From an uncultured Methanosarcinales archaeon (GTDB lineage: Archaea > Nanobdellota > Nanobdellia > Woesearchaeales > 21-14-0-10-32-9): a stretch of 54,079 nucleotides of DNA. The notes beneath the pieces are model-generated. The model was not told the origin of the DNA. It ran no database searches and saw only the letters and a program-made list of their open reading frames with translations. How positions within the stretch are numbered: position 1 is the first letter of the stretch; each line of letters begins with the position of its first letter. Location: assembly GCA_964501945.1 (NCBI GenBank), contig CAZCTY010000003.1:1-54079 (forward strand), read 5' to 3'. The position numbers were made by a program, and so were the translations under genes. Below are positions 1-54,079 of the stretch, piece after piece.

Positions 1-258
1 GCACTCACAGGAGGAATAATATATTTCATCGAAACAAACTGGGAAAAAATAACAAATTACATCACCCCCCAACAAATCATGACAAGAACAGGGGAGATGG
101 CAATGGATAGCGCGGCTGAGGCAGATGTTATGATGGAGACAATCTCAGCAGAACCAACAACGGGGATGATGATCGCGCCATGGTTCCTCGCAGGAGCAGC
201 ATTTACAATACTCATAATGGTAGCATACGAATTCTCAAAAAAAAATAAAAAAGAATAA
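1..258 (+). CDS. 3' end of a membrane protein, truncated by the window edge (hydrophobic segments and a basic C-terminal tail)
   Basis: Frame 1 is open from base 1 to TAA at 256-258 and reads ALTGGIIYFIE...APWFLAGAAFTILIMVAYEFSKKNKKE*. Translated by hand; not in the ORF track. Confidence 0.7.
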   Translation, partial: ALTGGIIYFIETNWEKITNYITPQQIMTRTGEMAMDSAAEADVMMETISAEPTTGMMIAPWFLAGAAFTILIMVAYEFSKKNKKE

Positions 259-267
259 GAAAGATAA

Positions 268-1506
268 TTATTTTTTTAACAATAACTTAGTTTCTTTTTT
301 ATAATCCTCAACACTAGGCTGATTGAAAGCATCAACACCAAGTAAATGCGCAAGAATCACAACCTCTAACATTTTAGACTGCATAAAAAAACCAAGCTCA
401 AACGCAGATTTTTCTTTTAAACAATAATGATTAAACGGAAGCTTATTTTTTTTATAAGCCCTCATAGTACCTTTTAAAATAGCATCTAAAATTTCTTGAA
501 AAGAAAAACCCTGAAAATCAGGCAACCCCGCCAAGTTCTTAGGCACAGATAATCCCTTTTGATTTTCAACACTAATAAAACTAGTAAATTTATCCCTAGG
601 CCCACCAATATAAAGCTGACCCACGGAGTGCAAATCAACACTACCCATTGAAACAGTAGGCGTAATACCGCAAAAAACCTCCTCGCCAAGAAGATTAAAA
701 CGCTTACCAACACTCTCACCTAATAACTGACGATACCACTTACCCAAAGATTCCAAGTCAGAGCTGAAAAAAAACAAATCATAAATATTTTTACCCTCTA
801 AATAATTATTATACAAATCCAAAGCGCCCTTGAATGAAACGTTTTGCTTGTTAAAACTAATAACCGCTTCACGAGCACCTAAAAGCAAGGATTTAACATC
901 AATCCCCGCAAATAATAAAGGAAATAAGCCAACATTACTAAAAACAGAATAACGACCACCAACGAGCCTTGGAATAAACAGAGAATTAAAACCATTACGC
1001 TCCGCGTAAACAGATAGCATAGAACCCTCATCAGTTATTACAACAACTCTATCTTTACGCTTGGATACAGGGATTTTTTTTAAAAACACCTCGAAGTTAG
1101 CAACAGACTCAGTAGTTGTGCCAGATTTACTAATGAACGCTAATAAAAATTTTTTATTTTTACAAGCACTCAAAATACTCAAAGTATTATCAGAATCAAC
1201 AGTATCTGCAAAAAAAACCTTTTTTTTATCAAACAAATTATGATACTTACCTTTAATAGCCTCAATGAGAGCCATAGCACCAAGATTAGAACCACCAATC
1301 CCCACAACGACTAAAATGTCAACGTCTTCCATTTTTTTTAAAAGAGAAGATGACTGCGCAACGAAATCAGAATCAAAAGGCAATAAAAGAGAAGAATAAC
1401 AAGACTCATAACTCTTCAACAAATCCTCATTAATACCTTTTATAAGACTTAAAGCCTCGCTTGAACCAAGGACTTTTCTTTTAGAATAATCTTTTACAAA
1501 TCTCAT
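268..1506 (-). CDS. pgi: Glucose-6-phosphate isomerase (bacterial/eukaryotic PGI family)
   Basis: Motifs GIGGSNLG, SKSGTTTES, VGGRYSVFS, DLHSVGQL, FNQPSVEDYK. 4-bp overlap with tal. Confidence 0.93.
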   Translation of the reverse strand: MRFVKDYSKRKVLGSSEALSLIKGINEDLLKSYESCYSSLLLPFDSDFVAQSSSLLKKMEDVDILVVVGIGGSNLGAMALIEAIKGKYHNLFDKKKVFFADTVDSDNTLSILSACKNKKFLLAFISKSGTTTESVANFEVFLKKIPVSKRKDRVVVITDEGSMLSVYAERNGFNSLFIPRLVGGRYSVFSNVGLFPLLFAGIDVKSLLLGAREAVISFNKQNVSFKGALDLYNNYLEGKNIYDLFFFSSDLESLGKWYRQLLGESVGKRFNLLGEEVFCGITPTVSMGSVDLHSVGQLYIGGPRDKFTSFISVENQKGLSVPKNLAGLPDFQGFSFQEILDAILKGTMRAYKKNKLPFNHYCLKEKSAFELGFFMQSKMLEVVILAHLLGVDAFNQPSVEDYKKETKLLLKK

Positions 1507-2309
1507 TTTTTAGTTAAAGCAACATACTCCGATACAACGTCTTCTTCAAATTTTTTAACGCCCTCAAGTGTTTTATCATGAATTAAAACCTCATTAAATA
1601 AACTGAAAGGAATTGTCGCAATGTGCGCATTCACCTCAAAACACTCCCTGACCTGCCTCGCATTCCTCAAAGAAGCCGCAATCACCTCAGTTTTTAAATT
1701 ATGCTTATCTAATAAATTAACACATTTTTTAACTAAATCAACACCAGAAACAATGCCCCCGTCATTAAGCAAAACACCATCTTTAACAAAGCCATCTTTA
1801 GGAAAATAATCCCCCTTACCATACTCAACGCTAGCAGAATCCCTTAAAAAATCATCAAAACGACCAACAAAAGGACTGACAAATTTAGCACCCGCCTTCG
1901 CCGCGAGTAAAGCCTGCTCAGGAGAGAAAATAAGAGTCGCATTAACAGGAATCTTCATCTTAGAAACCTCAGAGATGACCTTTAAACCATCAACTAAAGA
2001 ATCTTTAGAACCAGACAAACAAATAGGAATTTTTATACAAACATTCCTCGCCGTATGATTAAACATCTTATAAAGAGCCCTAGCCTCCTCAATAGCCTCT
2101 TCAGGAGAAGTCTTAGTAATCTCTAAGCTAACATGCAACCTATTCATACACTTGAGCAAGGACCTAATATAAATCTCCAAATCATCAATTTTACTCTCAG
2201 ATAAAGCCTTTTTTAAAAGAGAAGGATTAGTAGTAACCCCCTCAACAATACCCCACTTAGACGCAATCTCAACTTCATTCAATAAAGCACTATCTAAAAA
2301 AAACTTCAT
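1503..2309 (-). CDS. tal: Transaldolase (TalC/Fsa family, transaldolase-type residues)
   Basis: MKFFLDSA start (2309 preferred over the track's 2333), GVTTNPS, Schiff-base Lys in IKIP, AASLR. Glu in SLE and Phe in SPFVGR point to Tal rather than Fsa. Confidence 0.9.
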   Translation of the reverse strand: MKFFLDSALLNEVEIASKWGIVEGVTTNPSLLKKALSESKIDDLEIYIRSLLKCMNRLHVSLEITKTSPEEAIEEARALYKMFNHTARNVCIKIPICLSGSKDSLVDGLKVISEVSKMKIPVNATLIFSPEQALLAAKAGAKFVSPFVGRFDDFLRDSASVEYGKGDYFPKDGFVKDGVLLNDGGIVSGVDLVKKCVNLLDKHNLKTEVIAASLRNARQVRECFEVNAHIATIPFSLFNEVLIHDKTLEGVKKFEEDVVSEYVALTKK

Positions 2310-2423
2310 AAATATAACCTCACAAATAAACAAAATAACTTATCTTTTTAAATATTTTTATAAAAAAATTGCATAATATTTTTAAACATACAAAACAATT
2401 ATAATGTAAAGGGGTGCTAATTA

Positions 2424-3071
2424 TTGAAAAAATCAAATATAATACCAACAATATTCTCAACAAATAAAAAAGAATTTGATAAAAAATTAAACACACTACT
2501 ACCAATAACAAAAAAAATACAAATAGATATAATGGATGGCGTATTTGTATTAACTAAATCAGTAAACCCCAAATACATACCAGACCTCAAAGCATATGAT
2601 AAAGATTTTGAAGCGCACCTAATGGTATGCGAGCCAAAAAAATATTTTGAAAAAATAAAAAATAAAGGATTTAAAAAAATAATATTCCACATAGAATCCT
2701 TTACGAGCTTAACTGACGTAATACAATTTAAAAAATTTCTAAAAAAACAAAAAATAACACATGTCCTAGCAATAAACCCAAGAACCCGACTTGATGAGCT
2801 AATAATAAAAAACTTTGATTTCTTTTTAATTATGGGAGTACAACCAGGAAAAGAAAAACAAACACTAAAACAATCAACATACAATAAAATAAAAATAATA
2901 CGAAGAGAAAAACCAAACGCCAAAATACAAATAGATGGAGGAGTAAACCCAAAGAACGCAAGTAAACTATTTAAAACAGGAGCAAACTATCTAAATTCGG
3001 GCTCATACATAAGCTCAAATAAAGACCCAAAAAAAGCATTAAAAACATTAATAGAACAAAATAAGAGGTGA
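2424..3071 (+). CDS. rpe: Ribulose-phosphate 3-epimerase
   Basis: IDIMDGVFV, FEAHLMV, IMGVQPGKEKQ, IQIDGGVN motifs. TTG start. First metal His appears replaced by Gln (KKIQID). Confidence 0.9.
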   Translation: MKKSNIIPTIFSTNKKEFDKKLNTLLPITKKIQIDIMDGVFVLTKSVNPKYIPDLKAYDKDFEAHLMVCEPKKYFEKIKNKGFKKIIFHIESFTSLTDVIQFKKFLKKQKITHVLAINPRTRLDELIIKNFDFFLIMGVQPGKEKQTLKQSTYNKIKIIRREKPNAKIQIDGGVNPKNASKLFKTGANYLNSGSYISSNKDPKKALKTLIEQNKR

Positions 3072-3907
3072 ATTTTTTGAATGCACGAGCACACGGATTA
3101 AGCATTATTGCAAACACAATAAGACACGACATAATTAATATGCTAACAGAATCAAAATCAGGCCACACCGCAGGACCATTAGGCCTCGCAGATATATTCG
3201 CAGCACTATATTTTGATTACATAAACATTAACCCAAAAAAACCAAATGATGAAAATCGAGATTATTTAATTTTAAGCAACGGACACGTATGCCCAGTATT
3301 ATACGCAGCACTTGCAAACAAAGAATTTTTTGACAAAGAAGAATTATACAACCTACGAAAACTTGGAACAAGACTACAAGGACACCCACACAGAGAAGCA
3401 CTACCCGGACTTGAAACTACATCAGGACCTTTAGGATCAGGATTAAGCCAAGCCGCAGGAAAAGCACTAGTACTTAAGAGAAAAGAGAAAAAAAACAAAG
3501 TAGTATGCATATGCTCAGATGGAGAACACCAAGAAGGAAACCACTGGGAAGCAATCATGCTCGCAGCAAAATACAAACTAGGCAACCTAATAGTAATAGT
3601 AGATAGAAACAGAATACAAATAGATGGAAACACAGAAGATATAATGCCCTTAAAATCATTAAAAGAAAAATACTTATCATTTGGATGGGGCGCCATTGAG
3701 ATAAATGGAAATGACATGACCCAAATAATAAAAGCACTAGATAAAACAAAACACTACAGAACGCACCCATTAGTAATTATCGCAAATACAACGCCCGGAA
3801 AAGGAGTTAGCTTCATCGAAAACAACTACAAATGGCATGGAAAAACACCAACAAAGGAAGAGGCAGAGAGAGCAATATATGAATTGAAAAAGAAGAGGAT
3901 AGCTTAA
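3068..3907 (+). CDS. tkt: Transketolase, N-terminal (TPP-binding) subunit
   Basis: SGHTAGPLG, LSNGHVCP, LQGHP, TTSGPLGSGLS, SDGEHQEG...VDRN, WHGK. Confidence 0.93.
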   Translation: MNFLNARAHGLSIIANTIRHDIINMLTESKSGHTAGPLGLADIFAALYFDYININPKKPNDENRDYLILSNGHVCPVLYAALANKEFFDKEELYNLRKLGTRLQGHPHREALPGLETTSGPLGSGLSQAAGKALVLKRKEKKNKVVCICSDGEHQEGNHWEAIMLAAKYKLGNLIVIVDRNRIQIDGNTEDIMPLKSLKEKYLSFGWGAIEINGNDMTQIIKALDKTKHYRTHPLVIIANTTPGKGVSFIENNYKWHGKTPTKEEAERAIYELKKKRIA

Positions 3908-3909
3908 AA

Positions 3910-4866
3910 ATGATTAGAAAGACATTGTTCAAGAAAGAAGAAAAAGACTCCACGAGAAAAGGATTTGGACGAGGACTTGTTAGAGCAGGAGATGAAAATG
4001 AAAATGTATGGGCACTCACAGCAGACCTATCGGGTTCAACATGTACAAAGGACTTTGAGAAAAAATACCCAGAGAGATTCGTACAAGTAGGAGTTGCAGA
4101 ACAAAACCTCGCAACAGTAGCATCAGGAATTGCAAGCATGAATAAAATACCTTTCGCAACATCATTTGCAGCATTCAGCCCAGGAAGAAATTTAGAACAA
4201 ATAAGAACAACTATATGCTACAACAACCAACCCGTAATAATTGCAAGCACACACACAGGACTCGGCGTAGGAGAAGATGGAGCAACACATCAAGCATTAG
4301 AAGATATTGCAATTATGAGAACCCTGCCAAACATGCAAGTAATAACACCTTGCGATTCAGTGCAAGCAGAAAAAGCAACACTGGCACTTGCAAAAAAAAG
4401 AAAACCAGCATACCTAAGATTAACAAGACAAAACACACCAATAATTACAACAAAAACAACCCCTTTCAAAATAGGCGAAGCGCAAGTACTAATGGATGGA
4501 TGCGACCTAGTCATATTTTCAAACGGACCCATAATATATGAAGCATTAAAAGCCGCACAAGAATTAAAAAAACAAAAAAAGCAAGTAGCCGTAATAAACA
4601 TACACACAATTAAACCAATAGATAAAAAAACAATCATAAAATATGCAAAAAAATGCAAAAAATTCCTAGTTGTTGAAGACCACCAAGTACACGGAGGCCT
4701 AGGCTCTGCTATAGCAGAAGTCCTAATAGAAAATGCCCCAATAAAAGGAGAATTTTTAGGCATAAAAGATAGCTTTGGAGAGTCAGGAAAAGCAGAAGAA
4801 TTATTTTGGAAACACGGACTTACAAGCGAGAAAATAATTACCAAAGCAAAAAAAATAATTAAGTGA
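3910..4866 (+). CDS. tkt: Transketolase, C-terminal (pyrimidine-binding) subunit
   Basis: TADLSGS, GVAEQN, GEDGATHQ, YLRLTR, EDHQVHGGLGS. Confidence 0.93.
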   Translation: MIRKTLFKKEEKDSTRKGFGRGLVRAGDENENVWALTADLSGSTCTKDFEKKYPERFVQVGVAEQNLATVASGIASMNKIPFATSFAAFSPGRNLEQIRTTICYNNQPVIIASTHTGLGVGEDGATHQALEDIAIMRTLPNMQVITPCDSVQAEKATLALAKKRKPAYLRLTRQNTPIITTKTTPFKIGEAQVLMDGCDLVIFSNGPIIYEALKAAQELKKQKKQVAVINIHTIKPIDKKTIIKYAKKCKKFLVVEDHQVHGGLGSAIAEVLIENAPIKGEFLGIKDSFGESGKAEELFWKHGLTSEKIITKAKKIIK

Positions 4867-5723
4867 TAACTATGAGAGATAAAATATTAGTAGGCGATAT
4901 AGGCGGAACTAATAGCAGAGTAGGCATAGTAGAAAATAATAAAATACTGAGCGCAAAAAAATTTCCAACAACAAAAGAGAACCTAGAAAAACACCTAAAA
5001 GAATATATTAAAAAATACAAGATTAAAGGAGTATGCCTTGCATGCGCAGGACCAAAAAATGAAAACCAAATAAAACTAACAAATAACGATTTAATATTAA
5101 ATAAAAAAAGACTTAAAAAAAAGCTTGGCAAAGAGGTAATTTTGATAAATGATTTTGAAGCATTAGGATATTATGCAAAATACAAAAAAGTAAAAAAAGG
5201 ACTAGTTATAGGAGCAGGCACAGGACTTGGAAAAGTTTTCGTAGATAAAAACGTCACTAGCAGCGAAGGAGGCGAAGTAGAGATTCCATTTAAACTAAAA
5301 GAAAAAGAATACCAAGAATACTTCACTAAAAAATGCAAAAAAGCACCCACATATGAATGCCTCGTATCAGGAAACGGCCTGATAAATTTAAAAAAATTCC
5401 ACTCAAAGAAAAAACTAAAAAAAACAGAGATTGAACCCGAAAACATTTTCTTGAATAAAAAAGAAAAAACAAACGAAAAAACAATAAGAGACTTCTCAAA
5501 GTTTTTAGGAAGATTCATAAAAAACTCATACATAGATTTTAACTGCGAAAAAATATTACTCGCAGGCGGAATAATAAAAAAACACCCGTGGATAATTAAA
5601 AACAAAGAATTTGTAGAAGAACTAAAACAAGATTTTATGAAACAACCAAAAATCACAATAATTAAAGAAAAACACCCAGCACTAGTAGGCGCATACGTAG
5701 CATACAAAGAATTAAAAAAATAA
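4863..5723 (+). CDS. glk: Glucokinase (bacterial Glk-like sugar kinase)
   Basis: LVGDIGGTNSR, CAGP, LINDFEALG, IGAGTGLG, SEGG, YECLVSGNGL, LAGGI. Confidence 0.8.
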   Translation: MITMRDKILVGDIGGTNSRVGIVENNKILSAKKFPTTKENLEKHLKEYIKKYKIKGVCLACAGPKNENQIKLTNNDLILNKKRLKKKLGKEVILINDFEALGYYAKYKKVKKGLVIGAGTGLGKVFVDKNVTSSEGGEVEIPFKLKEKEYQEYFTKKCKKAPTYECLVSGNGLINLKKFHSKKKLKKTEIEPENIFLNKKEKTNEKTIRDFSKFLGRFIKNSYIDFNCEKILLAGGIIKKHPWIIKNKEFVEELKQDFMKQPKITIIKEKHPALVGAYVAYKELKK

Positions 5724-5727
5724 AGAG

Positions 5728-6273
5728 TTAATACTCAGAGAAGTAAAGATCACCAATACACGAATAAGTCACACCATCAGTTCTAGCAACCTCATAAAAA
5801 CCAACAGAATCAACTTTACCCCATAAAACATCTAAATCGAAATAACAAGCACCAGACAAGCCCGTCATCTCTAAAGACTCTTCTTCAAAAGAACGCATTA
5901 TATCATCAACACCTTCTTGACCATAAATTCTATAAATAACCCCTTCGCGATGATCAGTCATACCTCTATCATAACTTAAAATTTCGCTTTCAACAACGCA
6001 CCTATCGCCCTCAAAACCTAAAATGCTAGATTCAATTACAGACCTAGTTGTAAAACCAGCATCCGAACTTTCTTTAATATGAACAATAGATGCAGGACTA
6101 CACTCCTTCGCAGCCTCTAAAAAACAAGAGTTTTCTAAACAATCCCTAGTATTACAATCAGAATTTTCAGTGACAACACCACAATCAGAAACAATTACAG
6201 GAAGAGGATCATCAGATGTACACGCACTAATAAAAAGAACTGCGAATACAAACAAATAAACTAACTTCCTCAT
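5728..6273 (-). CDS. Putative lipoprotein, Cys-rich, unknown function
   Basis: Basic N-terminus, hydrophobic stretch and lipobox-like FISA-C. Further Cys residues in the mature part. Confidence 0.6.
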   Translation of the reverse strand: MRKLVYLFVFAVLFISACTSDDPLPVIVSDCGVVTENSDCNTRDCLENSCFLEAAKECSPASIVHIKESSDAGFTTRSVIESSILGFEGDRCVVESEILSYDRGMTDHREGVIYRIYGQEGVDDIMRSFEEESLEMTGLSGACYFDLDVLWGKVDSVGFYEVARTDGVTYSCIGDLYFSEY

Positions 6274-6374
6274 AAAAATACCTCTTTAAATTAAACTAAA
6301 ACACTAATCCTTTTTATAATTTTCTTTTTCAAACATGATAAAGTTTAAAAAAAAAGACAACACTCTTCAAGAAA

Positions 6375-7565
6375 ATGATAATCGGAGTAGTAGGAAAAGC
6401 AAATGTTGGAAAAAGCACGTTCTTTAAAGCAAGCACACTAGCAGACGTAGAAATCGCAAATTATCCCTTCGCAACAATTAAACCAAATAGCGGAATAGGA
6501 TTTATAAAAATAGATTGCGCAGACAAATTCTTTGAAAAACAATGCAACCCACGAGTAGGATACTGCGTGAATAATAAAAGATTCGTACCAGTAAATATGA
6601 TAGATGTAGCAGGCCTAGTACCAGGCGCACACGAAGGAAAAGGAATGGGCCTAGAATTTCTAAACGATTTAAACCAAGCAGACATACTCATACACGTAAT
6701 AGACGTATCAGGATCAACAAATGATAAAGGAGAACCAGTACCACCAGGAACACACGACCCAGAAAAAGACGTACTATTTTTAGAAAATGAGCTCGACCAC
6801 TGGTATTTGAGTATTTTAAAGAAAACATGGGAGAAATTTTCAAGAGCAGTATCACAAACAAACCAAGAACCAGACAAAGCACTACACAAACAATTCTCAG
6901 GACTTGGAAGCACCGAGGAAATGATAAAAGACATACTCGAAAAAACAAAACTCAAAGAAAAAAAACTCAAAGAATGGGAAGAGGAAGATCTACATACATT
7001 CGCATCAGCACTCAGAGCTAAAACAAAACCCATGATAATTGCCGCAAATAAAATCGATGTAAAAGGAGCAAATGAGAATTTGAAAAAACTACAAGAGAAA
7101 TTTCCAAACACAACCATCGTAGCCTGCAGCGCAGAATCAGAACTCGCACTAAAGGAGGCAGCAAAACACAACATACTAGAATACATACCAGGAGAACAAG
7201 ATTTTAAGATAATAGGAGATGTAACAGAAAAACAAAAAAAAGCACTAGACTTCATAAAAGAAAATATACTCACAAAACAAAGCACAGGCGTACAAGAAAC
7301 ACTAAATAAAGCAATCCTAGACAACCTAGAATACATCCCCATATTCCCCGGAGGCGTAAGCAAACTAGAAGATCAACACGGCAACGTTTTACCAGATTGC
7401 TTTTTACTAAAAAAAGGAAGCACAACCCTGGATTTCGCATATAAAATACACACAGATCTAGGACAAAACTTTATTAGAGCAATAGATGTAAAAACAAAGA
7501 GAACCGTAGGAAAAGAACACGTATTAAACCCAGGAGATGTAATTGAAATAATAAGCGATAAATAA
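6375..7565 (+). CDS. ychF: Obg-family translation-associated GTPase/ATPase (YchF/Ygr210-like) with C-terminal TGS domain
   Basis: GKANVGKST, NYPFATI, DVAGLV, NKID. TGS domain motif FAYKIHTDLG...RAID. Confidence 0.9.
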   Translation: MIIGVVGKANVGKSTFFKASTLADVEIANYPFATIKPNSGIGFIKIDCADKFFEKQCNPRVGYCVNNKRFVPVNMIDVAGLVPGAHEGKGMGLEFLNDLNQADILIHVIDVSGSTNDKGEPVPPGTHDPEKDVLFLENELDHWYLSILKKTWEKFSRAVSQTNQEPDKALHKQFSGLGSTEEMIKDILEKTKLKEKKLKEWEEEDLHTFASALRAKTKPMIIAANKIDVKGANENLKKLQEKFPNTTIVACSAESELALKEAAKHNILEYIPGEQDFKIIGDVTEKQKKALDFIKENILTKQSTGVQETLNKAILDNLEYIPIFPGGVSKLEDQHGNVLPDCFLLKKGSTTLDFAYKIHTDLGQNFIRAIDVKTKRTVGKEHVLNPGDVIEIISDK

Positions 7566-7568
7566 AAA

Positions 7569-8126
7569 TTAAAAATAATTAACAACAACAAAGGCCACAG
7601 CAGAATACTTAATTACCAAACCAAGCAAAGAAAAAATAAGAATCCTTCTATAAGAATACCTAATCAAACCAGCAGCCAAAGTCAAAAGAGGAGATGAGAG
7701 AGGCAAAACATTAAAAACAAAAATTATAGGATCACCATACTTCTCAACCCTACCCTGATATTTCTGCAACTTTTTCTCAGAAATAAATTTAGTTAAAAAA
7801 GATTTACTAAAAGCAAACCCAATAAGATAATCAATAGACAAAGCACAAATAGCAGTAAAAACAGCAACAAAAACCAATAAAAAAGGAGAACCACCAAGAC
7901 GCACAAGCTGAATAAATAATAACTCAACAAAAGTCATAGTAAAAAACAAATAACCAGAAAAATTAATTAACGCATAAGAGAAAACACTAATACCCTCACC
8001 AGTTAAAAAAGTATTAAGCAAAGGCAAAAACAAAATAACAGAACCAAACAATAAACCAAACAAACCAACAAAGAAATGATAATTCCTACGCTTAAAACTA
8101 CCCAAACCCCGACACCCCCAAATCAA
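7569..8126 (-). CDS. DedA/VTT (SNARE-associated) family membrane protein
   Basis: Several TM segments, DYLIG, KYG...FNVLPL...LAAGLIRYSYRRILIFSLLG pattern. Confidence 0.75.
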   Translation of the reverse strand: MIWGCRGLGSFKRRNYHFFVGLFGLLFGSVILFLPLLNTFLTGEGISVFSYALINFSGYLFFTMTFVELLFIQLVRLGGSPFLLVFVAVFTAICALSIDYLIGFAFSKSFLTKFISEKKLQKYQGRVEKYGDPIIFVFNVLPLSSPLLTLAAGLIRYSYRRILIFSLLGLVIKYSAVAFVVVNYF

Positions 8127-8150
8127 AAAAAATAAAAAAAATAAAAAAAA

Positions 8151-8576
8151 TTATTCTATATCAACAATTTTTATTTTAAAATTCAAATTCTGACCAGCCA
8201 AAGGATGATTCAAATCAATAACAATATTCTCATCCTCAACTTCAAGAACCTGAACAGGGAACTGCTGACCATCAGGAGATGTCACAGCAAGAGTCATACC
8301 AGGCTTAATCTCGCCAGGAATATTAATTTTTTCTTTAGGCACTTTTTGCTTCAATTCATCATTCCTCTCACCATAAGCATCTTCAGGCTTCAATTTCACT
8401 TCTTTTTCCTCATCCTTTTTCATACCCATAACAGCAGCATCAAAACCTTTGATGACCTTACCACTACCAGCTTCAAATTCTAAAGGATCCTTACCCTCAG
8501 AGGAATCAAAAACCCTACCATCATCAAGACTACCAGTATAATGTATTTTAACTTTACTTCCTTTTTTTACTTCCAT
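8151..8576 (-). CDS. slyD: FKBP-type peptidyl-prolyl cis-trans isomerase (SlyD-like, without His-rich tail)
   Basis: VKIHYTGSLDDGRVFDSS, VIKGFD, PEDAYG, IDLNHPLAG. Start at MEVKKG preferred (track start 8591). Confidence 0.93.
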   Translation of the reverse strand: MEVKKGSKVKIHYTGSLDDGRVFDSSEGKDPLEFEAGSGKVIKGFDAAVMGMKKDEEKEVKLKPEDAYGERNDELKQKVPKEKINIPGEIKPGMTLAVTSPDGQQFPVQVLEVEDENIVIDLNHPLAGQNLNFKIKIVDIE

Positions 8577-8722
8577 TTTTTTCAACTCCAAATAATAAAA
8601 AAACAGCCTCCCGCCAAAAAAACAAATAGAAAAAAAAGACGAATAAAAAACTGTTCTTTAATCTTAAAAGAACTAAAATGACCCTTTTTTTATAAGTTTT
8701 TTGCATAAAAAAAAGAAAAAAA

Positions 8723-9676
8723 TCACAAAAAGCCAATAAGTAACAAAGCCACAAAATAACCCACAAAACAACCCGCACTAATAAAAGGCATCGCAGGATA
8801 ATACCTGTCTTTTTTCCCAAAAACAAACAAGAATAACAAAGAAACACCCGCAAAAAAAGAAATTAAAAAAGCATAACCAAACGCAACAGAACTAGAAAAA
8901 CCAGCCTCCAATAACTGAACCAAGAAAACAGCTGCAAAAATTAGAGGAAACGCAATATCCCCCCCGCCAAGAATACCCATCCTAACACCTTTAGATTTAT
9001 TTTTAGATTTACCTGATCGAGAAGACTTGCTTACATGAGAGGAAGTTATAGAACCAGATTTTTCATTATACGCCAAAGATAAACCAGGAAATAAATTCGC
9101 ACTTTTAGCAAACTTCGCCATCTCAACCATGTGCTTACTCTTCCAAACAGCATACGCATCATAAATACTAACCAAAATTAAAAGAACAATAGCATAAAAA
9201 ACATTAAGCAAAGGCGCCAACAATAAAGCAATACCAGGATAAATAAAAATCTCAGTTAAATTATGAATAATCAAACCAGACCTATAAATCTTCCAAGCAC
9301 CAAGAATTAAAGCAAGAAGCCAACCTAAAAGAGAACTTTGAGTTAAAACACCAAAAGACACACTCATAGTTATAACAGATGCTAAAAAAAACCAATGCTT
9401 CCAAATATTCACCTTATTTAAACGAGATAATAATAAAAGAATCACAGTACCAATAAAAACACCAATAACTATAGCAAAAATAGTCTCCTCACCCTCAACA
9501 TCAGGCCTCTCACCAACAGTAGTATTAGAAAAAACCACTTCTCGAACAACAACCTCATCCTCAACAGATGTAACAATGTCAGAACCCAAAATAACAAGAC
9601 CTAAACCAATTACCTGAGTTATTAAAAACAAACTCATAAAAAAAATGAGTACTTGCTGGGAATGCTTCATCACCAT
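8723..9676 (-). CDS. Presenilin-family intramembrane aspartyl protease (PSH)
   Basis: About 9 TM segments with YD (SIYDAYAVW), GxGD (LGGGD) and PAL-like (PAMP) motifs. Confidence 0.88.
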   Translation of the reverse strand: MVMKHSQQVLIFFMSLFLITQVIGLGLVILGSDIVTSVEDEVVVREVVFSNTTVGERPDVEGEETIFAIVIGVFIGTVILLLLSRLNKVNIWKHWFFLASVITMSVSFGVLTQSSLLGWLLALILGAWKIYRSGLIIHNLTEIFIYPGIALLLAPLLNVFYAIVLLILVSIYDAYAVWKSKHMVEMAKFAKSANLFPGLSLAYNEKSGSITSSHVSKSSRSGKSKNKSKGVRMGILGGGDIAFPLIFAAVFLVQLLEAGFSSSVAFGYAFLISFFAGVSLLFLFVFGKKDRYYPAMPFISAGCFVGYFVALLLIGFL

Positions 9677-9778
9677 AAAAGACTTAAGCCTTATTTATAA
9701 TTGTTACGTAAAAAAAAGTAAAAACACAATACAAACGTAGCAAAATATTTAAAAAGAAAAGTATTGATTAAAATAAAT

Positions 9779-10225
9779 ATGAAAATAACAAAAAAAATAG
9801 GTTTAATTATCAGCTTGATTTTTCTACTAACAATTACAGCGTGCAGCTCAGATTACGTCTGCCCAGACGGAACCGTCGTAGACGACCCACAAAAATGCGA
9901 AACAACACCACAACCAGTTATACGAGACATACAAGCAGAGAGAACAGTAGATAATTACGCATCAGCATACGCAAGAGCCCTAGGAGTAACACATAGCAGA
10001 ATAAACACATACAGACACGAAGGTAATTGGCACTCAGTTGTATTATTCACAGATACAAGAGAAGGCAAAGTAAACACAGTCACATTCGAAATAGACGGCG
10101 TAACCGCAACAGTTAACTGCTATGACGGATGCGAATACTTGGAGCGAGAAGAAATAGACGATGTAGAGGAAGAAATAGAACAAAACGAAGAGACAAACAC
10201 AAGTTCAGGCTTTAGCGTTTATTAA
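9779..10225 (+). CDS. Putative lipoprotein with CPDG-x-C motif
   Basis: MKITKK, hydrophobic stretch, lipobox-like ITA-C, then CPDGTVVDDPQKC. Acidic C-terminal tail. ATG 9779 preferred over TTG 9764. Confidence 0.6.
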   Translation: MKITKKIGLIISLIFLLTITACSSDYVCPDGTVVDDPQKCETTPQPVIRDIQAERTVDNYASAYARALGVTHSRINTYRHEGNWHSVVLFTDTREGKVNTVTFEIDGVTATVNCYDGCEYLEREEIDDVEEEIEQNEETNTSSGFSVY

Positions 10226-10242
10226 AAAAAAGAGGTTTTTAA

Positions 10243-19300: not shown

Positions 19301-19882
19301 TATCTCAGCCTCATTCATCTTTTCCTCGACTCTTTGAAGCTCCCTTAGCGCTTTTTGCTTCTTATTCTCATAAATACTAATACCTGCGATTTCTTCAATG
19401 ATCTGCCTACGCTCATTACCAGACATTTCAACTAATTTAACAATATCCCCTTGCAAAATAATATTATAACCATCAGGATTTATTTTCGCCTTGCTTAACA
19501 AATCAAGAATTTGATTCCGCGTAACCGATTTATCATTAACCTTATACACAGACTGACCACTACTTTTAACAAGACGCGTAATTTTTATAACCTCGTCCTC
19601 GCCACCAAAAACCTTGTTAGAATTATCAAAGAAAATAGAAACCTCACCTTCTTTTGCAGGCTTTTTTGTCTTACCACCATTATAAATTAAATTAGCAGTT
19701 TTTTCAGCACGCAACCCCTTCGCCCCAGCCTTACCCAAAACAAAACAGAGCGCATCCAAAATATTAGACTTGCCAGAACCGTTAGGACCTAGAACGCAAT
19801 TAAAGTCATCACTAAAAGGCACCTCTATTTTCCTAGCAAATGATTTAAACCCCTTTAATTCAATCTTAAGTATTTTAGTCAT
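16397..19882 (-). CDS. smc: Chromosome segregation protein SMC
   Basis: GFKSF, Walker A GPNGSGKSN, Q-loop ILQGD, coiled coils, hinge (ATFIPLNKI; TMSGDL...GAMQGG), LSGGEK, ILDEVDAALD, ISH. Confidence 0.97.
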   Translation of the reverse strand: MTKILKIELKGFKSFARKIEVPFSDDFNCVLGPNGSGKSNILDALCFVLGKAGAKGLRAEKTANLIYNGGKTKKPAKEGEVSIFFDNSNKVFGGEDEVIKITRLVKSSGQSVYKVNDKSVTRNQILDLLSKAKINPDGYNIILQGDIVKLVEMSGNERRQIIEEIAGISIYENKKQKALRELQRVEEKMNEAEIILTERKAHLKELKSDRDKALKFKDLDEKIKRNKATVLFDELNTKEKKSSQLDADVKKLSDEISKAEGRVQSSREKIDSLKKQVDDINKEIEQKGEREQVELQKEIEKIKVDLAVNKQRVSTIDVELEKIEARRKELSSSFEETDSKLKILIKSKKEAETEIKNKELEIERIDKKIEEFRKKNKLEDASEIDKKIEEADNNIESLQEKVNSLRESQQDIIREKDKVENKLNTIDEKINKLLSVKKEHKEALDKLKSMKTEFKKTASELNQALSEDASISAQLSTAHNKLLSKKEELAKLEARTAALREQTAGGQAIKEVLDLNLKGVYGVISELGNVKSEHSLALEIAAGARINSIVTDSDETAAKCINHLKKSKTGVATFIPLNKIKTAGVNESLRGLKGRGVVGLALDLVSFDKKYEKAFQFVFGNTLVVEDVSSARKIGVGGTRMVTMSGDLVEVSGAMQGGHRHRAKKAGFVEKETKDAIVKLSEEISDLESVNSRLTQSRKDNDELINRLREFKANLEGDIIKLEKSLRLESDDMDADRSVKKELQESLKKLDGEYEDVSSKISAANSELARAKIEKQKLREQINQLRNPALLAELTSYEQKKSELKNKIVELRGDIKNSNYQIESVLGPEKESTSNIFKQLDREEKDFLGERKNLLSSIKSQEKDLVLKEGKQKKFYEKFKGLFKKREDFSKKIGDEEAKILKENEFVRIREQKVNAQNLENAALKSEVARIKVELEDYEGVAPYKDKDIAAVKKEIKEFEKMLDDFGSVNMRALDVYDSVEREYQKLHEKKEKLKIEKEDVLVMINEVDSKKKELFLKTYDVVNHNFKEIFNTLSTKGEATLNLENPKDIFENGLTIKVKLSGTKYMDIRSLSGGEKTLTALAFLFAVQEHDPAAFYILDEVDAALDKKNSERLARLVKQYSKRAQYIIISHNDAVINEADTLFGISMNEHGESKVTSLKI

Positions 19883-19986
19883 CTAAACTAACACCTACAC
19901 ACTAATGAAACATCACTAAATAGTATTTAAATCTATTCTTTTTAAAACAACAGAGAATATGAAAAATAAATAAAAAAATAGCAAAG

Positions 19987-19994
19987 TTTAAATA
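19987..19994 (+). promoter_or_regulatory. Candidate archaeal TATA box for the uORF/zinc-finger transcript
   Basis: TTTAAATA preceded by a purine-rich BRE-like tract, about 26 nt upstream of ATG 20020. Confidence 0.4.
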
Positions 19995-20019
19995 CCAAAA
20001 AAAAGAAATGAGCAATAAA

Positions 20020-20112
20020 ATGAATGATATATGCAATATTAGGACAAAGTATGTATTTTACCTAGATTGCAATACATTCATTAAAAAACACAACATGCCC
20101 TTCTGGCTTTGA
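20020..20112 (+). CDS. Possible 30-aa leader peptide (uORF) upstream of the zinc-finger gene
   Basis: MNDICNIRTKYVFYLDCNTFIKKHNMPFWL*, with an in-frame alternative ATG at 20008. The stop lies in the 5' arm of a long hairpin. No homology support. Confidence 0.3.
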   Translation: MNDICNIRTKYVFYLDCNTFIKKHNMPFWL

Positions 20113-20160
20113 AATCAAAACTTTTATTCTTAGGATTTCAAAACAAGCCAAAAAGAAGGG
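20098..20160. repeat. Long imperfect inverted repeat (stem-loop)
   Basis: CCCTTCT/AGAAGGG, GGCT/AGCC and TTGAAATC/GATTTCAA pair in nested order, with A-rich bulges on the 3' side. Confidence 0.7.
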
Positions 20161-20232
20161 CCGGACAAGTTAATTCTGAGAATAAAAAGATGATTTAGAG
20201 CCGAAGGTATAATAAAACCGGAGGTGGTGAAG

Positions 20233-20565
20233 ATGCAAGAGTGTGTTTTGTGTAAAGAGTACATAACAAACCCGTTATGTCCAAGCTGTATATCCGAGCA
20301 AGTAAAAGATTGGCTTGGAGAAAAGAAGCCAGAGCTAATAAACGAGCTAAGCCAAGAGACAGAAAAGATGACTTTAGGCAAGTTTAATGAAAATGAATGC
20401 ATAAAATGCAAAGGCTTCATGGACATATGTACCTATTGCCACACAGAACACATTCTTGATTGGCTTAAAATGAAAGACATGCCTCAAAGCGAGATAGAAG
20501 AATTTGTGAAATTTTTTCACTTTGACCTAGAGCGCAAAGGATACACGAGGAACTTTCAAATATAA
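20233..20565 (+). CDS. Small protein with two tandem C4 zinc-finger modules
   Basis: CVLC-x8-CPSC...DWL and CIKC-x6-CTYC...DWL. Strong SD GGAGGTG before ATG 20233. Confidence 0.8.
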   Translation: MQECVLCKEYITNPLCPSCISEQVKDWLGEKKPELINELSQETEKMTLGKFNENECIKCKGFMDICTYCHTEHILDWLKMKDMPQSEIEEFVKFFHFDLERKGYTRNFQI

Positions 20566-20573
20566 TTATTTTT

Positions 20574-21524
20574 TTATTTTTTCACTTTTTCATTTAATGG
20601 CAGAAAAACACCATTTGCTATTTTATTAACGCTTCTAACATAAGTATTGCTAGGATTATAAGCACGAACCGCAGACCAATTCCTCTCACTACTATTTAAA
20701 TCTTGAAAATTAGCTGAAGAATCCCAATTATGACTTTTTAAATAATTAGAAACAGAGGGAATCATACCCTCAATACTGAACAAATCATCAAAAGAATTTA
20801 TTTTAGAATAATAAACTACAGAAGATGGAAGCCATTGCCCTATACCAAAAGCCCCAGCATAAGAACTCTTCACAAAAGATAAATCCCTATTAAACATCTC
20901 AGAGAGTTTTAAAACATAATTTAATTCCCTTAAAGCAAATTCTTGCCTGTCTAAAGTAACATATTGAGTTACCAAACTATTAATTAAATTATGACTTCCA
21001 AGATTCTTACTATCACCAAATTTTGTTTCAATACCTAAAATGCCAACAATAACTCTTAAATCAACACCTTGCTCTCTTTGAGTTTTAATCAAAAGATCAC
21101 TATGCTCTTGAGCAAATCCTTGCGCGTTTTCAACGAACCAATCTAAACCCACTCTCTTAGAGTATTCCTCAAAGCTTATCTCTTCCTCATCTGTAGATTT
21201 TAAAATATTATCTTGAAAAAAACGAGTCACATCATCATCAATTTTAACATTCCTAAAAAGCCTATAAATATCATTTTGAGCATGACCTTTTTTTTCTAAT
21301 GCTAATCTTAAACTTTTCAACTCATCAGCATACCCCTCACCGTAAGAATCTAACCAAAAAGTTTTTGCTAAATCATACTTATCAGAAAAATCCCTATCCT
21401 CAGCATACTTTGAAATTTCAACATCACCAAGAAAAAAACCATCTAAGCTTGAAAGATTAGAAGGACTATCAACTAGTTTAGGCGCTAAAAAAAACAAACC
21501 GGCCAAAAGACTTTTTTTAAGCAT
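20574..21524 (-). CDS. mltB: Lytic murein transglycosylase, MltB/SLT_2 family, with N-terminal hydrophobic export segment
   Basis: IVGILGIETKFG (catalytic Glu), SSYAGAFGIGQWLPSS, SVSNYLKSHNW, AYNPSNTYVRSV. Start 21524 or 21548. Confidence 0.85.
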   Translation of the reverse strand: MLKKSLLAGLFFLAPKLVDSPSNLSSLDGFFLGDVEISKYAEDRDFSDKYDLAKTFWLDSYGEGYADELKSLRLALEKKGHAQNDIYRLFRNVKIDDDVTRFFQDNILKSTDEEEISFEEYSKRVGLDWFVENAQGFAQEHSDLLIKTQREQGVDLRVIVGILGIETKFGDSKNLGSHNLINSLVTQYVTLDRQEFALRELNYVLKLSEMFNRDLSFVKSSYAGAFGIGQWLPSSVVYYSKINSFDDLFSIEGMIPSVSNYLKSHNWDSSANFQDLNSSERNWSAVRAYNPSNTYVRSVNKIANGVFLPLNEKVKK

Positions 21525-21594
21525 AAGTAAAAGAGAATAATGCAACATATATAATATTTAAGGAAATTAAAAAAATATAATTTGAAATGTTAAC

Positions 21595-21606
21595 TTTTAT
21601 ATAAAA
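21595..21606. promoter_or_regulatory. Palindromic TATA element between divergent mltB and photolyase genes
   Basis: TTTTATATAAAA is its own reverse complement and lies about 24 nt upstream of the photolyase ATG. Confidence 0.45.
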
Positions 21607-21629
21607 TAAAAAAAAGTAATGAATAACAA

Positions 21630-23009
21630 ATGGCAAAATACAAAAAAGCACTATATATTTTTAGAAGAGATCTAAGAATAGATGATAATACTGGCCTGAT
21701 AAACGCGCTCAAAACATCAAAAGAAGTTATACCCTTATTTGTTTTTGATGAGCGACAAAGAGGCCACGAATATTTTAGCAATAATGCGTTTGAATTTATG
21801 CTTAATTCCCTTGATGAGCTTGAAAAAGAGTTGCAAAAAAAAGGAGCAGAACTCGTAGTGCTTGAAGGAAATTTAGAGCTAATTCTCAAAGATTTAAAAG
21901 AATTAGAAGATATAGATGCCATATTCATAAATTCAGATTACACTCCTTTTAGTAAGGTGCGAGATGCACAAATTAGAAATATTTGTGAGAAATTAGACAT
22001 AAGTTTAATTGAGAACCACGATTATTTACTAAACCCGCCAGGAAGTGTTCTTAATGCGCAAGGAGAACCGTATAAAGTAGCTACAGCTTTTCAAAACAAG
22101 GCAATGACAATAGATGTTGAAAAGCCCAGGAGCAATAAATACACAAATTATGCAAAATCAAAAATAAATAAAAAAGCGAAAATAGGTGTTAGAGAAAAAA
22201 ATCCTCACATAATGGTTAGAGGAGGAAGAGTTGAAGGATTAAAGCTTATGAGAGAGATAGAGAATAAAAAAGACTATGATACAAACAGAGATTTTGTTTT
22301 TGAAGATGCCACAACTAAGCTCTCAGCCCATTTAAAATTTGGAACTATATCAGTAAGAGAACTTTATTGGCATTTGAGAGCAAAATTTTATTTCGCACAC
22401 CCCTTAATCAAGCAACTTTATTGGAGAGATTTTTTCACACATATAGCATATTTTTATCCGAAGGTTTTCAAAGAATCATTTAGAGAAGAATTTAAAAATA
22501 TAGAGTGGTGGGGAAAAAAAGACGAACTTGATGCATGGATGCAAGGTAAAACAGGATTTCCAATAGTTGATGCAGCTATGAGGCAAATAAATAAAACAGG
22601 GTGGATGCATGGGCGAGCGAGAATGATCGTAGGATCTTTTTTAGTTAAAAATCTCGGAATTAATTGGAGACTTGGCGAGAAATATTTTGCTCAAAAACTA
22701 GTAGATTACGATCCTTGCCTTAATAATGGAAACTGGCAATGGGTAGCTTCAACAGGCTGTGACGCGCAACCTTTTTTTAGAATATTTAATCCGCAGCTTC
22801 AACAAAAAAAGTTTGATAAAGATTGTAAATACATAAAAAAATGGTTACCTGAATTAGAAAATACTAGTAATTTTGAAATACACAATTTTTTAAACAAACC
22901 ACTAAGCTATGCAAAACCAATAATAAATTATAAAGACTCAATAATAAAAGCAAAAAACGAGTTCAAAAAAGCATTTGAAAAACATAAAAAAAACACGCAT
23001 GAGGCGTAG
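21630..23009 (+). CDS. phrB: Deoxyribodipyrimidine (CPD) photolyase, class I type
   Basis: FRRDLRIDDN, TTKLSAHLKFG, WRDFF, GKTGFPIVDAAMRQ, GWMHGRARM, LVDYD...NNGNWQW, RIFNP. Confidence 0.93.
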   Translation: MAKYKKALYIFRRDLRIDDNTGLINALKTSKEVIPLFVFDERQRGHEYFSNNAFEFMLNSLDELEKELQKKGAELVVLEGNLELILKDLKELEDIDAIFINSDYTPFSKVRDAQIRNICEKLDISLIENHDYLLNPPGSVLNAQGEPYKVATAFQNKAMTIDVEKPRSNKYTNYAKSKINKKAKIGVREKNPHIMVRGGRVEGLKLMREIENKKDYDTNRDFVFEDATTKLSAHLKFGTISVRELYWHLRAKFYFAHPLIKQLYWRDFFTHIAYFYPKVFKESFREEFKNIEWWGKKDELDAWMQGKTGFPIVDAAMRQINKTGWMHGRARMIVGSFLVKNLGINWRLGEKYFAQKLVDYDPCLNNGNWQWVASTGCDAQPFFRIFNPQLQQKKFDKDCKYIKKWLPELENTSNFEIHNFLNKPLSYAKPIINYKDSIIKAKNEFKKAFEKHKKNTHEA

Positions 23010-23104
23010 AAAAGCATTTTTTCTAAGAAAAAATTATTTTATTTTCATAAAAACTTATAAATATCAAAGTATTTAGGTATATATATAAGTATACTGTGGT
23101 AGTT

Positions 23105-23353
23105 ATGAGAGAAGCTAAAAAAAGAAGTGTGGCAAAAGCAATAAGCTTTAGGGCAATCGCAACACTAGTAACCATGACAATAATCTACTTTATTACAGGT
23201 AGCTTGTCTTTTGCAGGAGCAATAGGCGCATTTGATGTAATAATCAAACTGATAATTTATTACTACCACGAAAGATTGTGGGAAAAGCTAACCTGGGGAC
23301 GACCAAAAAACACACTCAATAAATACTTTGAAGAATACTCAGAAGAGCTATGA
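23105..23353 (+). CDS. Small membrane protein, DUF2061-like
   Basis: RSVAKAISFRAIAT...YYHERLW pattern. ATG 23105 or GTG 23096. Confidence 0.75.
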   Translation: MREAKKRSVAKAISFRAIATLVTMTIIYFITGSLSFAGAIGAFDVIIKLIIYYYHERLWEKLTWGRPKNTLNKYFEEYSEEL

Positions 23354-23360
23354 AAAAAAA

Positions 23361-23486
23361 TCATCCTTGAAGCTTTAAAAACTCTTGCTTACAATTCTCA
23401 CTACAAAAAGACTTACCTTGAAATAAAATAGAATCAGATATATCAACAGCCTTCCCACAATTTCCACATCTACTTATCGGAATCAT
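23361..23486 (-). CDS. 41-aa TRASH/YHS-like metal-binding microprotein
   Basis: Hand translation MIPISRCGNCGKAVDISDSILFQGKSFCSENCKQEFLKLQG* gives C-x2-C-x17-C-x3-C with the FCSxxC signature. Missed by the ORF track. Confidence 0.7.
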   Translation of the reverse strand: MIPISRCGNCGKAVDISDSILFQGKSFCSENCKQEFLKLQG

Positions 23487-23582
23487 AAAAAAGAGATAGA
23501 CCAATCTAATATATAACTCTTTCCCCTAAAAAAATAAAAAACATAGCAATATTTTTAAACAAAAACGCATTCTCATAAAAAT

Positions 23583-23741
23583 ATGAGCAGAAAAGATAAT
23601 AAAATAAACATGCCGTCATCAGGTGCAGGACTTACAAGATACTTCGATGCAACATATTCTAAGATTATGATTTCACCACAAGTAACAATCATCATGATTA
23701 TAGTATTAGTAGTAATTGTCCTACTATTATCAAACGCATAA
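23583..23741 (+). CDS. secG: Preprotein translocase subunit Sec61beta (archaeal SecG)
   Basis: Hand translation MSRKDNKINMPSSGAGLTRYFD...ISPQVTIIMIIVLVVIVLLLSNA*. MPSSGAGLxRYF motif and one C-terminal TM. Missed by the ORF track. Confidence 0.9.
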   Translation: MSRKDNKINMPSSGAGLTRYFDATYSKIMISPQVTIIMIIVLVVIVLLLSNA

Positions 23742-23768
23742 AGAAAATAATTCTTAGAGGTGAAAAAA

Positions 23769-24116
23769 ATGATTCCAGGCCTTAACCCAAAACAAATGAA
23801 ACAAGCAATGAAACAAATGGGTATAAAACAAGAAGATATACCTGCAACAGAAGTCATAATAAAAACACAAGAAAAAGAAATAGTAATCAAAGAACCATCA
23901 GTCCAAAAAGTGAACATGCAAGGACAAGAAACCTTCCAAGTATCAGGACAAATAGAAGAGGCAGAGATAGACAAAACCCCTGATATTAGCGAAGAAGATG
24001 TAGAAATGGTTATGACACAAACAAATTGCACAAAAGAAGAAGCTAAAGCCGCAATAGAAATATGCGAAGGAGACCTAGCTCAAGCAATAATTGAACTTAG
24101 CAACGCAAAAGAGTAA
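23769..24116 (+). CDS. nac: Nascent polypeptide-associated complex protein (aNAC) with UBA domain
   Basis: NPKQMKQAMKQMGI, EVIIK, QETFQVSG, EEDVEMVMTQT...EGDLAQAI. SD GAGGTG. Confidence 0.93.
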   Translation: MIPGLNPKQMKQAMKQMGIKQEDIPATEVIIKTQEKEIVIKEPSVQKVNMQGQETFQVSGQIEEAEIDKTPDISEEDVEMVMTQTNCTKEEAKAAIEICEGDLAQAIIELSNAKE

Positions 24117-24134
24117 AAAAAATTCTAAAACAAA

Positions 24135-25205
24135 TCAAAGCCTGTTTTCCATATAATTTTGAAAGCGATTCGCTAAAAACAAAGTAGCAGGCCCAGGATA
24201 AAACCTATTCGCAGCACTAGAACTAATAGAATGCGTCTCCCTTTCTTGCGGATAAAAATAAAAACCAACAACCCTATCAGATTCTAAAGAAAACGCGGGC
24301 CTATTTTTTAGATAAAGAGATCTACGCCCCGCAACATCAGGCTTTGATAACAATAAAGATTCGTCAAATAAAACCAAGCCACCACGATTAGATAAAAGAA
24401 AAAAATCCGAATTAAAAGAAAGATTGTTGTACGAGAAATCAGTTTCACTACGAAGCGAATCTAAAACAGATTGAGGAACGTCTTTTTTATACTCAACGAG
24501 CACCTTATTAAATTCATTCCCCTTCTCAGATGTACGCCTAGAACCATCCACGAATAAAGGCAACCAATTATCAGTATCAGTTGAAATAGATTTAATAACA
24601 GTTCTCGTCAAAAAATGATCTTTAAGTGAAAAAGTAACCTTTGAATCAGACACAGAAACATCTAAAAACTCATCAAATGAAATACCACGTTTATTCTCAC
24701 ACACACGAGGATCAAAAACACCATCCTCATAATTAAATTCAAATTCCGCGGGAACCTCTTGAGAAAAGTCAGAGGATAAAGACGAAAAATAAGAAGAAAA
24801 ATTCAACAACACATTAGCAAGACGCCCAGCAACATTTAATGAAGAATAATGCTGCGATACTAATTCAGATAAAGCTGAGCACTTCTCCCAATCATCAGCA
24901 AAAGCAACATAATTTTGATCCCCGCCAAACCTTTTAGAAATATCACTTATAAATTTAGAGTTAAAAGATAATTTCTCAGAAGAGAACAATAAAGGATGAT
25001 CAATAGATTTAGATAAAAAATCATCACCAAGCAACAAAGATATAGGAACATCATATTCTTTATTTAACCTAAAGAGCAAAGACGGCGAGGGCGGCAAAAT
25101 GTTTTGAGATAAAATCTCATCCAAATATAACCTAGAGACACCAAGTTTTTTAACAGAGCCCCCTCTAGGAAAAAAAGAACTTTTCAAATAATTAAAATCA
25201 GCCAC
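24135..25205 (-). CDS. Hypothetical protein with a probable N-terminal XRE/Cro-like HTH and an unrecognised C-terminal region
   Basis: KKLGVSRLYLDEI...PSPSLLFRLNKEYDVPISLLLG resembles XRE helices 2-5. The remainder was not recognised. Confidence 0.55.
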   Translation of the reverse strand: MADFNYLKSSFFPRGGSVKKLGVSRLYLDEILSQNILPPSPSLLFRLNKEYDVPISLLLGDDFLSKSIDHPLLFSSEKLSFNSKFISDISKRFGGDQNYVAFADDWEKCSALSELVSQHYSSLNVAGRLANVLLNFSSYFSSLSSDFSQEVPAEFEFNYEDGVFDPRVCENKRGISFDEFLDVSVSDSKVTFSLKDHFLTRTVIKSISTDTDNWLPLFVDGSRRTSEKGNEFNKVLVEYKKDVPQSVLDSLRSETDFSYNNLSFNSDFFLLSNRGGLVLFDESLLLSKPDVAGRRSLYLKNRPAFSLESDRVVGFYFYPQERETHSISSSAANRFYPGPATLFLANRFQNYMENRL

Positions 25206-25267
25206 GGTAAATTAGTAAATAATATAAAGAAATATATAAATATTTAGAAAAAAAAGATAAAAAAAAA

Positions 25268-25534
25268 TTATTCTTCGTCAGGAGAATAACTAGGAACTGC
25301 CGCTTTACTAATAATCATTATATCACCAATGTTTTTAACTAATTGATGAGGCACAATGACACCTTTCGCAGAACCTAAAACTTTAGCTAAAAAAGAATTC
25401 TTAGTTGCACGAACCTTCCAACCAAAAATCTTGGTTTCAGTAACAATTACTTCCTCAATGTCACCAAAATAATCACCTGAGTCAGTAAACACTCTCATAT
25501 CATAAGTTTCAGTAATTTTTTTCATTTTAAGCAT
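25268..25534 (-). CDS. PRC-barrel domain protein (CdpB-like archaeal cell-division family)
   Basis: VFTDSGDYFGDIEEV and VPHQLVKNIGDIMII, a typical PRC-barrel pattern. Confidence 0.8.
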   Translation of the reverse strand: MLKMKKITETYDMRVFTDSGDYFGDIEEVIVTETKIFGWKVRATKNSFLAKVLGSAKGVIVPHQLVKNIGDIMIISKAAVPSYSPDEE

Positions 25535-25606
25535 TTAATACCACCTGCCACTCCTTAAATTAAAAAAGAAAAGGAATTCATAATATATAAAGCTTTTGTT
25601 TTATTG

Positions 25607-26149
25607 CTATTCTTCAAATTTTAAAACGCGATACACAAAGACCTCCAAGCCATGCCTCCACGCATCAGGATTTAAACCAGCCTTCATAGATAAAGCATCC
25701 AAAAAATCTTCTTTAGAAGAAAATTCATCCCAAACCTGAGGCAGAAAAGTTGACTGAAAAAAACCTTTTTTTAAAATCACACCATGATCAGAAGAAATCT
25801 TGCCTAAAAGATCATCAACACCATCATAATTTACCTTCTCAGGAGGAGTTAGAACAGAAACTTCTATTTTTAAAACATCTAACTCAGATAAAGATAAAGG
25901 CTCAAAACGCTCATCATTAAAAGCTGCATTAACAGCGTTATTAATGACGTTTTTATACAACGGCTCAAAAGGCTCTAAGTGCCCGATACAGCCTCTTAAT
26001 TCATTATTAATTTTCAAAGTAACAAAACAACAACCATTTTTTTTAAGCTCTAAGGGAACATCCCCTACTTGCAACTCCTCATCTTTTAACTTAGCAGAAA
26101 TAGCATCCCTGGCAATTTTTAATAAAAAAGTTTTATGCTCATCCATCAT
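25607..26149 (-). CDS. amrA: AmmeMemoRadiSam system protein A (AMMECR1 family)
   Basis: CFVTL...LRGCIG, AAFNDERF, IEVSVL, HGVIL...STFLPQVW. Confidence 0.92.
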   Translation of the reverse strand: MMDEHKTFLLKIARDAISAKLKDEELQVGDVPLELKKNGCCFVTLKINNELRGCIGHLEPFEPLYKNVINNAVNAAFNDERFEPLSLSELDVLKIEVSVLTPPEKVNYDGVDDLLGKISSDHGVILKKGFFQSTFLPQVWDEFSSKEDFLDALSMKAGLNPDAWRHGLEVFVYRVLKFEE

Positions 26150-27123
26150 ATAAAAACACCTCCTAATGTTTTACCACAAGAACATTTTTCTCTAACAAAT
26201 ACAGCGACATTATGCTCCCGCCTAATTAAAACAGAACCACAATTATCACAATAAGTATTATTACCATAAGGAACGTTACCAATATAAATATTTTTCAAAC
26301 CAGCCTCCAAACCTATTTTTTTAGCAAGCTCTAAAGATTCAACAGACGTAAAATCAACATCTTTTAATTTATGTGCAGGATAAAACCTTGAGATATGCCA
26401 AGGAATATTTTTATCAATAGATGCAATAAATTTCGCAATCGCCTCAAAATTCTCTTTTGAATCATTTAAATTAGGAATTACCAAAGTAGTTACCTCAACC
26501 CAAACTTTTTCACGAACAAACCTTTTGATTGATTCAAGAACAGGATTAAGACTACCACCACAATGCTTTTTGTAAAAATCATCACTAAAAGATTTTAAAT
26601 CAATGTTAACTGCATCAATTACCTCAACGAAATGATCTAAGGCATTATTAGAAAAAAAACCATTAGAAACAAGAATGTTTTTCAACCCCGCATCTCTTGC
26701 AAGCCTCGCAGTATCTAAAGCATACTCAGCAAAAACCGCAGGCTCGTTATAAGTGTAGGAAATAGATTTACAATCATTTTGTAAAGCCAAAAAAACAGCT
26801 CTTTTAGGAGATAAATTTTTTTCAAAGTTAAAAGAGAGAGGCATGCTTATATCAAAATTTTGACAAAACACACACCTAAAATTACAACCAAGCGTGCCAA
26901 AAGAAAAAGTCTTAGAACCTGGAAGATAGTGATATAGAGGCTTTTTTTCAACGAAATCAACACCAAAAGAAGCAGCACAACCATACGCCTCAAGAAATAA
27001 TTCACCCCCTTTATTCTTACGAACAGAACAAATACCTCTACTACCCTCGGATATCAAACAAGAATGAGCACAAGCCAAACACCTAACAGCCCCCTTTTCT
27101 TTTTTACTCAAAAACGCCCTCAT
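26146..27123 (-). CDS. amrS: AmmeMemoRadiSam system radical SAM enzyme
   Basis: N-terminal CLACAHSC, EKKPLYH, GCNFRCVFCQN (CxxxCxxC), SYTYNEP, IDLK, HISRFYP. Confidence 0.93.
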   Translation of the reverse strand: MRAFLSKKEKGAVRCLACAHSCLISEGSRGICSVRKNKGGELFLEAYGCAASFGVDFVEKKPLYHYLPGSKTFSFGTLGCNFRCVFCQNFDISMPLSFNFEKNLSPKRAVFLALQNDCKSISYTYNEPAVFAEYALDTARLARDAGLKNILVSNGFFSNNALDHFVEVIDAVNIDLKSFSDDFYKKHCGGSLNPVLESIKRFVREKVWVEVTTLVIPNLNDSKENFEAIAKFIASIDKNIPWHISRFYPAHKLKDVDFTSVESLELAKKIGLEAGLKNIYIGNVPYGNNTYCDNCGSVLIRREHNVAVFVREKCSCGKTLGGVFI

Positions 27124-27228
27124 AAACAAAACCTTAAATGAAGTAAACAATGCGTTATATAAAAAATTTACTTTAAAAGAAAAGATAAATAAAAATATTT
27201 ATAAACTAAAAAACCCATTTTTAATAAA

Positions 27229-27984
27229 ATGAGCGTTAGATTTCCAAGCATTGCGGGAATGTTCTACCCAGCAGAGCCAGCCGCACTAAAAAGCAGTTTA
27301 GAGTATGTAAGAGAATTTGACTCGGAAGAAAAATATTTTGCAATAATAGTACCGCACGCAGGACACGCATATTCAGGAAAAACAGCAGGAGAAGTATATA
27401 AAAAATTAGATAAAAATTATGAAAAAGTTATAATCCTCGCGCCGAACCACTCAGTATACACAAAAAAAGCAGTATTTGATGAAAACGATGAATGGATGAC
27501 CCCTATAGGAAAAACACCAATATGGAAAATAAAAACTGAAAACGAAGCGTTCACAACGAATAAAATCGTGCACAAACAAGAACACTCAATAGAAGTACAC
27601 TTACCATTTCTACAAACAAAATTAAAAAAATTCAAACTACTACCAATAATAATAGGAGATATAAACGAAGTAGATTTGAATAAAATATCAAAAGAGATAA
27701 TGAAATATTTAGATAATAAAACACTCCTAATAATAAGCACGGACCTAAGCCATTTTTTAACAGAGAGAGATGCAAGAGAAGTAGATAATGAGACAATTAA
27801 TAAAATATTGAATTTAAAAGATGTAACACCAGAGGATGCATGCGGAAGCAATCCACTAAAAGTAGCAAATAGGATTTTCAAAGAACTTGGAAAAAAACCC
27901 GAACTCGTAGAATATAGCACATCCGCTAAAACGACACGCGATACAAACAACGTCGTAGGCTATGCAAGCTTCATAGTAAAATAA
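27229..27984 (+). CDS. amrB: AmmeMemoRadiSam system protein B (MEMO1 family), divergent from amrS
   Basis: AGMFYP, PHAGHAYSG, APNH, EHSIEVHLPF, STDLSH, ACG, VVGYAS. Confidence 0.92.
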   Translation: MSVRFPSIAGMFYPAEPAALKSSLEYVREFDSEEKYFAIIVPHAGHAYSGKTAGEVYKKLDKNYEKVIILAPNHSVYTKKAVFDENDEWMTPIGKTPIWKIKTENEAFTTNKIVHKQEHSIEVHLPFLQTKLKKFKLLPIIIGDINEVDLNKISKEIMKYLDNKTLLIISTDLSHFLTERDAREVDNETINKILNLKDVTPEDACGSNPLKVANRIFKELGKKPELVEYSTSAKTTRDTNNVVGYASFIVK

Positions 27985-27991
27985 AAAAAAA

Positions 27992-28981
27992 TTATTTCTC
28001 AGCCATTAACTTTAATAAATCAATCATCCTAAAACTATAACCAAATTCATTATCATACCAAGAAACAACTTTTACAAATTTGCCATCTATTACGTTAGTA
28101 CTCATAGCATCAAAAATACTAGAATGAGAATTACCAACAATATCAGAACTTACAATTGGATCCTCAGTATATTGAAGAACGCCCTTCAACTCCCTATGTG
28201 AAACGCTTTTAAACAAAGCATTTATTTCTTTAGCAGATGCTTCTTTTTTTAACACGCAATTAAAATCAGTTATTGAACCAGTAGCCACAGGAACCCTAAT
28301 AGCATTACCATCAAGCTTCCCATCAAGATGAGGCATTACCTTACCAACAGCGCTAGCAGCCCCAGTAGTTGTAGGAATAATGTTAATAGCAGCACTCCTA
28401 GCCCGCCTCAAATCTTTATGAGGTGCATCAAGCAATCTTTGATCACCTGTGTATGCATGAATAGTAGTCATAAAACCACGCTCAACGCCAAAATTATCAT
28501 CCAACACTTTAACGAGAGGAGCCAAACAATTAGTAGTACAAGACGCATTACTTACAACAGATTCACCATTATACAAATGCTCATTTACACCTTTAACAAT
28601 TGTTAAAACATCTTTTCCAGGCGCACTTAATAAAACCTTTTTAGCACCCGCACTAATATGCAAAGAAGCCTTTTCTTTTGAAGTGAAAAGACCAGTACTC
28701 TCAACTACAATATCAACACCTAACTCCCTCCAAGGAAGATTAAAAGGATCTTTTTGAGAAAAAACCTGAATTCTATTACCATTAACCGTAATAGATTCCT
28801 CATCATGAAAAATATCAGCCTCAAAAATACCTTGAGATGAATCATATTTTAACAAATGAGCCAAAGTCTTAGTATCAGCCAAATCATTTATAGCAACAAA
28901 ATCTATATCAGGATCTTTATGCCCTGCTCTAAAAACCATCCTACCAATTCTTCCAAAACCATTAATTGCAATTCTCACCAC
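27992..28981 (-). CDS. gap: Class I (bacterial-type) NAD-dependent glyceraldehyde-3-phosphate dehydrogenase
   Basis: INGFGRIGR, SNASCTTNCL, TTIHAYT, IIPTTTGAA, SWYDNEFG. GTG start. Confidence 0.96.
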   Translation of the reverse strand: MVRIAINGFGRIGRMVFRAGHKDPDIDFVAINDLADTKTLAHLLKYDSSQGIFEADIFHDEESITVNGNRIQVFSQKDPFNLPWRELGVDIVVESTGLFTSKEKASLHISAGAKKVLLSAPGKDVLTIVKGVNEHLYNGESVVSNASCTTNCLAPLVKVLDDNFGVERGFMTTIHAYTGDQRLLDAPHKDLRRARSAAINIIPTTTGAASAVGKVMPHLDGKLDGNAIRVPVATGSITDFNCVLKKEASAKEINALFKSVSHRELKGVLQYTEDPIVSSDIVGNSHSSIFDAMSTNVIDGKFVKVVSWYDNEFGYSFRMIDLLKLMAEK

Positions 28982-29003
28982 TTTTCATACCCCCAAATAA
29001 AAA

Positions 29004-29032
29004 GACTGCAAGACATAAAAGCCTTGCAAGCC
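29004..29032 (-). promoter_or_regulatory. Hairpin plus U-tract in the gap 5' leader
   Basis: Minus strand GGCTTGCAAGG-CTTTTATG-TCTTGCAGTC (10 bp with one bulge), followed by TTTTTATTT and then the GGGGG SD. Confidence 0.35.
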
Positions 29033-29156
29033 ACCTCTCTTTTCCCAAAAAAATAAAACATCGTACGCAATAAGAGAATATGAACTTTAATATTTAAATA
29101 TTTCTGAATAAGATTTAAAAAAATATATAAATAACCTCTCCTGTGACTATTATATA

Positions 29157-29837
29157 ATGGAAAATATTTGGTTGGTTGACACAAATGCACCAAAAGAAAA
29201 AAATAGTGCTATGTGGCTCAGACACTTACAACGATCAAAAAAATTCTCAGAATTAAAAAAAAAGGTTTTGAAATGTGCAGAAATAGAGACAATGAAAAAT
29301 TACGCACTACTAGAACAACCAAATGTTTACACAGTGTTCCCAGTAAACGAAGAATTTGAAACTTTTTACGAGAAAGTAGAACAAGAATACCTAGCTTTTA
29401 TGAAACCTATAAAGCGTCTCGGACAAAGCCTTAATGGACCTGCAAAAGATAATGAACGAACTTTAAAAAATATACTTGAGCGAATGGAAGATATAAAAAA
29501 ACAAATGGAAAACTCAGTTTATGATTTTTCACAACACCAAACATACAATTTCTTTTACGAGTTAGTAAGAAGAGATATTGTTAGAAAACATAACAGAGGA
29601 CAGTACAGTGAAGCTGACAGATTACTCGTAGCAGGGCCACTTACAAGAGCCGCAGAAGGACTTGAAACGCACGTTTTAACACCAGATAGAGGGATACGAA
29701 AAATAACAGAGGAAGCACTACAACAAATAGAGAGCAACAACCCACACCAATTTTACAACCCCAAAAAATTAATTGAAAAAATAAAATTATTCAACACATA
29801 CTCTGGAGAAATAAAAGAAGAACAATTGTGCGCGTAA
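29157..29837 (+). CDS. PIN-domain protein (putative nuclease)
   Basis: Acidic PIN pattern: LVDTN (strand 1), VYTVFPVNEE, YSEADRLLV, VLTPDRGI. Confidence 0.6.
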   Translation: MENIWLVDTNAPKEKNSAMWLRHLQRSKKFSELKKKVLKCAEIETMKNYALLEQPNVYTVFPVNEEFETFYEKVEQEYLAFMKPIKRLGQSLNGPAKDNERTLKNILERMEDIKKQMENSVYDFSQHQTYNFFYELVRRDIVRKHNRGQYSEADRLLVAGPLTRAAEGLETHVLTPDRGIRKITEEALQQIESNNPHQFYNPKKLIEKIKLFNTYSGEIKEEQLCA

Positions 29838-29842
29838 AAAAA

Positions 29843-30748
29843 TTATAATTTTATCTTCATAAAATCAAAAGCCAAAACAGTATTAGGAAATACATTCTTT
29901 GCCTGCTCAAATAAATCAGATAAATCTTTGTACCTCTGAGAGAAATGAGTTAAAACAAGTTTTCCAACACCCGCGTTGCTTGCAATTAAAGCAGATTGCT
30001 CAGAGGTTAAATGATTATACTCGTTGGCTTTTTCTTCCTCTTCTTTTTTATATGTTGCCTCACATATTAAAACATCAGCACCATTAGCTAAAACTTGAGC
30101 ATTAGCAGAGAAAGAAGTATCTGCTATAACAGACACTTTTTTGCCTTTAACAATAAAAGAAACATCATCAGGCATTATTAATTTACCGTCTTTTTTTATA
30201 GGAATGTTTTTTTGAAGCTCGCCTAAAGAAGGACCTTCAACTAAACCATATTTTTTTGCTTTATTTAAATCAATTCTCCTCCTATCTTTTTCAACAAAAG
30301 AATAACCAATACAAGGAACTTTGTGATTTAGAGGAGCCGCTTCTAAATAATAATTTTCATTTTCAAAAAAAACTTTTTTTTCAGAAATATCCAATTCATT
30401 TATTTCCAAGTCCACAGTTAAATCAAAAATACAAGAATTGAGCAAATGATTCATAGATTTTTTTGTTCCAGAAGGGCCATAAATTTTCAATTGAGAAACA
30501 TCTTTAGAATTTCCAAGCGTTTGAATTAAACCTATCAAACCAGAAACATGATCCCCGTGCCAATGACTAATCAATATCTTTTGAACCTTCGTCCTATTTA
30601 TACCCACTATATTCATTTGGCGCTGGGTGCCCTCACCACAATCAAATAATATACCCTCTCCTTTATATTCTAGGTGAATAGCTTGCACGTTCCTATCCTT
30701 TGTTGGAACCATGCTACTCGTTCCAAGCATAGTTATATTTACCGTCAT
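29843..30748 (-). CDS. rnz: Ribonuclease Z
   Basis: LGTSSMVPT, FDCGEGTQRQ, SHWHGDH, NHKVP, exosite GP motif, ADT, CEAT, HLTS, THFSQRY. ATG 30748 preferred. Confidence 0.95.
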   Translation of the reverse strand: MTVNITMLGTSSMVPTKDRNVQAIHLEYKGEGILFDCGEGTQRQMNIVGINRTKVQKILISHWHGDHVSGLIGLIQTLGNSKDVSQLKIYGPSGTKKSMNHLLNSCIFDLTVDLEINELDISEKKVFFENENYYLEAAPLNHKVPCIGYSFVEKDRRRIDLNKAKKYGLVEGPSLGELQKNIPIKKDGKLIMPDDVSFIVKGKKVSVIADTSFSANAQVLANGADVLICEATYKKEEEEKANEYNHLTSEQSALIASNAGVGKLVLTHFSQRYKDLSDLFEQAKNVFPNTVLAFDFMKIKL

Positions 30749-30810
30749 TATATTAAAGAAAAACAATTACATTAAATAAGTTTTTGATTTTAAATAAAAT
30801 ACAATAAGAA

Positions 30811-31263
30811 TTAGTTGTGAGCATATTTTCCTAAAATATTTTGATTTTCTTTCTCGAAGCTAGCCAATTCTTCTGATTGTTTTTTAAGACTTTTTTGATA
30901 AGAATTGTATAAACCATTAAATAAGCCAAATATTTCTCCAGGAGAATAATTAGAGATATCTTGAGATGATTTGCCTTCCCCCCTAAATTTAGGATGTTTT
31001 TTCATCAAAAAAGCCCTTTTTTGATCAGAGTCAGCATTAAGATATGTTTTTGCTTCATTGAGCCAAGCACTTGCAGAATCAAATTCAACTCTCAAATCAA
31101 CGTAATCACCTATAATTTCCTCCTCTAATTTTGATATGTTTTGCTCTCTTTGTTCTTCAGGGTGTTTTTCTTTTTTAGGCCCTCTTGGCGAATATTTTTT
31201 TTCATCAATAAATCTATCATAATGCGCTGGTTTTCTTTGAGGAAATAAACTTAATTGATTCAT
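30811..31263 (-). CDS. Orphan hypothetical protein starting with QLSLF
   Basis: 150-aa ORF with a TATA-like element upstream. No family recognised. Base composition is discordant with its neighbours. Confidence 0.6.
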   Translation of the reverse strand: MNQLSLFPQRKPAHYDRFIDEKKYSPRGPKKEKHPEEQREQNISKLEEEIIGDYVDLRVEFDSASAWLNEAKTYLNADSDQKRAFLMKKHPKFRGEGKSSQDISNYSPGEIFGLFNGLYNSYQKSLKKQSEELASFEKENQNILGKYAHN

Positions 31264-31349
31264 AATAAATATATAAGGAAAACAAATATATAAATGTTTT
31301 GTTTTTTGTTACCAAAAAGTAATTAAATTTCTTTTTTTGTTCCAAATCA

Positions 31350-31359
31350 TTTATAAATA
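31350..31359 (+). promoter_or_regulatory. TATA box of the SRP RNA gene
   Basis: TTTATAAATA lies about 20-28 nt upstream of the predicted 5' end. Confidence 0.6.
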
Positions 31360-31377
31360 CAAAAACATTACCAACAA

Positions 31378-31645
31378 GTGCTAGCCCGGGGCGTTAGCCG
31401 TGCCTTGTAACCCAAAACCGGCTTTATGTGGGGGGCGAAGCCGAAGAAGAGGTCTGCTTTTGTGAGGCAGTCTTCGAAGAACTGTCGATATCCTGTCCCT
31501 CTTGATCGTTGCTTAAGGGAAACTGGTCAGGCCAGGAATGGAGCAGCCATAACCTTGAACATCGGTGTTTGAGGGGTTGCAGGAAGGAGGAACTTCGAAG
31601 AACATACTGCTTTGCGAGAGTTAGATCCACTCTTCGGCGCGCATT
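31378..31645 (+). ncRNA. ffs: Archaeal signal recognition particle RNA (about 268 nt, helix 6 absent)
   Basis: Alu domain GGGGCGTTAGCCGTGCCTTGTAACCC with the UGUAA motif. Helix 8 TGGTCAGGCCA-GGAA-TGGAGCAGCCA. Helix 5 GCTTTTGTGAGGCAGT pairs over 16 bp with ACTGCTTTGCGAGAGT. The 5' and 3' ends pair. Confidence 0.93.
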
Positions 31646-31661
31646 TCTATATAATGCGCAG

Positions 31662-32399
31662 TCATTTAAGCAAATCAAGCCTAAACTTAGTTAACGCGTC
31701 ATGATATTCTGATTTAAAAAAAGATAACTCCTCAAAACCACAACCAAAAAAAACACTTCTCTCACAAGATAAATTACGCGCATCACACTCAACGTTAGGA
31801 TTGAAATAATTTAAGCTGAAATTATTAGAATAACTAACCATAGGATTTAACGAATCACCATACCTAATAGATAAATCATCAAAAAAAGAATCATAATCCC
31901 CCCTAAAAGGAACATTTTTTAAAAAAGAGATATAAAAACCCCAAAACGAATCAGAGAGCCTCAATATATCAAATGAAGACACTGATTTTTTATAAACCTC
32001 ACCGAGAGAAAACTCATTAAAAACCAACTCTCGAATTCCTTTCTCGTGCTGAATTTTTAAAAATTCATTAAAACCATCAAAAAAAGAATTATAAAAATCA
32101 AAAACCAAACCAGAAAACTCACAAATCCTCTCACCGAGTTCTTTTTTATGAACAGAATCATTAAACACATCAACATCCAAATAAGACATGAGAATATTAG
32201 CCCTCTCAAAAAACTTCAAATGATGAACAGAATACAACTCAAAAAAAGGCTCTAAATTAGGATACAAACCACAAAGACCCTCCCTGACATTACTTAAAGC
32301 TTCAACTTCTAAAGAAATTAAATCATCTAAAACAAAACACGTAGATACATCCGATAAAGATTTTTTAAAAGGCTTAGCCGAAGGTAATACGAGATTCAT
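31662..32399 (-). CDS. Orphan hypothetical protein (F/S/D/L-rich, probably helical)
   Basis: 245-aa ORF filling the space between SRP RNA and rpoN. No motif recognised. Confidence 0.55.
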   Translation of the reverse strand: MNLVLPSAKPFKKSLSDVSTCFVLDDLISLEVEALSNVREGLCGLYPNLEPFFELYSVHHLKFFERANILMSYLDVDVFNDSVHKKELGERICEFSGLVFDFYNSFFDGFNEFLKIQHEKGIRELVFNEFSLGEVYKKSVSSFDILRLSDSFWGFYISFLKNVPFRGDYDSFFDDLSIRYGDSLNPMVSYSNNFSLNYFNPNVECDARNLSCERSVFFGCGFEELSFFKSEYHDALTKFRLDLLK

Positions 32400-32451
32400 A
32401 ATAAATATTAAATAAGAAAATTAGAATATAAAAAAATTACTAAAAAAAAAA

Positions 32452-32646
32452 TTAGTTCTTTTTGAACTGAGCAACAGTTTCCAATAAATCAACTTGGCCA
32501 AGGAAAACGCCTCTACAGCACATCCTCTCAACACCTAAGTCATCGAGAACTCTGCCCCTCTCCTCGGAAACAGACTTTTCCTGATACTTTTCCCAAAGAT
32601 GACCAATGGGTTTGCCACAACTAAAACACCTAACCGGAATTATCAT
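32452..32646 (-). CDS. rpoN: DNA-directed RNA polymerase subunit Rpo10 (N)
   Basis: MIIPVRCFSCGK...RMCCR. SD AGGTGA. Confidence 0.96.
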   Translation of the reverse strand: MIIPVRCFSCGKPIGHLWEKYQEKSVSEERGRVLDDLGVERMCCRGVFLGQVDLLETVAQFKKN

Positions 32647-32652
32647 ATAAAA

Positions 32653-33060
32653 TCACCTGTAAGATTTTTGCCTCTTAGCCCTCGCTTTACCCTGACTATT
32701 AGGTTTACGAGTCTCTTTTCTACGAACATCAGCAACCAATAATTGCCTATCATAATCTAAAAAAACCTGTCTTAAACTCTCATCATACTCAGCTAAAGCC
32801 TTCGCAATAGCCAACCTAGCAGCATCAGCCCTACTAGTAACCCCGCCACCAGTGACGTTCACACTAATAGACAACTTCTTAACAGAATCATCTGCAAGAA
32901 GCAAAGGCTCCTTAATCCTAAGCCTAGCCATGTCAGGCTCAAGAACATCTAGTGAAACATTGTTAACCTTAACAAAATGCTTCCCCTCTTTAATTGTCGC
33001 CCTAGCCACAGCGCTTTTTCTTTTTCCACTCGCATTAACAATAATATTTTTCTTTGACAT
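32653..33060 (-). CDS. rps9: 30S ribosomal protein uS9
   Basis: GKRKSAVARA, VTGGG, YDRQLLVADVRRKE, RQKSYR. Confidence 0.96.
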   Translation of the reverse strand: MSKKNIIVNASGKRKSAVARATIKEGKHFVKVNNVSLDVLEPDMARLRIKEPLLLADDSVKKLSISVNVTGGGVTSRADAARLAIAKALAEYDESLRQVFLDYDRQLLVADVRRKETRKPNSQGKARAKRQKSYR

Positions 33061-33072
33061 TTTCAACAACCC

Positions 33073-33489
33073 TTAAAATTTAGCACCTAACTCTTTACTA
33101 ATCCTCTCAACAGAGACATACTTTGCATGAGTTTTTTCAACATTAAAATCAGGCAAAGAAACAACCTCTTTATCCTTAAATGAAGACGGAACACCAATAT
33201 GACACTTAATCCTACTAAAAGCAGCCTTACCCCTCGCAGAATTATAATCAAGCATCCCTCTAATAGTCCTCTTAACAAGCCTATCAGGTTGCCTAGGAAA
33301 AAAAGGACCAATCAAAGGAGCACCTAAGTTACGCTTAGCCTTATACTCCCCCAAAATTTTTTTCCTATCACCAGTAATTACCGCTTTCTCAGCATTTATA
33401 ACATGAACAGTCTCACCCATAAATGCTTGCTTGACAACAAAAGCAGCCATCCTTCCAAGTATTAAATCTTTAGCATCTACAACAATCAT
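33073..33489 (-). CDS. rpl13: 50S ribosomal protein uL13
   Basis: VDAKDLILGRMA, VINAEKAVITG, KRTIRGML. Confidence 0.96.
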   Translation of the reverse strand: MIVVDAKDLILGRMAAFVVKQAFMGETVHVINAEKAVITGDRKKILGEYKAKRNLGAPLIGPFFPRQPDRLVKRTIRGMLDYNSARGKAAFSRIKCHIGVPSSFKDKEVVSLPDFNVEKTHAKYVSVERISKELGAKF

Positions 33490-33494
33490 CTCAA

Positions 33495-33854
33495 TCAACC
33501 CATTATCCTAATATTTTTTCCCTCAGGATTATTTTTCATAATATCCTTAATCGTTAAAGCCTTACCCTTTTCAGATATCTTCTTAAAAGCATCATCTGAA
33601 AAACTAAAAGCCGCAACATCAACTGAGTGAGAAAGATCCCCAGTACCCAAAACTTTACCAGGAACAATAACAACTTCTTTATCTTTAGTGTTCCTATCAA
33701 GCTTGTAAATATTAACAATCCTCCTATCTCTAGTAGGCTTTTCAAGATCTTCAGCCACTCTCTTCCAAATCTTTACCTTTTTCTCAATAGACAATCTCTT
33801 CAATTCAGAGATTAATCCAACGAGTTCTTTGTTTTTATGATTCATCTTTGCCAT
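33495..33854 (-). CDS. rpl18e: 50S ribosomal protein eL18
   Basis: KIWKRVAEDLEKPTR, VNIYKL, VPGKVLGTG, NPEGKNIRIMG. Confidence 0.96.
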   Translation of the reverse strand: MAKMNHKNKELVGLISELKRLSIEKKVKIWKRVAEDLEKPTRDRRIVNIYKLDRNTKDKEVVIVPGKVLGTGDLSHSVDVAAFSFSDDAFKKISEKGKALTIKDIMKNNPEGKNIRIMG

Positions 33855-33892
33855 TTTTAAGCTCTCACATATTTTTTTGATAATAATCTTGA

Positions 33893-33978
33893 TGCGAGGG
33901 ACGTGATTTGAACACGCGCACCCAATAAGGGACTAGCCCCTCAAGCTAGCGCATTTGACCAGGCTCTGCCACCCTCGC
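33893..33978 (-). tRNA. tRNA-Leu(GAG), no intron, CCA not encoded
   Basis: Acceptor GCGAGGG/CCCTCGC with discriminator A. Anticodon arm CTAGC-TTGAGGG-GCTAG. Long variable arm CCC-TTATT-GGG. T arm GCGTG-TTCAAAT-CACGT. Lies between rpoD and rpl18e. Confidence 0.96.
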
Positions 33979-33985
33979 GCAAGCT

Positions 33986-34762
33986 TTAAACCTCCTTGAG
34001 CAACTTTTTAAAATCGTCAAGTTGCGAATTAAATATTTTAACTCCTTCATCCACAATTTCTTCAACAGATAATTGCCCCCAAGGCTCAATAGTAAAAATA
34101 AAATCTTTTTGAGGATTAGGATAACTAATACTAACAACGGATTCATCAATACCCCTACAAGCATCAATTAATTGAGGACTATTGATTTTTTTAACATCAA
34201 TCTCGCCTTTAGCATTAAAAATCTCTTTAGGAAACTTATCTCTCACATCACTTAGCGAAGGAGACTTATTGTTAACTTTAATATCTGGCTTATAGTAATA
34301 AGACATTAAACCAGGCGACCACTTACTATGAGTCTTAGCCACACCAAGATTCGCAGTAGCAACAAGCTCTAACTCTTGACCTTCTAATAATTTAACAATA
34401 ATAGTACCAGGATGAACAGGCTTAATTGCAGGATCACTACTTTTTAAGTCTGATGCGTAAACAGTTTTAGGACCTACAACTTTTAATTTAAATGTGCAAT
34501 GAGTCGCAGGACCCACAGGAGCACCATCTTTTGGAAAGTTATAAGACGATAAATCAGTCTTTAAAACTAACAACCCAAGCCTATGCGCAACAACTTCATC
34601 ATATAAAGCAGACGAATTTTGCTTAAACTCAACGCTAGTAATCGCCATAGTAGGCACCAGTGATGAAAAAATACGCCTAAGCGTATTCACATAAGCAGGC
34701 GTTGAACCGCTAACTTCAAAAGTTGATTTTATTTTATTTTTTTCTAAAAGAGATAATTTCAT
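33986..34762 (-). CDS. rpoD: DNA-directed RNA polymerase subunit Rpo3 (D)
   Basis: YVNTLRR, VPTMAI, NSSALYDEVVAHRLGL, GPKTVYASDL, IVKLLEGQ, HSKWSP. No Fe-S cysteine cluster. Confidence 0.95.
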   Translation of the reverse strand: MKLSLLEKNKIKSTFEVSGSTPAYVNTLRRIFSSLVPTMAITSVEFKQNSSALYDEVVAHRLGLLVLKTDLSSYNFPKDGAPVGPATHCTFKLKVVGPKTVYASDLKSSDPAIKPVHPGTIIVKLLEGQELELVATANLGVAKTHSKWSPGLMSYYYKPDIKVNNKSPSLSDVRDKFPKEIFNAKGEIDVKKINSPQLIDACRGIDESVVSISYPNPQKDFIFTIEPWGQLSVEEIVDEGVKIFNSQLDDFKKLLKEV

Positions 34763-34773
34763 AATTAACACCC

Positions 34774-35172
34774 TTAAACTCTCCTACCTCTCCTACCGCC
34801 TTTTTTACGACAACCGCCATGCGGAAGAGGAGTAACATCTTCAATTAAACCAATTCTCAAACCCCTACGAGACAGAGCACGAACAGCAGCTTGAGCGCCA
34901 GGACCAGGATTAGTAGGACCATTATGCCCACCAGGAGCCCTGATTTTTACATGAATAGCTCTAATTCCTTTATCCATTGCAAGCTCAGCAGCTTTTTTAG
35001 CTGCAGCCATAGCAGTAGTAGGACTACTCTCCAACCTATCAGACCTAACCATTTGACCACCTGAAGCTAAAGCCACAGTTTCTGAACCCGTAATATCTGT
35101 TATATGAATTATAGTATTATTATATGATGCATAAACATGCGCCACGCCCCATCTGATTTTATTATCTGCCAT
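34774..35172 (-). CDS. rps11: 30S ribosomal protein uS11
   Basis: [48 protein letters not shown]. Confidence 0.97.
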
Positions 35173-35180
35173 TTTAAACC

Positions 35181-36023
35181 TCACTTATCAGCTCCCCCAT
35201 CAGCCTTTTTATCAGAACCTTTATTATCAGCGCTTTCTGATTTTTTAGATTCAACTTCTGATTTTTCTTCAGCTTTTTTATCAGAAGAAGCATCTTTAGG
35301 AGTTGCCTTTTGATCATCTTCTTTTTGCTTAACATCACCAGCTTTTTCATCGCTCTCAGATTCTTTTTTGCTCTCAGCTACTTCTTTTTTATCAGCCGGT
35401 TTTTCGTCATCCGCGCTTTTACTCTCTTCTTTTTTATCAGCTGCAACTTCTTTTTCATCAGGTTTAGATTTTTTATCAGCAGTAACTTTCTCTTTTTGAA
35501 GTTCACTAGCCTCAGCTAAAGCCCTCTCAGGATGAGCCTCATTGTTAAATTTAGAACCTGGAATAAAAGAAATAGACTCTTGCTCAGAAATTTTAACCAA
35601 GTAACCAGGCGCAGTAATTTTAGTGCCATTAACAGCGATATGCCTATGCGTAATCATCTGCCTTGCTTGCTTAATAGTTCTAGCCAAACCTTTCTTTAAA
35701 ACAACTGTTTGAAGCCGCCTGTCTAAAAGCTGCTCAACATCAAGCCCGAGGATTTCATCAAGCTCCTCACTACTAATTAAACCATATGATTTCATCCTCT
35801 CAACCATTTGCTTTTTCTCAGCAGACGCTTGAGCGGTCTTAGATGCAACCAAGTGCTTAGCAGTGTCTTTAAAATTCTTAAGCTTAGAAGAAACTTTCCA
35901 AAGCTCTTTTTTATTAACCAAACCATACTCCTTCATCAAAGGTCTCTCAGCATCCAACCTAAGTTTTTCCCATGGATGAATAGGAGTTCTATACTTGTTT
36001 TTTAATTTTCTAGGATCGCCCAT
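35181..36023 (-). CDS. rps4: 30S ribosomal protein uS4 with a ~110-aa charged low-complexity C-terminal extension
   Basis: [33 protein letters not shown], then a K/D/E/S/A-rich tail. Confidence 0.95.
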
Positions 36024-36034
36024 TTTAAACTACC

Positions 36035-36484
36035 TTACTTTTTCCTCTTAACACCAAGACCTTTACCTTTATTCCTTCTAAAATTAGACTTGGTTCTCTG
36101 CCCCCTGAGAGGAACTCCCCATTGATGCCTAAACCCTTTGAAGGTCTTGCTTTTCTTCAACCTTTTAATATCATTTTCCTTTTCAAAATCCAAATTAGCA
36201 CCAAATAAATGCTTATCCTCACCAGTCTCATAATCTTTTCTACGATTAAACAACCACTCAGGAACATTATGCTTCTCAGGATTTTTCAAAGCATCTTCAA
36301 TTTTTTTAACTTCGGACTCAATCAATTCTCCTGCTTTTTTAGTTTTGTCAACGCCAGCAACAGCTAAAGCCATATTAGCATAAACCACGTCAACACCCTT
36401 TATTTTCTTCATAGCATAAAGAATCGACTTTTCACCTTTAAGATCCGTATCAGCTATTCTTACAATGTGTCTAAATTCAGCCAT
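36035..36484 (-). CDS. rps13: 30S ribosomal protein uS13
   Basis: FRHIVRIADTDL, IKGVD, WLFNRRKDYETG, GFRHQWGVPLRGQRTKSNFR. Confidence 0.97.
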   Translation of the reverse strand: MAEFRHIVRIADTDLKGEKSILYAMKKIKGVDVVYANMALAVAGVDKTKKAGELIESEVKKIEDALKNPEKHNVPEWLFNRRKDYETGEDKHLFGANLDFEKENDIKRLKKSKTFKGFRHQWGVPLRGQRTKSNFRRNKGKGLGVKRKK

Positions 36485-36620
36485 TTTTTTCTTTCCTCTG
36501 AAATACCTTTAAATTTACAAAATCGCAACTCAAATCCAAAATAACGCGACAAGAGAAACATATTTTTGACAAAAGCCAAAAAAATGATCGCCCTGCGCGC
36601 TACTAACTCGGACGCAAGAT
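36485..36620 (-). promoter_or_regulatory. Candidate structured 5' leader of the S13 operon
   Basis: TTTATAAA at 36638-36645 with BRE-like CAGTAATA. The ~130-nt leader has three possible hairpins and is more GC-rich than the other spacers. Confidence 0.4.
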
Positions 36621-36673
36621 GTGGAAACACAGCGCTATTTATAAATATTACTGATAAAAAAAATATAAAAAAA

Positions 36674-36910
36674 TTAAAGAGAACCTTTAGCTTTTTCAAT
36701 TAAAGGAAAAATAGCCTCAACTTCTGCTTTAGTCAAACGACCCATCTTAGAAAAAGACCACTCACCAGAATCCATATTTCTATTCTCCCTAGAAATCTGC
36801 AACTTAGGCGTCCCATCATTATAAGAAAAAACACTAACCCTCAAACGAGTAGTCTCAAATTCTACAGTCTCACCAAACAATTCCTTATCTAAACTTTTGT
36901 CAAATGCCAT
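36674..36910 (-). CDS. PC4/YdbC-like single-stranded nucleic-acid-binding protein
   Basis: Beta-strand pattern LRVSVFSYNDGTPKLQISRE...GEWSFSKMGRLTKAEV plus a C-terminal helix. Confidence 0.6.
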   Translation of the reverse strand: MAFDKSLDKELFGETVEFETTRLRVSVFSYNDGTPKLQISRENRNMDSGEWSFSKMGRLTKAEVEAIFPLIEKAKGSL

Positions 36911-36975
36911 ATAAAGACAGAAAAAAGAAGTCTTTTTTAAATTTATGTATTGAGAAAAAAAATTAAAAAAAATGA

Positions 36976-37206
36976 TTATCTTTTACTCTTAGACCTACGC
37001 TCAACAACATCTTTTGCAGGAGGATTTTTAGAAAAGCGCAAAAACTTATCTATTTTCTGCTCATCTTCTCTCTTTTGCCTTGCTTGATCTTCAGACAAAT
37101 CAGGCATACTAATATTTAACGTGCCTGGCTTTTCTTTTCTAAACTTAGCATATCTCTCTTTTTTAACACTAACTTTCTTAGGCTTGTTCTTATTTTTCTT
37201 TCCCAT
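36976..37206 (-). CDS. Small basic hypothetical protein (76 aa)
   Basis: SD AAGGTGA precedes MGKKNKNK at 37206. The track's longer N-terminus is probably an artefact. Confidence 0.55.
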   Translation of the reverse strand: MGKKNKNKPKKVSVKKERYAKFRKEKPGTLNISMPDLSEDQARQKREDEQKIDKFLRFSKNPPAKDVVERRSKSKR

Positions 37207-37339
37207 AAAAAAATCACCTTTAACAAAAATGATAAATAAAAGAAAAAAAGATTTATTTATAATACTTTTCGTTATATAAAACAACCAAAAAAAGAATTAA
37301 TAAGAACAAATAATGTAAAAGAATAGGAAATGAAACATA

Positions 37340-37780
37340 TCAAATACAAGATTGAGAGCGCAAAGAAAAATCTTCTTGCTTTAAAATTTCCTCAACATCA
37401 AATAATTCAAATGATAAGCCCCGCTTTTTTATCTCAAAGATAAAATCCTCTCGCTCCCCTAATGTGAAAAACACACATTCAACAAATAAACCATTATCTA
37501 ACCTAAAGGAATTATTAATAAAAAAAGAACACTTTTTAGAAATAAAAGCTAAAGCATCAGCAGAGTTTTTAAAAAAAAATAAAACACGAAAAAAACCTAA
37601 CTTCTCAAAGTTAATAAGCGGAGCGAGTTTACACACCCCTTCTTTTTTAAATTTGTTGTACTCATAGTGAACTTTTTTTACAGAAAAATTATTCTCACGA
37701 GAAAATTCAGATAAGCAAGAGCGAGAATTCTCACGAACCAAAAAAAACAACTTTTCTCTTAAAGGATTGTTAAAATGCAT
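37340..37780 (-). CDS. Divergent Lrp/AsnC-like transcriptional regulator
   Basis: LVRENSR.CLSEFSRE.NFSVKKVHYEYNKF HTH, then INFEKLGF and a beta-rich C-terminal domain. Confidence 0.6.
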   Translation of the reverse strand: MHFNNPLREKLFFLVRENSRSCLSEFSRENNFSVKKVHYEYNKFKKEGVCKLAPLINFEKLGFFRVLFFFKNSADALAFISKKCSFFINNSFRLDNGLFVECVFFTLGEREDFIFEIKKRGLSFELFDVEEILKQEDFSLRSQSCI

Positions 37781-37855
37781 TAAAATAAAAAATACGACGC
37801 ATAAATATAAAGCCTCCTACTAAAAAAATGAAAAACCTACGAAAAAATAAAAAAA

Positions 37856-38863
37856 CTAATTAACCTGATTTCTTAAGCCGCGCTCCTCTAAAAAATCAAA
37901 CAAATTATCAAGAGTGGTATTCAAAATCCTGGTGAGGCCTTCTTTGCTATAAAACGCTAAATGAGGCGTAACAATGACATTAGACATCTTCATTAAAGTG
38001 TGATTTTCAAGCAACAAACGCATCTGCTCACGCGGAAGAGCACTAAGTGAGTGAACCATTTCTTTTTCATCTTTAATTAAAAGCTCACCTTCTAAAACAT
38101 CCAAACCAGCACCACCAACCTTACCAGATTCCAATCCCTTAATTAACGCGTGAGTATCAATAATTGCGCCACGCGCAGTATTAATAATTAAAACACCATC
38201 TTTCATTTTTTGAATATTCTCCTCATTAATTAAATGAAAAGTGTGTTTGTTTAACGGGACATGCAAAGAGATAACATCAGATGATGATAGCACCTCATCT
38301 AAAGATGCGTAAGTAAAACCTAATTTTGAACTTAAATCATAATTAGGAAAAGGATCGAAGGCTAAAACATTCATATCAAAACCCTTCGCCATACGAATAA
38401 GATTCCTACCAATTTTACCCGCACCAATAACACCTAACGTCTTACCTTTCAAATCAAACCCAATAAGACCTTCAAAAGAAAACTCATCTTTAACAGTTCT
38501 AACATAAGCTTTATGGATGTTTCTTGAGAGATTTAACATTAAACCAAATGCGTGCTCTGCAACTGTATTCTCACCATAAGATGGAACGTTACACACTTTA
38601 ATACCGCGCTTAGAACACTCCTCCAAATCAATGTGATCAAAGCCAGTGCTCATAGTCATTATAAATTTTAAGTTAGGCATCAAGTCAAGAGTTTCCTTAG
38701 ACACGGGAGAGAAAACAAAAACACCTAAAACCTCAGCGTCCTTGTATTCATCAAAAGGTACGTTTTTAATACCTTTAGTAAAATATTTAACATCAACACC
38801 GAGAATTCTCTCTTTTAAATAATCAATCTCCCACTGCTCTAAATCAAAAAATACAACTTTCAT
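37856..38863 (-). CDS. ldhA: D-isomer-specific 2-hydroxyacid dehydrogenase (D-lactate dehydrogenase-like)
   Basis: STGFDHID, NVPSYG...VAEH, GVIGAGKIG, SLHVP, INTARG, LDVLEGE, TPHLAF. Confidence 0.9.
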   Translation of the reverse strand: MKVVFFDLEQWEIDYLKERILGVDVKYFTKGIKNVPFDEYKDAEVLGVFVFSPVSKETLDLMPNLKFIMTMSTGFDHIDLEECSKRGIKVCNVPSYGENTVAEHAFGLMLNLSRNIHKAYVRTVKDEFSFEGLIGFDLKGKTLGVIGAGKIGRNLIRMAKGFDMNVLAFDPFPNYDLSSKLGFTYASLDEVLSSSDVISLHVPLNKHTFHLINEENIQKMKDGVLIINTARGAIIDTHALIKGLESGKVGGAGLDVLEGELLIKDEKEMVHSLSALPREQMRLLLENHTLMKMSNVIVTPHLAFYSKEGLTRILNTTLDNLFDFLEERGLRNQVN

Positions 38864-38933
38864 AAAAACCCCTCTTTTTAAAACTAAAAAAATGAAACTT
38901 AAGTAACTATAAATATGTTTCGAATTCGCTTAC

Positions 38934-39995
38934 CTAAAACAAGCCACCTAAAAGCAACCCAAACACGAAGTCAGCTGCAAAGAATAAAAAGAAAGAAACC
39001 GCGAAGTATGGAACGAAGTACTTAAACCCCTCTTTAGGCGACCCCTTCCTAATAACACCTATTATGAGCGAGGAGAAAAAAGATGAAAATAAAAGCATGA
39101 CCCCTGAGAAAATACGAAACTCATTAATAGAAATACTATCCCCCGCCAAGTCTAATGAAAAAAAACCACCAGAACCCTGATCAACATCCATACTATCAGT
39201 AAGCGAGGAAATAACAACTAGTAACTGACCACTTAATGCAAGCAGAATAGGCGCGCCGATAATAGCTGCAACAGTTATAAAAATAACATACGTAGTAACA
39301 CTAGAACTAATCTCTTTTTTCATAAGCTTAACATCTTGCATGTTAGATGAAATCTGATTTAACAAAAAACCAATCTCCCCACCCGCGCGCATACCTTCAA
39401 TCAATAAATTAATAGCTTCTTTTAGCGCCTCAGAGTCATATTTATTAGAAAAGTCAACTAACGCCTTTTCAAGATCATCCCCTGCAATCGTAAATTTTGC
39501 AACATCCTCAATTTCTTTAGCCAAAACACCAAACTTAGGACGCACAGCGAACCACAACGCCCTATCAATAGTCATACCCGCGCTAATATTTGCAGAAGTT
39601 AATTGCAAAAACTCAGGGAGAACCTCCTCAATCTCCCGCGTCCTTTTATACACACGAGAATCATAATAAAAGAAAACAGCAAGAAGAGAAATTAAATAAA
39701 CGCCAACTAAAATAACAGTCCAAATAGATAATAAAACATAAATCACTTGCTCAATGAACGAGCCTAAAAAGACACTTACAGCAATAACACCAATAGATAA
39801 AACACCACAAAAGATAGTAGAAAATAAAACAACATTCCTATGAATTTGAGAAGGCGTAGCCTCAGAACCCGCCTTAACTAAAAACTCAGATAATAAACTG
39901 CGAATACTCTTTTTATTAGCACGCTTACGCTTATCAAACTTACTCAATTTACTTTTTTTATATTCAACGTCCTCACTCTTTTTTTTCTTAAACAT
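38934..39995 (-). CDS. tadC: Type II secretion F-domain pilus platform protein (TadC-like)
   Basis: IEEVLPEFLQLTSANISAGMTIDRAL, G.LAKEI, INLLIEGMRAGG, several TM segments. Confidence 0.88.
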   Translation of the reverse strand: MFKKKKSEDVEYKKSKLSKFDKRKRANKKSIRSLLSEFLVKAGSEATPSQIHRNVVLFSTIFCGVLSIGVIAVSVFLGSFIEQVIYVLLSIWTVILVGVYLISLLAVFFYYDSRVYKRTREIEEVLPEFLQLTSANISAGMTIDRALWFAVRPKFGVLAKEIEDVAKFTIAGDDLEKALVDFSNKYDSEALKEAINLLIEGMRAGGEIGFLLNQISSNMQDVKLMKKEISSSVTTYVIFITVAAIIGAPILLALSGQLLVVISSLTDSMDVDQGSGGFFSLDLAGDSISINEFRIFSGVMLLFSSFFSSLIIGVIRKGSPKEGFKYFVPYFAVSFFLFFAADFVFGLLLGGLF

Positions 39996-39998
39996 TTT

Positions 39999-40805
39999 CT
40001 ACGTACTAATACTAGGCCTTGATGATTTTATTATATTAAGGAACATGAACTGAATAAACCCTAAAAAACCAGCAATGAATAATAAAATAGGCAAACCAAT
40101 TTGCAACCCCAAAAACGTTGCAAGAACAACAATCATAGTAACACCTAAAGAAGGAACAATTATCGCAATCATCATATAAAACATCGCCAAAGGATTAAGC
40201 TTTTTACCATACTCTTGAACACTAATTTTTTGCTCTTTCATAATTTGATCAATAACAGACCTAAGACTCAAACCAATATTCCCACCAGTTTTTATAGAGT
40301 TTAAAATTTGCCACAAAACCTTCCTCAAATTATTAGAAGGCGTTGTAACCATCGTCTCATTAATAGCATCCTCTAAGTTAGTTCCCAAATAAACTTTATT
40401 AATAATATCACCAAAATAAACCCCAATTATCTTATAGTTCTTCTCAACATTCTTAATCGCATCATATAAAGGAATACCAGATTCAATTTCAATAATTAAA
40501 AAACGACCAGCATAAACAATTTCCTTATCAATCTCTCGCTTAACCTGCTCTATTTTTACATCAACATAACCAAGAAAATAAAAATAAAACATAGGCACAA
40601 GAATAAAAACACTCAAAAAAACCAAGAAAGATGTTAAAAACATAAATAAGATTATAGCAAGAACAAAGGATAACAAAATAGAATTAAAAAAAGTTTTTTT
40701 AACATATTCCTCAGGCTCATCTTTAATACCTGCCTGAAATAATTTAGTTTTCAAACCAGTATTACTCCTTGCAAGCACCTCAAAAAACTTATCCATAAAA
40801 CACAA
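39999..40805 (-). CDS. tadB: Type II secretion F-domain pilus platform protein (TadB-like)
   Basis: EIDKEIVYAGRFLIIEIESG, GTNLEDAI, NSIKTGG, IIVPSLG, several TM segments. Confidence 0.85.
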   Translation of the reverse strand: MCFMDKFFEVLARSNTGLKTKLFQAGIKDEPEEYVKKTFFNSILLSFVLAIILFMFLTSFLVFLSVFILVPMFYFYFLGYVDVKIEQVKREIDKEIVYAGRFLIIEIESGIPLYDAIKNVEKNYKIIGVYFGDIINKVYLGTNLEDAINETMVTTPSNNLRKVLWQILNSIKTGGNIGLSLRSVIDQIMKEQKISVQEYGKKLNPLAMFYMMIAIIVPSLGVTMIVVLATFLGLQIGLPILLFIAGFLGFIQFMFLNIIKSSRPSIST

Positions 40806-40817
40806 CCCTCAAAAAAA

Positions 40818-42488
40818 TTAATCTTCTTTAAACAACTCGTTTTTATTAACAAAACGCATCAAGTTATTTTTATCAGTATAAAACTCAGCCATTATACGAC
40901 CAACACCATCAACAGTATCAATTTTTTTATTAACTAAATACTTTAAAATCTTAATTTTCTCAGCCATATCTTTTTTAAATTCCCTATCAGATACCCCCGT
41001 AAATAATTTAAGATTCTCTTTGAAAGTTTTAGATTTACCAACCTCAACTAAAGTATCTTTTCTATGATCATATTGCAATATGACATTAACATCACCTGTA
41101 GGCGTTATCTCAGCTATTTGAAAAGTTCTACGAGTACCAGTGCGCCTATTTCTAAATTGAACAATTACTAAAGATATCGCAGGCAACATAATCTTAGGCA
41201 CATTTAGAGGAGAATTAGTTAAACGCTCAACTGTTTCTTTAGCATTATTCGCGTGAAATGTAGCATACGCAGAATGACCTGTGTGAATCGCCTCAAACAA
41301 AGTATCAGTTTCTTTACTACGACGAACCTCCCCAACAAGAATACGATCAGGACGCATCCTCAAACTATTAACCAATAAGTCCTGCATCGAAATCTCGCCC
41401 TTCCCCTCAGGATTTGCAAGAACAGTATTTAAAGGAACCCAATGAAGAAACTTAGGAAGCTGAATTTCACGAGTATCCTCAATACTAATTATACGCTGAT
41501 TTGGAGGAAAAAAACCAGAAAAAACACTAAGCGCAGAAGTTTTACCAGAAGCAGTACCACCAGCAATTAAAGCAGACATCTCATATTGAATAGCAGTCCA
41601 AATGAGCGCGGCAGCCTCATATGAAATCGTTTTATACTTTAAAAATTTAGTAATCGTCCAAGGATCTTTACTAAATTTACGAATAGTAATAGTATTACCC
41701 TCAGTGCTTACAGGGTAGAGAGTCGCATTCACACGATCACCCTCATCGAGATGAGCATCCAATAAAGGATTTAACACAGTTATCTGACGACCAACCTTAC
41801 GACCAATGATACTCGCATAATGCTTAATTTGCTCCTCGTCTTTTACTAAAACCGTCGTTTTAAGCCAACCATGCTTTTTATGATATACCCAAACAGGCTC
41901 AGAACCTTGATTTATTACAATTTCTTCTAATAATTCATCAGCCATTAACAATTCCAAAGAACCAAGACCTAAACTTTTCATTTTAAGATATGTTGATAAA
42001 AATTTCTCAGTCTCCTCATCGCTTTCAGGAAAGTACTTTTTTATCAAAACATTAATCATATACTCAAACTTATCCTCAACAACATCAGCTTTTTTATAAT
42101 CGCTAATCTCAGCTATACCAAGATTAACACGCCTAATAAGTTCTTTTCTAACACCTTCAAGAATCGCCTCAGTAGTAGGACTTATAGCAGAAATTTCTAA
42201 ATTATAAATAGGAACAAAATCACCTTTTTTCCTATTAACAAATATATTAATCGTAATACCCTCAACAATGTACGAATAAGAATCAATATTCTCCGATTTC
42301 ATCTTAGCACTTGATTTCGCAACATTTTTTTTAGCAGAAACAGCTTTTTTAGAACCTTTAGATTTAGATGATGCAACAATGTTTTTTTTAACATTCTTTT
42401 TTTTAACAACTGATTTTTTAACAGCTTTTTTAACTGGTTTTTTTACCGGTTTTTTTGCTTTAACATTTTTTTTCTTACTTGCAACCAT
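40818..42488 (-). CDS. cpaF: Pilus assembly ATPase (CpaF/TadA/VirB11 family) with a Lys-rich N-terminal extension
   Basis: Walker A GGTASGKTS, Asp box SIEDTRE, Walker B LRMRPDRILVGEVR, His box HTGH...TFHA. Confidence 0.93.
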   Translation of the reverse strand: MVASKKKNVKAKKPVKKPVKKAVKKSVVKKKNVKKNIVASSKSKGSKKAVSAKKNVAKSSAKMKSENIDSYSYIVEGITINIFVNRKKGDFVPIYNLEISAISPTTEAILEGVRKELIRRVNLGIAEISDYKKADVVEDKFEYMINVLIKKYFPESDEETEKFLSTYLKMKSLGLGSLELLMADELLEEIVINQGSEPVWVYHKKHGWLKTTVLVKDEEQIKHYASIIGRKVGRQITVLNPLLDAHLDEGDRVNATLYPVSTEGNTITIRKFSKDPWTITKFLKYKTISYEAAALIWTAIQYEMSALIAGGTASGKTSALSVFSGFFPPNQRIISIEDTREIQLPKFLHWVPLNTVLANPEGKGEISMQDLLVNSLRMRPDRILVGEVRRSKETDTLFEAIHTGHSAYATFHANNAKETVERLTNSPLNVPKIMLPAISLVIVQFRNRRTGTRRTFQIAEITPTGDVNVILQYDHRKDTLVEVGKSKTFKENLKLFTGVSDREFKKDMAEKIKILKYLVNKKIDTVDGVGRIMAEFYTDKNNLMRFVNKNELFKED

Positions 42489-42492
42489 AAAA

Positions 42493-43641
42493 TCACACCT
42501 TTAAATCATCAAGCAAAGACCTAATCTTTTTGAAAAGCTTTCCTTTAGCCTCTTCTTGCTTTTTAATCTCAGCATCAATCTCACGAGCTTGAGATTTCAA
42601 ATTAGCATTAGAACTCATAAGTTTTAGAGCCCTCGCTTTCTCTTTAACACTTAAAAGCCGTCTTCGCAACTCATCTTTTTCCTTGTCAATTTCATCAATC
42701 TTTTTAGATATACGAATTGTTTTATCAAAAAAGCCCTCAAAGCTCCCCTTAATTTTTTTACCAAGATACTCATAACTCTCAAGCTTTGATGCTTTTCTTT
42801 TAGCATCTTTGAGCAGAGCATCTTGCCTATCAGATAATTTTTTAGTCTCTTTTTCAAATAAAGACGAAATAGTACCAATTTTTTTCTTTTTATCAATAAC
42901 AACCCGCTCACTTAAAGCGTTAAATTCAGCTTTTAACTTATCAAAAGAATTAACCCTGCTTTTAAAAACAGATTCTTCATGAGATAAATCTTTTTTAAGC
43001 TTGAATAAAACCTCATTAGCAGACTTAATAGAATCAGAAATGTCTTTTTGAGCTTTTTGAAGAGAAGAAATTCTTTTTTTATGCTCATCAATAGCTTCTT
43101 TTTCTTTTACGATTTTAGTATAAATCTTTAAATAATCACTCTCTCTTTTTTTCAACTCATCATCAAGATTTGAAATCTCTGTTTTAAACTTCTTTTTTTG
43201 TTCCTCAATTTCTCTATCAACATTAGTTTTTAATTTGTTGTACTTCTCTAAATCAGCGAGCTCCTTTTCAACAATTTTTAATTCTTTTTTAACGCCTTCT
43301 TGAACATCACTAAATTTCTTTTTTATCTCCTCAAAATTAACAGATTCACGCTCAAGAGACGCAATAGCATATTCAACTTTATTGACAAAAGCATCTTTTT
43401 CATAAACAATCTCTTTAGCAGATTGCTTCATCTCTTTAGCAGATAATTTTCTCTCAGTAAAATAAACTTTAGAAAACGAATAATCAATACTTATCAAACG
43501 CTCTCGTTCTAAAAATTCAGCCCACTCACGAACAATATCCTTACTTACACCAAGCGCTTTTGAGGCATCCTCTAAACTAATCTTCTTAGATTCTTGAATA
43601 ATCTCTATAAGCTTATCAGCACCGGTTTTGATCCTCTTCAT
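42493..43641 (-). CDS. N-terminal winged-HTH plus long coiled-coil protein, coupled to the pilus ATPase gene
   Basis: IKTGADKLIEII...ISLEDASKALGVSKDIVREWAEFLE HTH, then about 300 aa of heptad-like K/E-rich sequence. 4-bp gap to the ATPase. Confidence 0.7.
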   Translation of the reverse strand: MKRIKTGADKLIEIIQESKKISLEDASKALGVSKDIVREWAEFLERERLISIDYSFSKVYFTERKLSAKEMKQSAKEIVYEKDAFVNKVEYAIASLERESVNFEEIKKKFSDVQEGVKKELKIVEKELADLEKYNKLKTNVDREIEEQKKKFKTEISNLDDELKKRESDYLKIYTKIVKEKEAIDEHKKRISSLQKAQKDISDSIKSANEVLFKLKKDLSHEESVFKSRVNSFDKLKAEFNALSERVVIDKKKKIGTISSLFEKETKKLSDRQDALLKDAKRKASKLESYEYLGKKIKGSFEGFFDKTIRISKKIDEIDKEKDELRRRLLSVKEKARALKLMSSNANLKSQAREIDAEIKKQEEAKGKLFKKIRSLLDDLKV

Positions 43642-43744
43642 AAAAACCCTCAATAATACCCTCTTTTTAAAAAAATCAAAAAGTTATAGTAATTTATAAA
43701 AATTGCTTGCTTAAATAGTTTTCGCACAACAGCAACTAAATGAA

Positions 43745-44701
43745 CTAGCCGACAATCGGACACGAAGTAGTGCTTGATAAATCATCAATCTCATACAAAC
43801 TAACCCTGTTCGATGGAATTATAAAATAATATTCCGCGCTTATTTCCTCAAAGCAGACACCGTCAGATTCTAAATTGTTAAAGTAAATATAATCAACTTT
43901 GACCCTGTTTTCATAAACAGGAACATTTTGATCAGAGATTAATAAAATATTGACAACGCTCTCAATACCCGCAGAGCTCGGCGTTAAATTATTGCTAAAT
44001 CTTTGAATAAAACTAGGCGCACTCTCAGATTCAACGTAATAAGAACTTCCAACAAGAGATTCCATATTGGTTGCAGAGTCCCCCTCAGATAAATTAGAAG
44101 GAAAAGGACGCACAGTATTATAAAAACGATTCTGTGTAAAAACTGCATACAACGGATCCCTCAGATTTTCAATAGGAACTTCAGATTTATAATCATTAGA
44201 AAAATGCCAAGAAACCAAATTAGATTTATCTTGAACAGAAACATTAGCAGCAACGACTACATCAACCAGCCAAGGATCGGATTGAGATAAACTTATATCA
44301 TCAACAACCACATCAACTTCTAAACCAAACCTATCCCCAATTATGTTAATCCTCTCTAAATAAACAAGAATACTAGAATTTTCCATGAGCTTTGAGGGAA
44401 CCCCATTAATAGAACCATTATAAACAATTTCAGAAAAATAATCTTCAGTATTGTTTAGAAAACTGCCAGATAAAGCAACGTGTTCTTCTAAAGCAATTAA
44501 AGACCTGAAAGATGCAATCCTAATAGCCCTCTCTAAATCTTGATTAAAACCCTTAACAAAATCATTTGCAAAATTAACCCTGCGCTGATCTGCAACAGTA
44601 GCATCAGAGAAAGTATATTGATCAAATGTTAAAAAAACAACTAATAAAATAATAACAAGCAGAATAGATGATAAAATAAAAATAAAACCTTTTTTGTTCA
44701 T
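43745..44701 (-). CDS. Class III signal-peptide (pilin-like) surface protein, 318 aa
   Basis: MNKKG|FIFILSSILLVIILLVVFL. 4-bp overlap with the upstream gene. Confidence 0.75.
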   Translation of the reverse strand: MNKKGFIFILSSILLVIILLVVFLTFDQYTFSDATVADQRRVNFANDFVKGFNQDLERAIRIASFRSLIALEEHVALSGSFLNNTEDYFSEIVYNGSINGVPSKLMENSSILVYLERINIIGDRFGLEVDVVVDDISLSQSDPWLVDVVVAANVSVQDKSNLVSWHFSNDYKSEVPIENLRDPLYAVFTQNRFYNTVRPFPSNLSEGDSATNMESLVGSSYYVESESAPSFIQRFSNNLTPSSAGIESVVNILLISDQNVPVYENRVKVDYIYFNNLESDGVCFEEISAEYYFIIPSNRVSLYEIDDLSSTTSCPIVG

Positions 44702-47457
44702 GAAACCACCTCAACTTCTGCAATAGACGGCCCCCACATATAAGGAATACTGCCAACAGTGGTTAGACGAATCTCTAAATCCGAAGCATCCAAATCAACG
44801 ATTATCTCGCCCTCATTTAAAGGATCGAGTTGATCTAATAAACTAAGCATAGCAAAATCATAAGCATCACGCGAGTTAAAATCGCCAAAGTCAAAAGAGG
44901 AATTATAAACACAATTCTTACCACCCTCATAATATTCAGGGATAGGAATGTCTAAAACAGAGCCAGTGATTGTATCAACAGTCCAAGAACAACCATCCGC
45001 GAATTCTAAAGAATCAGTACGATCAGTTACAGCAGGCAGAAGAGCAGTATAAACAAATTTATTATGCTCACTACACCCAGTCCTATTTTCAGGCGAATCA
45101 CCCGTCTCAACAGTTATGGTGTTCAACCCTTCATTCAACAACCCCTCAGGGATTCTAACAGAGAATGGATCACCTAAACGAAAATAAGGCGCGTAATAAT
45201 CAGATAAATTAAACGCAGTAACACCATTCACAATCACAGTATCAGTCCAATGAGCGCCAGAATAACTAGTAATTTCAGCTTCAACAACATCTAAACCAGG
45301 ATAAATATTAACATGACTCGTACAACTATCATTAGATAAGTCCTCCTCAAATACCATGCTTATTTTACCCGGATCAGGTTGTTTTTCTAAAGGATTATAT
45401 TTAAAATCAATACGAGAATCATCATAAATAGATGAAGGCGCCAAATCACCTTGAATTGTAACAGACTGATTAACTTGATCAACCCTTGTTAAAATTTCAT
45501 ATGAAATATTATCATAAATTAAACGCAACTCATCAACATCACTACTATGCTGATACGTACCATTGCCCATGTCCGCAATTTCCTCAAGCAAAAGACCTGC
45601 CCGCTCACACTCATCCATTAAACCAAAGCCAATAGTGAAAACAGTAGCATTAAACTTTTCAATTAAACGATTAGCAGAAAACCTAACACTATCCTCTGCC
45701 TGCAAGCAACGCTCATCATCTAAAAAACAACCAATCTTATTATCAACATCACAACTACCACCATCATTACAATAACCTGCGCAAATCTCTTGACCATACC
45801 TTGTTAAAATACTGCTACAACCGCCTTGAGGACAATGAGTAGGTGAACCATCACTCATTAAAACAATAAAAGTAGACCTATTTTTTTTATCGTTTGCCTC
45901 AAGCAAATCATACGCCTCATTTAAAGCGCAGGAAATACAAGCCTCACCCTGACCTTGAGGACCATACTTAGAAATATGATCCATGATTGCAACCTTATCT
46001 TCAGGATTATTATAAGATGTAATCCTATTCCTATGATACACAACAGGCCAAATCCTATTACCAGCATAATCTAGAACTGTATCAACTAATTCATTAGCCA
46101 AACACCTAGCCAAATGAGATTTTCTCGCATCAGAATACTCATATAATTCATCGCACCTAGAAATACCCGTACCTTGACTATCCCATGATGAAACAGAATT
46201 AAACATACTACCACTAAAATCAGTTATAACAACAACATCCGCATTACCCCCCTCAAATTCCTCAGAGAAAGATTCATATGCAGCAAACCTTAAAGGAACA
46301 GTATTCTGACTAAGTTGATCATAATCAAAATTAGCTTCTTCAAGCAAAAAATTATTACTTATCTCAACTTTAAAGTTATCTCCCACTTGCTCATATGAGA
46401 CATCATTTAAGATATCGTCCTCACCACCAGTATTCATCATTAAAATACGCTCACCAATAGTAATATACGCGCTTTGAGATGTGTTAAAATTTAAAAAAAT
46501 ACTCATCTCCTCTAAATCCCCAGGGACAAAAAAGGAATCGTAAATATTAGCAATACCATCAACACCATGAAAGTTATACGAAGATTCACCATACTCAAAA
46601 GGCTTTTGAAGTTCATCAGTCCTATAATCTATCCTAAGAAGACCACCTGATACTGAAGAAGTTGTCAAATCACCTAAAAAAGATATAGAAAAATTATTCC
46701 TGCCAGGCAAAATTAAATTAGCACAATGAGGCAAATACCAAGAATCAACAACTAAAGAACCGCTCTGCTTAAATGTCTCATTAATTAAAGAATTACCACA
46801 TAGCTGACCGTTAATATATAACAAAAAATCACTTTGAAAATCACCTTCTAAATAAATATTATCAACCCTGGATATACCCGAACGATTAATATCCTGAGGA
46901 AGATCTTTTATAAAAAAAGAAACATTCCCCTGCCCAATAAAACCACCAAAGTAATGATACGAACTAGTTTTTTTATCCCTAATTCTTCGAAGATATGCAG
47001 AAGCACTAGTACCTGCTAAAGGCCTGCCCCTCTCAATACCAGCAATCATCCTTCTTGCAACAGAGACATCCCTTAATTTACCCTCACCAAACGAGTGAAT
47101 AAGCTCACCACCCATCTTTAATTTTATTTCTTTATCAGAAACATTTAGAGATGAGAGCGCAAAGACAGCTAAATCCTCGGCCCGAGATGGATAATCAAGC
47201 GCCCAATACTTACCAATTTGCTCAAGCACACTAATTTCAAAATCATCAATGGATGAAATTAAATGAGAAGGCATAGAATCTTCTACATCAGACAATTTAA
47301 TTGATGAGAGCGCAATTAACAAATCCTCACTTAAATAATTTTTAGAAGTGTATGAGGAATCATAAAAAGGATTCACAATGATTAAAGCTAACGCCCCCGT
47401 TATTAAAATACCTGCGAGCATAGCATCAATAGAGTAATAAATACCTTTTTTTCTCAT
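44698..47457 (-). CDS. Large class III signal-peptide protein with a von Willebrand A domain, putative pilus adhesin
   Basis: MRKKG|IYYSIDAMLAGIL. vWA motifs DVVVITDFSGSM (MIDAS DxSxS), FIVLMSDGSP, VFTIGFG, with Cys-rich inserts. Start 47457 gives a 4-bp overlap (track start 47463). Confidence 0.82.
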   Translation of the reverse strand: MRKKGIYYSIDAMLAGILITGALALIIVNPFYDSSYTSKNYLSEDLLIALSSIKLSDVEDSMPSHLISSIDDFEISVLEQIGKYWALDYPSRAEDLAVFALSSLNVSDKEIKLKMGGELIHSFGEGKLRDVSVARRMIAGIERGRPLAGTSASAYLRRIRDKKTSSYHYFGGFIGQGNVSFFIKDLPQDINRSGISRVDNIYLEGDFQSDFLLYINGQLCGNSLINETFKQSGSLVVDSWYLPHCANLILPGRNNFSISFLGDLTTSSVSGGLLRIDYRTDELQKPFEYGESSYNFHGVDGIANIYDSFFVPGDLEEMSIFLNFNTSQSAYITIGERILMMNTGGEDDILNDVSYEQVGDNFKVEISNNFLLEEANFDYDQLSQNTVPLRFAAYESFSEEFEGGNADVVVITDFSGSMFNSVSSWDSQGTGISRCDELYEYSDARKSHLARCLANELVDTVLDYAGNRIWPVVYHRNRITSYNNPEDKVAIMDHISKYGPQGQGEACISCALNEAYDLLEANDKKNRSTFIVLMSDGSPTHCPQGGCSSILTRYGQEICAGYCNDGGSCDVDNKIGCFLDDERCLQAEDSVRFSANRLIEKFNATVFTIGFGLMDECERAGLLLEEIADMGNGTYQHSSDVDELRLIYDNISYEILTRVDQVNQSVTIQGDLAPSSIYDDSRIDFKYNPLEKQPDPGKISMVFEEDLSNDSCTSHVNIYPGLDVVEAEITSYSGAHWTDTVIVNGVTAFNLSDYYAPYFRLGDPFSVRIPEGLLNEGLNTITVETGDSPENRTGCSEHNKFVYTALLPAVTDRTDSLEFADGCSWTVDTITGSVLDIPIPEYYEGGKNCVYNSSFDFGDFNSRDAYDFAMLSLLDQLDPLNEGEIIVDLDASDLEIRLTTVGSIPYMWGPSIAEVEVVS

Positions 47458-47948
47458 CGCCATGTTAACACCACCATGTTTACAATTTGAGAATCAAGAA
47501 CAACTATTCTCTCAACCCACGCCCTATCATCGTGATTAACATAAACCTCAGGCACCTCACAACCATCAAAATGAAAACCTCTAACACACTCACCGTTAAC
47601 TTCCATTATACCAGACGCGTTTTTAAAATATAACCAATATTCCCCAGATACATGAAAGAGCGCCTTAGTCCTCTCATATGAAAACGAATCAAACTTATCT
47701 AGCTTAGACATATTAATTTGACCCTCCGACAATATGCCAGGCATTACAACAGATGAATAATTCCAATCACTAGGAAACCCCTCAGACATTAAACTAACAG
47801 AAATTAAATCAGCCTCCCTACTAACAACATCATAATCAGAGCGAGCATCAATAGATTGTAATAAATTTATAGCAATAATTAATAAGAATACAAACATCAA
47901 AAAACCCGCCAAGTAATCAAATATCCATGTCTGGGCTTTTTTAGTCAT
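47454..47948 (-). CDS. Class III signal-peptide minor pilin-like protein
   Basis: MTKKA|QTWIFDYLAGFLMFVFLLIIAI. Confidence 0.78.
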   Translation of the reverse strand: MTKKAQTWIFDYLAGFLMFVFLLIIAINLLQSIDARSDYDVVSREADLISVSLMSEGFPSDWNYSSVVMPGILSEGQINMSKLDKFDSFSYERTKALFHVSGEYWLYFKNASGIMEVNGECVRGFHFDGCEVPEVYVNHDDRAWVERIVVLDSQIVNMVVLTWR

Positions 47949-48358
47949 TGAGCAGCCTCCACGAATACGTGATCTTCTAATTTCGATATTTTTAATCTCC
48001 CAGGACTTATCTCTCCCAGAGTTAGAGGAATAACCTCAAAAAAAACAATGTCATCAACAATTAATTCAAAATACCCCGTACCAATCTTAGTACTGCCAAG
48101 AATAACTTCATAATCACGACCATCAATAGTTCTTGGAAGATACAACTCCCTAGTGTACCCCTCCTCAGCGTTTGATGCGAAACTAATTTCTTGCTTTAAA
48201 GATAAAGTTAAATCCTCCGCCAATATCAAAACCCGCTCATCTTGCTTATCAGATAGTATCTGAGATAGTATAATTGCAAAAATAATCATAGTAAATAAAG
48301 CAACCCCAGTAACTAACATAAATTCTAAACCAACCTGCCCTCTTCTTTTAAAAAACAT
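47945..48358 (-). CDS. Class III signal-peptide pilin-like protein
   Basis: MFFKRRG|QVGLEFMLVTGVALF (Glu at +5). Start 48358 preferred over the track's 48400. Confidence 0.8.
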   Translation of the reverse strand: MFFKRRGQVGLEFMLVTGVALFTMIIFAIILSQILSDKQDERVLILAEDLTLSLKQEISFASNAEEGYTRELYLPRTIDGRDYEVILGSTKIGTGYFELIVDDIVFFEVIPLTLGEISPGRLKISKLEDHVFVEAAQ

Positions 48359-48359
48359 A

Positions 48360-48776
48360 TCACTTATCCTCAATGTAAACCAAATCTTCAAAAGATTCAA
48401 ACCTAATTACATGACTCCCTGGAAAAGGCTTTAATTCACCTGCAAGCCTCGCAGGCGTATGTTTTTCAACATAAAAAACACCATCACTAGTTTGAATTTC
48501 AAAAATTATATCATGCTCATTAATCATAATCGTTTCTATACCACGAGGGAATTGAACCCTTAAAGTTTTTTGAGCAGGAGGACCTTGAAAATAAATTTCC
48601 TCAGCAGAATCAATTATCCTAGTCATAGCGTTTTCAGCTTGAGCGTATGCAATATCTGCCTCAATATTATCAGTTTGAGTCGCAAACAAAATTATTAACG
48701 GAATTAACATTAAAGCTGCAACAGAGAAAATTGCAAGATACTCTATACTCACCTGCCCCTTTTTTTTGAAAAACAT
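48360..48776 (-). CDS. Class III signal-peptide pilin-like protein (QxSxEY type)
   Basis: MFFKKKG|QVSIEYLAIFSVAALML. The track's 64-aa N-terminal extension spans the divergent promoter region and is rejected. Confidence 0.82.
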   Translation of the reverse strand: MFFKKKGQVSIEYLAIFSVAALMLIPLIILFATQTDNIEADIAYAQAENAMTRIIDSAEEIYFQGPPAQKTLRVQFPRGIETIMINEHDIIFEIQTSDGVFYVEKHTPARLAGELKPFPGSHVIRFESFEDLVYIEDK

Positions 48777-48990
48777 CCAAATAAAGCTTAAATACCCAAG
48801 TATATAAATTTTTAGAAAAAAAGCAAACCATGCCTGAGACCTAAACATAACAAAAATTAGAATAATAATGTATATAAATATACAAAAAACCTCAAAAACG
48901 GAAAGTTTTATATATGAAAAAGAATCTAAAAGAAGAATACTTGGTAAAAAACTAGTAATAATTACCAAAAAAATTTCAGAGGTGAAACAA

Positions 48991-49440
48991 ATGAAGAAAA
49001 AAGGACAAGCAGCAATGGAATTCTTAATGACCTATGGATGGGCAATCTTAGTAGTAATCGCGGCAATCGCAGCATTAGCATACTTTGGAGTATTAAGCCC
49101 ACAAAACTTAGTGCCAGAGAGAACAACATTCCAAGCACCGCTACCGAACATCGACAAAGCATTAATAGAAGAAGATGGACGAGTAGAAATTGCTTTTAGA
49201 AACAATGTAGGAGTACAAATAAACGTAACAGACGTTAGAACAGGAGACTGTGATGCTCCAACAGAAGCTCTAGGAACAATAAATAACGGAGAAACATTCC
49301 TAGTAGAATGGGACTGCGAGAACGACTTTGAAGGCGAAGTCGGAGATAGATTCTCAGCGGACCTAGGCTTTGAATACATCAACCTAGAAACAGGCCAAAC
49401 AAGAAGACACACAGGAACTGTTGACGGAAGATACGAATAA
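48991..49440 (+). CDS. Candidate major type IV pilin, divergent from the minor-pilin operon
   Basis: SD GAGGTGA, then MKKKG|QAAMEFLMTYGWAILVVIAAIAALAYFGVL. Confidence 0.85.
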   Translation: MKKKGQAAMEFLMTYGWAILVVIAAIAALAYFGVLSPQNLVPERTTFQAPLPNIDKALIEEDGRVEIAFRNNVGVQINVTDVRTGDCDAPTEALGTINNGETFLVEWDCENDFEGEVGDRFSADLGFEYINLETGQTRRHTGTVDGRYE

Positions 49441-49449
49441 ACTTAAACA

Positions 49450-49478
49450 AATTTCTTTTTTTATTTTTTATTTTTAAT
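49450..49478 (+). terminator. Oligo-T archaeal terminator after the pilin gene
   Basis: TTTCTTTTTTTATTTTTTATTTTT immediately 3' of the stop, on a strand that is otherwise A-rich. Confidence 0.5.
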
Positions 49479-49502
49479 TCTCATCAAAAAAATTATAGAA
49501 AA

Positions 49503-50468
49503 TTAATTGCATAACTCTTTGACTTTATCACTCAAATCCTTAGATAAAGACGCGCTACTCACCAAAACAACTTCTCGCGCAATAAACGATGCGACCCTAC
49601 CCGCGTTTTTAAGAGAATAATCATTTGCCAGAGCAAATAAAAAACCAGCGGCATAAGCATCACCCGCACCATTAGTATTAACAGGCTCAACAACATCACA
49701 CGAGATAGATATAACCTCGCCATCCGAGACAATAACACTACCTTTACCGCCAAGTTTTACAACAGAAACATCACATAAATTGCTTAACTTTTTTGCAGCA
49801 GCAACACCTGATTTCTTCGTAAAAATTTCTGCTTCTTCCTCGTTTGCAAAAACAATATCAACAAAAGATAAAAAATCTAAAATAACATCACTAATCCTCG
49901 CAATTAAAGATGAGTCAGATAAATCAAAAGAAATCTTAACACCCTTATCTTTTAAAGACTTGCAAATATTAAAAATAGCACTTTTTAGTTTAGGATCTTC
50001 TAATAAGTACGCCTCAACATGAAAAAATTTTGATTGAGGAATATCAATTAAATCAGAACTACTAAGAGATGCAGCCGCACCAAGATGCGTGGAAAAAGTA
50101 CGCTCACCATCAACCGTTATAAAAGTAATAGCAGAACCAGTGTATAAAGAAGACTTAGAGAGCTTTGGAACAACGCCTTTAGAACTTAGAGAATTTTCAA
50201 AAAAAGAACCATGATCATCAAAACCAACCTTGCTTAAAAAAGCACTTTTACCACCTAAACAAGCAACACCACTTGCAACATTACTAGCAGAACCCCCAGG
50301 AGATAAAACCTTGTCAACACCACTAAGACTTGATAAAATAAAACCTTGACGAACATCATCAACAAGATTCATAGAACCCTTCTTAAAACCAAGCCCCTCA
50401 ATGAACGATTCAGGAACCTTAACAGTAATATCAACCAAAGCATTCCCCAAACAAACAACATCAAACAT
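49503..50468 (-). CDS. PfkB-family kinase, adenosine-kinase-like
   Basis: LGNALVDI, PGGSASNVA, DGERTFSTHLGAA, FANEEEA, VKLGGKGS, NTNGAGDAYAAGF. Directly downstream of ahcY. Confidence 0.85.
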   Translation of the reverse strand: MFDVVCLGNALVDITVKVPESFIEGLGFKKGSMNLVDDVRQGFILSSLSGVDKVLSPGGSASNVASGVACLGGKSAFLSKVGFDDHGSFFENSLSSKGVVPKLSKSSLYTGSAITFITVDGERTFSTHLGAAASLSSSDLIDIPQSKFFHVEAYLLEDPKLKSAIFNICKSLKDKGVKISFDLSDSSLIARISDVILDFLSFVDIVFANEEEAEIFTKKSGVAAAKKLSNLCDVSVVKLGGKGSVIVSDGEVISISCDVVEPVNTNGAGDAYAAGFLFALANDYSLKNAGRVASFIAREVVLVSSASLSKDLSDKVKELCN

Positions 50469-50473
50469 TTTTT

Positions 50474-51895
<1,422 letters not shown>

Positions 51896-51955
51896 TTAAT
51901 AAATAGGAAGAAAAAAATAACATTATAAAAAAGTAACTAAAAAAAATAAAAAAAG

Positions 51956-53950
51956 TTAAAGTCCAAGCGTTACAAGCAAAGGCGCAATCACTAAAGCAAC
52001 AATACTCATAAGCTTGATTAAAATATTAATACTGGGTCCACTCGTATCCTTGAAAGGATCACCCACAGTGTCACCAACAATGGACGCGTTATGAGCATCA
52101 CTACCACTCCCCCCGTTATTATCACTTTCAATATGCTTTTTAGCATTATCCCACGCACCACCACTATTAGCCATAGTTATTGCGAGCATAACACCACTAA
52201 CAAGAGCACCAGCGAGCAAGCCACCAAGACCTTCAACACCCAAAGCAAAACCAACAATTACAGGCGCAAGAATAGCGAGTGAACCAGGCAATACCATTTC
52301 TTTGAGTGCGCCTTGAGTACTAATATCAACGCAACGAGCAGAATCAGGCTTCGCAGTCCCCTGAAGAAGACCTTTAATCTCTTTGAATTGACGCCTAACC
52401 TCAACAATCATCTTGTTAGCAGCACGACCAACAGCATTCATAGTCAAAGCACTAAACAAGAAAGGAAGCATACCTCCAAGAAGCAAACCAATCATAACAT
52501 TAGTATTAAGCAAAGAAAGCTCAGCTTCAGTTATAGTAGTGTATGTCGCAAATAAAGCAAGCGCTGTGAGCGCAGCACTACCAATAGCAAAACCCTTACC
52601 CATAGCAGCAGTAGTATTACCAAGAGAATCAAGCGCATCAGTCCTCTTACGAACATCCTTAGGCAAACCACTCATCTCAGCGATACCACCCGCATTATCC
52701 GCAACAGGCCCATAAGCATCAATTGCAAGACTAATACCAAGCGTTGATAACATACCAACAGCTGCAATCGCAATACCATAAAGACCCGCAAAATAAAAAG
52801 AAACCCAGATCCCCGCGGCTATAGTAATAATAGGCAAAGCAGTACTAAGCATCCCCGTAGAAAACCCAGAAATTATATTAGTTGCAGAACCAGTAATACT
52901 TGACGCGCTAATTTTTTTAACAGGATCATAATCAGCACTCGTATAATACTCAGTAAGCCAACCAACAACTATACCAACAATTAAACCCGCAACAACAGAT
53001 ATGAAAACACCAAGATAATCCGCGCCAAGAAGCGACCTTGAAATTATGAAAGTCGCAATTAAAATAAAAATACTACTCGCCCAAAGACCATTACGCAAAG
53101 CATGATGAAGCGCCTTAGGATTATTAGTCCGAACAAAGAGCGTACCAAATAAAGATGCAAAAATACCTGCAGCTGCAATAAATAAAGGAAGCGCCAAGTA
53201 TTCAAATTCCATGCCAGAGAAAAGACCTGCAAGAGCCATCGTTGCAATTATACTACCAACATAACTCTCAAATAAATCAGCACCCATACCCGCAACGTCA
53301 CCAACATTATCACCAACATTATCAGCAATCACCGCAGGATTTCGAGGATCATCTTCAGGAATGCGAGATTCAATTTTACCAACCAAGTCCGCACCAACAT
53401 CCGCAGCCTTAGTATAAATACCACCACCAACACGAGCAAATAACGCAATAGTAGACGCACCAAAACTAAAACCAAACAAGTTACTAACAACATCAGGATT
53501 GTTAAAAACACCAAAGACCCAAGCTAAAGAAAATAAACCAAACAAACCAAGAGTTACAACAGCTAAACCCATAACCGCGCCGCTACTAAACGCGATACGA
53601 AGAGCACCACCAAGACCTTTACGAGCAGCATTAGCGGTGCGAACATTAGCAGTTGTTGCAACACTCATACCAACCCAACCAGCAATAGCAGAAAATAACG
53701 CGCCAACAAAATAAGAAATAGCCATCACGCGACCAAGAAAAACAAAAAGCAAAACAGAAATAACCAAAACCACGATGAGAAGATACTTATATTCTCTTCG
53801 AAGAAAAGCCATCGCGCCCTTTTTAATCTGAGACGCGATATCAACCATGACCTTATTACCAGGCTTTTTGCTCACAATGAACCTATAAAAACCAAGAACA
53901 CACAACAATGAAACCAAAACCGAAAACAAAACAAAAACATACAAAATCAC
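51956..53950 (-). CDS. hppA: Membrane-integral pyrophosphatase, K+-dependent, probably Na+-translocating
   Basis: [25 protein letters not shown] (Glu at the Na+-PPase position), GNTTAA (Ala marks K+ dependence), [19 protein letters not shown]. Confidence 0.94.
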
Positions 53951-54079
53951 TTTAAAATAACCCCCAAGTATTTAAATAAAAACATTAGCACGCAGAATTA
54001 ACATAAAAGTATTTAAAAATTTCTATTTTAAAAAATAATAAACATAAGAAAAAAATAACTAATTTGAAACCCTAGGCAT

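Follow-up and report, generated by a model that had tools for sequence, protein, structure and literature searches.

Escherichia coli MltB/Slt35 and Pseudomonas aeruginosa SltB1 (family 3A, GH103) are the best sequence and structure matches to the enzyme described here. In bacteria, family 3 lytic transglycosylases are housekeeping autolysins that are set apart by an EF-hand Ca2+ loop, and they contain an alpha/beta domain (SltB2 residues 227–291), with the catalytic domain sandwiched between it and the N-terminal domain; the Asn and Tyr of a C-terminal motif position the catalytic Glu in SltB1–3 (PMC12547810). Murein lytic transglycosylases have been noted in DPANN archaea by Castelle et al. 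2021, citing Rinke 2013 and Castelle 2015 (PMC8204110), and reported from oxygen-deficient-zone MAGs (PMC10936187), and Vigneron et al. 2022 take such enzymes to argue for a 'vampiristic' Woesearchaeota lifestyle (PMC9723730). The proteins in PMC9723730 and PMC11537232 are large and of the GH23 type. In 2025 archaeal peptidoglycan hydrolases were reported to kill bacteria, with homologs especially frequent in Nanoarchaeota; neither SLT_2 nor GH103 is mentioned in the text of that survey (PMC12352652). No mention of fam00969 or SLT was found in the Castelle 2021 supplements, and the literature on GH103 in archaea yielded generic CAZy counts only, with no discussion found of a small GH103-like short form. 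Attack on the walls of bacteria, or feeding on them, has already been proposed for Woesearchaeota and Pacearchaeota and is not new (PMC8204110, PMC9723730, PMC10936187), so the gain reported here is incremental. It consists of a second enzyme family, a GH103-like short form, that stands beside the GH23 proteins and is native, conserved, and widespread in DPANN archaea.

The window (the whole stretch of 54,079 nucleotides that was analysed) contains a complete gene with an ATG start on the minus strand (coordinates 20574–21548) encoding a 324-aa short-form homolog of the SLT_2-superfamily lytic transglycosylases. The initial annotation had placed an ORF here with two catalytic motifs and a hydrophobic N-terminus, all of which are present, and had proposed an SLT_2 profile search. 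In that search the protein matches Pfam SLT_2 (PF13406) at E=1.8e-37 (129.6 bits; cut-off 24.3) and the match is therefore far beyond chance; residues 75–279 align with profile positions 4–205 of 292. PF01464 (GH23/SLT) gives no match at E≤1 in this single-domain protein. P. aeruginosa SltB1 and E. coli Slt35 are the top matches in a PDB sequence search (E~1e-14), and an AlphaFold2 model built from 55 homologs (pLDDT 86.8, pTM 0.81) has as its best eight Foldseek matches in the PDB Slt35, SltB1, SltB2, and SltB3 (E 1e-9 to 5e-8, TM ~0.6), with goose-type lysozymes ranking beyond these at E>0.05. By model and Foldseek, the predicted fold is that of the SLT_2 / CAZy GH103 superfamily, and an N-terminal helical domain and a lysozyme-like core are common to the window protein, MltB/Slt35, and SltB1, although identity is only ~20–22%. 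The large DPANN GH23 proteins (Castelle 2021 fam00969; Vigneron 2022; PMC11537232) are similar in their lineages, predicted substrate, and proposed role, but by their descriptions those GH23/SLT proteins reach ~3,000 aa, whereas the window protein is a 324-aa single-domain GH103/SLT_2 protein. The bacteria-killing archaeal hydrolases likewise offer a parallel, each being a (here predicted) exported archaeal enzyme acting on a bacteria-only polymer, but the survey covers modular hydrolase architectures and the enzymes tested come from other families and other archaea (PMC12352652).

The active-site motifs are intact, as had been claimed. The catalytic motif GIETKFG (residues 172–178; 21015–21035, minus strand) aligns with GVETFFG of SltB1 and GVETRWG of Slt35, and its Glu174 (21027–21029, minus strand) is the predicted general acid/base by alignment to the catalytic Glu of solved enzymes. 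Glu174 is invariant in 55/55 sequences of one alignment, as well as in 8/8 canonical sequences and 62/62 sequences of the short-form subfamily (at least 62 clusters, from which 62 sequences were aligned), and Thr175 beside it is also retained in the window protein. A second active-site motif, SYAGAFGIGQWLPSS (residues 229–243; 20820–20864, minus strand), aligns to SYAGAMGLPQFMPSS of SltB1; Ser229 and Gln238 are kept in 62/62 short-form sequences and A231, G232, and A233 are each present in at least 56 of the 62. The C-terminal motif YNPSNTY (residues 297–303; 20640–20660, minus strand) aligns to YNHSTHY of Slt35, and its Asn298 (62/62) and Tyr303 (61/62) are, by this alignment, equivalent to the Glu-positioning Asn and Tyr of the family 3 enzymes. 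The protein thus has in common with MltB/Slt35 and SltB1 the Glu-Thr motif, S-x-AGA-x-G-x-x-Q-x-x-P-S, and YN-x-S-x-x-Y, and on the SLT_2 match, PDB alignments, and residue conservation the gene is a real and intact SLT_2/GH103-superfamily lytic transglycosylase homolog. Catalytic residues are kept in 61–62 of the 62 short-form members although overall identity is 30–60%, a pattern that suggests selection on function and that we count for the explanation preferred here. The molecular activity of the protein is likely that of a murein lytic transglycosylase.

We know of no archaeon that makes murein. Pseudomurein contains beta-1,3-linked N-acetyltalosaminuronic acid in which C6 is a carboxylate, and because there is no C6 hydroxyl the 1,6-anhydro reaction is impossible on this polymer; the most likely substrate is therefore bacterial murein. 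Outside the archaeal membrane, the enzyme groove would bind bacterial murein glycan strands, and Glu174, as the single acid/base, would protonate the MurNAc-beta-1,4-GlcNAc bond; the MurNAc C6-OH would then attack C1 of the oxocarbenium intermediate to give a 1,6-anhydroMurNAc end. Taken as a whole, the locus is probably best explained as encoding a native, vertically inherited, Sec-exported, and catalytically competent minimal SLT_2/GH103 enzyme acting against bacterial murein.

The term 'MltB-type' used in the initial annotation is too precise. The MltB profile search that it recommended gives scores well below the cut-offs of the MltB equivalogs (102.5 bits vs 281.4 for NCBIfam TIGR02282, and 75.8 vs 449 for NF008029), and, unlike MltB, which is a lipoprotein, the window protein has no lipobox; no lipobox Cys is present within the first 35 residues of the six window-clade members scored. 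Also gone are the ~60-residue alpha/beta domain and the EF-hand ligands of MltB/Slt35 and SltB1. The alpha/beta domain (~60–65 residues in family 3 enzymes) is replaced by a short 24-aa junction (residues 275–298; 20655–20726, minus strand), as seen from segment lengths, mapping on Slt35, and the model. The segment from H-x-W to YN-x-S-x-x-Y is 24 aa in 7/7 clade members vs 78–90 aa in 46/48 canonical bacterial homologs. Profile positions 270–278 span Slt35 chain residues 229–288, to which the window protein has no counterpart, and beyond the deletion the C-terminal helix realigns (NWRAVRAYNHSDTYV vs NFYTITRYNHSTHYA in the mapping on Slt35). This deletion is why the Pfam match ends at position 205 of 292, and the AlphaFold2 model is accordingly all-helical, with no strand of three or more residues. 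The remnant of the EF-hand Ca2+ loop (residues 246–262, YYSKINSFDDLFSIEGM; 20763–20813, minus strand) is four residues short of the family 3 length, and the DxDxDG ligands are gone. Where canonical enzymes have VDEDGDGVRDVF, with the pattern V-D-x-D-G-D-G-x-R-D...D, the window clade has KINSFD---DLF (K-I-N-S-F-D---D-L-F), such that in the window protein Ile and Ser occupy Asp ligand positions 1 and 3 and Gly occupies position 16 (ligand positions as in PMC12547810). On these alignments the protein belongs to the SLT_2 superfamily yet is without two defining features of family 3 proper, and its activity, stability, or specificity may therefore differ from those of MltB. For enzymology, the subfamily provides a natural experiment on the dispensability of the family 3 alpha/beta domain and Ca2+ site.

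These losses would also fit a protein that has kept the fold for another target, either as a low-turnover murein-binding adhesin or as an enzyme for some other beta-1,4-linked GlcNAc-containing glycan. Besides the disappearance of the two family 3 hallmarks, the region preceding the catalytic Glu is ~30–40 residues longer than in bacterial enzymes, and the residue following Gln238 in the window clade is Trp in place of Phe. However, the Glu, the Ser/Gln motif, and the Glu-positioning Asn and Tyr are all retained, and the same short form is present in murein-bearing diderm bacteria (P0146; P0141 from a Spirochaetota MAG) in which murein is the obvious substrate, such that a change of target appears improbable. 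Candidates for the other glycan are chitin-like polymers or an envelope polysaccharide, which could be the archaeon's own or that of an archaeal host.

A word-indexed search of 5.8 billion proteins identifies only six close relatives of the window protein (50–62% identity), below which the score drops from 474 to 92 bits, to proteins of Zetaproteobacteria and Nitrospirota. A HMMER scan of 1.84 billion cluster representatives gives 27 matches at E<1e-30 and many further matches that cover the profile in one unbroken stretch, and a scan of GTDB representative genomes that needs exact 8-residue query peptides returns only a Nitrospirales MAG (29% identity). The alpha/beta insert is absent from all but one of the 62 aligned short-form sequences, with 13–24 residues at this position and 55 in the exception. 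A recognisable DxDGDG-type loop persists in P0171, P0174, P0177, P0180, and P0191, and the window clade has the most reduced EF-hand loop among the 62. Archaeal members include MBU1198751.1 (Nanoarchaeota archaeon), MBN2051953.1 (Ca. Woesearchaeota archaeon), P0142 (contig L006), and P0303 (L010), the last located between dnaK and dnaJ with exosome Csl4 and LonB; the context of P0136 (L009, NCBI assembly GCA_003557205.1) is suggestive of an archaeon. Bacterial members are HOV13469.1 (Spirochaetota) and P0146, a 792-aa protein whose gene adjoins Mla, RecG, and GatB genes. The short form, being found in both DPANN archaea and bacteria, is therefore not an archaeal invention. MBU1198751.1, MBN2051953.1, and HOV13469.1, which carry the NCBI name 'lytic murein transglycosylase', resemble the window protein in lacking the alpha/beta domain and in having the conserved residues and a putative signal peptide, but unlike the window clade they score only ~120–160 bits against the window-clade profile.

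In a neighbor-joining tree with 100 bootstraps, the window clade (seven clusters) has support of 99, and 94 when joined by P0134; a bacterial group that includes multidomain proteins of 500–800 aa has support of 80, and two other archaeal groups have 75 and 97. The branching order among the groups is without support in this tree, and some distances are saturated. As delimited by alignment and tree, the short form constitutes a subfamily of its own with a wide occurrence in DPANN archaea, and it was probably acquired from bacteria long ago.

The initial annotation had described an archaeal setting and agreement with the local strand skew, and had regarded the gene as not a contaminant, and these points hold up well. 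The products of seven genes located at 32.6–36.5 kb (uS9, uL13, L18e, RpoD, uS11, uS4, and uS13) fit archaeal equivalog models. The best named relatives of RpoD (73%) and of the conserved part of uS4 (82%) are from Candidatus Woesearchaeota, both on one 101,771-bp contig, with Nanoarchaeia and Nanoarchaeota coming next; this places the organism in the Woesearchaeota, among the DPANN archaea, and its genome falls within the host lineages (Woesearchaeota or Pacearchaeota) of the large DPANN proteins. The coding strand of the SLT_2 gene has a GC skew of +0.34 and an AT skew of -0.10, like the other minus-strand genes (GC skew mostly +0.2 to +0.44). Its GC content is 31.1% vs a gene mean of 34.1% (z -0.9), GC3 is typical of the window, and in codon usage it diverges from the remaining genes of the window by 0.065, less than do 19 of the 24 genes comparable in length. 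The same gene order of photolyase, SLT_2, small gene, and SMC is present in a separate ENA assembly (ERZ27266004, contig k141_379549).

One might suspect an artefact, with a bacterial fragment attached to an archaeal contig, or else a transfer that is very recent and without functional consequence, on the grounds that SLT_2 is overwhelmingly bacterial and that Zetaproteobacteria and Nitrospirota supply the nearest canonical homologs (~30–35% identity). Against this stand the identical gene order in the separate assembly, the window-typical composition and codon use, the orthologs at 50–62% identity that lie on other archaeal contigs with neighbours in common, and the fall in bit score from the archaeal clade to the nearest bacterial sequence. 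An artefact is thus extremely unlikely. Within the limits of sequence data, mis-assembly and contamination can effectively be ruled out, and the gene is to be regarded as native to the archaeal genome.

The genes flanking the SLT_2 gene are conserved in related genomes. A 113-aa CxxC-pair protein with no Pfam family is encoded convergently (20224–20565, plus strand) with 8 bp between the gene ends, a class I DNA photolyase (Pfam DNA_photolyase and FAD_binding_7) is transcribed divergently (21630–23009, plus strand), and SMC (16397–19882, minus strand) is a conserved neighbour that provides evidence of vertical inheritance. In a related species (L003) the SLT_2 ortholog P0004 lies among homologs of SMC (83% identity over 309 aa) and the CxxC protein (67%), which both adjoin it, and of the photolyase (60%), which recurs in the second assembly as well. 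The ortholog P0003 (L002) is among archaeal genes, with GINS, Trm5/TYW2, and FEN1 fragments. The more distant P0142 (32% identity) is 2.4 kb from an SMC ortholog; its contig is archaeal and also encodes NMD3 and a Hel308-type helicase. Vertical inheritance within the Woesearchaeota lineage, as suggested by this conserved order, is part of the explanation favoured here; the SMC, CxxC, and photolyase neighbours are context for inheritance only and imply no functional link to the SLT_2 gene.

Vertical inheritance, with the gene near SMC over a deep divergence, is also compatible with an enzyme that maintains the cell's own envelope, for example making room for pili or division in a lineage with a murein-like polymer, and bacterial family 3 enzymes serve as housekeeping autolysins (PMC12547810). 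But synteny by itself speaks to inheritance and is no proof of function, no archaeon is known to us to make murein, and murein-synthesis genes (Mur, MraY, PBP) were not seen in the 54-kb window or in the six archaeal contexts of homologs. The window contains a type IV pilus-like locus at 38.9–47.5 kb, and the SLT_2 gene is not beside it. Own-envelope housekeeping is accordingly very unlikely, and we place both it and an artefact among the unlikely explanations; an enzyme directed at bacterial murein remains preferred.

Such an enzyme would have to act outside the cell, and export is inferred from the N-terminus. Residues 1–23 (21480–21548, minus strand) form a putative export signal, as judged from the starts of relatives, hydropathy, and the model. 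In relatives the protein begins where Met9 lies, with M-x-K-K, then 11–13 hydrophobic residues and a Pro, and the true start of the window protein is probably Met9 (21522–21524), giving MLKK and then SLLAGLFFLAP. The hydrophobic N-terminus noted in the initial annotation, MLHYSLLLMLKKSLLAGLFFLAP, is of the export type, with n-region charge and a hydrophobic stretch conserved across relatives; its best 11-residue Kyte-Doolittle window is 1.96, similar to the ~2.0 of nearly all family members. The 19-residue hydropathy stays at 1.1–1.6 in the window clade, which together with the 11-residue value is more in keeping with a Sec signal peptide than with a full transmembrane anchor. A hydropathy scan of the 324-aa protein finds no second hydrophobic segment, and the AlphaFold2 model has a low-confidence helix at residues 3–14. 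No classical A-x-A cleavage site is evident in the window protein itself; in the wider family several members have clear ones (e.g. P0139, ...SAPAYA before FQ, and P0152, ...LPANA before QN). The signal is followed by a predicted disordered linker (residues 24–50; 21399–21479, minus strand) that is poorly conserved, with pLDDT <50 at residues 24–40, and that is unalignable and of variable length among relatives.

A cleavable signal peptide, to which the 19-residue hydropathy of the clade is closer than to a membrane anchor, would release the enzyme, and a released enzyme could serve necromass scavenging only, solubilising the walls of dead bacteria for amino sugars and amino acids with no contact with a host or prey. 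Glucokinase, PGI-like, pentose-phosphate, and glycolysis genes are also present in the window, and Pacearchaeota have been suggested to draw on dead-cell peptidoglycan as a resource (PMC11537232). On the other hand, lytic transglycosylase products are usable only with AnmK and MurQ, no genes for anhydromuropeptide uptake or catabolism were seen within the 54-kb window, which is a part of the genome, and for an ultrasmall cell an enzyme that diffuses away is an expensive public good. Scavenging as the sole use appears rather unlikely.

In the use that we consider most likely, the enzyme would thin or open the walls of bacteria to which the archaeon attaches or with which it competes; a related possibility is that it frees wall fragments from dead cells. 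It is plausible that the enzyme is used on living bacterial partners, with the chances close to balanced but leaning slightly against. Without other factors, a lytic transglycosylase on its own is unable to get through the outer membrane of diderms. This barrier is counted against the best explanation. Among the conceivable uses we put the one against living bacteria at the top, followed by necromass scavenging and then by a changed substrate or binding role. The suggestion in the initial annotation of a bacterial host or prey, whose walls would be breached or scavenged, is a reasonable one, and the organism that carries the gene differs from those that carry MltB and SltB1 in being an archaeon without murein of its own.

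A more specific and rather speculative proposal is that the short form is an old, vertically inherited DPANN effector that opens the walls of bacterial hosts at the contact site. If this were true, the short-form gene would mark Woesearchaeota lineages with bacterial, not archaeal, hosts and would be a genomic predictor of cross-domain episymbiosis, and the reduced architecture would reflect adaptation to work on foreign walls from the outside. Most Woesearchaeota have no known host, and an exported enzyme with no known substrate other than bacterial murein would be one of few sequence-level clues that some of them interact with bacteria. As a small, single-domain, and easily expressed protein, it is well suited to a direct test.

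Several minor observations concern the protein and its surroundings. A weak match to Transglut_core (E=0.026) is below the cut-off and was disregarded. A viral origin was considered and rejected, there being no relative in IMG/VR (using patterns specific to the N-terminal part) and no BFVD structure better than E=0.1. A scan for sigma-70 promoters and terminators, which are bacterial-type signals and not relevant for an archaeon, gave background levels. P0160 (L007) lies in a context that could be either archaeal or bacterial and that includes a GGDEF gene.

The 113-residue protein encoded beside the SLT_2 lytic transglycosylase homolog (rightwards transcribed, coordinates 20224–20565) contains two CxxC pairs and matches no Pfam family, and is conserved next to the SLT_2 gene in a second archaeal contig (L003, coordinates 2174–2512) with 67% amino acid identity. 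The order of the SMC, CxxC, SLT_2 and photolyase genes is identical in the window and L003, and the CxxC, SLT_2 and photolyase genes are each in the opposite orientation relative to SMC in one contig compared with the other; a simple single inversion does not explain the arrangement.

In a further archaeal contig (L002; JGI 3300076002, contig Ga0645779_05751) many genes near the SLT_2 ortholog P0003 are broken into short pieces, including FEN1, pyruvate kinase, the gyrase A C-terminal repeats and a tRNA synthetase. The fragmentation suggests frameshift errors of a long-read assembly rather than pseudogenes, and the SLT_2 gene itself is intact. Other SLT_2 homologs are directly adjoined by an AhpC/peroxiredoxin gene in two archaeal contigs (L006, coordinates 7402–8768; L009, coordinates 5003–6628), and in a third (L010, coordinates 6006–10789) dnaK and dnaJ flank the homolog together with a 162-codon open reading frame.

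Strand asymmetry is very strong across the entire window (coordinates 1–54079) regardless of gene orientation, with A exceeding T and C exceeding G along the whole plus strand. Plus-strand genes have a coding AT skew of about +0.4 and a GC skew near 0, minus-strand genes have a GC skew of about +0.3 and an AT skew of about −0.15, and codon usage of the two sets differs in line with these skews. Asymmetry this strong is unusual for an archaeon, and a single direction of replication over the whole contig may be its cause.

Three adjacent genes (coordinates 25607–27984) code for AMMECR1 (25607–26149), a radical SAM protein (26146–27150) and Memo (27229–27984), which make up the AmmeMemoRadiSam trio of unknown function. 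A Dus dihydrouridine synthase (13443–14381), a class I photolyase (21630–23009), a type I GAPDH (27992–28981) and a membrane pyrophosphatase (51956–53950) are of types commoner in bacteria. Their presence fits the mixed gene content reported for the Woesearchaeota (PMC8204110).

A leftwards-transcribed locus (coordinates 38934–48968) resembles those of type IV pili and archaella, and is a candidate attachment apparatus. It contains two T2SSF membrane protein genes (38934–39995 and 39999–40805) and a T2SSE ATPase gene (40818–42488), followed by genes for proteins of 386, 318 and 921 residues and three small open reading frames without a match in Pfam or NCBIfam.

Ribosomal protein uS4 (leftwards transcribed, coordinates 35181–36023) continues at its C-terminus for ~100 residues past the archaeal uS4 model, as a tail in which Lys, Glu, Asp and Ser are abundant; the uS4 proteins of relatives are likewise long, at 245–315 residues.

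What the first reader, a model, noticed from the sequence alone, without database searches (positions are those of the whole stretch)
31378..31645. SRP RNA with an Alu domain but no helix 6
Seen: helix 5 runs TCCCTC (31496-31501)/GAGGGG (31571-31576), then ATCGTTG/CATCGGT. It continues directly into the helix 8 base TTAAGG (31513-31518)/CCTTGA (31553-31558), the asymmetric loop and the GGAA tetraloop (31535-31538). No nucleotides remain for helix 6, and the RNA is about 268 nt versus roughly 300 nt for typical archaeal 7S RNA. Known: the helix 6 GNAR loop with helix 8 forms the SRP19 site. Large Bacillus-type SRP RNAs have Alu but lack helix 6 and SRP19. Inference: an SRP19-independent archaeal SRP. 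I cannot tell whether this is already reported for this lineage.
Basis: partly seen in the sequence, partly recalled or inferred. Interest (0 to 1): 0.62.

Follow-up and report, generated by a model that had tools for sequence, protein, structure and literature searches.

The report
Archaeal SRP RNA lacking helix 6
This is the expressed signal-recognition-particle RNA of a Woesearchaeota-type (DPANN) archaeon that, like at least 20 relatives, has cleanly lost helix 6, the docking site of protein SRP19, a protein published surveys also fail to find in this lineage, so these archaea probably run a two-part SRP (SRP54 plus RNA) built like that of Bacillus.

Summary
Window 31374-31648 (+) matches Rfam Archaea_SRP (151.9 bits, cutoff 96.5, E 3.8e-35). 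The 40 model positions for helix 6 are deleted with 0 nt inserted, so helix 5 runs straight into helix 8.

This is a lineage trait, not an artefact. Twenty further DPANN MAGs (labelled Woesearchaeota, Pacearchaeota, Nanoarchaeia, one Aenigmatarchaeota) carry 261-275 nt SRP RNAs with the same deletion. Three Poseidoniales/Thalassarchaeum RNAs caught by the same search pattern keep helix 6 (308-311 nt). An independent RNAalifold fold gives the same continuous stem with strong covariation (90.6% paired versus 37-48% when slid; 62 of 79 pairs compensatory). Two salt-lake metatranscriptomes hold identical contigs spanning the junction.

No SRP19 gene is in the window or 405 kb of related loci, which is a low-power test. 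Huang et al. 2021 found PF01922 (verified here as SRP19) absent from 152 Woesearchaeota genomes. Their supplements list SRP54 but never SRP19.

I found no paper linking the two losses. The best reading is an SRP19-independent archaeal SRP, architecturally convergent with Bacillus-type large SRP RNA. Verdict: a new variant of a known kind, of moderate interest.

The parts
31374..31648 (+). SRP (7S) RNA gene, 275 nt, 52% G+C in a roughly 33% G+C genome
   Evidence: Rfam RF01857 at 151.9 bits, E 3.8e-35, full model. MFE fold z = -3.8. Composition.
31350..31359 (+). Archaeal TATA-box-like element TTTATAAATA, about 20-28 nt upstream of the predicted 5' end
   Evidence: Read directly from the sequence. 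Similar TTTATAAA/TTTAAAAA boxes sit at the same distance upstream of nearly all 21 DPANN homologues. Promoter function is inferred, not shown.
31374..31382 (+). Helix 1, 5' strand; it pairs with 31640-31648
   Evidence: Rfam structure line [[[ ]]] with some mismatches. The MFE fold pairs GUGC 31378-31381 with GCGC 31639-31642.
31384..31436 (+). Alu (small) domain: helix 2 (31384-31387/31433-31436), helix 3 (31388-31393/31401-31406), UGUAA (UGUNR) motif 31406-31410, and helix 4 (31411-31414/31429-31432)
   Evidence: CM alignment. RNAalifold with covariation: helices 2, 3 and 4 are 96-99% paired, with compensatory changes in 11 of 14 pairs.
31440..31512 (+). Helix 5, 5' strand, including the conserved GUCGA (31484-31488) and UGUCC (31494-31498) internal-loop motifs
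31502..31512 (+). Junction where helix 6 should branch off. All of it is paired into distal helix 5 (AUCGUUG 31505-31511 with CAUCGGU 31560-31566), so 0 nt are available for helix 6
   Evidence: Model *[40]* versus sequence *[0]*. Alignment helix 10 (columns 137-150/185-198) has compensatory changes in 12 of 13 pairs. A block of about 42 columns is present only in the controls.
31513..31558 (+). Helix 8 (SRP54 M-domain site): base 31513-18/31553-58; asymmetric loop GAAAC 31519-23 / UAA 31550-52; stem 31524-27/31546-49; symmetric loop CAGG 31528-31 / AGCA 31542-45; stem 31532-34/31539-41; GGAA loop 31535-38
   Evidence: The GAA and UAA loop residues lie outside the search pattern and are still invariant in 20 of 20 sequences.
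31559..31638 (+). Helix 5, 3' strand
31387..31580 (+). Stretch covered by 100%-identical metatranscriptome contigs (X3 31387-31536; X4 31430-31580). They cross the helix 5/8 junction with no insertion or deletion

Best explanation
Window 31374-31648 (+) is the functional SRP RNA gene of a soda-lake Woesearchaeota-type DPANN archaeon. It descends from the archaeal 7S RNA. It keeps helix 1, the Alu domain (helices 2-4 with UGUAA), the long helix 5 with its conserved internal loops, and a canonical helix 8 (symmetric and asymmetric loops plus the GGAA tetraloop). Helix 6 has been excised exactly, so helices 5 and 8 form one continuous rod, as in bacterial SRP RNAs. The likely mechanism (inferred) is as follows. 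SRP54 binds the helix 8 loops through its M domain without any SRP19 clamp. The GGAA tetraloop and the helix 5 loops serve FtsY docking and GTPase activation, as in bacteria. The Alu domain reaches the ribosomal elongation-factor site. The particle would then be a two-component RNP (SRP54 plus RNA). SRP19 and its RNA docking site appear to have been lost together during the genome reduction of this lineage. Shown here: the identity of the RNA, the absence of helix 6, conservation of the trait in at least 21 genomes, and transcription. Taken from the literature: absence of SRP19 and presence of SRP54 and FtsY in Woesearchaeota. Inferred: SRP54 binding and function without SRP19.
For: (1) The covariance model deletes helix 6 (40 positions replaced by 0 nt) at 151.9 bits. 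(2) The same deletion occurs in the syntenic RNAs of L005 and L006, in 17 further DPANN loci of 269-275 nt and in Pacearchaeota L100 (261 nt, 40 positions replaced by 1 nt). (3) Poseidoniales/Thalassarchaeum controls recovered by the same pattern keep an 18-bp helix 6 with a GGAA loop (308-311 nt). (4) De novo RNAalifold gives the same continuous stem: 62 of 79 pairs are compensatory, 90.6% of cells are paired versus 37-48% when slid, the covariation score is 0.72 versus 0.13-0.20, and 0 of 500 shuffles reach the observed values. (5) The spacing from the GYCC motif to the helix 8 loop is fixed at 32-33 nt in 20 of 21 DPANN RNAs, versus 74-75 nt in the two Poseidoniales controls. (6) Identical RNA contigs from two metatranscriptomes cross the junction, with no coverage of the upstream flank. 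In run X3 only this RNA and the tRNA-Leu region are covered across 9 kb. (7) PF01922 is SRP19. It was absent from all 152 Woesearchaeota genomes examined (PMC8421398). Supplements totalling 9.7 million characters list SRP54/K03106 but never SRP19/K03105/PF01922. ffh and ftsY are present in most Woesearchaeota MAGs (PMC11606122). (8) My SRP19 HMM finds SRP19 in 118 of 120 positive-control loci and nothing (best E 0.099) in the window plus 36 archaeal loci totalling 404,838 bp. (9) Established knowledge: archaeal SRP54 binds 7S RNA without SRP19, and an SRP19 deletion is tolerated in Haloferax volcanii (PMC2905702 and PMC6098224).
Against: The whole genome of this organism was not available, so SRP19 absence is shown only for 54 kb here and is otherwise taken from the literature. 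Those surveys used HMM detection on MAGs, which a very divergent SRP19 could escape. Seventeen of the 20 aligned homologues, plus Pacearchaeota L100, were found with a helix 8 pattern derived from helix-6-less RNAs, so the counts say nothing about DPANN lineages with other helix 8 sequences. The metatranscriptome evidence consists of unstranded, low-depth Logan contigs. No biochemical data exist for any of these RNAs.
Confidence: 0.85

Rival explanations
1. SRP19 is still encoded but has diverged beyond HMM detection, or has been replaced by a non-homologous protein. It would bind helix 8 and/or SRP54 directly, so the particle would remain three-component despite the loss of helix 6.
For: DPANN proteins evolve fast, and SRP19 is short and poorly conserved (mean column identity 15% in the 150-sequence alignment A3). 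Absence calls rest on HMMs run on MAGs. Two ORFs with no Pfam match flank the RNA gene.
Against: SRP19's main RNA contact is the helix 6 tetraloop, which is gone. PF01922 was missed in 152 of 152 genomes while SRP54 was found. The two flanking unknown ORFs have no homologue near the SRP RNA in 28 related loci, so synteny offers no candidate partner. My broad HMM finds nothing in 405 kb.
Confidence: 0.08
2. The gene is a Bacillus/Clostridium-type large bacterial SRP RNA acquired by horizontal transfer. It would then never have had a helix 6.
For: The architecture is identical (Alu domain, helix 5, helix 8, no helix 6) and the size is similar. Clostridia large SRP RNAs share the exact helix 8 motif, including the GAAC...UAAG loops. 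DPANN genomes carry many bacterial genes, for example the SLT transglycosylase in this window.
Against: In the Rfam clan competition the archaeal model wins at 151.9 bits despite a 40-position deletion, whereas real Clostridia RNAs score 190-195 bits on Bacteria_large_SRP. The helix 3/4 region follows the archaeal consensus (UGUAACCC.AA..CG.CUUU.UG.GGGG). The gene has an archaeal TATA box. It lies within about 1-4 kb of the archaeal S9-RpoN ribosomal protein cluster in 6 loci.
Confidence: 0.03
3. The missing helix 6 is an assembly artefact, or a decaying pseudogene in this one MAG.
For: The window comes from a metagenome assembly.
Against: The same precise deletion occurs in at least 21 independent assemblies from different studies and habitats. 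Compensatory covariation shows purifying selection on the structure. Identical transcript contigs exist.
Confidence: 0.01
4. Helix 6 is supplied in trans by a separate small RNA, or by RNA rearrangement (as in the permuted, circularised Thermoproteus SRP RNA).
For: There are precedents for split or permuted archaeal RNAs (PMC4731332, listed).
Against: The RNA is collinear and complete from helix 1 to helix 1, and the junction is a closed, covarying stem with no free nucleotides. The transcript contigs show no joints. No second SRP-like hit exists in the window.
Confidence: 0.01

Closest known systems
Canonical archaeal 7S SRP RNA (Rfam RF01857; e.g. Methanocaldococcus jannaschii, PDB 1LNG/2V3C)
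   Same: It scores well above the family threshold. It has helix 1, the Alu domain with UGUNR, helix 5 with conserved internal loops, and helix 8 with symmetric and asymmetric loops and a GGAA tetraloop. It has an archaeal promoter and genomic context.
   Different: Helix 6 (about 40 nt, GNAR loop) is entirely absent, so there is no three-way junction, no helix 6/helix 8 adenosine clamp and no SRP19 site. The RNA is 261-275 nt rather than about 300-317 nt. The partner protein SRP19 is reported missing from the lineage.
Bacillus/Clostridium-type large bacterial SRP RNA (Rfam RF01854; B. subtilis scRNA, about 271 nt)
   Same: The helix complement is the same (Alu domain, helix 5, helix 8, no helix 6), the size is similar and no SRP19 is involved. 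The helix 8 loop sequences are nearly identical to those of Lachnospiraceae RNAs.
   Different: The sequence and Alu-domain details fit the archaeal model better. The host is an archaeon. Bacterial Alu domains bind HBsu, and no archaeal Alu-binding protein is known (from my own background knowledge). The resemblance is best read as convergence by loss.
Bacterial 4.5S (small) SRP RNA (Rfam RF00169)
   Same: A continuous helix 5/8 hairpin that binds Ffh/SRP54 alone. The S domain of the Pacearchaeota homologues is called Bacteria_small_SRP at the gathering threshold.
   Different: 4.5S RNA has no Alu domain. The DPANN RNAs keep a complete one.
Haloferax volcanii SRP19 deletion mutant (Yurist et al. 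2007, as cited in PMC2905702 and PMC6098224)
   Same: It shows that an archaeal SRP can work without SRP19.
   Different: That is a laboratory deletion in an organism that keeps helix 6. Here both partners are lost naturally across a large lineage.

Membership tests
Archaeal SRP RNA (RF01857 / SRPDB archaeal type) | Covariance-model score at or above the curated gathering threshold | tested here: met
   151.9 bits versus 96.5, E 3.8e-35, full-length alignment.
Archaeal SRP RNA (RF01857 / SRPDB archaeal type) | Alu domain: helices 2, 3 and 4 with a UGUNR motif, closed by helix 1 | tested here: met
   UGUAA at 31406-31410. Helices 2-4 are 96-99% paired with compensatory changes. Helix 1 is only partly paired in this sequence.
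Archaeal SRP RNA (RF01857 / SRPDB archaeal type) | Helix 8 with symmetric and asymmetric loops and a GRRA tetraloop (SRP54 M-domain site) | tested here: met
   31513-31558, with GGAA at 31535-31538.
Archaeal SRP RNA (RF01857 / SRPDB archaeal type) | Helix 6 with a GNAR tetraloop, forming a three-way junction with helices 5 and 8 | tested here: not met
   40 model positions are deleted and 0 nt inserted. The block of about 42 columns is present only in the controls. The junction stem covaries.
Archaeal SRP RNA (RF01857 / SRPDB archaeal type) | Co-occurrence with an SRP19 gene in the genome | not testable with these tools
   The whole genome is unavailable. No SRP19 is found in the window or in 405 kb of related loci. 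The literature reports PF01922 absent from 152 Woesearchaeota genomes.
Bacterial large SRP RNA (RF01854) | Alu domain plus a continuous helix 5/8, with no helix 6 | tested here: met
   The architecture is identical.
Bacterial large SRP RNA (RF01854) | Best-scoring model within the SRP clan, and a bacterial host | tested here: not met
   The clan competition keeps Archaea_SRP for the window and for all DPANN loci, while Clostridia RNAs go to RF01854 at 190-195 bits. The neighbouring genes are archaeal: RpoN, RpoD, L18e and an S13-S4-S11 cluster.
Bacterial small (4.5S) SRP RNA (RF00169) | Consists of the helix 5/8 hairpin only, with no Alu domain | tested here: not met
   A complete Alu domain is present. 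The RF00169 calls on Pacearchaeota loci are the S domain of a 261-nt archaeal-type RNA that scores 96.4 bits, just under the 96.5 cutoff.

The most novel reading that the evidence does not exclude
The helix-6-less, SRP19-less particle may not be a late reductive quirk. It may be the ancestral archaeal (or pre-archaeal) SRP architecture, the same as in Bacillus-type bacteria, retained in deep-branching DPANN lineages. Helix 6 and SRP19 would then be a later invention of the remaining Archaea plus eukaryotes. The evidence here excludes neither direction, because only presence and absence were mapped, on a sample biased towards one helix 8 type.
Probability: 0.1. Interest if true: 0.8.

Novelty: new variant of a known kind. 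Interest (0 to 1): 0.55.

Why it matters
Textbooks and the 2010 SRP review state that every archaeal SRP consists of 7S RNA, SRP19 and SRP54, and that SRP19 always coexists with helix 6 (PMC2905702). Here a very species-rich archaeal radiation (Woesearchaeota, Pacearchaeota and allies) lacks the RNA half of that partnership. Published marker-gene surveys, which did not comment on it, show that the protein half is missing too.

- **A natural experiment.** This co-loss supports the idea that SRP19 is an accessory factor in Archaea.
- **A minimal model.** It offers a minimal archaeal SRP for biochemistry and structure work, consisting of SRP54 and an RNA that still bears an Alu domain.
- **Annotation and quality control.** PF01922 should not be used as a completeness marker for these lineages. 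Some of these RNAs fall just under the Rfam threshold and get called 'bacterial small SRP'.
- **Evolution.** It gives a character for mapping SRP evolution across DPANN.

Tried and rejected
- **Exact 41-mer search.** I searched the genome collection for an exact 41-mer of helix 8 and got no hit.
- **Locating the window's contig.** I looked up its S9 protein among public contigs; it is not on record.
- **SRP19 homologues from M. jannaschii.** The search for homologous proteins returned only Methanococcales. With a 150-sequence profile it returned 63 hits, few of them named and none labelled DPANN, so it was not decisive.
- **Picking a DPANN SRP19 by AT-rich composition.** The candidates turned out to be Thermoplasmata, Methanobacteriaceae, Thermoproteota and Methanococcus.
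- **My own back-translated SRP19 motif scan.** It gave 118 of 120 true SRP19 loci, none of the 80 listed titles labelled DPANN. The sample is skewed to lineages that keep the motif, so I use it only as an HMM positive control and as weak support.
- **A 4.5S-like minimal RNA in Pacearchaeota.** I rejected this after a permissive scan showed a 261-nt archaeal-type RNA with an Alu domain.
- **Flanking unknown ORFs (150 aa and 245 aa) as replacement partners.** I rejected this because neither is conserved next to the RNA in 28 related loci.
- **Supplements of the Undinarchaeota paper and the text of the DPANN protein-family paper.** Neither mentions SRP19.
- **Sigma-70 promoter and terminator scan.** It was uninformative, as expected for an archaeon.

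Full report
**1. Observation**

TCCCTC 31496-31501 pairs with GAGGGG 31571-31576. ATCGTTG 31505-31511 pairs with CATCGGT 31560-31566, with one U.U mismatch. TTAAGG 31513-31518 pairs with CCTTGA 31553-31558. The GGAA loop is at 31535-31538.

An Rfam scan of the whole 54-kb window at gathering thresholds returns one hit: Archaea_SRP (RF01857) at 31374-31648 (+), 151.9 bits against a threshold of 96.5, E 3.8e-35, aligned over model positions 1-317. The block of 40 model positions that constitutes helix 6 is deleted and replaced by 0 nucleotides. The gene is therefore 275 nt, against a 317-position model. The single-sequence MFE fold gives the same continuous helix 5 to helix 8 rod (-110.6 kcal/mol, z = -3.8).

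**2. Organism and context**

The window has about 33% G+C and the RNA 52%. The RNA gene sits between a tRNase-Z-like gene and a typical archaeal cluster, all on the minus strand: RpoN, S9, L13, L18e, tRNA-Leu, RpoD, S11, S4, S13.

The closest S9 relatives in the GTDB species collection are MAGs labelled Woesearchaeota, Nanoarchaeota or 'archaeon', at 59-67% identity. The stretch is held at 95% of sampled words by a soda-lake metagenome run. A TTTATAAATA box at 31350-31359 lies 20-28 nt upstream of the predicted 5' end. Similar boxes precede nearly all homologues. No SRP19, SRP54 or FtsY gene lies in the window.

**3. A lineage trait, not an artefact**

Two relatives found through S9 synteny (L005, L006) carry 273- and 269-nt SRP RNAs in which 38 helix 6 positions are replaced by 3 nt.

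A degenerate helix 8 pattern then recovered 24 archaeal-labelled loci. Seventeen complete Archaea_SRP hits of 270-275 nt came from MAGs labelled Woesearchaeota, Nanoarchaeia, 'archaeon' or one Aenigmatarchaeota, plus several 'binchicken' MAGs with an implausible Methanosarcinales label. An eighteenth, L086, is cut off at its 5' end and was left out of the alignment.

Two Pacearchaeota loci were called only Bacteria_small_SRP at the gathering threshold. A permissive scan of one of them, L100, showed a 261-nt archaeal-type RNA with an Alu domain at 96.4 bits (threshold 96.5). It too has helix 6 deleted, with 40 positions replaced by 1 nt.

The same pattern also caught three Poseidoniales/Thalassarchaeum RNAs of 308-311 nt. 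In a joint MAFFT alignment these three carry a block of about 42 columns that all 20 DPANN sequences lack. In L089 that block aligns to the model's helix 6 as an 18-bp hairpin with a GGAA (GNAR) loop. The spacing from the conserved GYCC motif of helix 5 to the helix 8 symmetric loop is 32-33 nt in 20 of 21 DPANN RNAs, against 74-75 nt in the two Poseidoniales controls.

One caveat applies. Seventeen of the 20 aligned homologues, and L100, were found with a pattern derived from helix-6-less RNAs. The count therefore describes the clade that has this helix 8 type, not DPANN as a whole.

**4. Structure by covariation**

RNAalifold on the 20 DPANN sequences (alignment A1), with no Rfam model behind it, predicts helices 2, 3, 4, 5 and 8, with one unpaired column on each side at the helix 5/8 junction. 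62 of 79 pairs show compensatory double changes.

Counting pairs with controls gives 90.6% standard pairs against 37-48% when the 3' partners are slid by 1-3 columns. The covariation score is 0.72 against 0.13-0.20, and 0 of 500 shuffles reach the observed values. The junction helix (columns 137-150/185-198) has compensatory changes in 12 of 13 pairs. In the window itself even the junction columns pair (U31513-A31558), leaving a single C.A mismatch (31512/31559).

The asymmetric-loop residues GAA (5' side) and UAA (3' side) lie outside the search pattern, and they are invariant in 20 of 20 sequences.

**5. Expression**

Two salt-lake metatranscriptome runs hold 100%-identical contigs covering 31387-31536 and 31430-31580. 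These cross the junction with no inserted or missing letters and no joints. Nothing covers the upstream flank 31150-31386. Across 9 kb, run X3 covers only this RNA and the tRNA-Leu region, which is the pattern expected of stable structural RNAs. The contigs are unstranded and shallow, so this shows presence, not abundance or exact ends. A second pair of contigs (31605-31761) runs past the predicted 3' end. I leave that unexplained.

**6. SRP19**

PF01922 is SRP19, which I verified with the M. jannaschii protein of PDB 1LNG. Huang et al. 2021 removed PF01922.12 from the CheckM marker set because it was absent across 152 Woesearchaeota genomes (PMC8421398). Their 54 supplementary files (9.7 million characters) contain SRP54/K03106 but no SRP19, K03105 or PF01922.

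A second paper reports PF01922 consistently absent from Parvarchaeales and Jingweiarchaeales (PMC10134863). Woesearchaeota MAGs do encode ffh, ftsY and secY (PMC11606122).

For my own test I collected 150 diverse SRP19 representatives with an exhaustive HMMER search (1571 representatives at E <= 1e-3) and built an HMM from them. It detects SRP19 in 118 of 120 positive-control loci at 80 bits or more. It finds nothing (best E 0.099) in six-frame translations of the window plus 36 archaeal loci, 404,838 bp in all. That sample is too small to prove absence from any one genome. The claim therefore rests mainly on the published surveys.

**7. Mechanism**

Established knowledge is that SRP19 clamps the tetraloops of helices 6 and 8. 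In eukaryotes this is needed to open helix 8 for SRP54. Archaeal SRP54 binds 7S RNA without SRP19, and an SRP19 deletion in Haloferax volcanii has no translocation phenotype (PMC2905702 and PMC6098224).

From the preserved helix 8 loops, the GGAA tetraloop, the helix 5 internal loops and the Alu domain, I infer that these archaea use a two-component SRP. SRP54 would bind helix 8 directly, and the RNA would act as in Bacillus-type bacteria. SRP19 and its docking helix would have been lost together during genome reduction. Binding and activity remain untested.

**8. Rivals**

- **Horizontal acquisition of a bacterial large SRP RNA.** Architecture and helix 8 sequence are strikingly similar to Clostridia RNAs. 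However, the archaeal model wins the Rfam clan competition despite the deletion, while real Clostridia RNAs score 190-195 bits on RF01854. The helix 3/4 region follows the archaeal consensus, and the promoter and gene neighbourhood are archaeal.
- **A hidden, divergent or replacement SRP19.** This cannot be excluded, but synteny offers no candidate. The two flanking ORFs with no Pfam match have no homologues near the RNA in 28 related loci.
- **Assembly artefact, pseudogene, or helix 6 supplied in trans.** These are contradicted by recurrence, covariation and collinear transcripts.

**9. Novelty**

The 2010 review states that SRP19 occurs in all archaeal subgroups and coexists with helix 6. 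Full-text searches returned nothing that describes a helix-6-less archaeal SRP RNA or discusses SRP19 loss in these lineages. The searches combined SRP19 with DPANN, Nanoarchaeota and Nanoarchaeum, SRP RNA with DPANN, signal recognition particle with Woesearchaeota, and the PF01922/arCOG/COG identifiers. The SRP19 absence appears only as a marker accession number in Methods sections. Subscription-only literature and curated alignments (Rfam full, SRPDB) could not be searched.

I rate this a new variant of a known kind. It is a clean, well-supported structural variant with a plausible and testable functional consequence. It is moderately surprising, given that SRP19 is already known to be dispensable in Archaea.

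Noticed in passing
L100:5130-5390 (+); L147:4434-4531 (-): Pacearchaeota SRP RNAs score 96.4 bits on Archaea_SRP, just under the 96.5 cutoff. At gathering thresholds only their S domain is reported, as 'Bacteria_small_SRP' (50.3 and 48.1 bits). Automated annotation will therefore mislabel or miss these genes.
   Followed up: partly
window:31605-31761: Metatranscriptome contigs of X3 and X4 run about 110 nt past the predicted SRP RNA 3' end (31648), into the 3' end of the convergent ORF 31662-32399 (-). This could be read-through, a longer precursor, or the other gene's 3' UTR. The contigs are unstranded.
   Followed up: no
window:31639-31659: An inverted repeat, GCGCAT (31639-31644) ... ATGCGC (31654-31659), straddles the RNA 3' end. 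It may be a processing or termination hairpin, or it may compete with helix 1.
   Followed up: no
window:20574-21548 (-): A 324-aa protein with a bacterial-type lytic murein transglycosylase domain (SLT_2, E 1.8e-37) in an archaeal contig. It may be a weapon or interface against bacterial hosts or neighbours.
   Followed up: no
window:38934-47463 (-): A cluster of two T2SSF-like membrane proteins and a T2SSE ATPase (type IV pilus/archaellum-like), followed by unannotated ORFs and a 921-aa protein with a weak VWA domain. It may be a surface-attachment apparatus.
   Followed up: no
L054, L084, L137, L152, L156, L168, L003, L007: Several 'binchicken' MAGs titled 'uncultured Methanosarcinales archaeon' carry Woesearchaeota-like S9 genes and/or helix-6-less DPANN-type SRP RNAs. 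The taxonomic label is probably a placeholder or an error.
   Followed up: partly
L121:1041-1315 (-): A MAG labelled Aenigmatarchaeota has the highest-scoring helix-6-less SRP RNA (160.1 bits, 275 nt). If the label is right, the loss extends beyond the Woese/Pace (Nanoarchaeota) group.
   Followed up: no
L057, L083, L138 and about 90 other Clostridia loci (L053-L172): Large SRP RNAs of Lachnospiraceae and other Clostridia share the exact helix 8 string CAGRYCAGGAATGRAGCAGC and the GAAC/UAAG loop flanks with the DPANN RNAs. This is convergence or deep conservation of the SRP54/Ffh site in RNAs that lack helix 6.
   Followed up: partly
L092:1933-2043; L096:957-1083: tRNA hits of 111 and 127 nt in Woesearchaeota/Nanoarchaeia loci, probably intron-containing tRNA genes.
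   Followed up: no
L003:3904-4245; L004:235-530: Archaeal RNase P RNA genes lie a few kb from the S9 cluster in two DPANN relatives. They have large insertions relative to the Rfam model and a deletion of 34-37 model positions.
   Followed up: no
window:31941-32087: One X4 RNA contig replaces 145 nt inside the hypothetical 245-aa gene with 40 other letters. This is likely a strain variant of a fast-evolving ORF.
   Followed up: no
literature (PMC10266531; PMC10134863): A nanohaloarchaeal genome paper lists Ffh, FtsY and SRP RNA but no SRP19. Parvarchaeales and Jingweiarchaeales are reported to lack PF01922. SRP19 loss may therefore be widespread in DPANN, and their SRP RNAs should be checked for helix 6.
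   Followed up: no

What the first reader, a model, noticed from the sequence alone, without database searches (positions are those of the whole stretch)
38934..49440. Pilus locus with six class III signal-peptide proteins, a large vWA adhesin and an unexplained cytoplasmic partner
Seen: five tightly coupled minus-strand genes (4-bp overlaps or a 1-bp gap), each starting with a basic K/R-K/R-G/A cleavage motif and a hydrophobic helix. A 91-bp spacer follows, then wHTH-coiled-coil, ATPase and two T2SS-F genes. A sixth pilin with a strong SD is transcribed divergently. The signal peptides form a graded series: Glu at +5 (QAAME, QVSIE, QVGLE), Asp at +6 (QTWIFD, IYYSID) and no acidic residue (FIFILS). 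Known: archaeal type IV pili use class III prepilins, a VirB11-like ATPase and TadC-like platform proteins. Inference: this is an ordered tip complex (adhesin plus minor pilins) on a major-pilin fibre for host attachment by a small symbiont. No prepilin peptidase and no archaellum-specific accessory genes are in the window.
Basis: partly seen in the sequence, partly recalled or inferred. Interest (0 to 1): 0.72.

Follow-up and report, generated by a model that had tools for sequence, protein, structure and literature searches.

The report
DPANN type IV pilus locus
This is a complete, widely conserved adhesive type IV pilus gene cluster of a tiny symbiotic (Woesearchaeota-type) archaeon, and its previously unexplained cytoplasmic gene encodes a winged-helix/coiled-coil protein that works with the pilus motor ATPase.

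Summary
Ten genes at 38934-49440 encode a FlaI/TadA-type ATPase, two single-domain T2SS-F platform proteins, a winged-helix/coiled-coil protein and six proteins with K/R-K/R-G/A plus hydrophobic-helix N-termini. One of the six is a 919-aa vWA protein with an intact MIDAS motif.

The gene order recurs in about 20 Woesearchaeota/Nanoarchaeota MAGs. The N-terminal series is conserved in every orthologue group:
- Q1/E5 in the major pilin and two minor pilins.
- Q1 plus D/E6 in p164.
- Non-Q plus D6 in the vWA protein.
- No acidic residue in p318.

In bacteria, lack of the +5 acid marks the apical PilK/GspK subunit. vWA-pilin fusions (TadG/CpaL) sit at Tad pilus tips. The tip-complex reading is therefore well founded, but it is still inferred.

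New here: the partner's acidic winged helix is fused to the ATPase N-terminus in six relatives, stands alone in others, and lies next to this ATPase clade almost without exception. It is therefore an ATPase accessory module and is unlikely to be a DNA-binding regulator. At least 384 clusters carry it, and Pfam has no family for it.

No A24 prepilin peptidase lies in the window or in relatives' flanks.

Verdict: a known kind of system (archaeal Epd/Tad-like pilus) with an undescribed accessory. Moderate interest.

The parts
48991..49440 (+). Candidate major pilin (149 aa), KKG|QAAMEFLMTYGWAIL..., transcribed divergently
   Evidence: Its first ~30 mature residues are almost invariant over 28 orthologues or paralogues while the C-terminal head varies. 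Relatives carry 1-3 tandem copies. GAGGTGA lies at 48979-48985. No PDB or Pfam family matches.
48780..48990 (.). AT-rich divergent intergenic region with TATA-like boxes on both strands
   Evidence: Read directly: TTTTATATA near 48905-48913 on the + strand, and TTTATATA on the - strand near 48822-48815. Promoter function is inferred.
48360..48779 (-). Minor pilin p139, KKG|QVSIEYL (Q1, E5)
   Evidence: Q1/E5 is present in all 16 orthologues where the motif could be read. PF04021 Class_IIIsignal is sub-threshold at 18.5 bits. Conserved first gene of the block.
47945..48358 (-). Minor pilin p137, RRG|QVGLEFM (Q1, E5)
   Evidence: Q1/E5 is invariant over 16 orthologues. PF04021 scores 16.3 bits. 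1-bp gap to p139.
47454..47948 (-). Minor pilin p164, KKA|QTWIFD (Q1, acidic residue at +6)
   Evidence: Q1 plus D/E at +6 is conserved in 13 of 14 orthologues as called; the L024 motif call is off-register. 3 N-glycosylation sequons and 2 Cys.
44698..47457 (-). vWA adhesin with pilin-like N-terminus, KKG|IYYSID (no Q, D6), MIDAS DFSGS at residue 413, conserved C-terminal strand
   Evidence: VWA is found in 12 of 13 orthologues. The profile hits Mfa5 (3e-12), SpaC (1.5e-7) and 7w6b. The xYxxxDA motif is conserved in 15 of the 16 orthologues where it could be read (L032 differs). The C-terminal IPYLWGPSxxEVxVW is the third most conserved 15-mer. 15 sequons and 18 Cys.
43745..44701 (-). p318, large pilin-like protein with no Q1 and no acidic residue in the N-terminal helix (candidate apical, PilK/GspK-like subunit)
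   Evidence: AF2 pLDDT 95: helix 3-78 followed by an alpha/beta head. No acidic residue at +5/+6 in the 17 orthologues with a reliable motif call, including two second-locus paralogues. 101 homologue clusters: no Pfam family, no informative source name, and DPANN organism wherever a source names one, apart from one MAG labelled Alphaproteobacteria. No PDB match. 6 sequons and a conserved C-terminal Cys pair.
43642..43744 (-). Spacer with TTTATAAA (43700-43693), a T-run, and GAGGG (43651-43647) before the partner's ATG
   Evidence: Read. The same TATA plus AAAAGAGGG layout precedes the next gene downstream. An internal promoter is inferred.
42493..43641 (-). Partner: acidic winged helix (residues 7-63) plus long coiled-coil hairpin (68-337) plus C-terminal helix (345-381)
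   Evidence: AF2 model. Foldseek finds only generic winged helices. The wH is fused to the ATPase in six relatives and sits next to the ATPase elsewhere. 384 clusters at E<1e-10 with a modal length of about 382 aa. No TM segment.
40818..42488 (-). Assembly ATPase (556 aa) with a 65-aa Lys-rich disordered N-terminal tail
   Evidence: T2SSE 6.5e-32. FlaI model 258 bits, below its 550 cut-off, and TadA 191 bits. PDB: AfGspE2 227 bits, FlaI 191, CpaF 167.
39999..40805 (-). Platform protein 1 (TadB-like, one T2SSF domain)
   Evidence: PF00482 1.3e-15. Conserved position in the locus.
38934..39995 (-). Platform protein 2 (TadC-like, one T2SSF domain)
   Evidence: PF00482 1.5e-12. Weak ArlJ C-terminal-half match.

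Best explanation
The locus encodes an Epd/Tad-like archaeal type IV pilus of a Woesearchaeota-type DPANN archaeon. It is organised as three units.

1. A divergently transcribed major pilin gene.

2. A translationally coupled five-gene block, p139-p137-p164-vWA-p318. Its products, after class III processing, form the initiation/tip complex.
- p318 has no acidic residue in its N-terminal helix and is the apical, PilK/GspK-like subunit.
- The vWA protein is a TadG/CpaL-like pilin-adhesin fusion that presents a MIDAS site.
- The vWA protein may be locked in place by its conserved C-terminal beta-strand.
- The E5/D6-bearing minor pilins connect this cap to the Q1/E5 major-pilin fibre.

3. A motor operon, partner-ATPase-TadB-like-TadC-like.
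- The partner's acidic winged helix docks on, or acts with, the N-terminal side of the hexameric ATPase.
- Its roughly 20-nm coiled-coil hairpin serves as a cytoplasmic scaffold, spacer or adaptor, functionally comparable to ArlX, TadZ or GspL-type accessories.

Shown: gene content, domain identities, conserved synteny, the conserved N-terminal pattern, and the wH-ATPase fusions.

Inferred: processing, subunit order, physical wH-ATPase contact, the role of the coiled coil, and host attachment.
For: Machine:
- T2SSE ATPase and two single-domain T2SSF proteins.

Synteny:
- The order p139-p137-p164-vWA-p318-partner-ATPase-plat1-plat2 recurs in L002, L004, L007-L010, L013, L014, L019, L022, L024, L039 and L040. 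Major pilins lie upstream (divergent or co-oriented) or downstream of the locus.

N-terminal series:
- It is conserved within each orthologue group.
- PilK-family apical minor pilins 'invariably lack' the +5 Glu (PMC12918778).

vWA protein:
- The MIDAS motif is intact.
- The profile matches pilus-tip adhesins Mfa5 and SpaC.
- The extreme C-terminus is as conserved as the MIDAS motif. This parallels the C-beta licensing strand of PilY1/CpaL (PMC12918778).
- CpaL/TadG is a pilin-vWA fusion at Tad tips (PMC12607857).

p318:
- Modelled at pLDDT 95 with a 75-residue N-terminal helix.

Extracellular signature:
- Sequons run at 1.6-1.9 per 100 aa and Cys pairs occur in p164, vWA and p318. The motor proteins have 0-0.4 sequons per 100 aa.

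Partner:
- The wH is fused to the ATPase N-terminus in L016, L017, L018, L021, L023 and L035.
- It is a 68-aa standalone protein in a second locus in L008, L009 and L020.
- It follows a Lys-rich region in a protein upstream of the ATPase in L032 and L034.
- In all five partner-seeded contigs with enough flank, T2SSE plus two T2SSF genes follow.
- The wH is acidic (pI 4.4-5.3) with recognition helix xxVxEWAEFLEKE.
- Length is held near 382 aa despite about 30% identity.
- The predicted hairpin turn coincides with the only indel site in the alignment.
Against: - No prepilin peptidase lies in the window or within 10 kb of the related loci. Processing is therefore unproven.
- PF04021 hits are all below threshold.
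- The p318 head has no significant structural match to GspK, PilX or any solved pilin, and no multimer model could be run.
- The acidic residue is at +6 rather than +5 in two proteins, which the bacterial rule does not cover.
- The partner model is only of moderate confidence (pLDDT 74.5, pTM 0.38), so the hairpin could instead be an extended dimer.
- One distant partner homologue (P0128, L038) follows three CheY-like receiver genes with no ATPase immediately downstream on a short contig.
- Makarova et al. 2016 placed archaeal minor pilins at the pilus base by analogy with the archaellum.
Confidence: 0.7

Rival explanations
1. The partner is a DNA-binding transcription factor, an autoregulator of the pilus operon. 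Its coiled coil serves only for dimerisation.
For: The N-terminal domain is a winged helix by AF2 and Foldseek, with ArsR, MarR and TFE-like hits. It gives sub-threshold MarR and DeoR Pfam hits. Makarova 2016 lists many regulators in T4P loci. It sits just downstream of a promoter-like spacer.
Against: The domain is acidic (net -2 to -7) with an acidic recognition helix. It is covalently fused to the ATPase N-terminus in six MAGs. It is translationally coupled to the ATPase by a 4-bp gap. A roughly 310-residue coiled coil of conserved length is atypical for a regulator.
Confidence: 0.12
2. The five-gene block forms a basal or anchoring complex, or stays membrane-anchored, rather than forming a tip. 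The vWA protein anchors the fibre or senses at the membrane, as once proposed for TadG and as drawn for archaeal minor pilins by analogy with the archaellum.
For: Makarova 2016 (PMC4858521) places minor pilins near the base and cites TadG as a possible membrane anchor. No peptidase is seen nearby. The vWA protein and p318 lack the Q1 that marks the likely EppA-type substrates.
Against: The pattern of presence and absence of the acidic residue is conserved and fits the apical-subunit rule (PMC12918778). The vWA profile matches tip adhesins. More recent work puts CpaL/TadG at the tip (PMC12607857, PMC12918778).
Confidence: 0.15
3. The machine is used mainly for something other than host adhesion, for example DNA or nutrient uptake or secretion (Com-like, bindosome-like or pseudopilus-like).
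For: DPANN depend on external nucleotides. Type IV filaments are functionally plastic (preprint 10.64898/2026.04.22.720090). There is a single ATPase and no retraction paralogue.
Against: No substrate-binding protein, ABC transporter or ComEC/ComEA-like gene appears in the locus or in the conserved flanks that were inspected. A MIDAS-bearing vWA protein with variable propeller-like inserts is typical of adhesins.
Confidence: 0.1
4. It is an archaellum (motility) locus.
For: The best NCBIfam hit of the ATPase is FlaI. Platform 2 weakly matches ArlJ.
Against: The FlaI score of 258 bits is far below the 550 cut-off. None of the ten locus proteins matches an archaellin or ArlF/G/H/CDE/X family. 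The platform is split into two genes.
Confidence: 0.02

Closest known systems
Epd pilus of Methanococcus maripaludis / archaeal TFF 'system 1' (Makarova clade 1)
   Same: Two separate TadC-like platform genes. Several minor pilins with Q at +1 and E at +5 (QxSxEY-type, former DUF361). Large adhesin-like proteins encoded in the locus. System 1 is reported in some DPANN (preprint 10.64898/2026.04.22.720090).
   Different: No EppA peptidase in the locus. The candidate major pilin has a roughly 110-aa globular head, unlike the headless ~70-aa EpdE type. The adhesin is a vWA protein rather than a DUF2341 protein. The wH-coiled-coil partner is not described for that system. ATPase clade membership was not tested.
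Bacterial Tad (type IVc) pilus: CpaF/TadA, TadB, TadC, Flp, TadE/F, TadG/CpaL
   Same: Split TadB/TadC-like platform. A GxxxxE[YF] pilin N-terminus. A pilin-like N-terminus fused to a MIDAS vWA domain with a conserved extreme C-terminus, as in CpaL/TadG. A single ATPase related to CpaF (167 bits).
   Different: No secretin, TadZ or TadV. Five accessory pilin-like proteins rather than three. The ATPase is closer to archaeal GspE2 and FlaI than to CpaF. The pilins carry globular heads.
Bacterial T4aP/T2SS initiation complex (PilH-I-J-K plus PilY1; GspH-I-J-K)
   Same: A five-gene operon of small pilin-like proteins plus a large vWA adhesin. One large subunit lacks the conserved N-terminal acid. 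The adhesin has a conserved C-terminal strand. Some orthologues add propeller-like repeats, as in PilY1.
   Different: No detectable sequence or fold homology. The adhesin itself has a pilin-type N-terminus. The acid is at +6 in two subunits.
Archaeal TFF subsystems 4F and 4A
   Same: 4F loci carry an intracellular coiled-coil protein (arCOG07564, 'SMC homolog') or a CBS protein. 4F-type ATPases were noted in nanoarchaea without cognate pilins (PMC4858521). 4A in some DPANN has two platform proteins plus a PilY-like adhesin (preprint). L041 has a CBS gene next to the partner.
   Different: Homology of the partner to arCOG07564 could not be tested because no sequence was at hand. Neither paper mentions a winged helix or an ATPase fusion.
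ArlX (crenarchaeal archaellum scaffold), TadZ/CpaE, GspL/PilM as cytoplasmic ATPase accessories
   Same: An accessory protein encoded with, and presumably binding, the assembly ATPase. ArlX is also a coiled-coil protein.
   Different: No sequence relationship. The partner has no TM segment (unlike ArlX) and no ParA/MinD fold (unlike TadZ).

Membership tests
Archaeal type IV filament (TFF) system | Secretion-superfamily ATPase (T2SSE) | tested here: met
   PF00437 E 6.5e-32. PDB AfGspE2 E 4e-66.
Archaeal type IV filament (TFF) system | Polytopic platform protein with T2SSF domain(s) | tested here: met
   Two genes, each with one PF00482 domain.
Archaeal type IV filament (TFF) system | Filament proteins with a class III signal peptide | tested here: inconclusive
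   The motif and hydrophobic helix are present in six proteins and conserved in orthologues. PF04021 scores 11.9-18.5 bits against a 23.7 cut-off.
Archaeal type IV filament (TFF) system | Class III (A24) signal peptidase in the genome | not testable with these tools
   None in the 54-kb window or in the 10-kb flanks of relatives. Whole genomes were not available.
Epd-like pilus / TFF system 1 | Two platform genes next to the ATPase | tested here: met
Epd-like pilus / TFF system 1 | Dedicated EppA peptidase in the locus | tested here: not met
   Absent from the window locus and from the related loci.
Epd-like pilus / TFF system 1 | Small (~70 aa) major pilin without a globular head | tested here: not met
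   The candidate major pilin is 149 aa with a variable roughly 110-aa head.
Epd-like pilus / TFF system 1 | ATPase falls in Makarova clade 1 | not tested
Bacterial Tad pilus | TadZ, a secretin and a TadV peptidase together with TadA/B/C | tested here: not met
   Only the A/B/C analogues are present.
TadG/CpaL-type pilin-vWA tip protein | Pilin-like N-terminal helix, MIDAS vWA domain and conserved C-terminal strand | tested here: met
   Architecture only. No sequence homology outside the vWA domain. The C-terminal strand's role was not tested.
PilK/GspK-type apical minor pilin | Lacks the conserved N-terminal acidic residue | tested here: met
   p318 and its 17 orthologues with a reliable motif call have none at +5/+6.
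PilK/GspK-type apical minor pilin | GspK/PilX fold | tested here: not met
   Foldseek finds no pilin hit (best E 8.5e-3, TM at most 0.3). The profile finds no PDB hit.
Archaellum | FlaI equivalog score, archaellins, ArlF/G/H | tested here: not met
   258 bits against a 550 cut-off. None of the ten locus proteins matches such a family.
MarR/ArsR-type wHTH transcription factor (for the partner) | Family HMM above threshold and a basic DNA-reading surface | tested here: not met
   All HTH hits are below their cut-offs. The domain has pI 4.4-5.3 and an acidic helix 3.

The most novel reading that the evidence does not exclude
Two linked claims.
1. The winged-helix/coiled-coil protein is an unrecognised cytoplasmic component of DPANN type IV pilus motors. 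Its acidic winged helix docks on the ATPase N-terminus. Its fixed-length, roughly 20-nm coiled coil forms a scaffold or signal adaptor, possibly receiving CheY-like input.
2. The tip-initiation logic known from bacteria also operates in archaea and so predates the split of the type IV filament superfamily. That logic is an acid-less apical subunit plus an adhesin locked in by a conserved C-terminal beta-strand.
Probability: 0.35. Interest if true: 0.7.

Novelty: new variant of a known kind. Interest (0 to 1): 0.52.

Why it matters
DPANN archaea are thought to live attached to hosts, yet the molecules that make contact are mostly unknown.

This locus is conserved across many Woesearchaeota and Nanoarchaeota. 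It offers concrete candidates:
- A MIDAS-bearing vWA tip adhesin whose head varies between lineages and may determine host range.
- A defined set of minor pilins.
- A new motor accessory family with hundreds of members and no Pfam entry.

If the acid-less cap and the C-terminal-strand rule hold here, the mechanism that licenses type IV filament assembly would be shared by bacteria and archaea. The wH-ATPase fusions also give a ready-made hypothesis for how archaeal pilus ATPases recruit accessory proteins.

Tried and rejected
- The sigma-70 promoter and terminator scan was not enriched and does not apply to archaea.
- Single-sequence and profile searches of the PDB found nothing for the major pilin, p318 or the full vWA protein outside its vWA domain.
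- Foldseek of the partner returned only generic winged helices. Nothing matched the coiled coil specifically.
- Foldseek of p318 returned only weak NTF2/VirB8-like cones, so a GspK/PilX fold could not be claimed.
- NCBIfam SMC and Rad50 hits to the partner are low-score coiled-coil noise.
- A DNA-binding regulator role for the partner was considered and downgraded because of the acidic surface and the ATPase fusions.
- An archaellum was rejected.
- The idea that the Lys-rich ATPase tail pairs with the acidic wH was considered. It is not supported, because the tail is acidic or absent in several relatives.
- A search for GxGD multi-TM proteins near related loci found only platform proteins.
- Literature searches found no description of a wH/coiled-coil T4P accessory.
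- Homology to haloarchaeal arCOG07564 could not be tested.
Full report
OBSERVATION

The ten ORFs are present as described. On the minus strand they are:
- p139 (48360-48779)
- p137 (47945-48358)
- p164 (47454-47948)
- a 919-aa protein (44698-47457)
- p318 (43745-44701)
- a 382-aa protein (42493-43641)
- a 556-aa ATPase (40818-42488)
- two membrane proteins (39999-40805 and 38934-39995)

On the plus strand, a 149-aa protein starts at 48991, behind a GAGGTGA Shine-Dalgarno sequence.

With the biologically sensible start codons, the junctions are a 1-bp gap, three 4-bp overlaps, a spacer, then gaps of 4, 12 and 3 bp. The partner's homologues are mostly 382 aa and all begin M-K/R-x-I-K-T-G. Its start is therefore ATG 43641, and the spacer is 103 bp rather than 91.

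A motif scan of the whole window finds K/R-G/A plus hydrophobic-helix N-termini only in this locus, apart from two 34-44-aa junk ORFs. The strict filter missed p318. GC content is uniform across the window, so nothing suggests a foreign island.

WHAT THE PARTS ARE

ATPase and platform
- The ATPase has a T2SSE domain (E 6.5e-32).
- Its closest solved relatives are archaeal GspE2 of Archaeoglobus (227 bits), FlaI (191) and CpaF (167).
- It misses the FlaI equivalog cut-off by a wide margin, 258 against 550 bits.
- The two membrane proteins each carry one T2SSF domain. This is the split TadB/TadC-like arrangement.

vWA protein
- The window protein scores just below Pfam's cut-off. Even so, 12 of 13 orthologues hit VWA (best E 1.8e-11).
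- The D-x-S-x-S MIDAS motif is conserved.
- A profile of the family matches solved pilus-tip adhesins: Mfa5 at 3e-12, SpaC at 1.5e-7 and 7w6b.
- No other domain is recognised in its N-terminal ~390 or C-terminal ~280 residues.

Surface signature
- p164, the vWA protein and p318 are rich in N-glycosylation sequons, at 1.6-1.9 per 100 aa. The four motor-operon proteins have 0-0.4.
- These three proteins also carry Cys pairs.
- Both features fit a surface location.

p318
- It has 101 homologue clusters. Where a source names the organism it is a DPANN archaeon, except for one MAG labelled Alphaproteobacteria. None has a Pfam family or an informative name.
- It has no PDB relative by profile search.
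- AlphaFold2 with a 59-sequence alignment gives a very confident model (pLDDT 95, pTM 0.85). Helix 3-78 is followed by an alpha/beta head with three long antiparallel strands.
- That is the general lollipop plan of a type IV pilin. Foldseek finds no significant match to any solved pilin, so no specific GspK/PilX membership can be claimed.

Major pilin candidate
- The divergent 149-aa protein has about 30 almost invariant mature N-terminal residues (QAAMEFLMTYGWAILVVLAAIGALAYFG) and a variable head.
- It occurs in one to three tandem copies in relatives.
- This is the pattern expected of a major pilin.

RELATIVES AND SYNTENY

A scan of species-representative genomes with the ATPase returned 31 loci, 30 from DPANN-type or unclassified archaeal MAGs and one weak bacterial hit. 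The archaeal MAGs are labelled Woesearchaeota, Nanoarchaeota/Nanoarchaeia, Nanobdellati, Altiarchaeota or Micrarchaeota, and several are mislabelled 'Methanosarcinales'.
- BLAST of the ten window proteins against all ORFs of these loci shows the order p139-p137-p164-vWA-p318-partner-ATPase-plat1-plat2 in L002, L004, L007-L010, L013, L014, L019, L022 and L024.
- Major pilin genes lie upstream of the block (divergent in L004 and L007-L009, co-oriented in L010) or downstream of the platform genes.
- Look-ups seeded with partner homologues are not biased by the ATPase. They give the same result in L001-L005, L039 and L040.
- L041 keeps only partner-ATPase-plat1-plat2, with a CBS-domain gene upstream.
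- Some genomes (L008, L009, L020) hold a second, paralogous locus.

THE GRADED N-TERMINI

The series is not peculiar to this genome. It is a fixed property of each orthologue group across the related loci:
- Major pilin, p139 and p137 always have Q1 and E5.
- p164 has Q1 and D or E at +6.
- The vWA protein has a hydrophobic or aromatic +1 and D6, in the motif xYxxxDA, in all but one orthologue.
- p318 has neither Q1 nor any acidic residue.

In bacterial type IV filaments, the +5 Glu contacts the N-terminus of the previously incorporated, more apical subunit. PilK/GspK homologues 'invariably lack' it and are apical (PMC12918778).

A five-gene set of small pilin-like proteins, a large acid-less one and a vWA adhesin also mirrors PilH-I-J-K plus PilY1. 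The pilin-vWA fusion mirrors TadG/CpaL of Tad pili, which is modelled at the tip with CpaJ and CpaK (PMC12607857).

The extreme C-terminus of the vWA protein (IPYLWGPSxxEVxVW, then the stop) is its third most conserved 15-mer, on a par with the MIDAS motif. PilY1 and CpaL use a C-terminal beta-strand to license tip-complex assembly (PMC12918778). I propose the same here, in cis or onto p318, whose gene overlaps by 4 bp. This is inference. No multimer prediction was available.

THE PARTNER

Structure
- AlphaFold2 gives pLDDT 74.5 and pTM 0.38.
- It predicts a winged helix (residues 7-63), two long helices (68-205 and 210-337) folded as an antiparallel hairpin, and a final helix (345-381).
- The predicted turn falls at the only indel site of the family alignment.
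- Foldseek finds only generic winged helices. Pfam gives only sub-threshold HTH hits.

Domain architectures. A local HMM of the winged helix finds it in five architectures around this ATPase clade:
- wH plus coiled coil, about 385 aa, directly upstream of the ATPase. This is the commonest form.
- wH fused to the N-terminus of the ATPase itself, in six independent MAGs (L016, L017, L018, L021, L023, L035).
- A 68-aa standalone wH after the platform genes of the second locus (L008, L009, L020).
- A Lys-rich region followed by the wH, upstream of the ATPase (L032, L034).
- A 99-aa form (L033).

Every locus with ATPase identity of at least 59% and readable upstream sequence has the module. This Rosetta-stone pattern shows that the winged helix functions with the ATPase.

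Why it is probably not a regulator
- The domain is acidic (pI 4.4-5.3).
- Its 'recognition' helix reads xxVxEWAEFLEKE.
- These features, together with the fusion, argue against DNA binding and for a protein-protein role.

Family size and shape
- A profile search of 1.84 billion representatives finds 384 clusters at E<1e-10.
- 81 of the 149 retrieved members are 370-400 aa long, despite about 30% identity in the coiled coil.
- The conserved length suggests that rod length itself is constrained.
- Variants exist with a Lys-rich N-extension, a C-terminal extra domain, or five tandem winged helices.
- One variant follows three CheY-like receiver genes. This hints at a signalling link.

The window's ATPase carries a 65-aa Lys-rich tail. 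Relatives carry disordered tails of varied charge.

COMPARISON WITH THE LITERATURE

- Makarova et al. 2016 (PMC4858521) describe clade 1 (Epd) loci with two TadC genes, five or more minor pilins, PilY-like adhesins and EppA.
- The same paper reports an intracellular coiled-coil protein (arCOG07564) in halobacterial subclade 4F. It notes that 4F-type ATPases occur in nanoarchaea without identifiable pilins.
- A 2026 preprint (10.64898/2026.04.22.720090) reports system 1 and 4A-type loci with two platform genes and a PilY-like adhesin in some DPANN. It proposes that variable ATPase N-termini bind accessory proteins.
- Neither paper mentions a winged helix, its fusion to the ATPase, or the acid series. 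Full-text searches found no other description.

The system is therefore a known kind, an archaeal Epd/Tad-like type IV pilus. This DPANN variant has a conserved pilin-vWA adhesin, an acid-less large subunit and an undescribed ATPase accessory.

It fails strict Epd membership on three tested features. It has no EppA in the locus, no headless ~70-aa major pilin, and a vWA adhesin rather than a DUF2341 adhesin.

OPEN POINTS

- No A24 peptidase is in the window or within 10 kb of the related loci. It must be encoded elsewhere, and this could not be checked.
- The only GxGD protease in the window is a presenilin/SPP-family protein at 8723-9676, with YD, GGGD and PAMP motifs.
- Not shown: processing, subunit order, tip location, retraction, the role of the coiled coil, and host attachment.
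- The 103-bp spacer carries TTTATAAA, a T-run and GAGGG. The promoter region of the next gene has the same layout. Two transcription units on the minus strand are therefore likely but unproven.

Noticed in passing
window 8723-9676 (-): A 317-aa, 8-TM presenilin/signal-peptide-peptidase family protein (PF06550, E 5e-15) with YD, GGGD and PAMP motifs. It is the only GxGD intramembrane protease in the window. Its substrates are unknown. Whether it could stand in for a class III peptidase is pure speculation.
   Followed up: partly
window 42294-42488 (-), the ATPase N-terminus: A 65-residue Lys-rich low-complexity tail (KKPVKKPVKKAVKK...) precedes the conserved ATPase core. Relatives have tails of variable charge, or a winged helix, at this position.
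   Followed up: partly
L008 13400-21085, L009 14500-21493, L020 4692-8391: A second, paralogous pilus locus on the opposite strand, in the order vWA-p318-ATPase-plat1-plat2-68-aa wH. Its ATPase is about 51% identical to the window's. Some genomes therefore carry two such systems.
   Followed up: partly
L038 320-2826: A distant partner homologue (P0128: Lys-rich extension plus wH plus coiled coil, 471 aa) is the fourth gene after three tightly packed CheY-like receiver genes. This suggests a possible signalling input. The contig is too short to show whether an ATPase follows.
   Followed up: no
L002 8455-8799; L016 9064-9471; L017 4833-5204; L018 7764-8135: A small DUF192 (PF02643) gene is inserted between p318 and the ATPase or partner in several relatives. 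It is absent from the window locus.
   Followed up: no
L002 4005-7514: The vWA orthologue is 1169 aa. It carries about five tandem ~45-aa repeats (WTLISG...GYYW...WVSDSSR..GLGD) inserted in the vWA region, which look propeller-like. Other orthologues reach 1250-1425 aa, and one hits the SGL beta-propeller family. The adhesin head therefore varies between lineages.
   Followed up: partly
L041 6112-7850: In this locus a CBS-domain gene overlaps the partner's start and no minor-pilin block is present. This recalls the CBS and 'SMC homolog' neighbours reported for haloarchaeal subsystem 4F.
   Followed up: no
window 35181-36023 (-): A ribosomal protein S4-like ORF (judged from the sequence by eye) carries a C-terminal tail of roughly 110 aa rich in K, E, D and S.
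   Followed up: no
window 16397-19882 (-): A full-length SMC protein (SMC_N plus hinge). It is unrelated to the pilus partner, despite the partner's weak SMC-type coiled-coil hits.
   Followed up: partly
P0017 / L037 227-2200: A 657-aa protein made of five tandem copies of the same winged helix, separated by K/E/P-rich linkers. The short contig gives no context.
   Followed up: no
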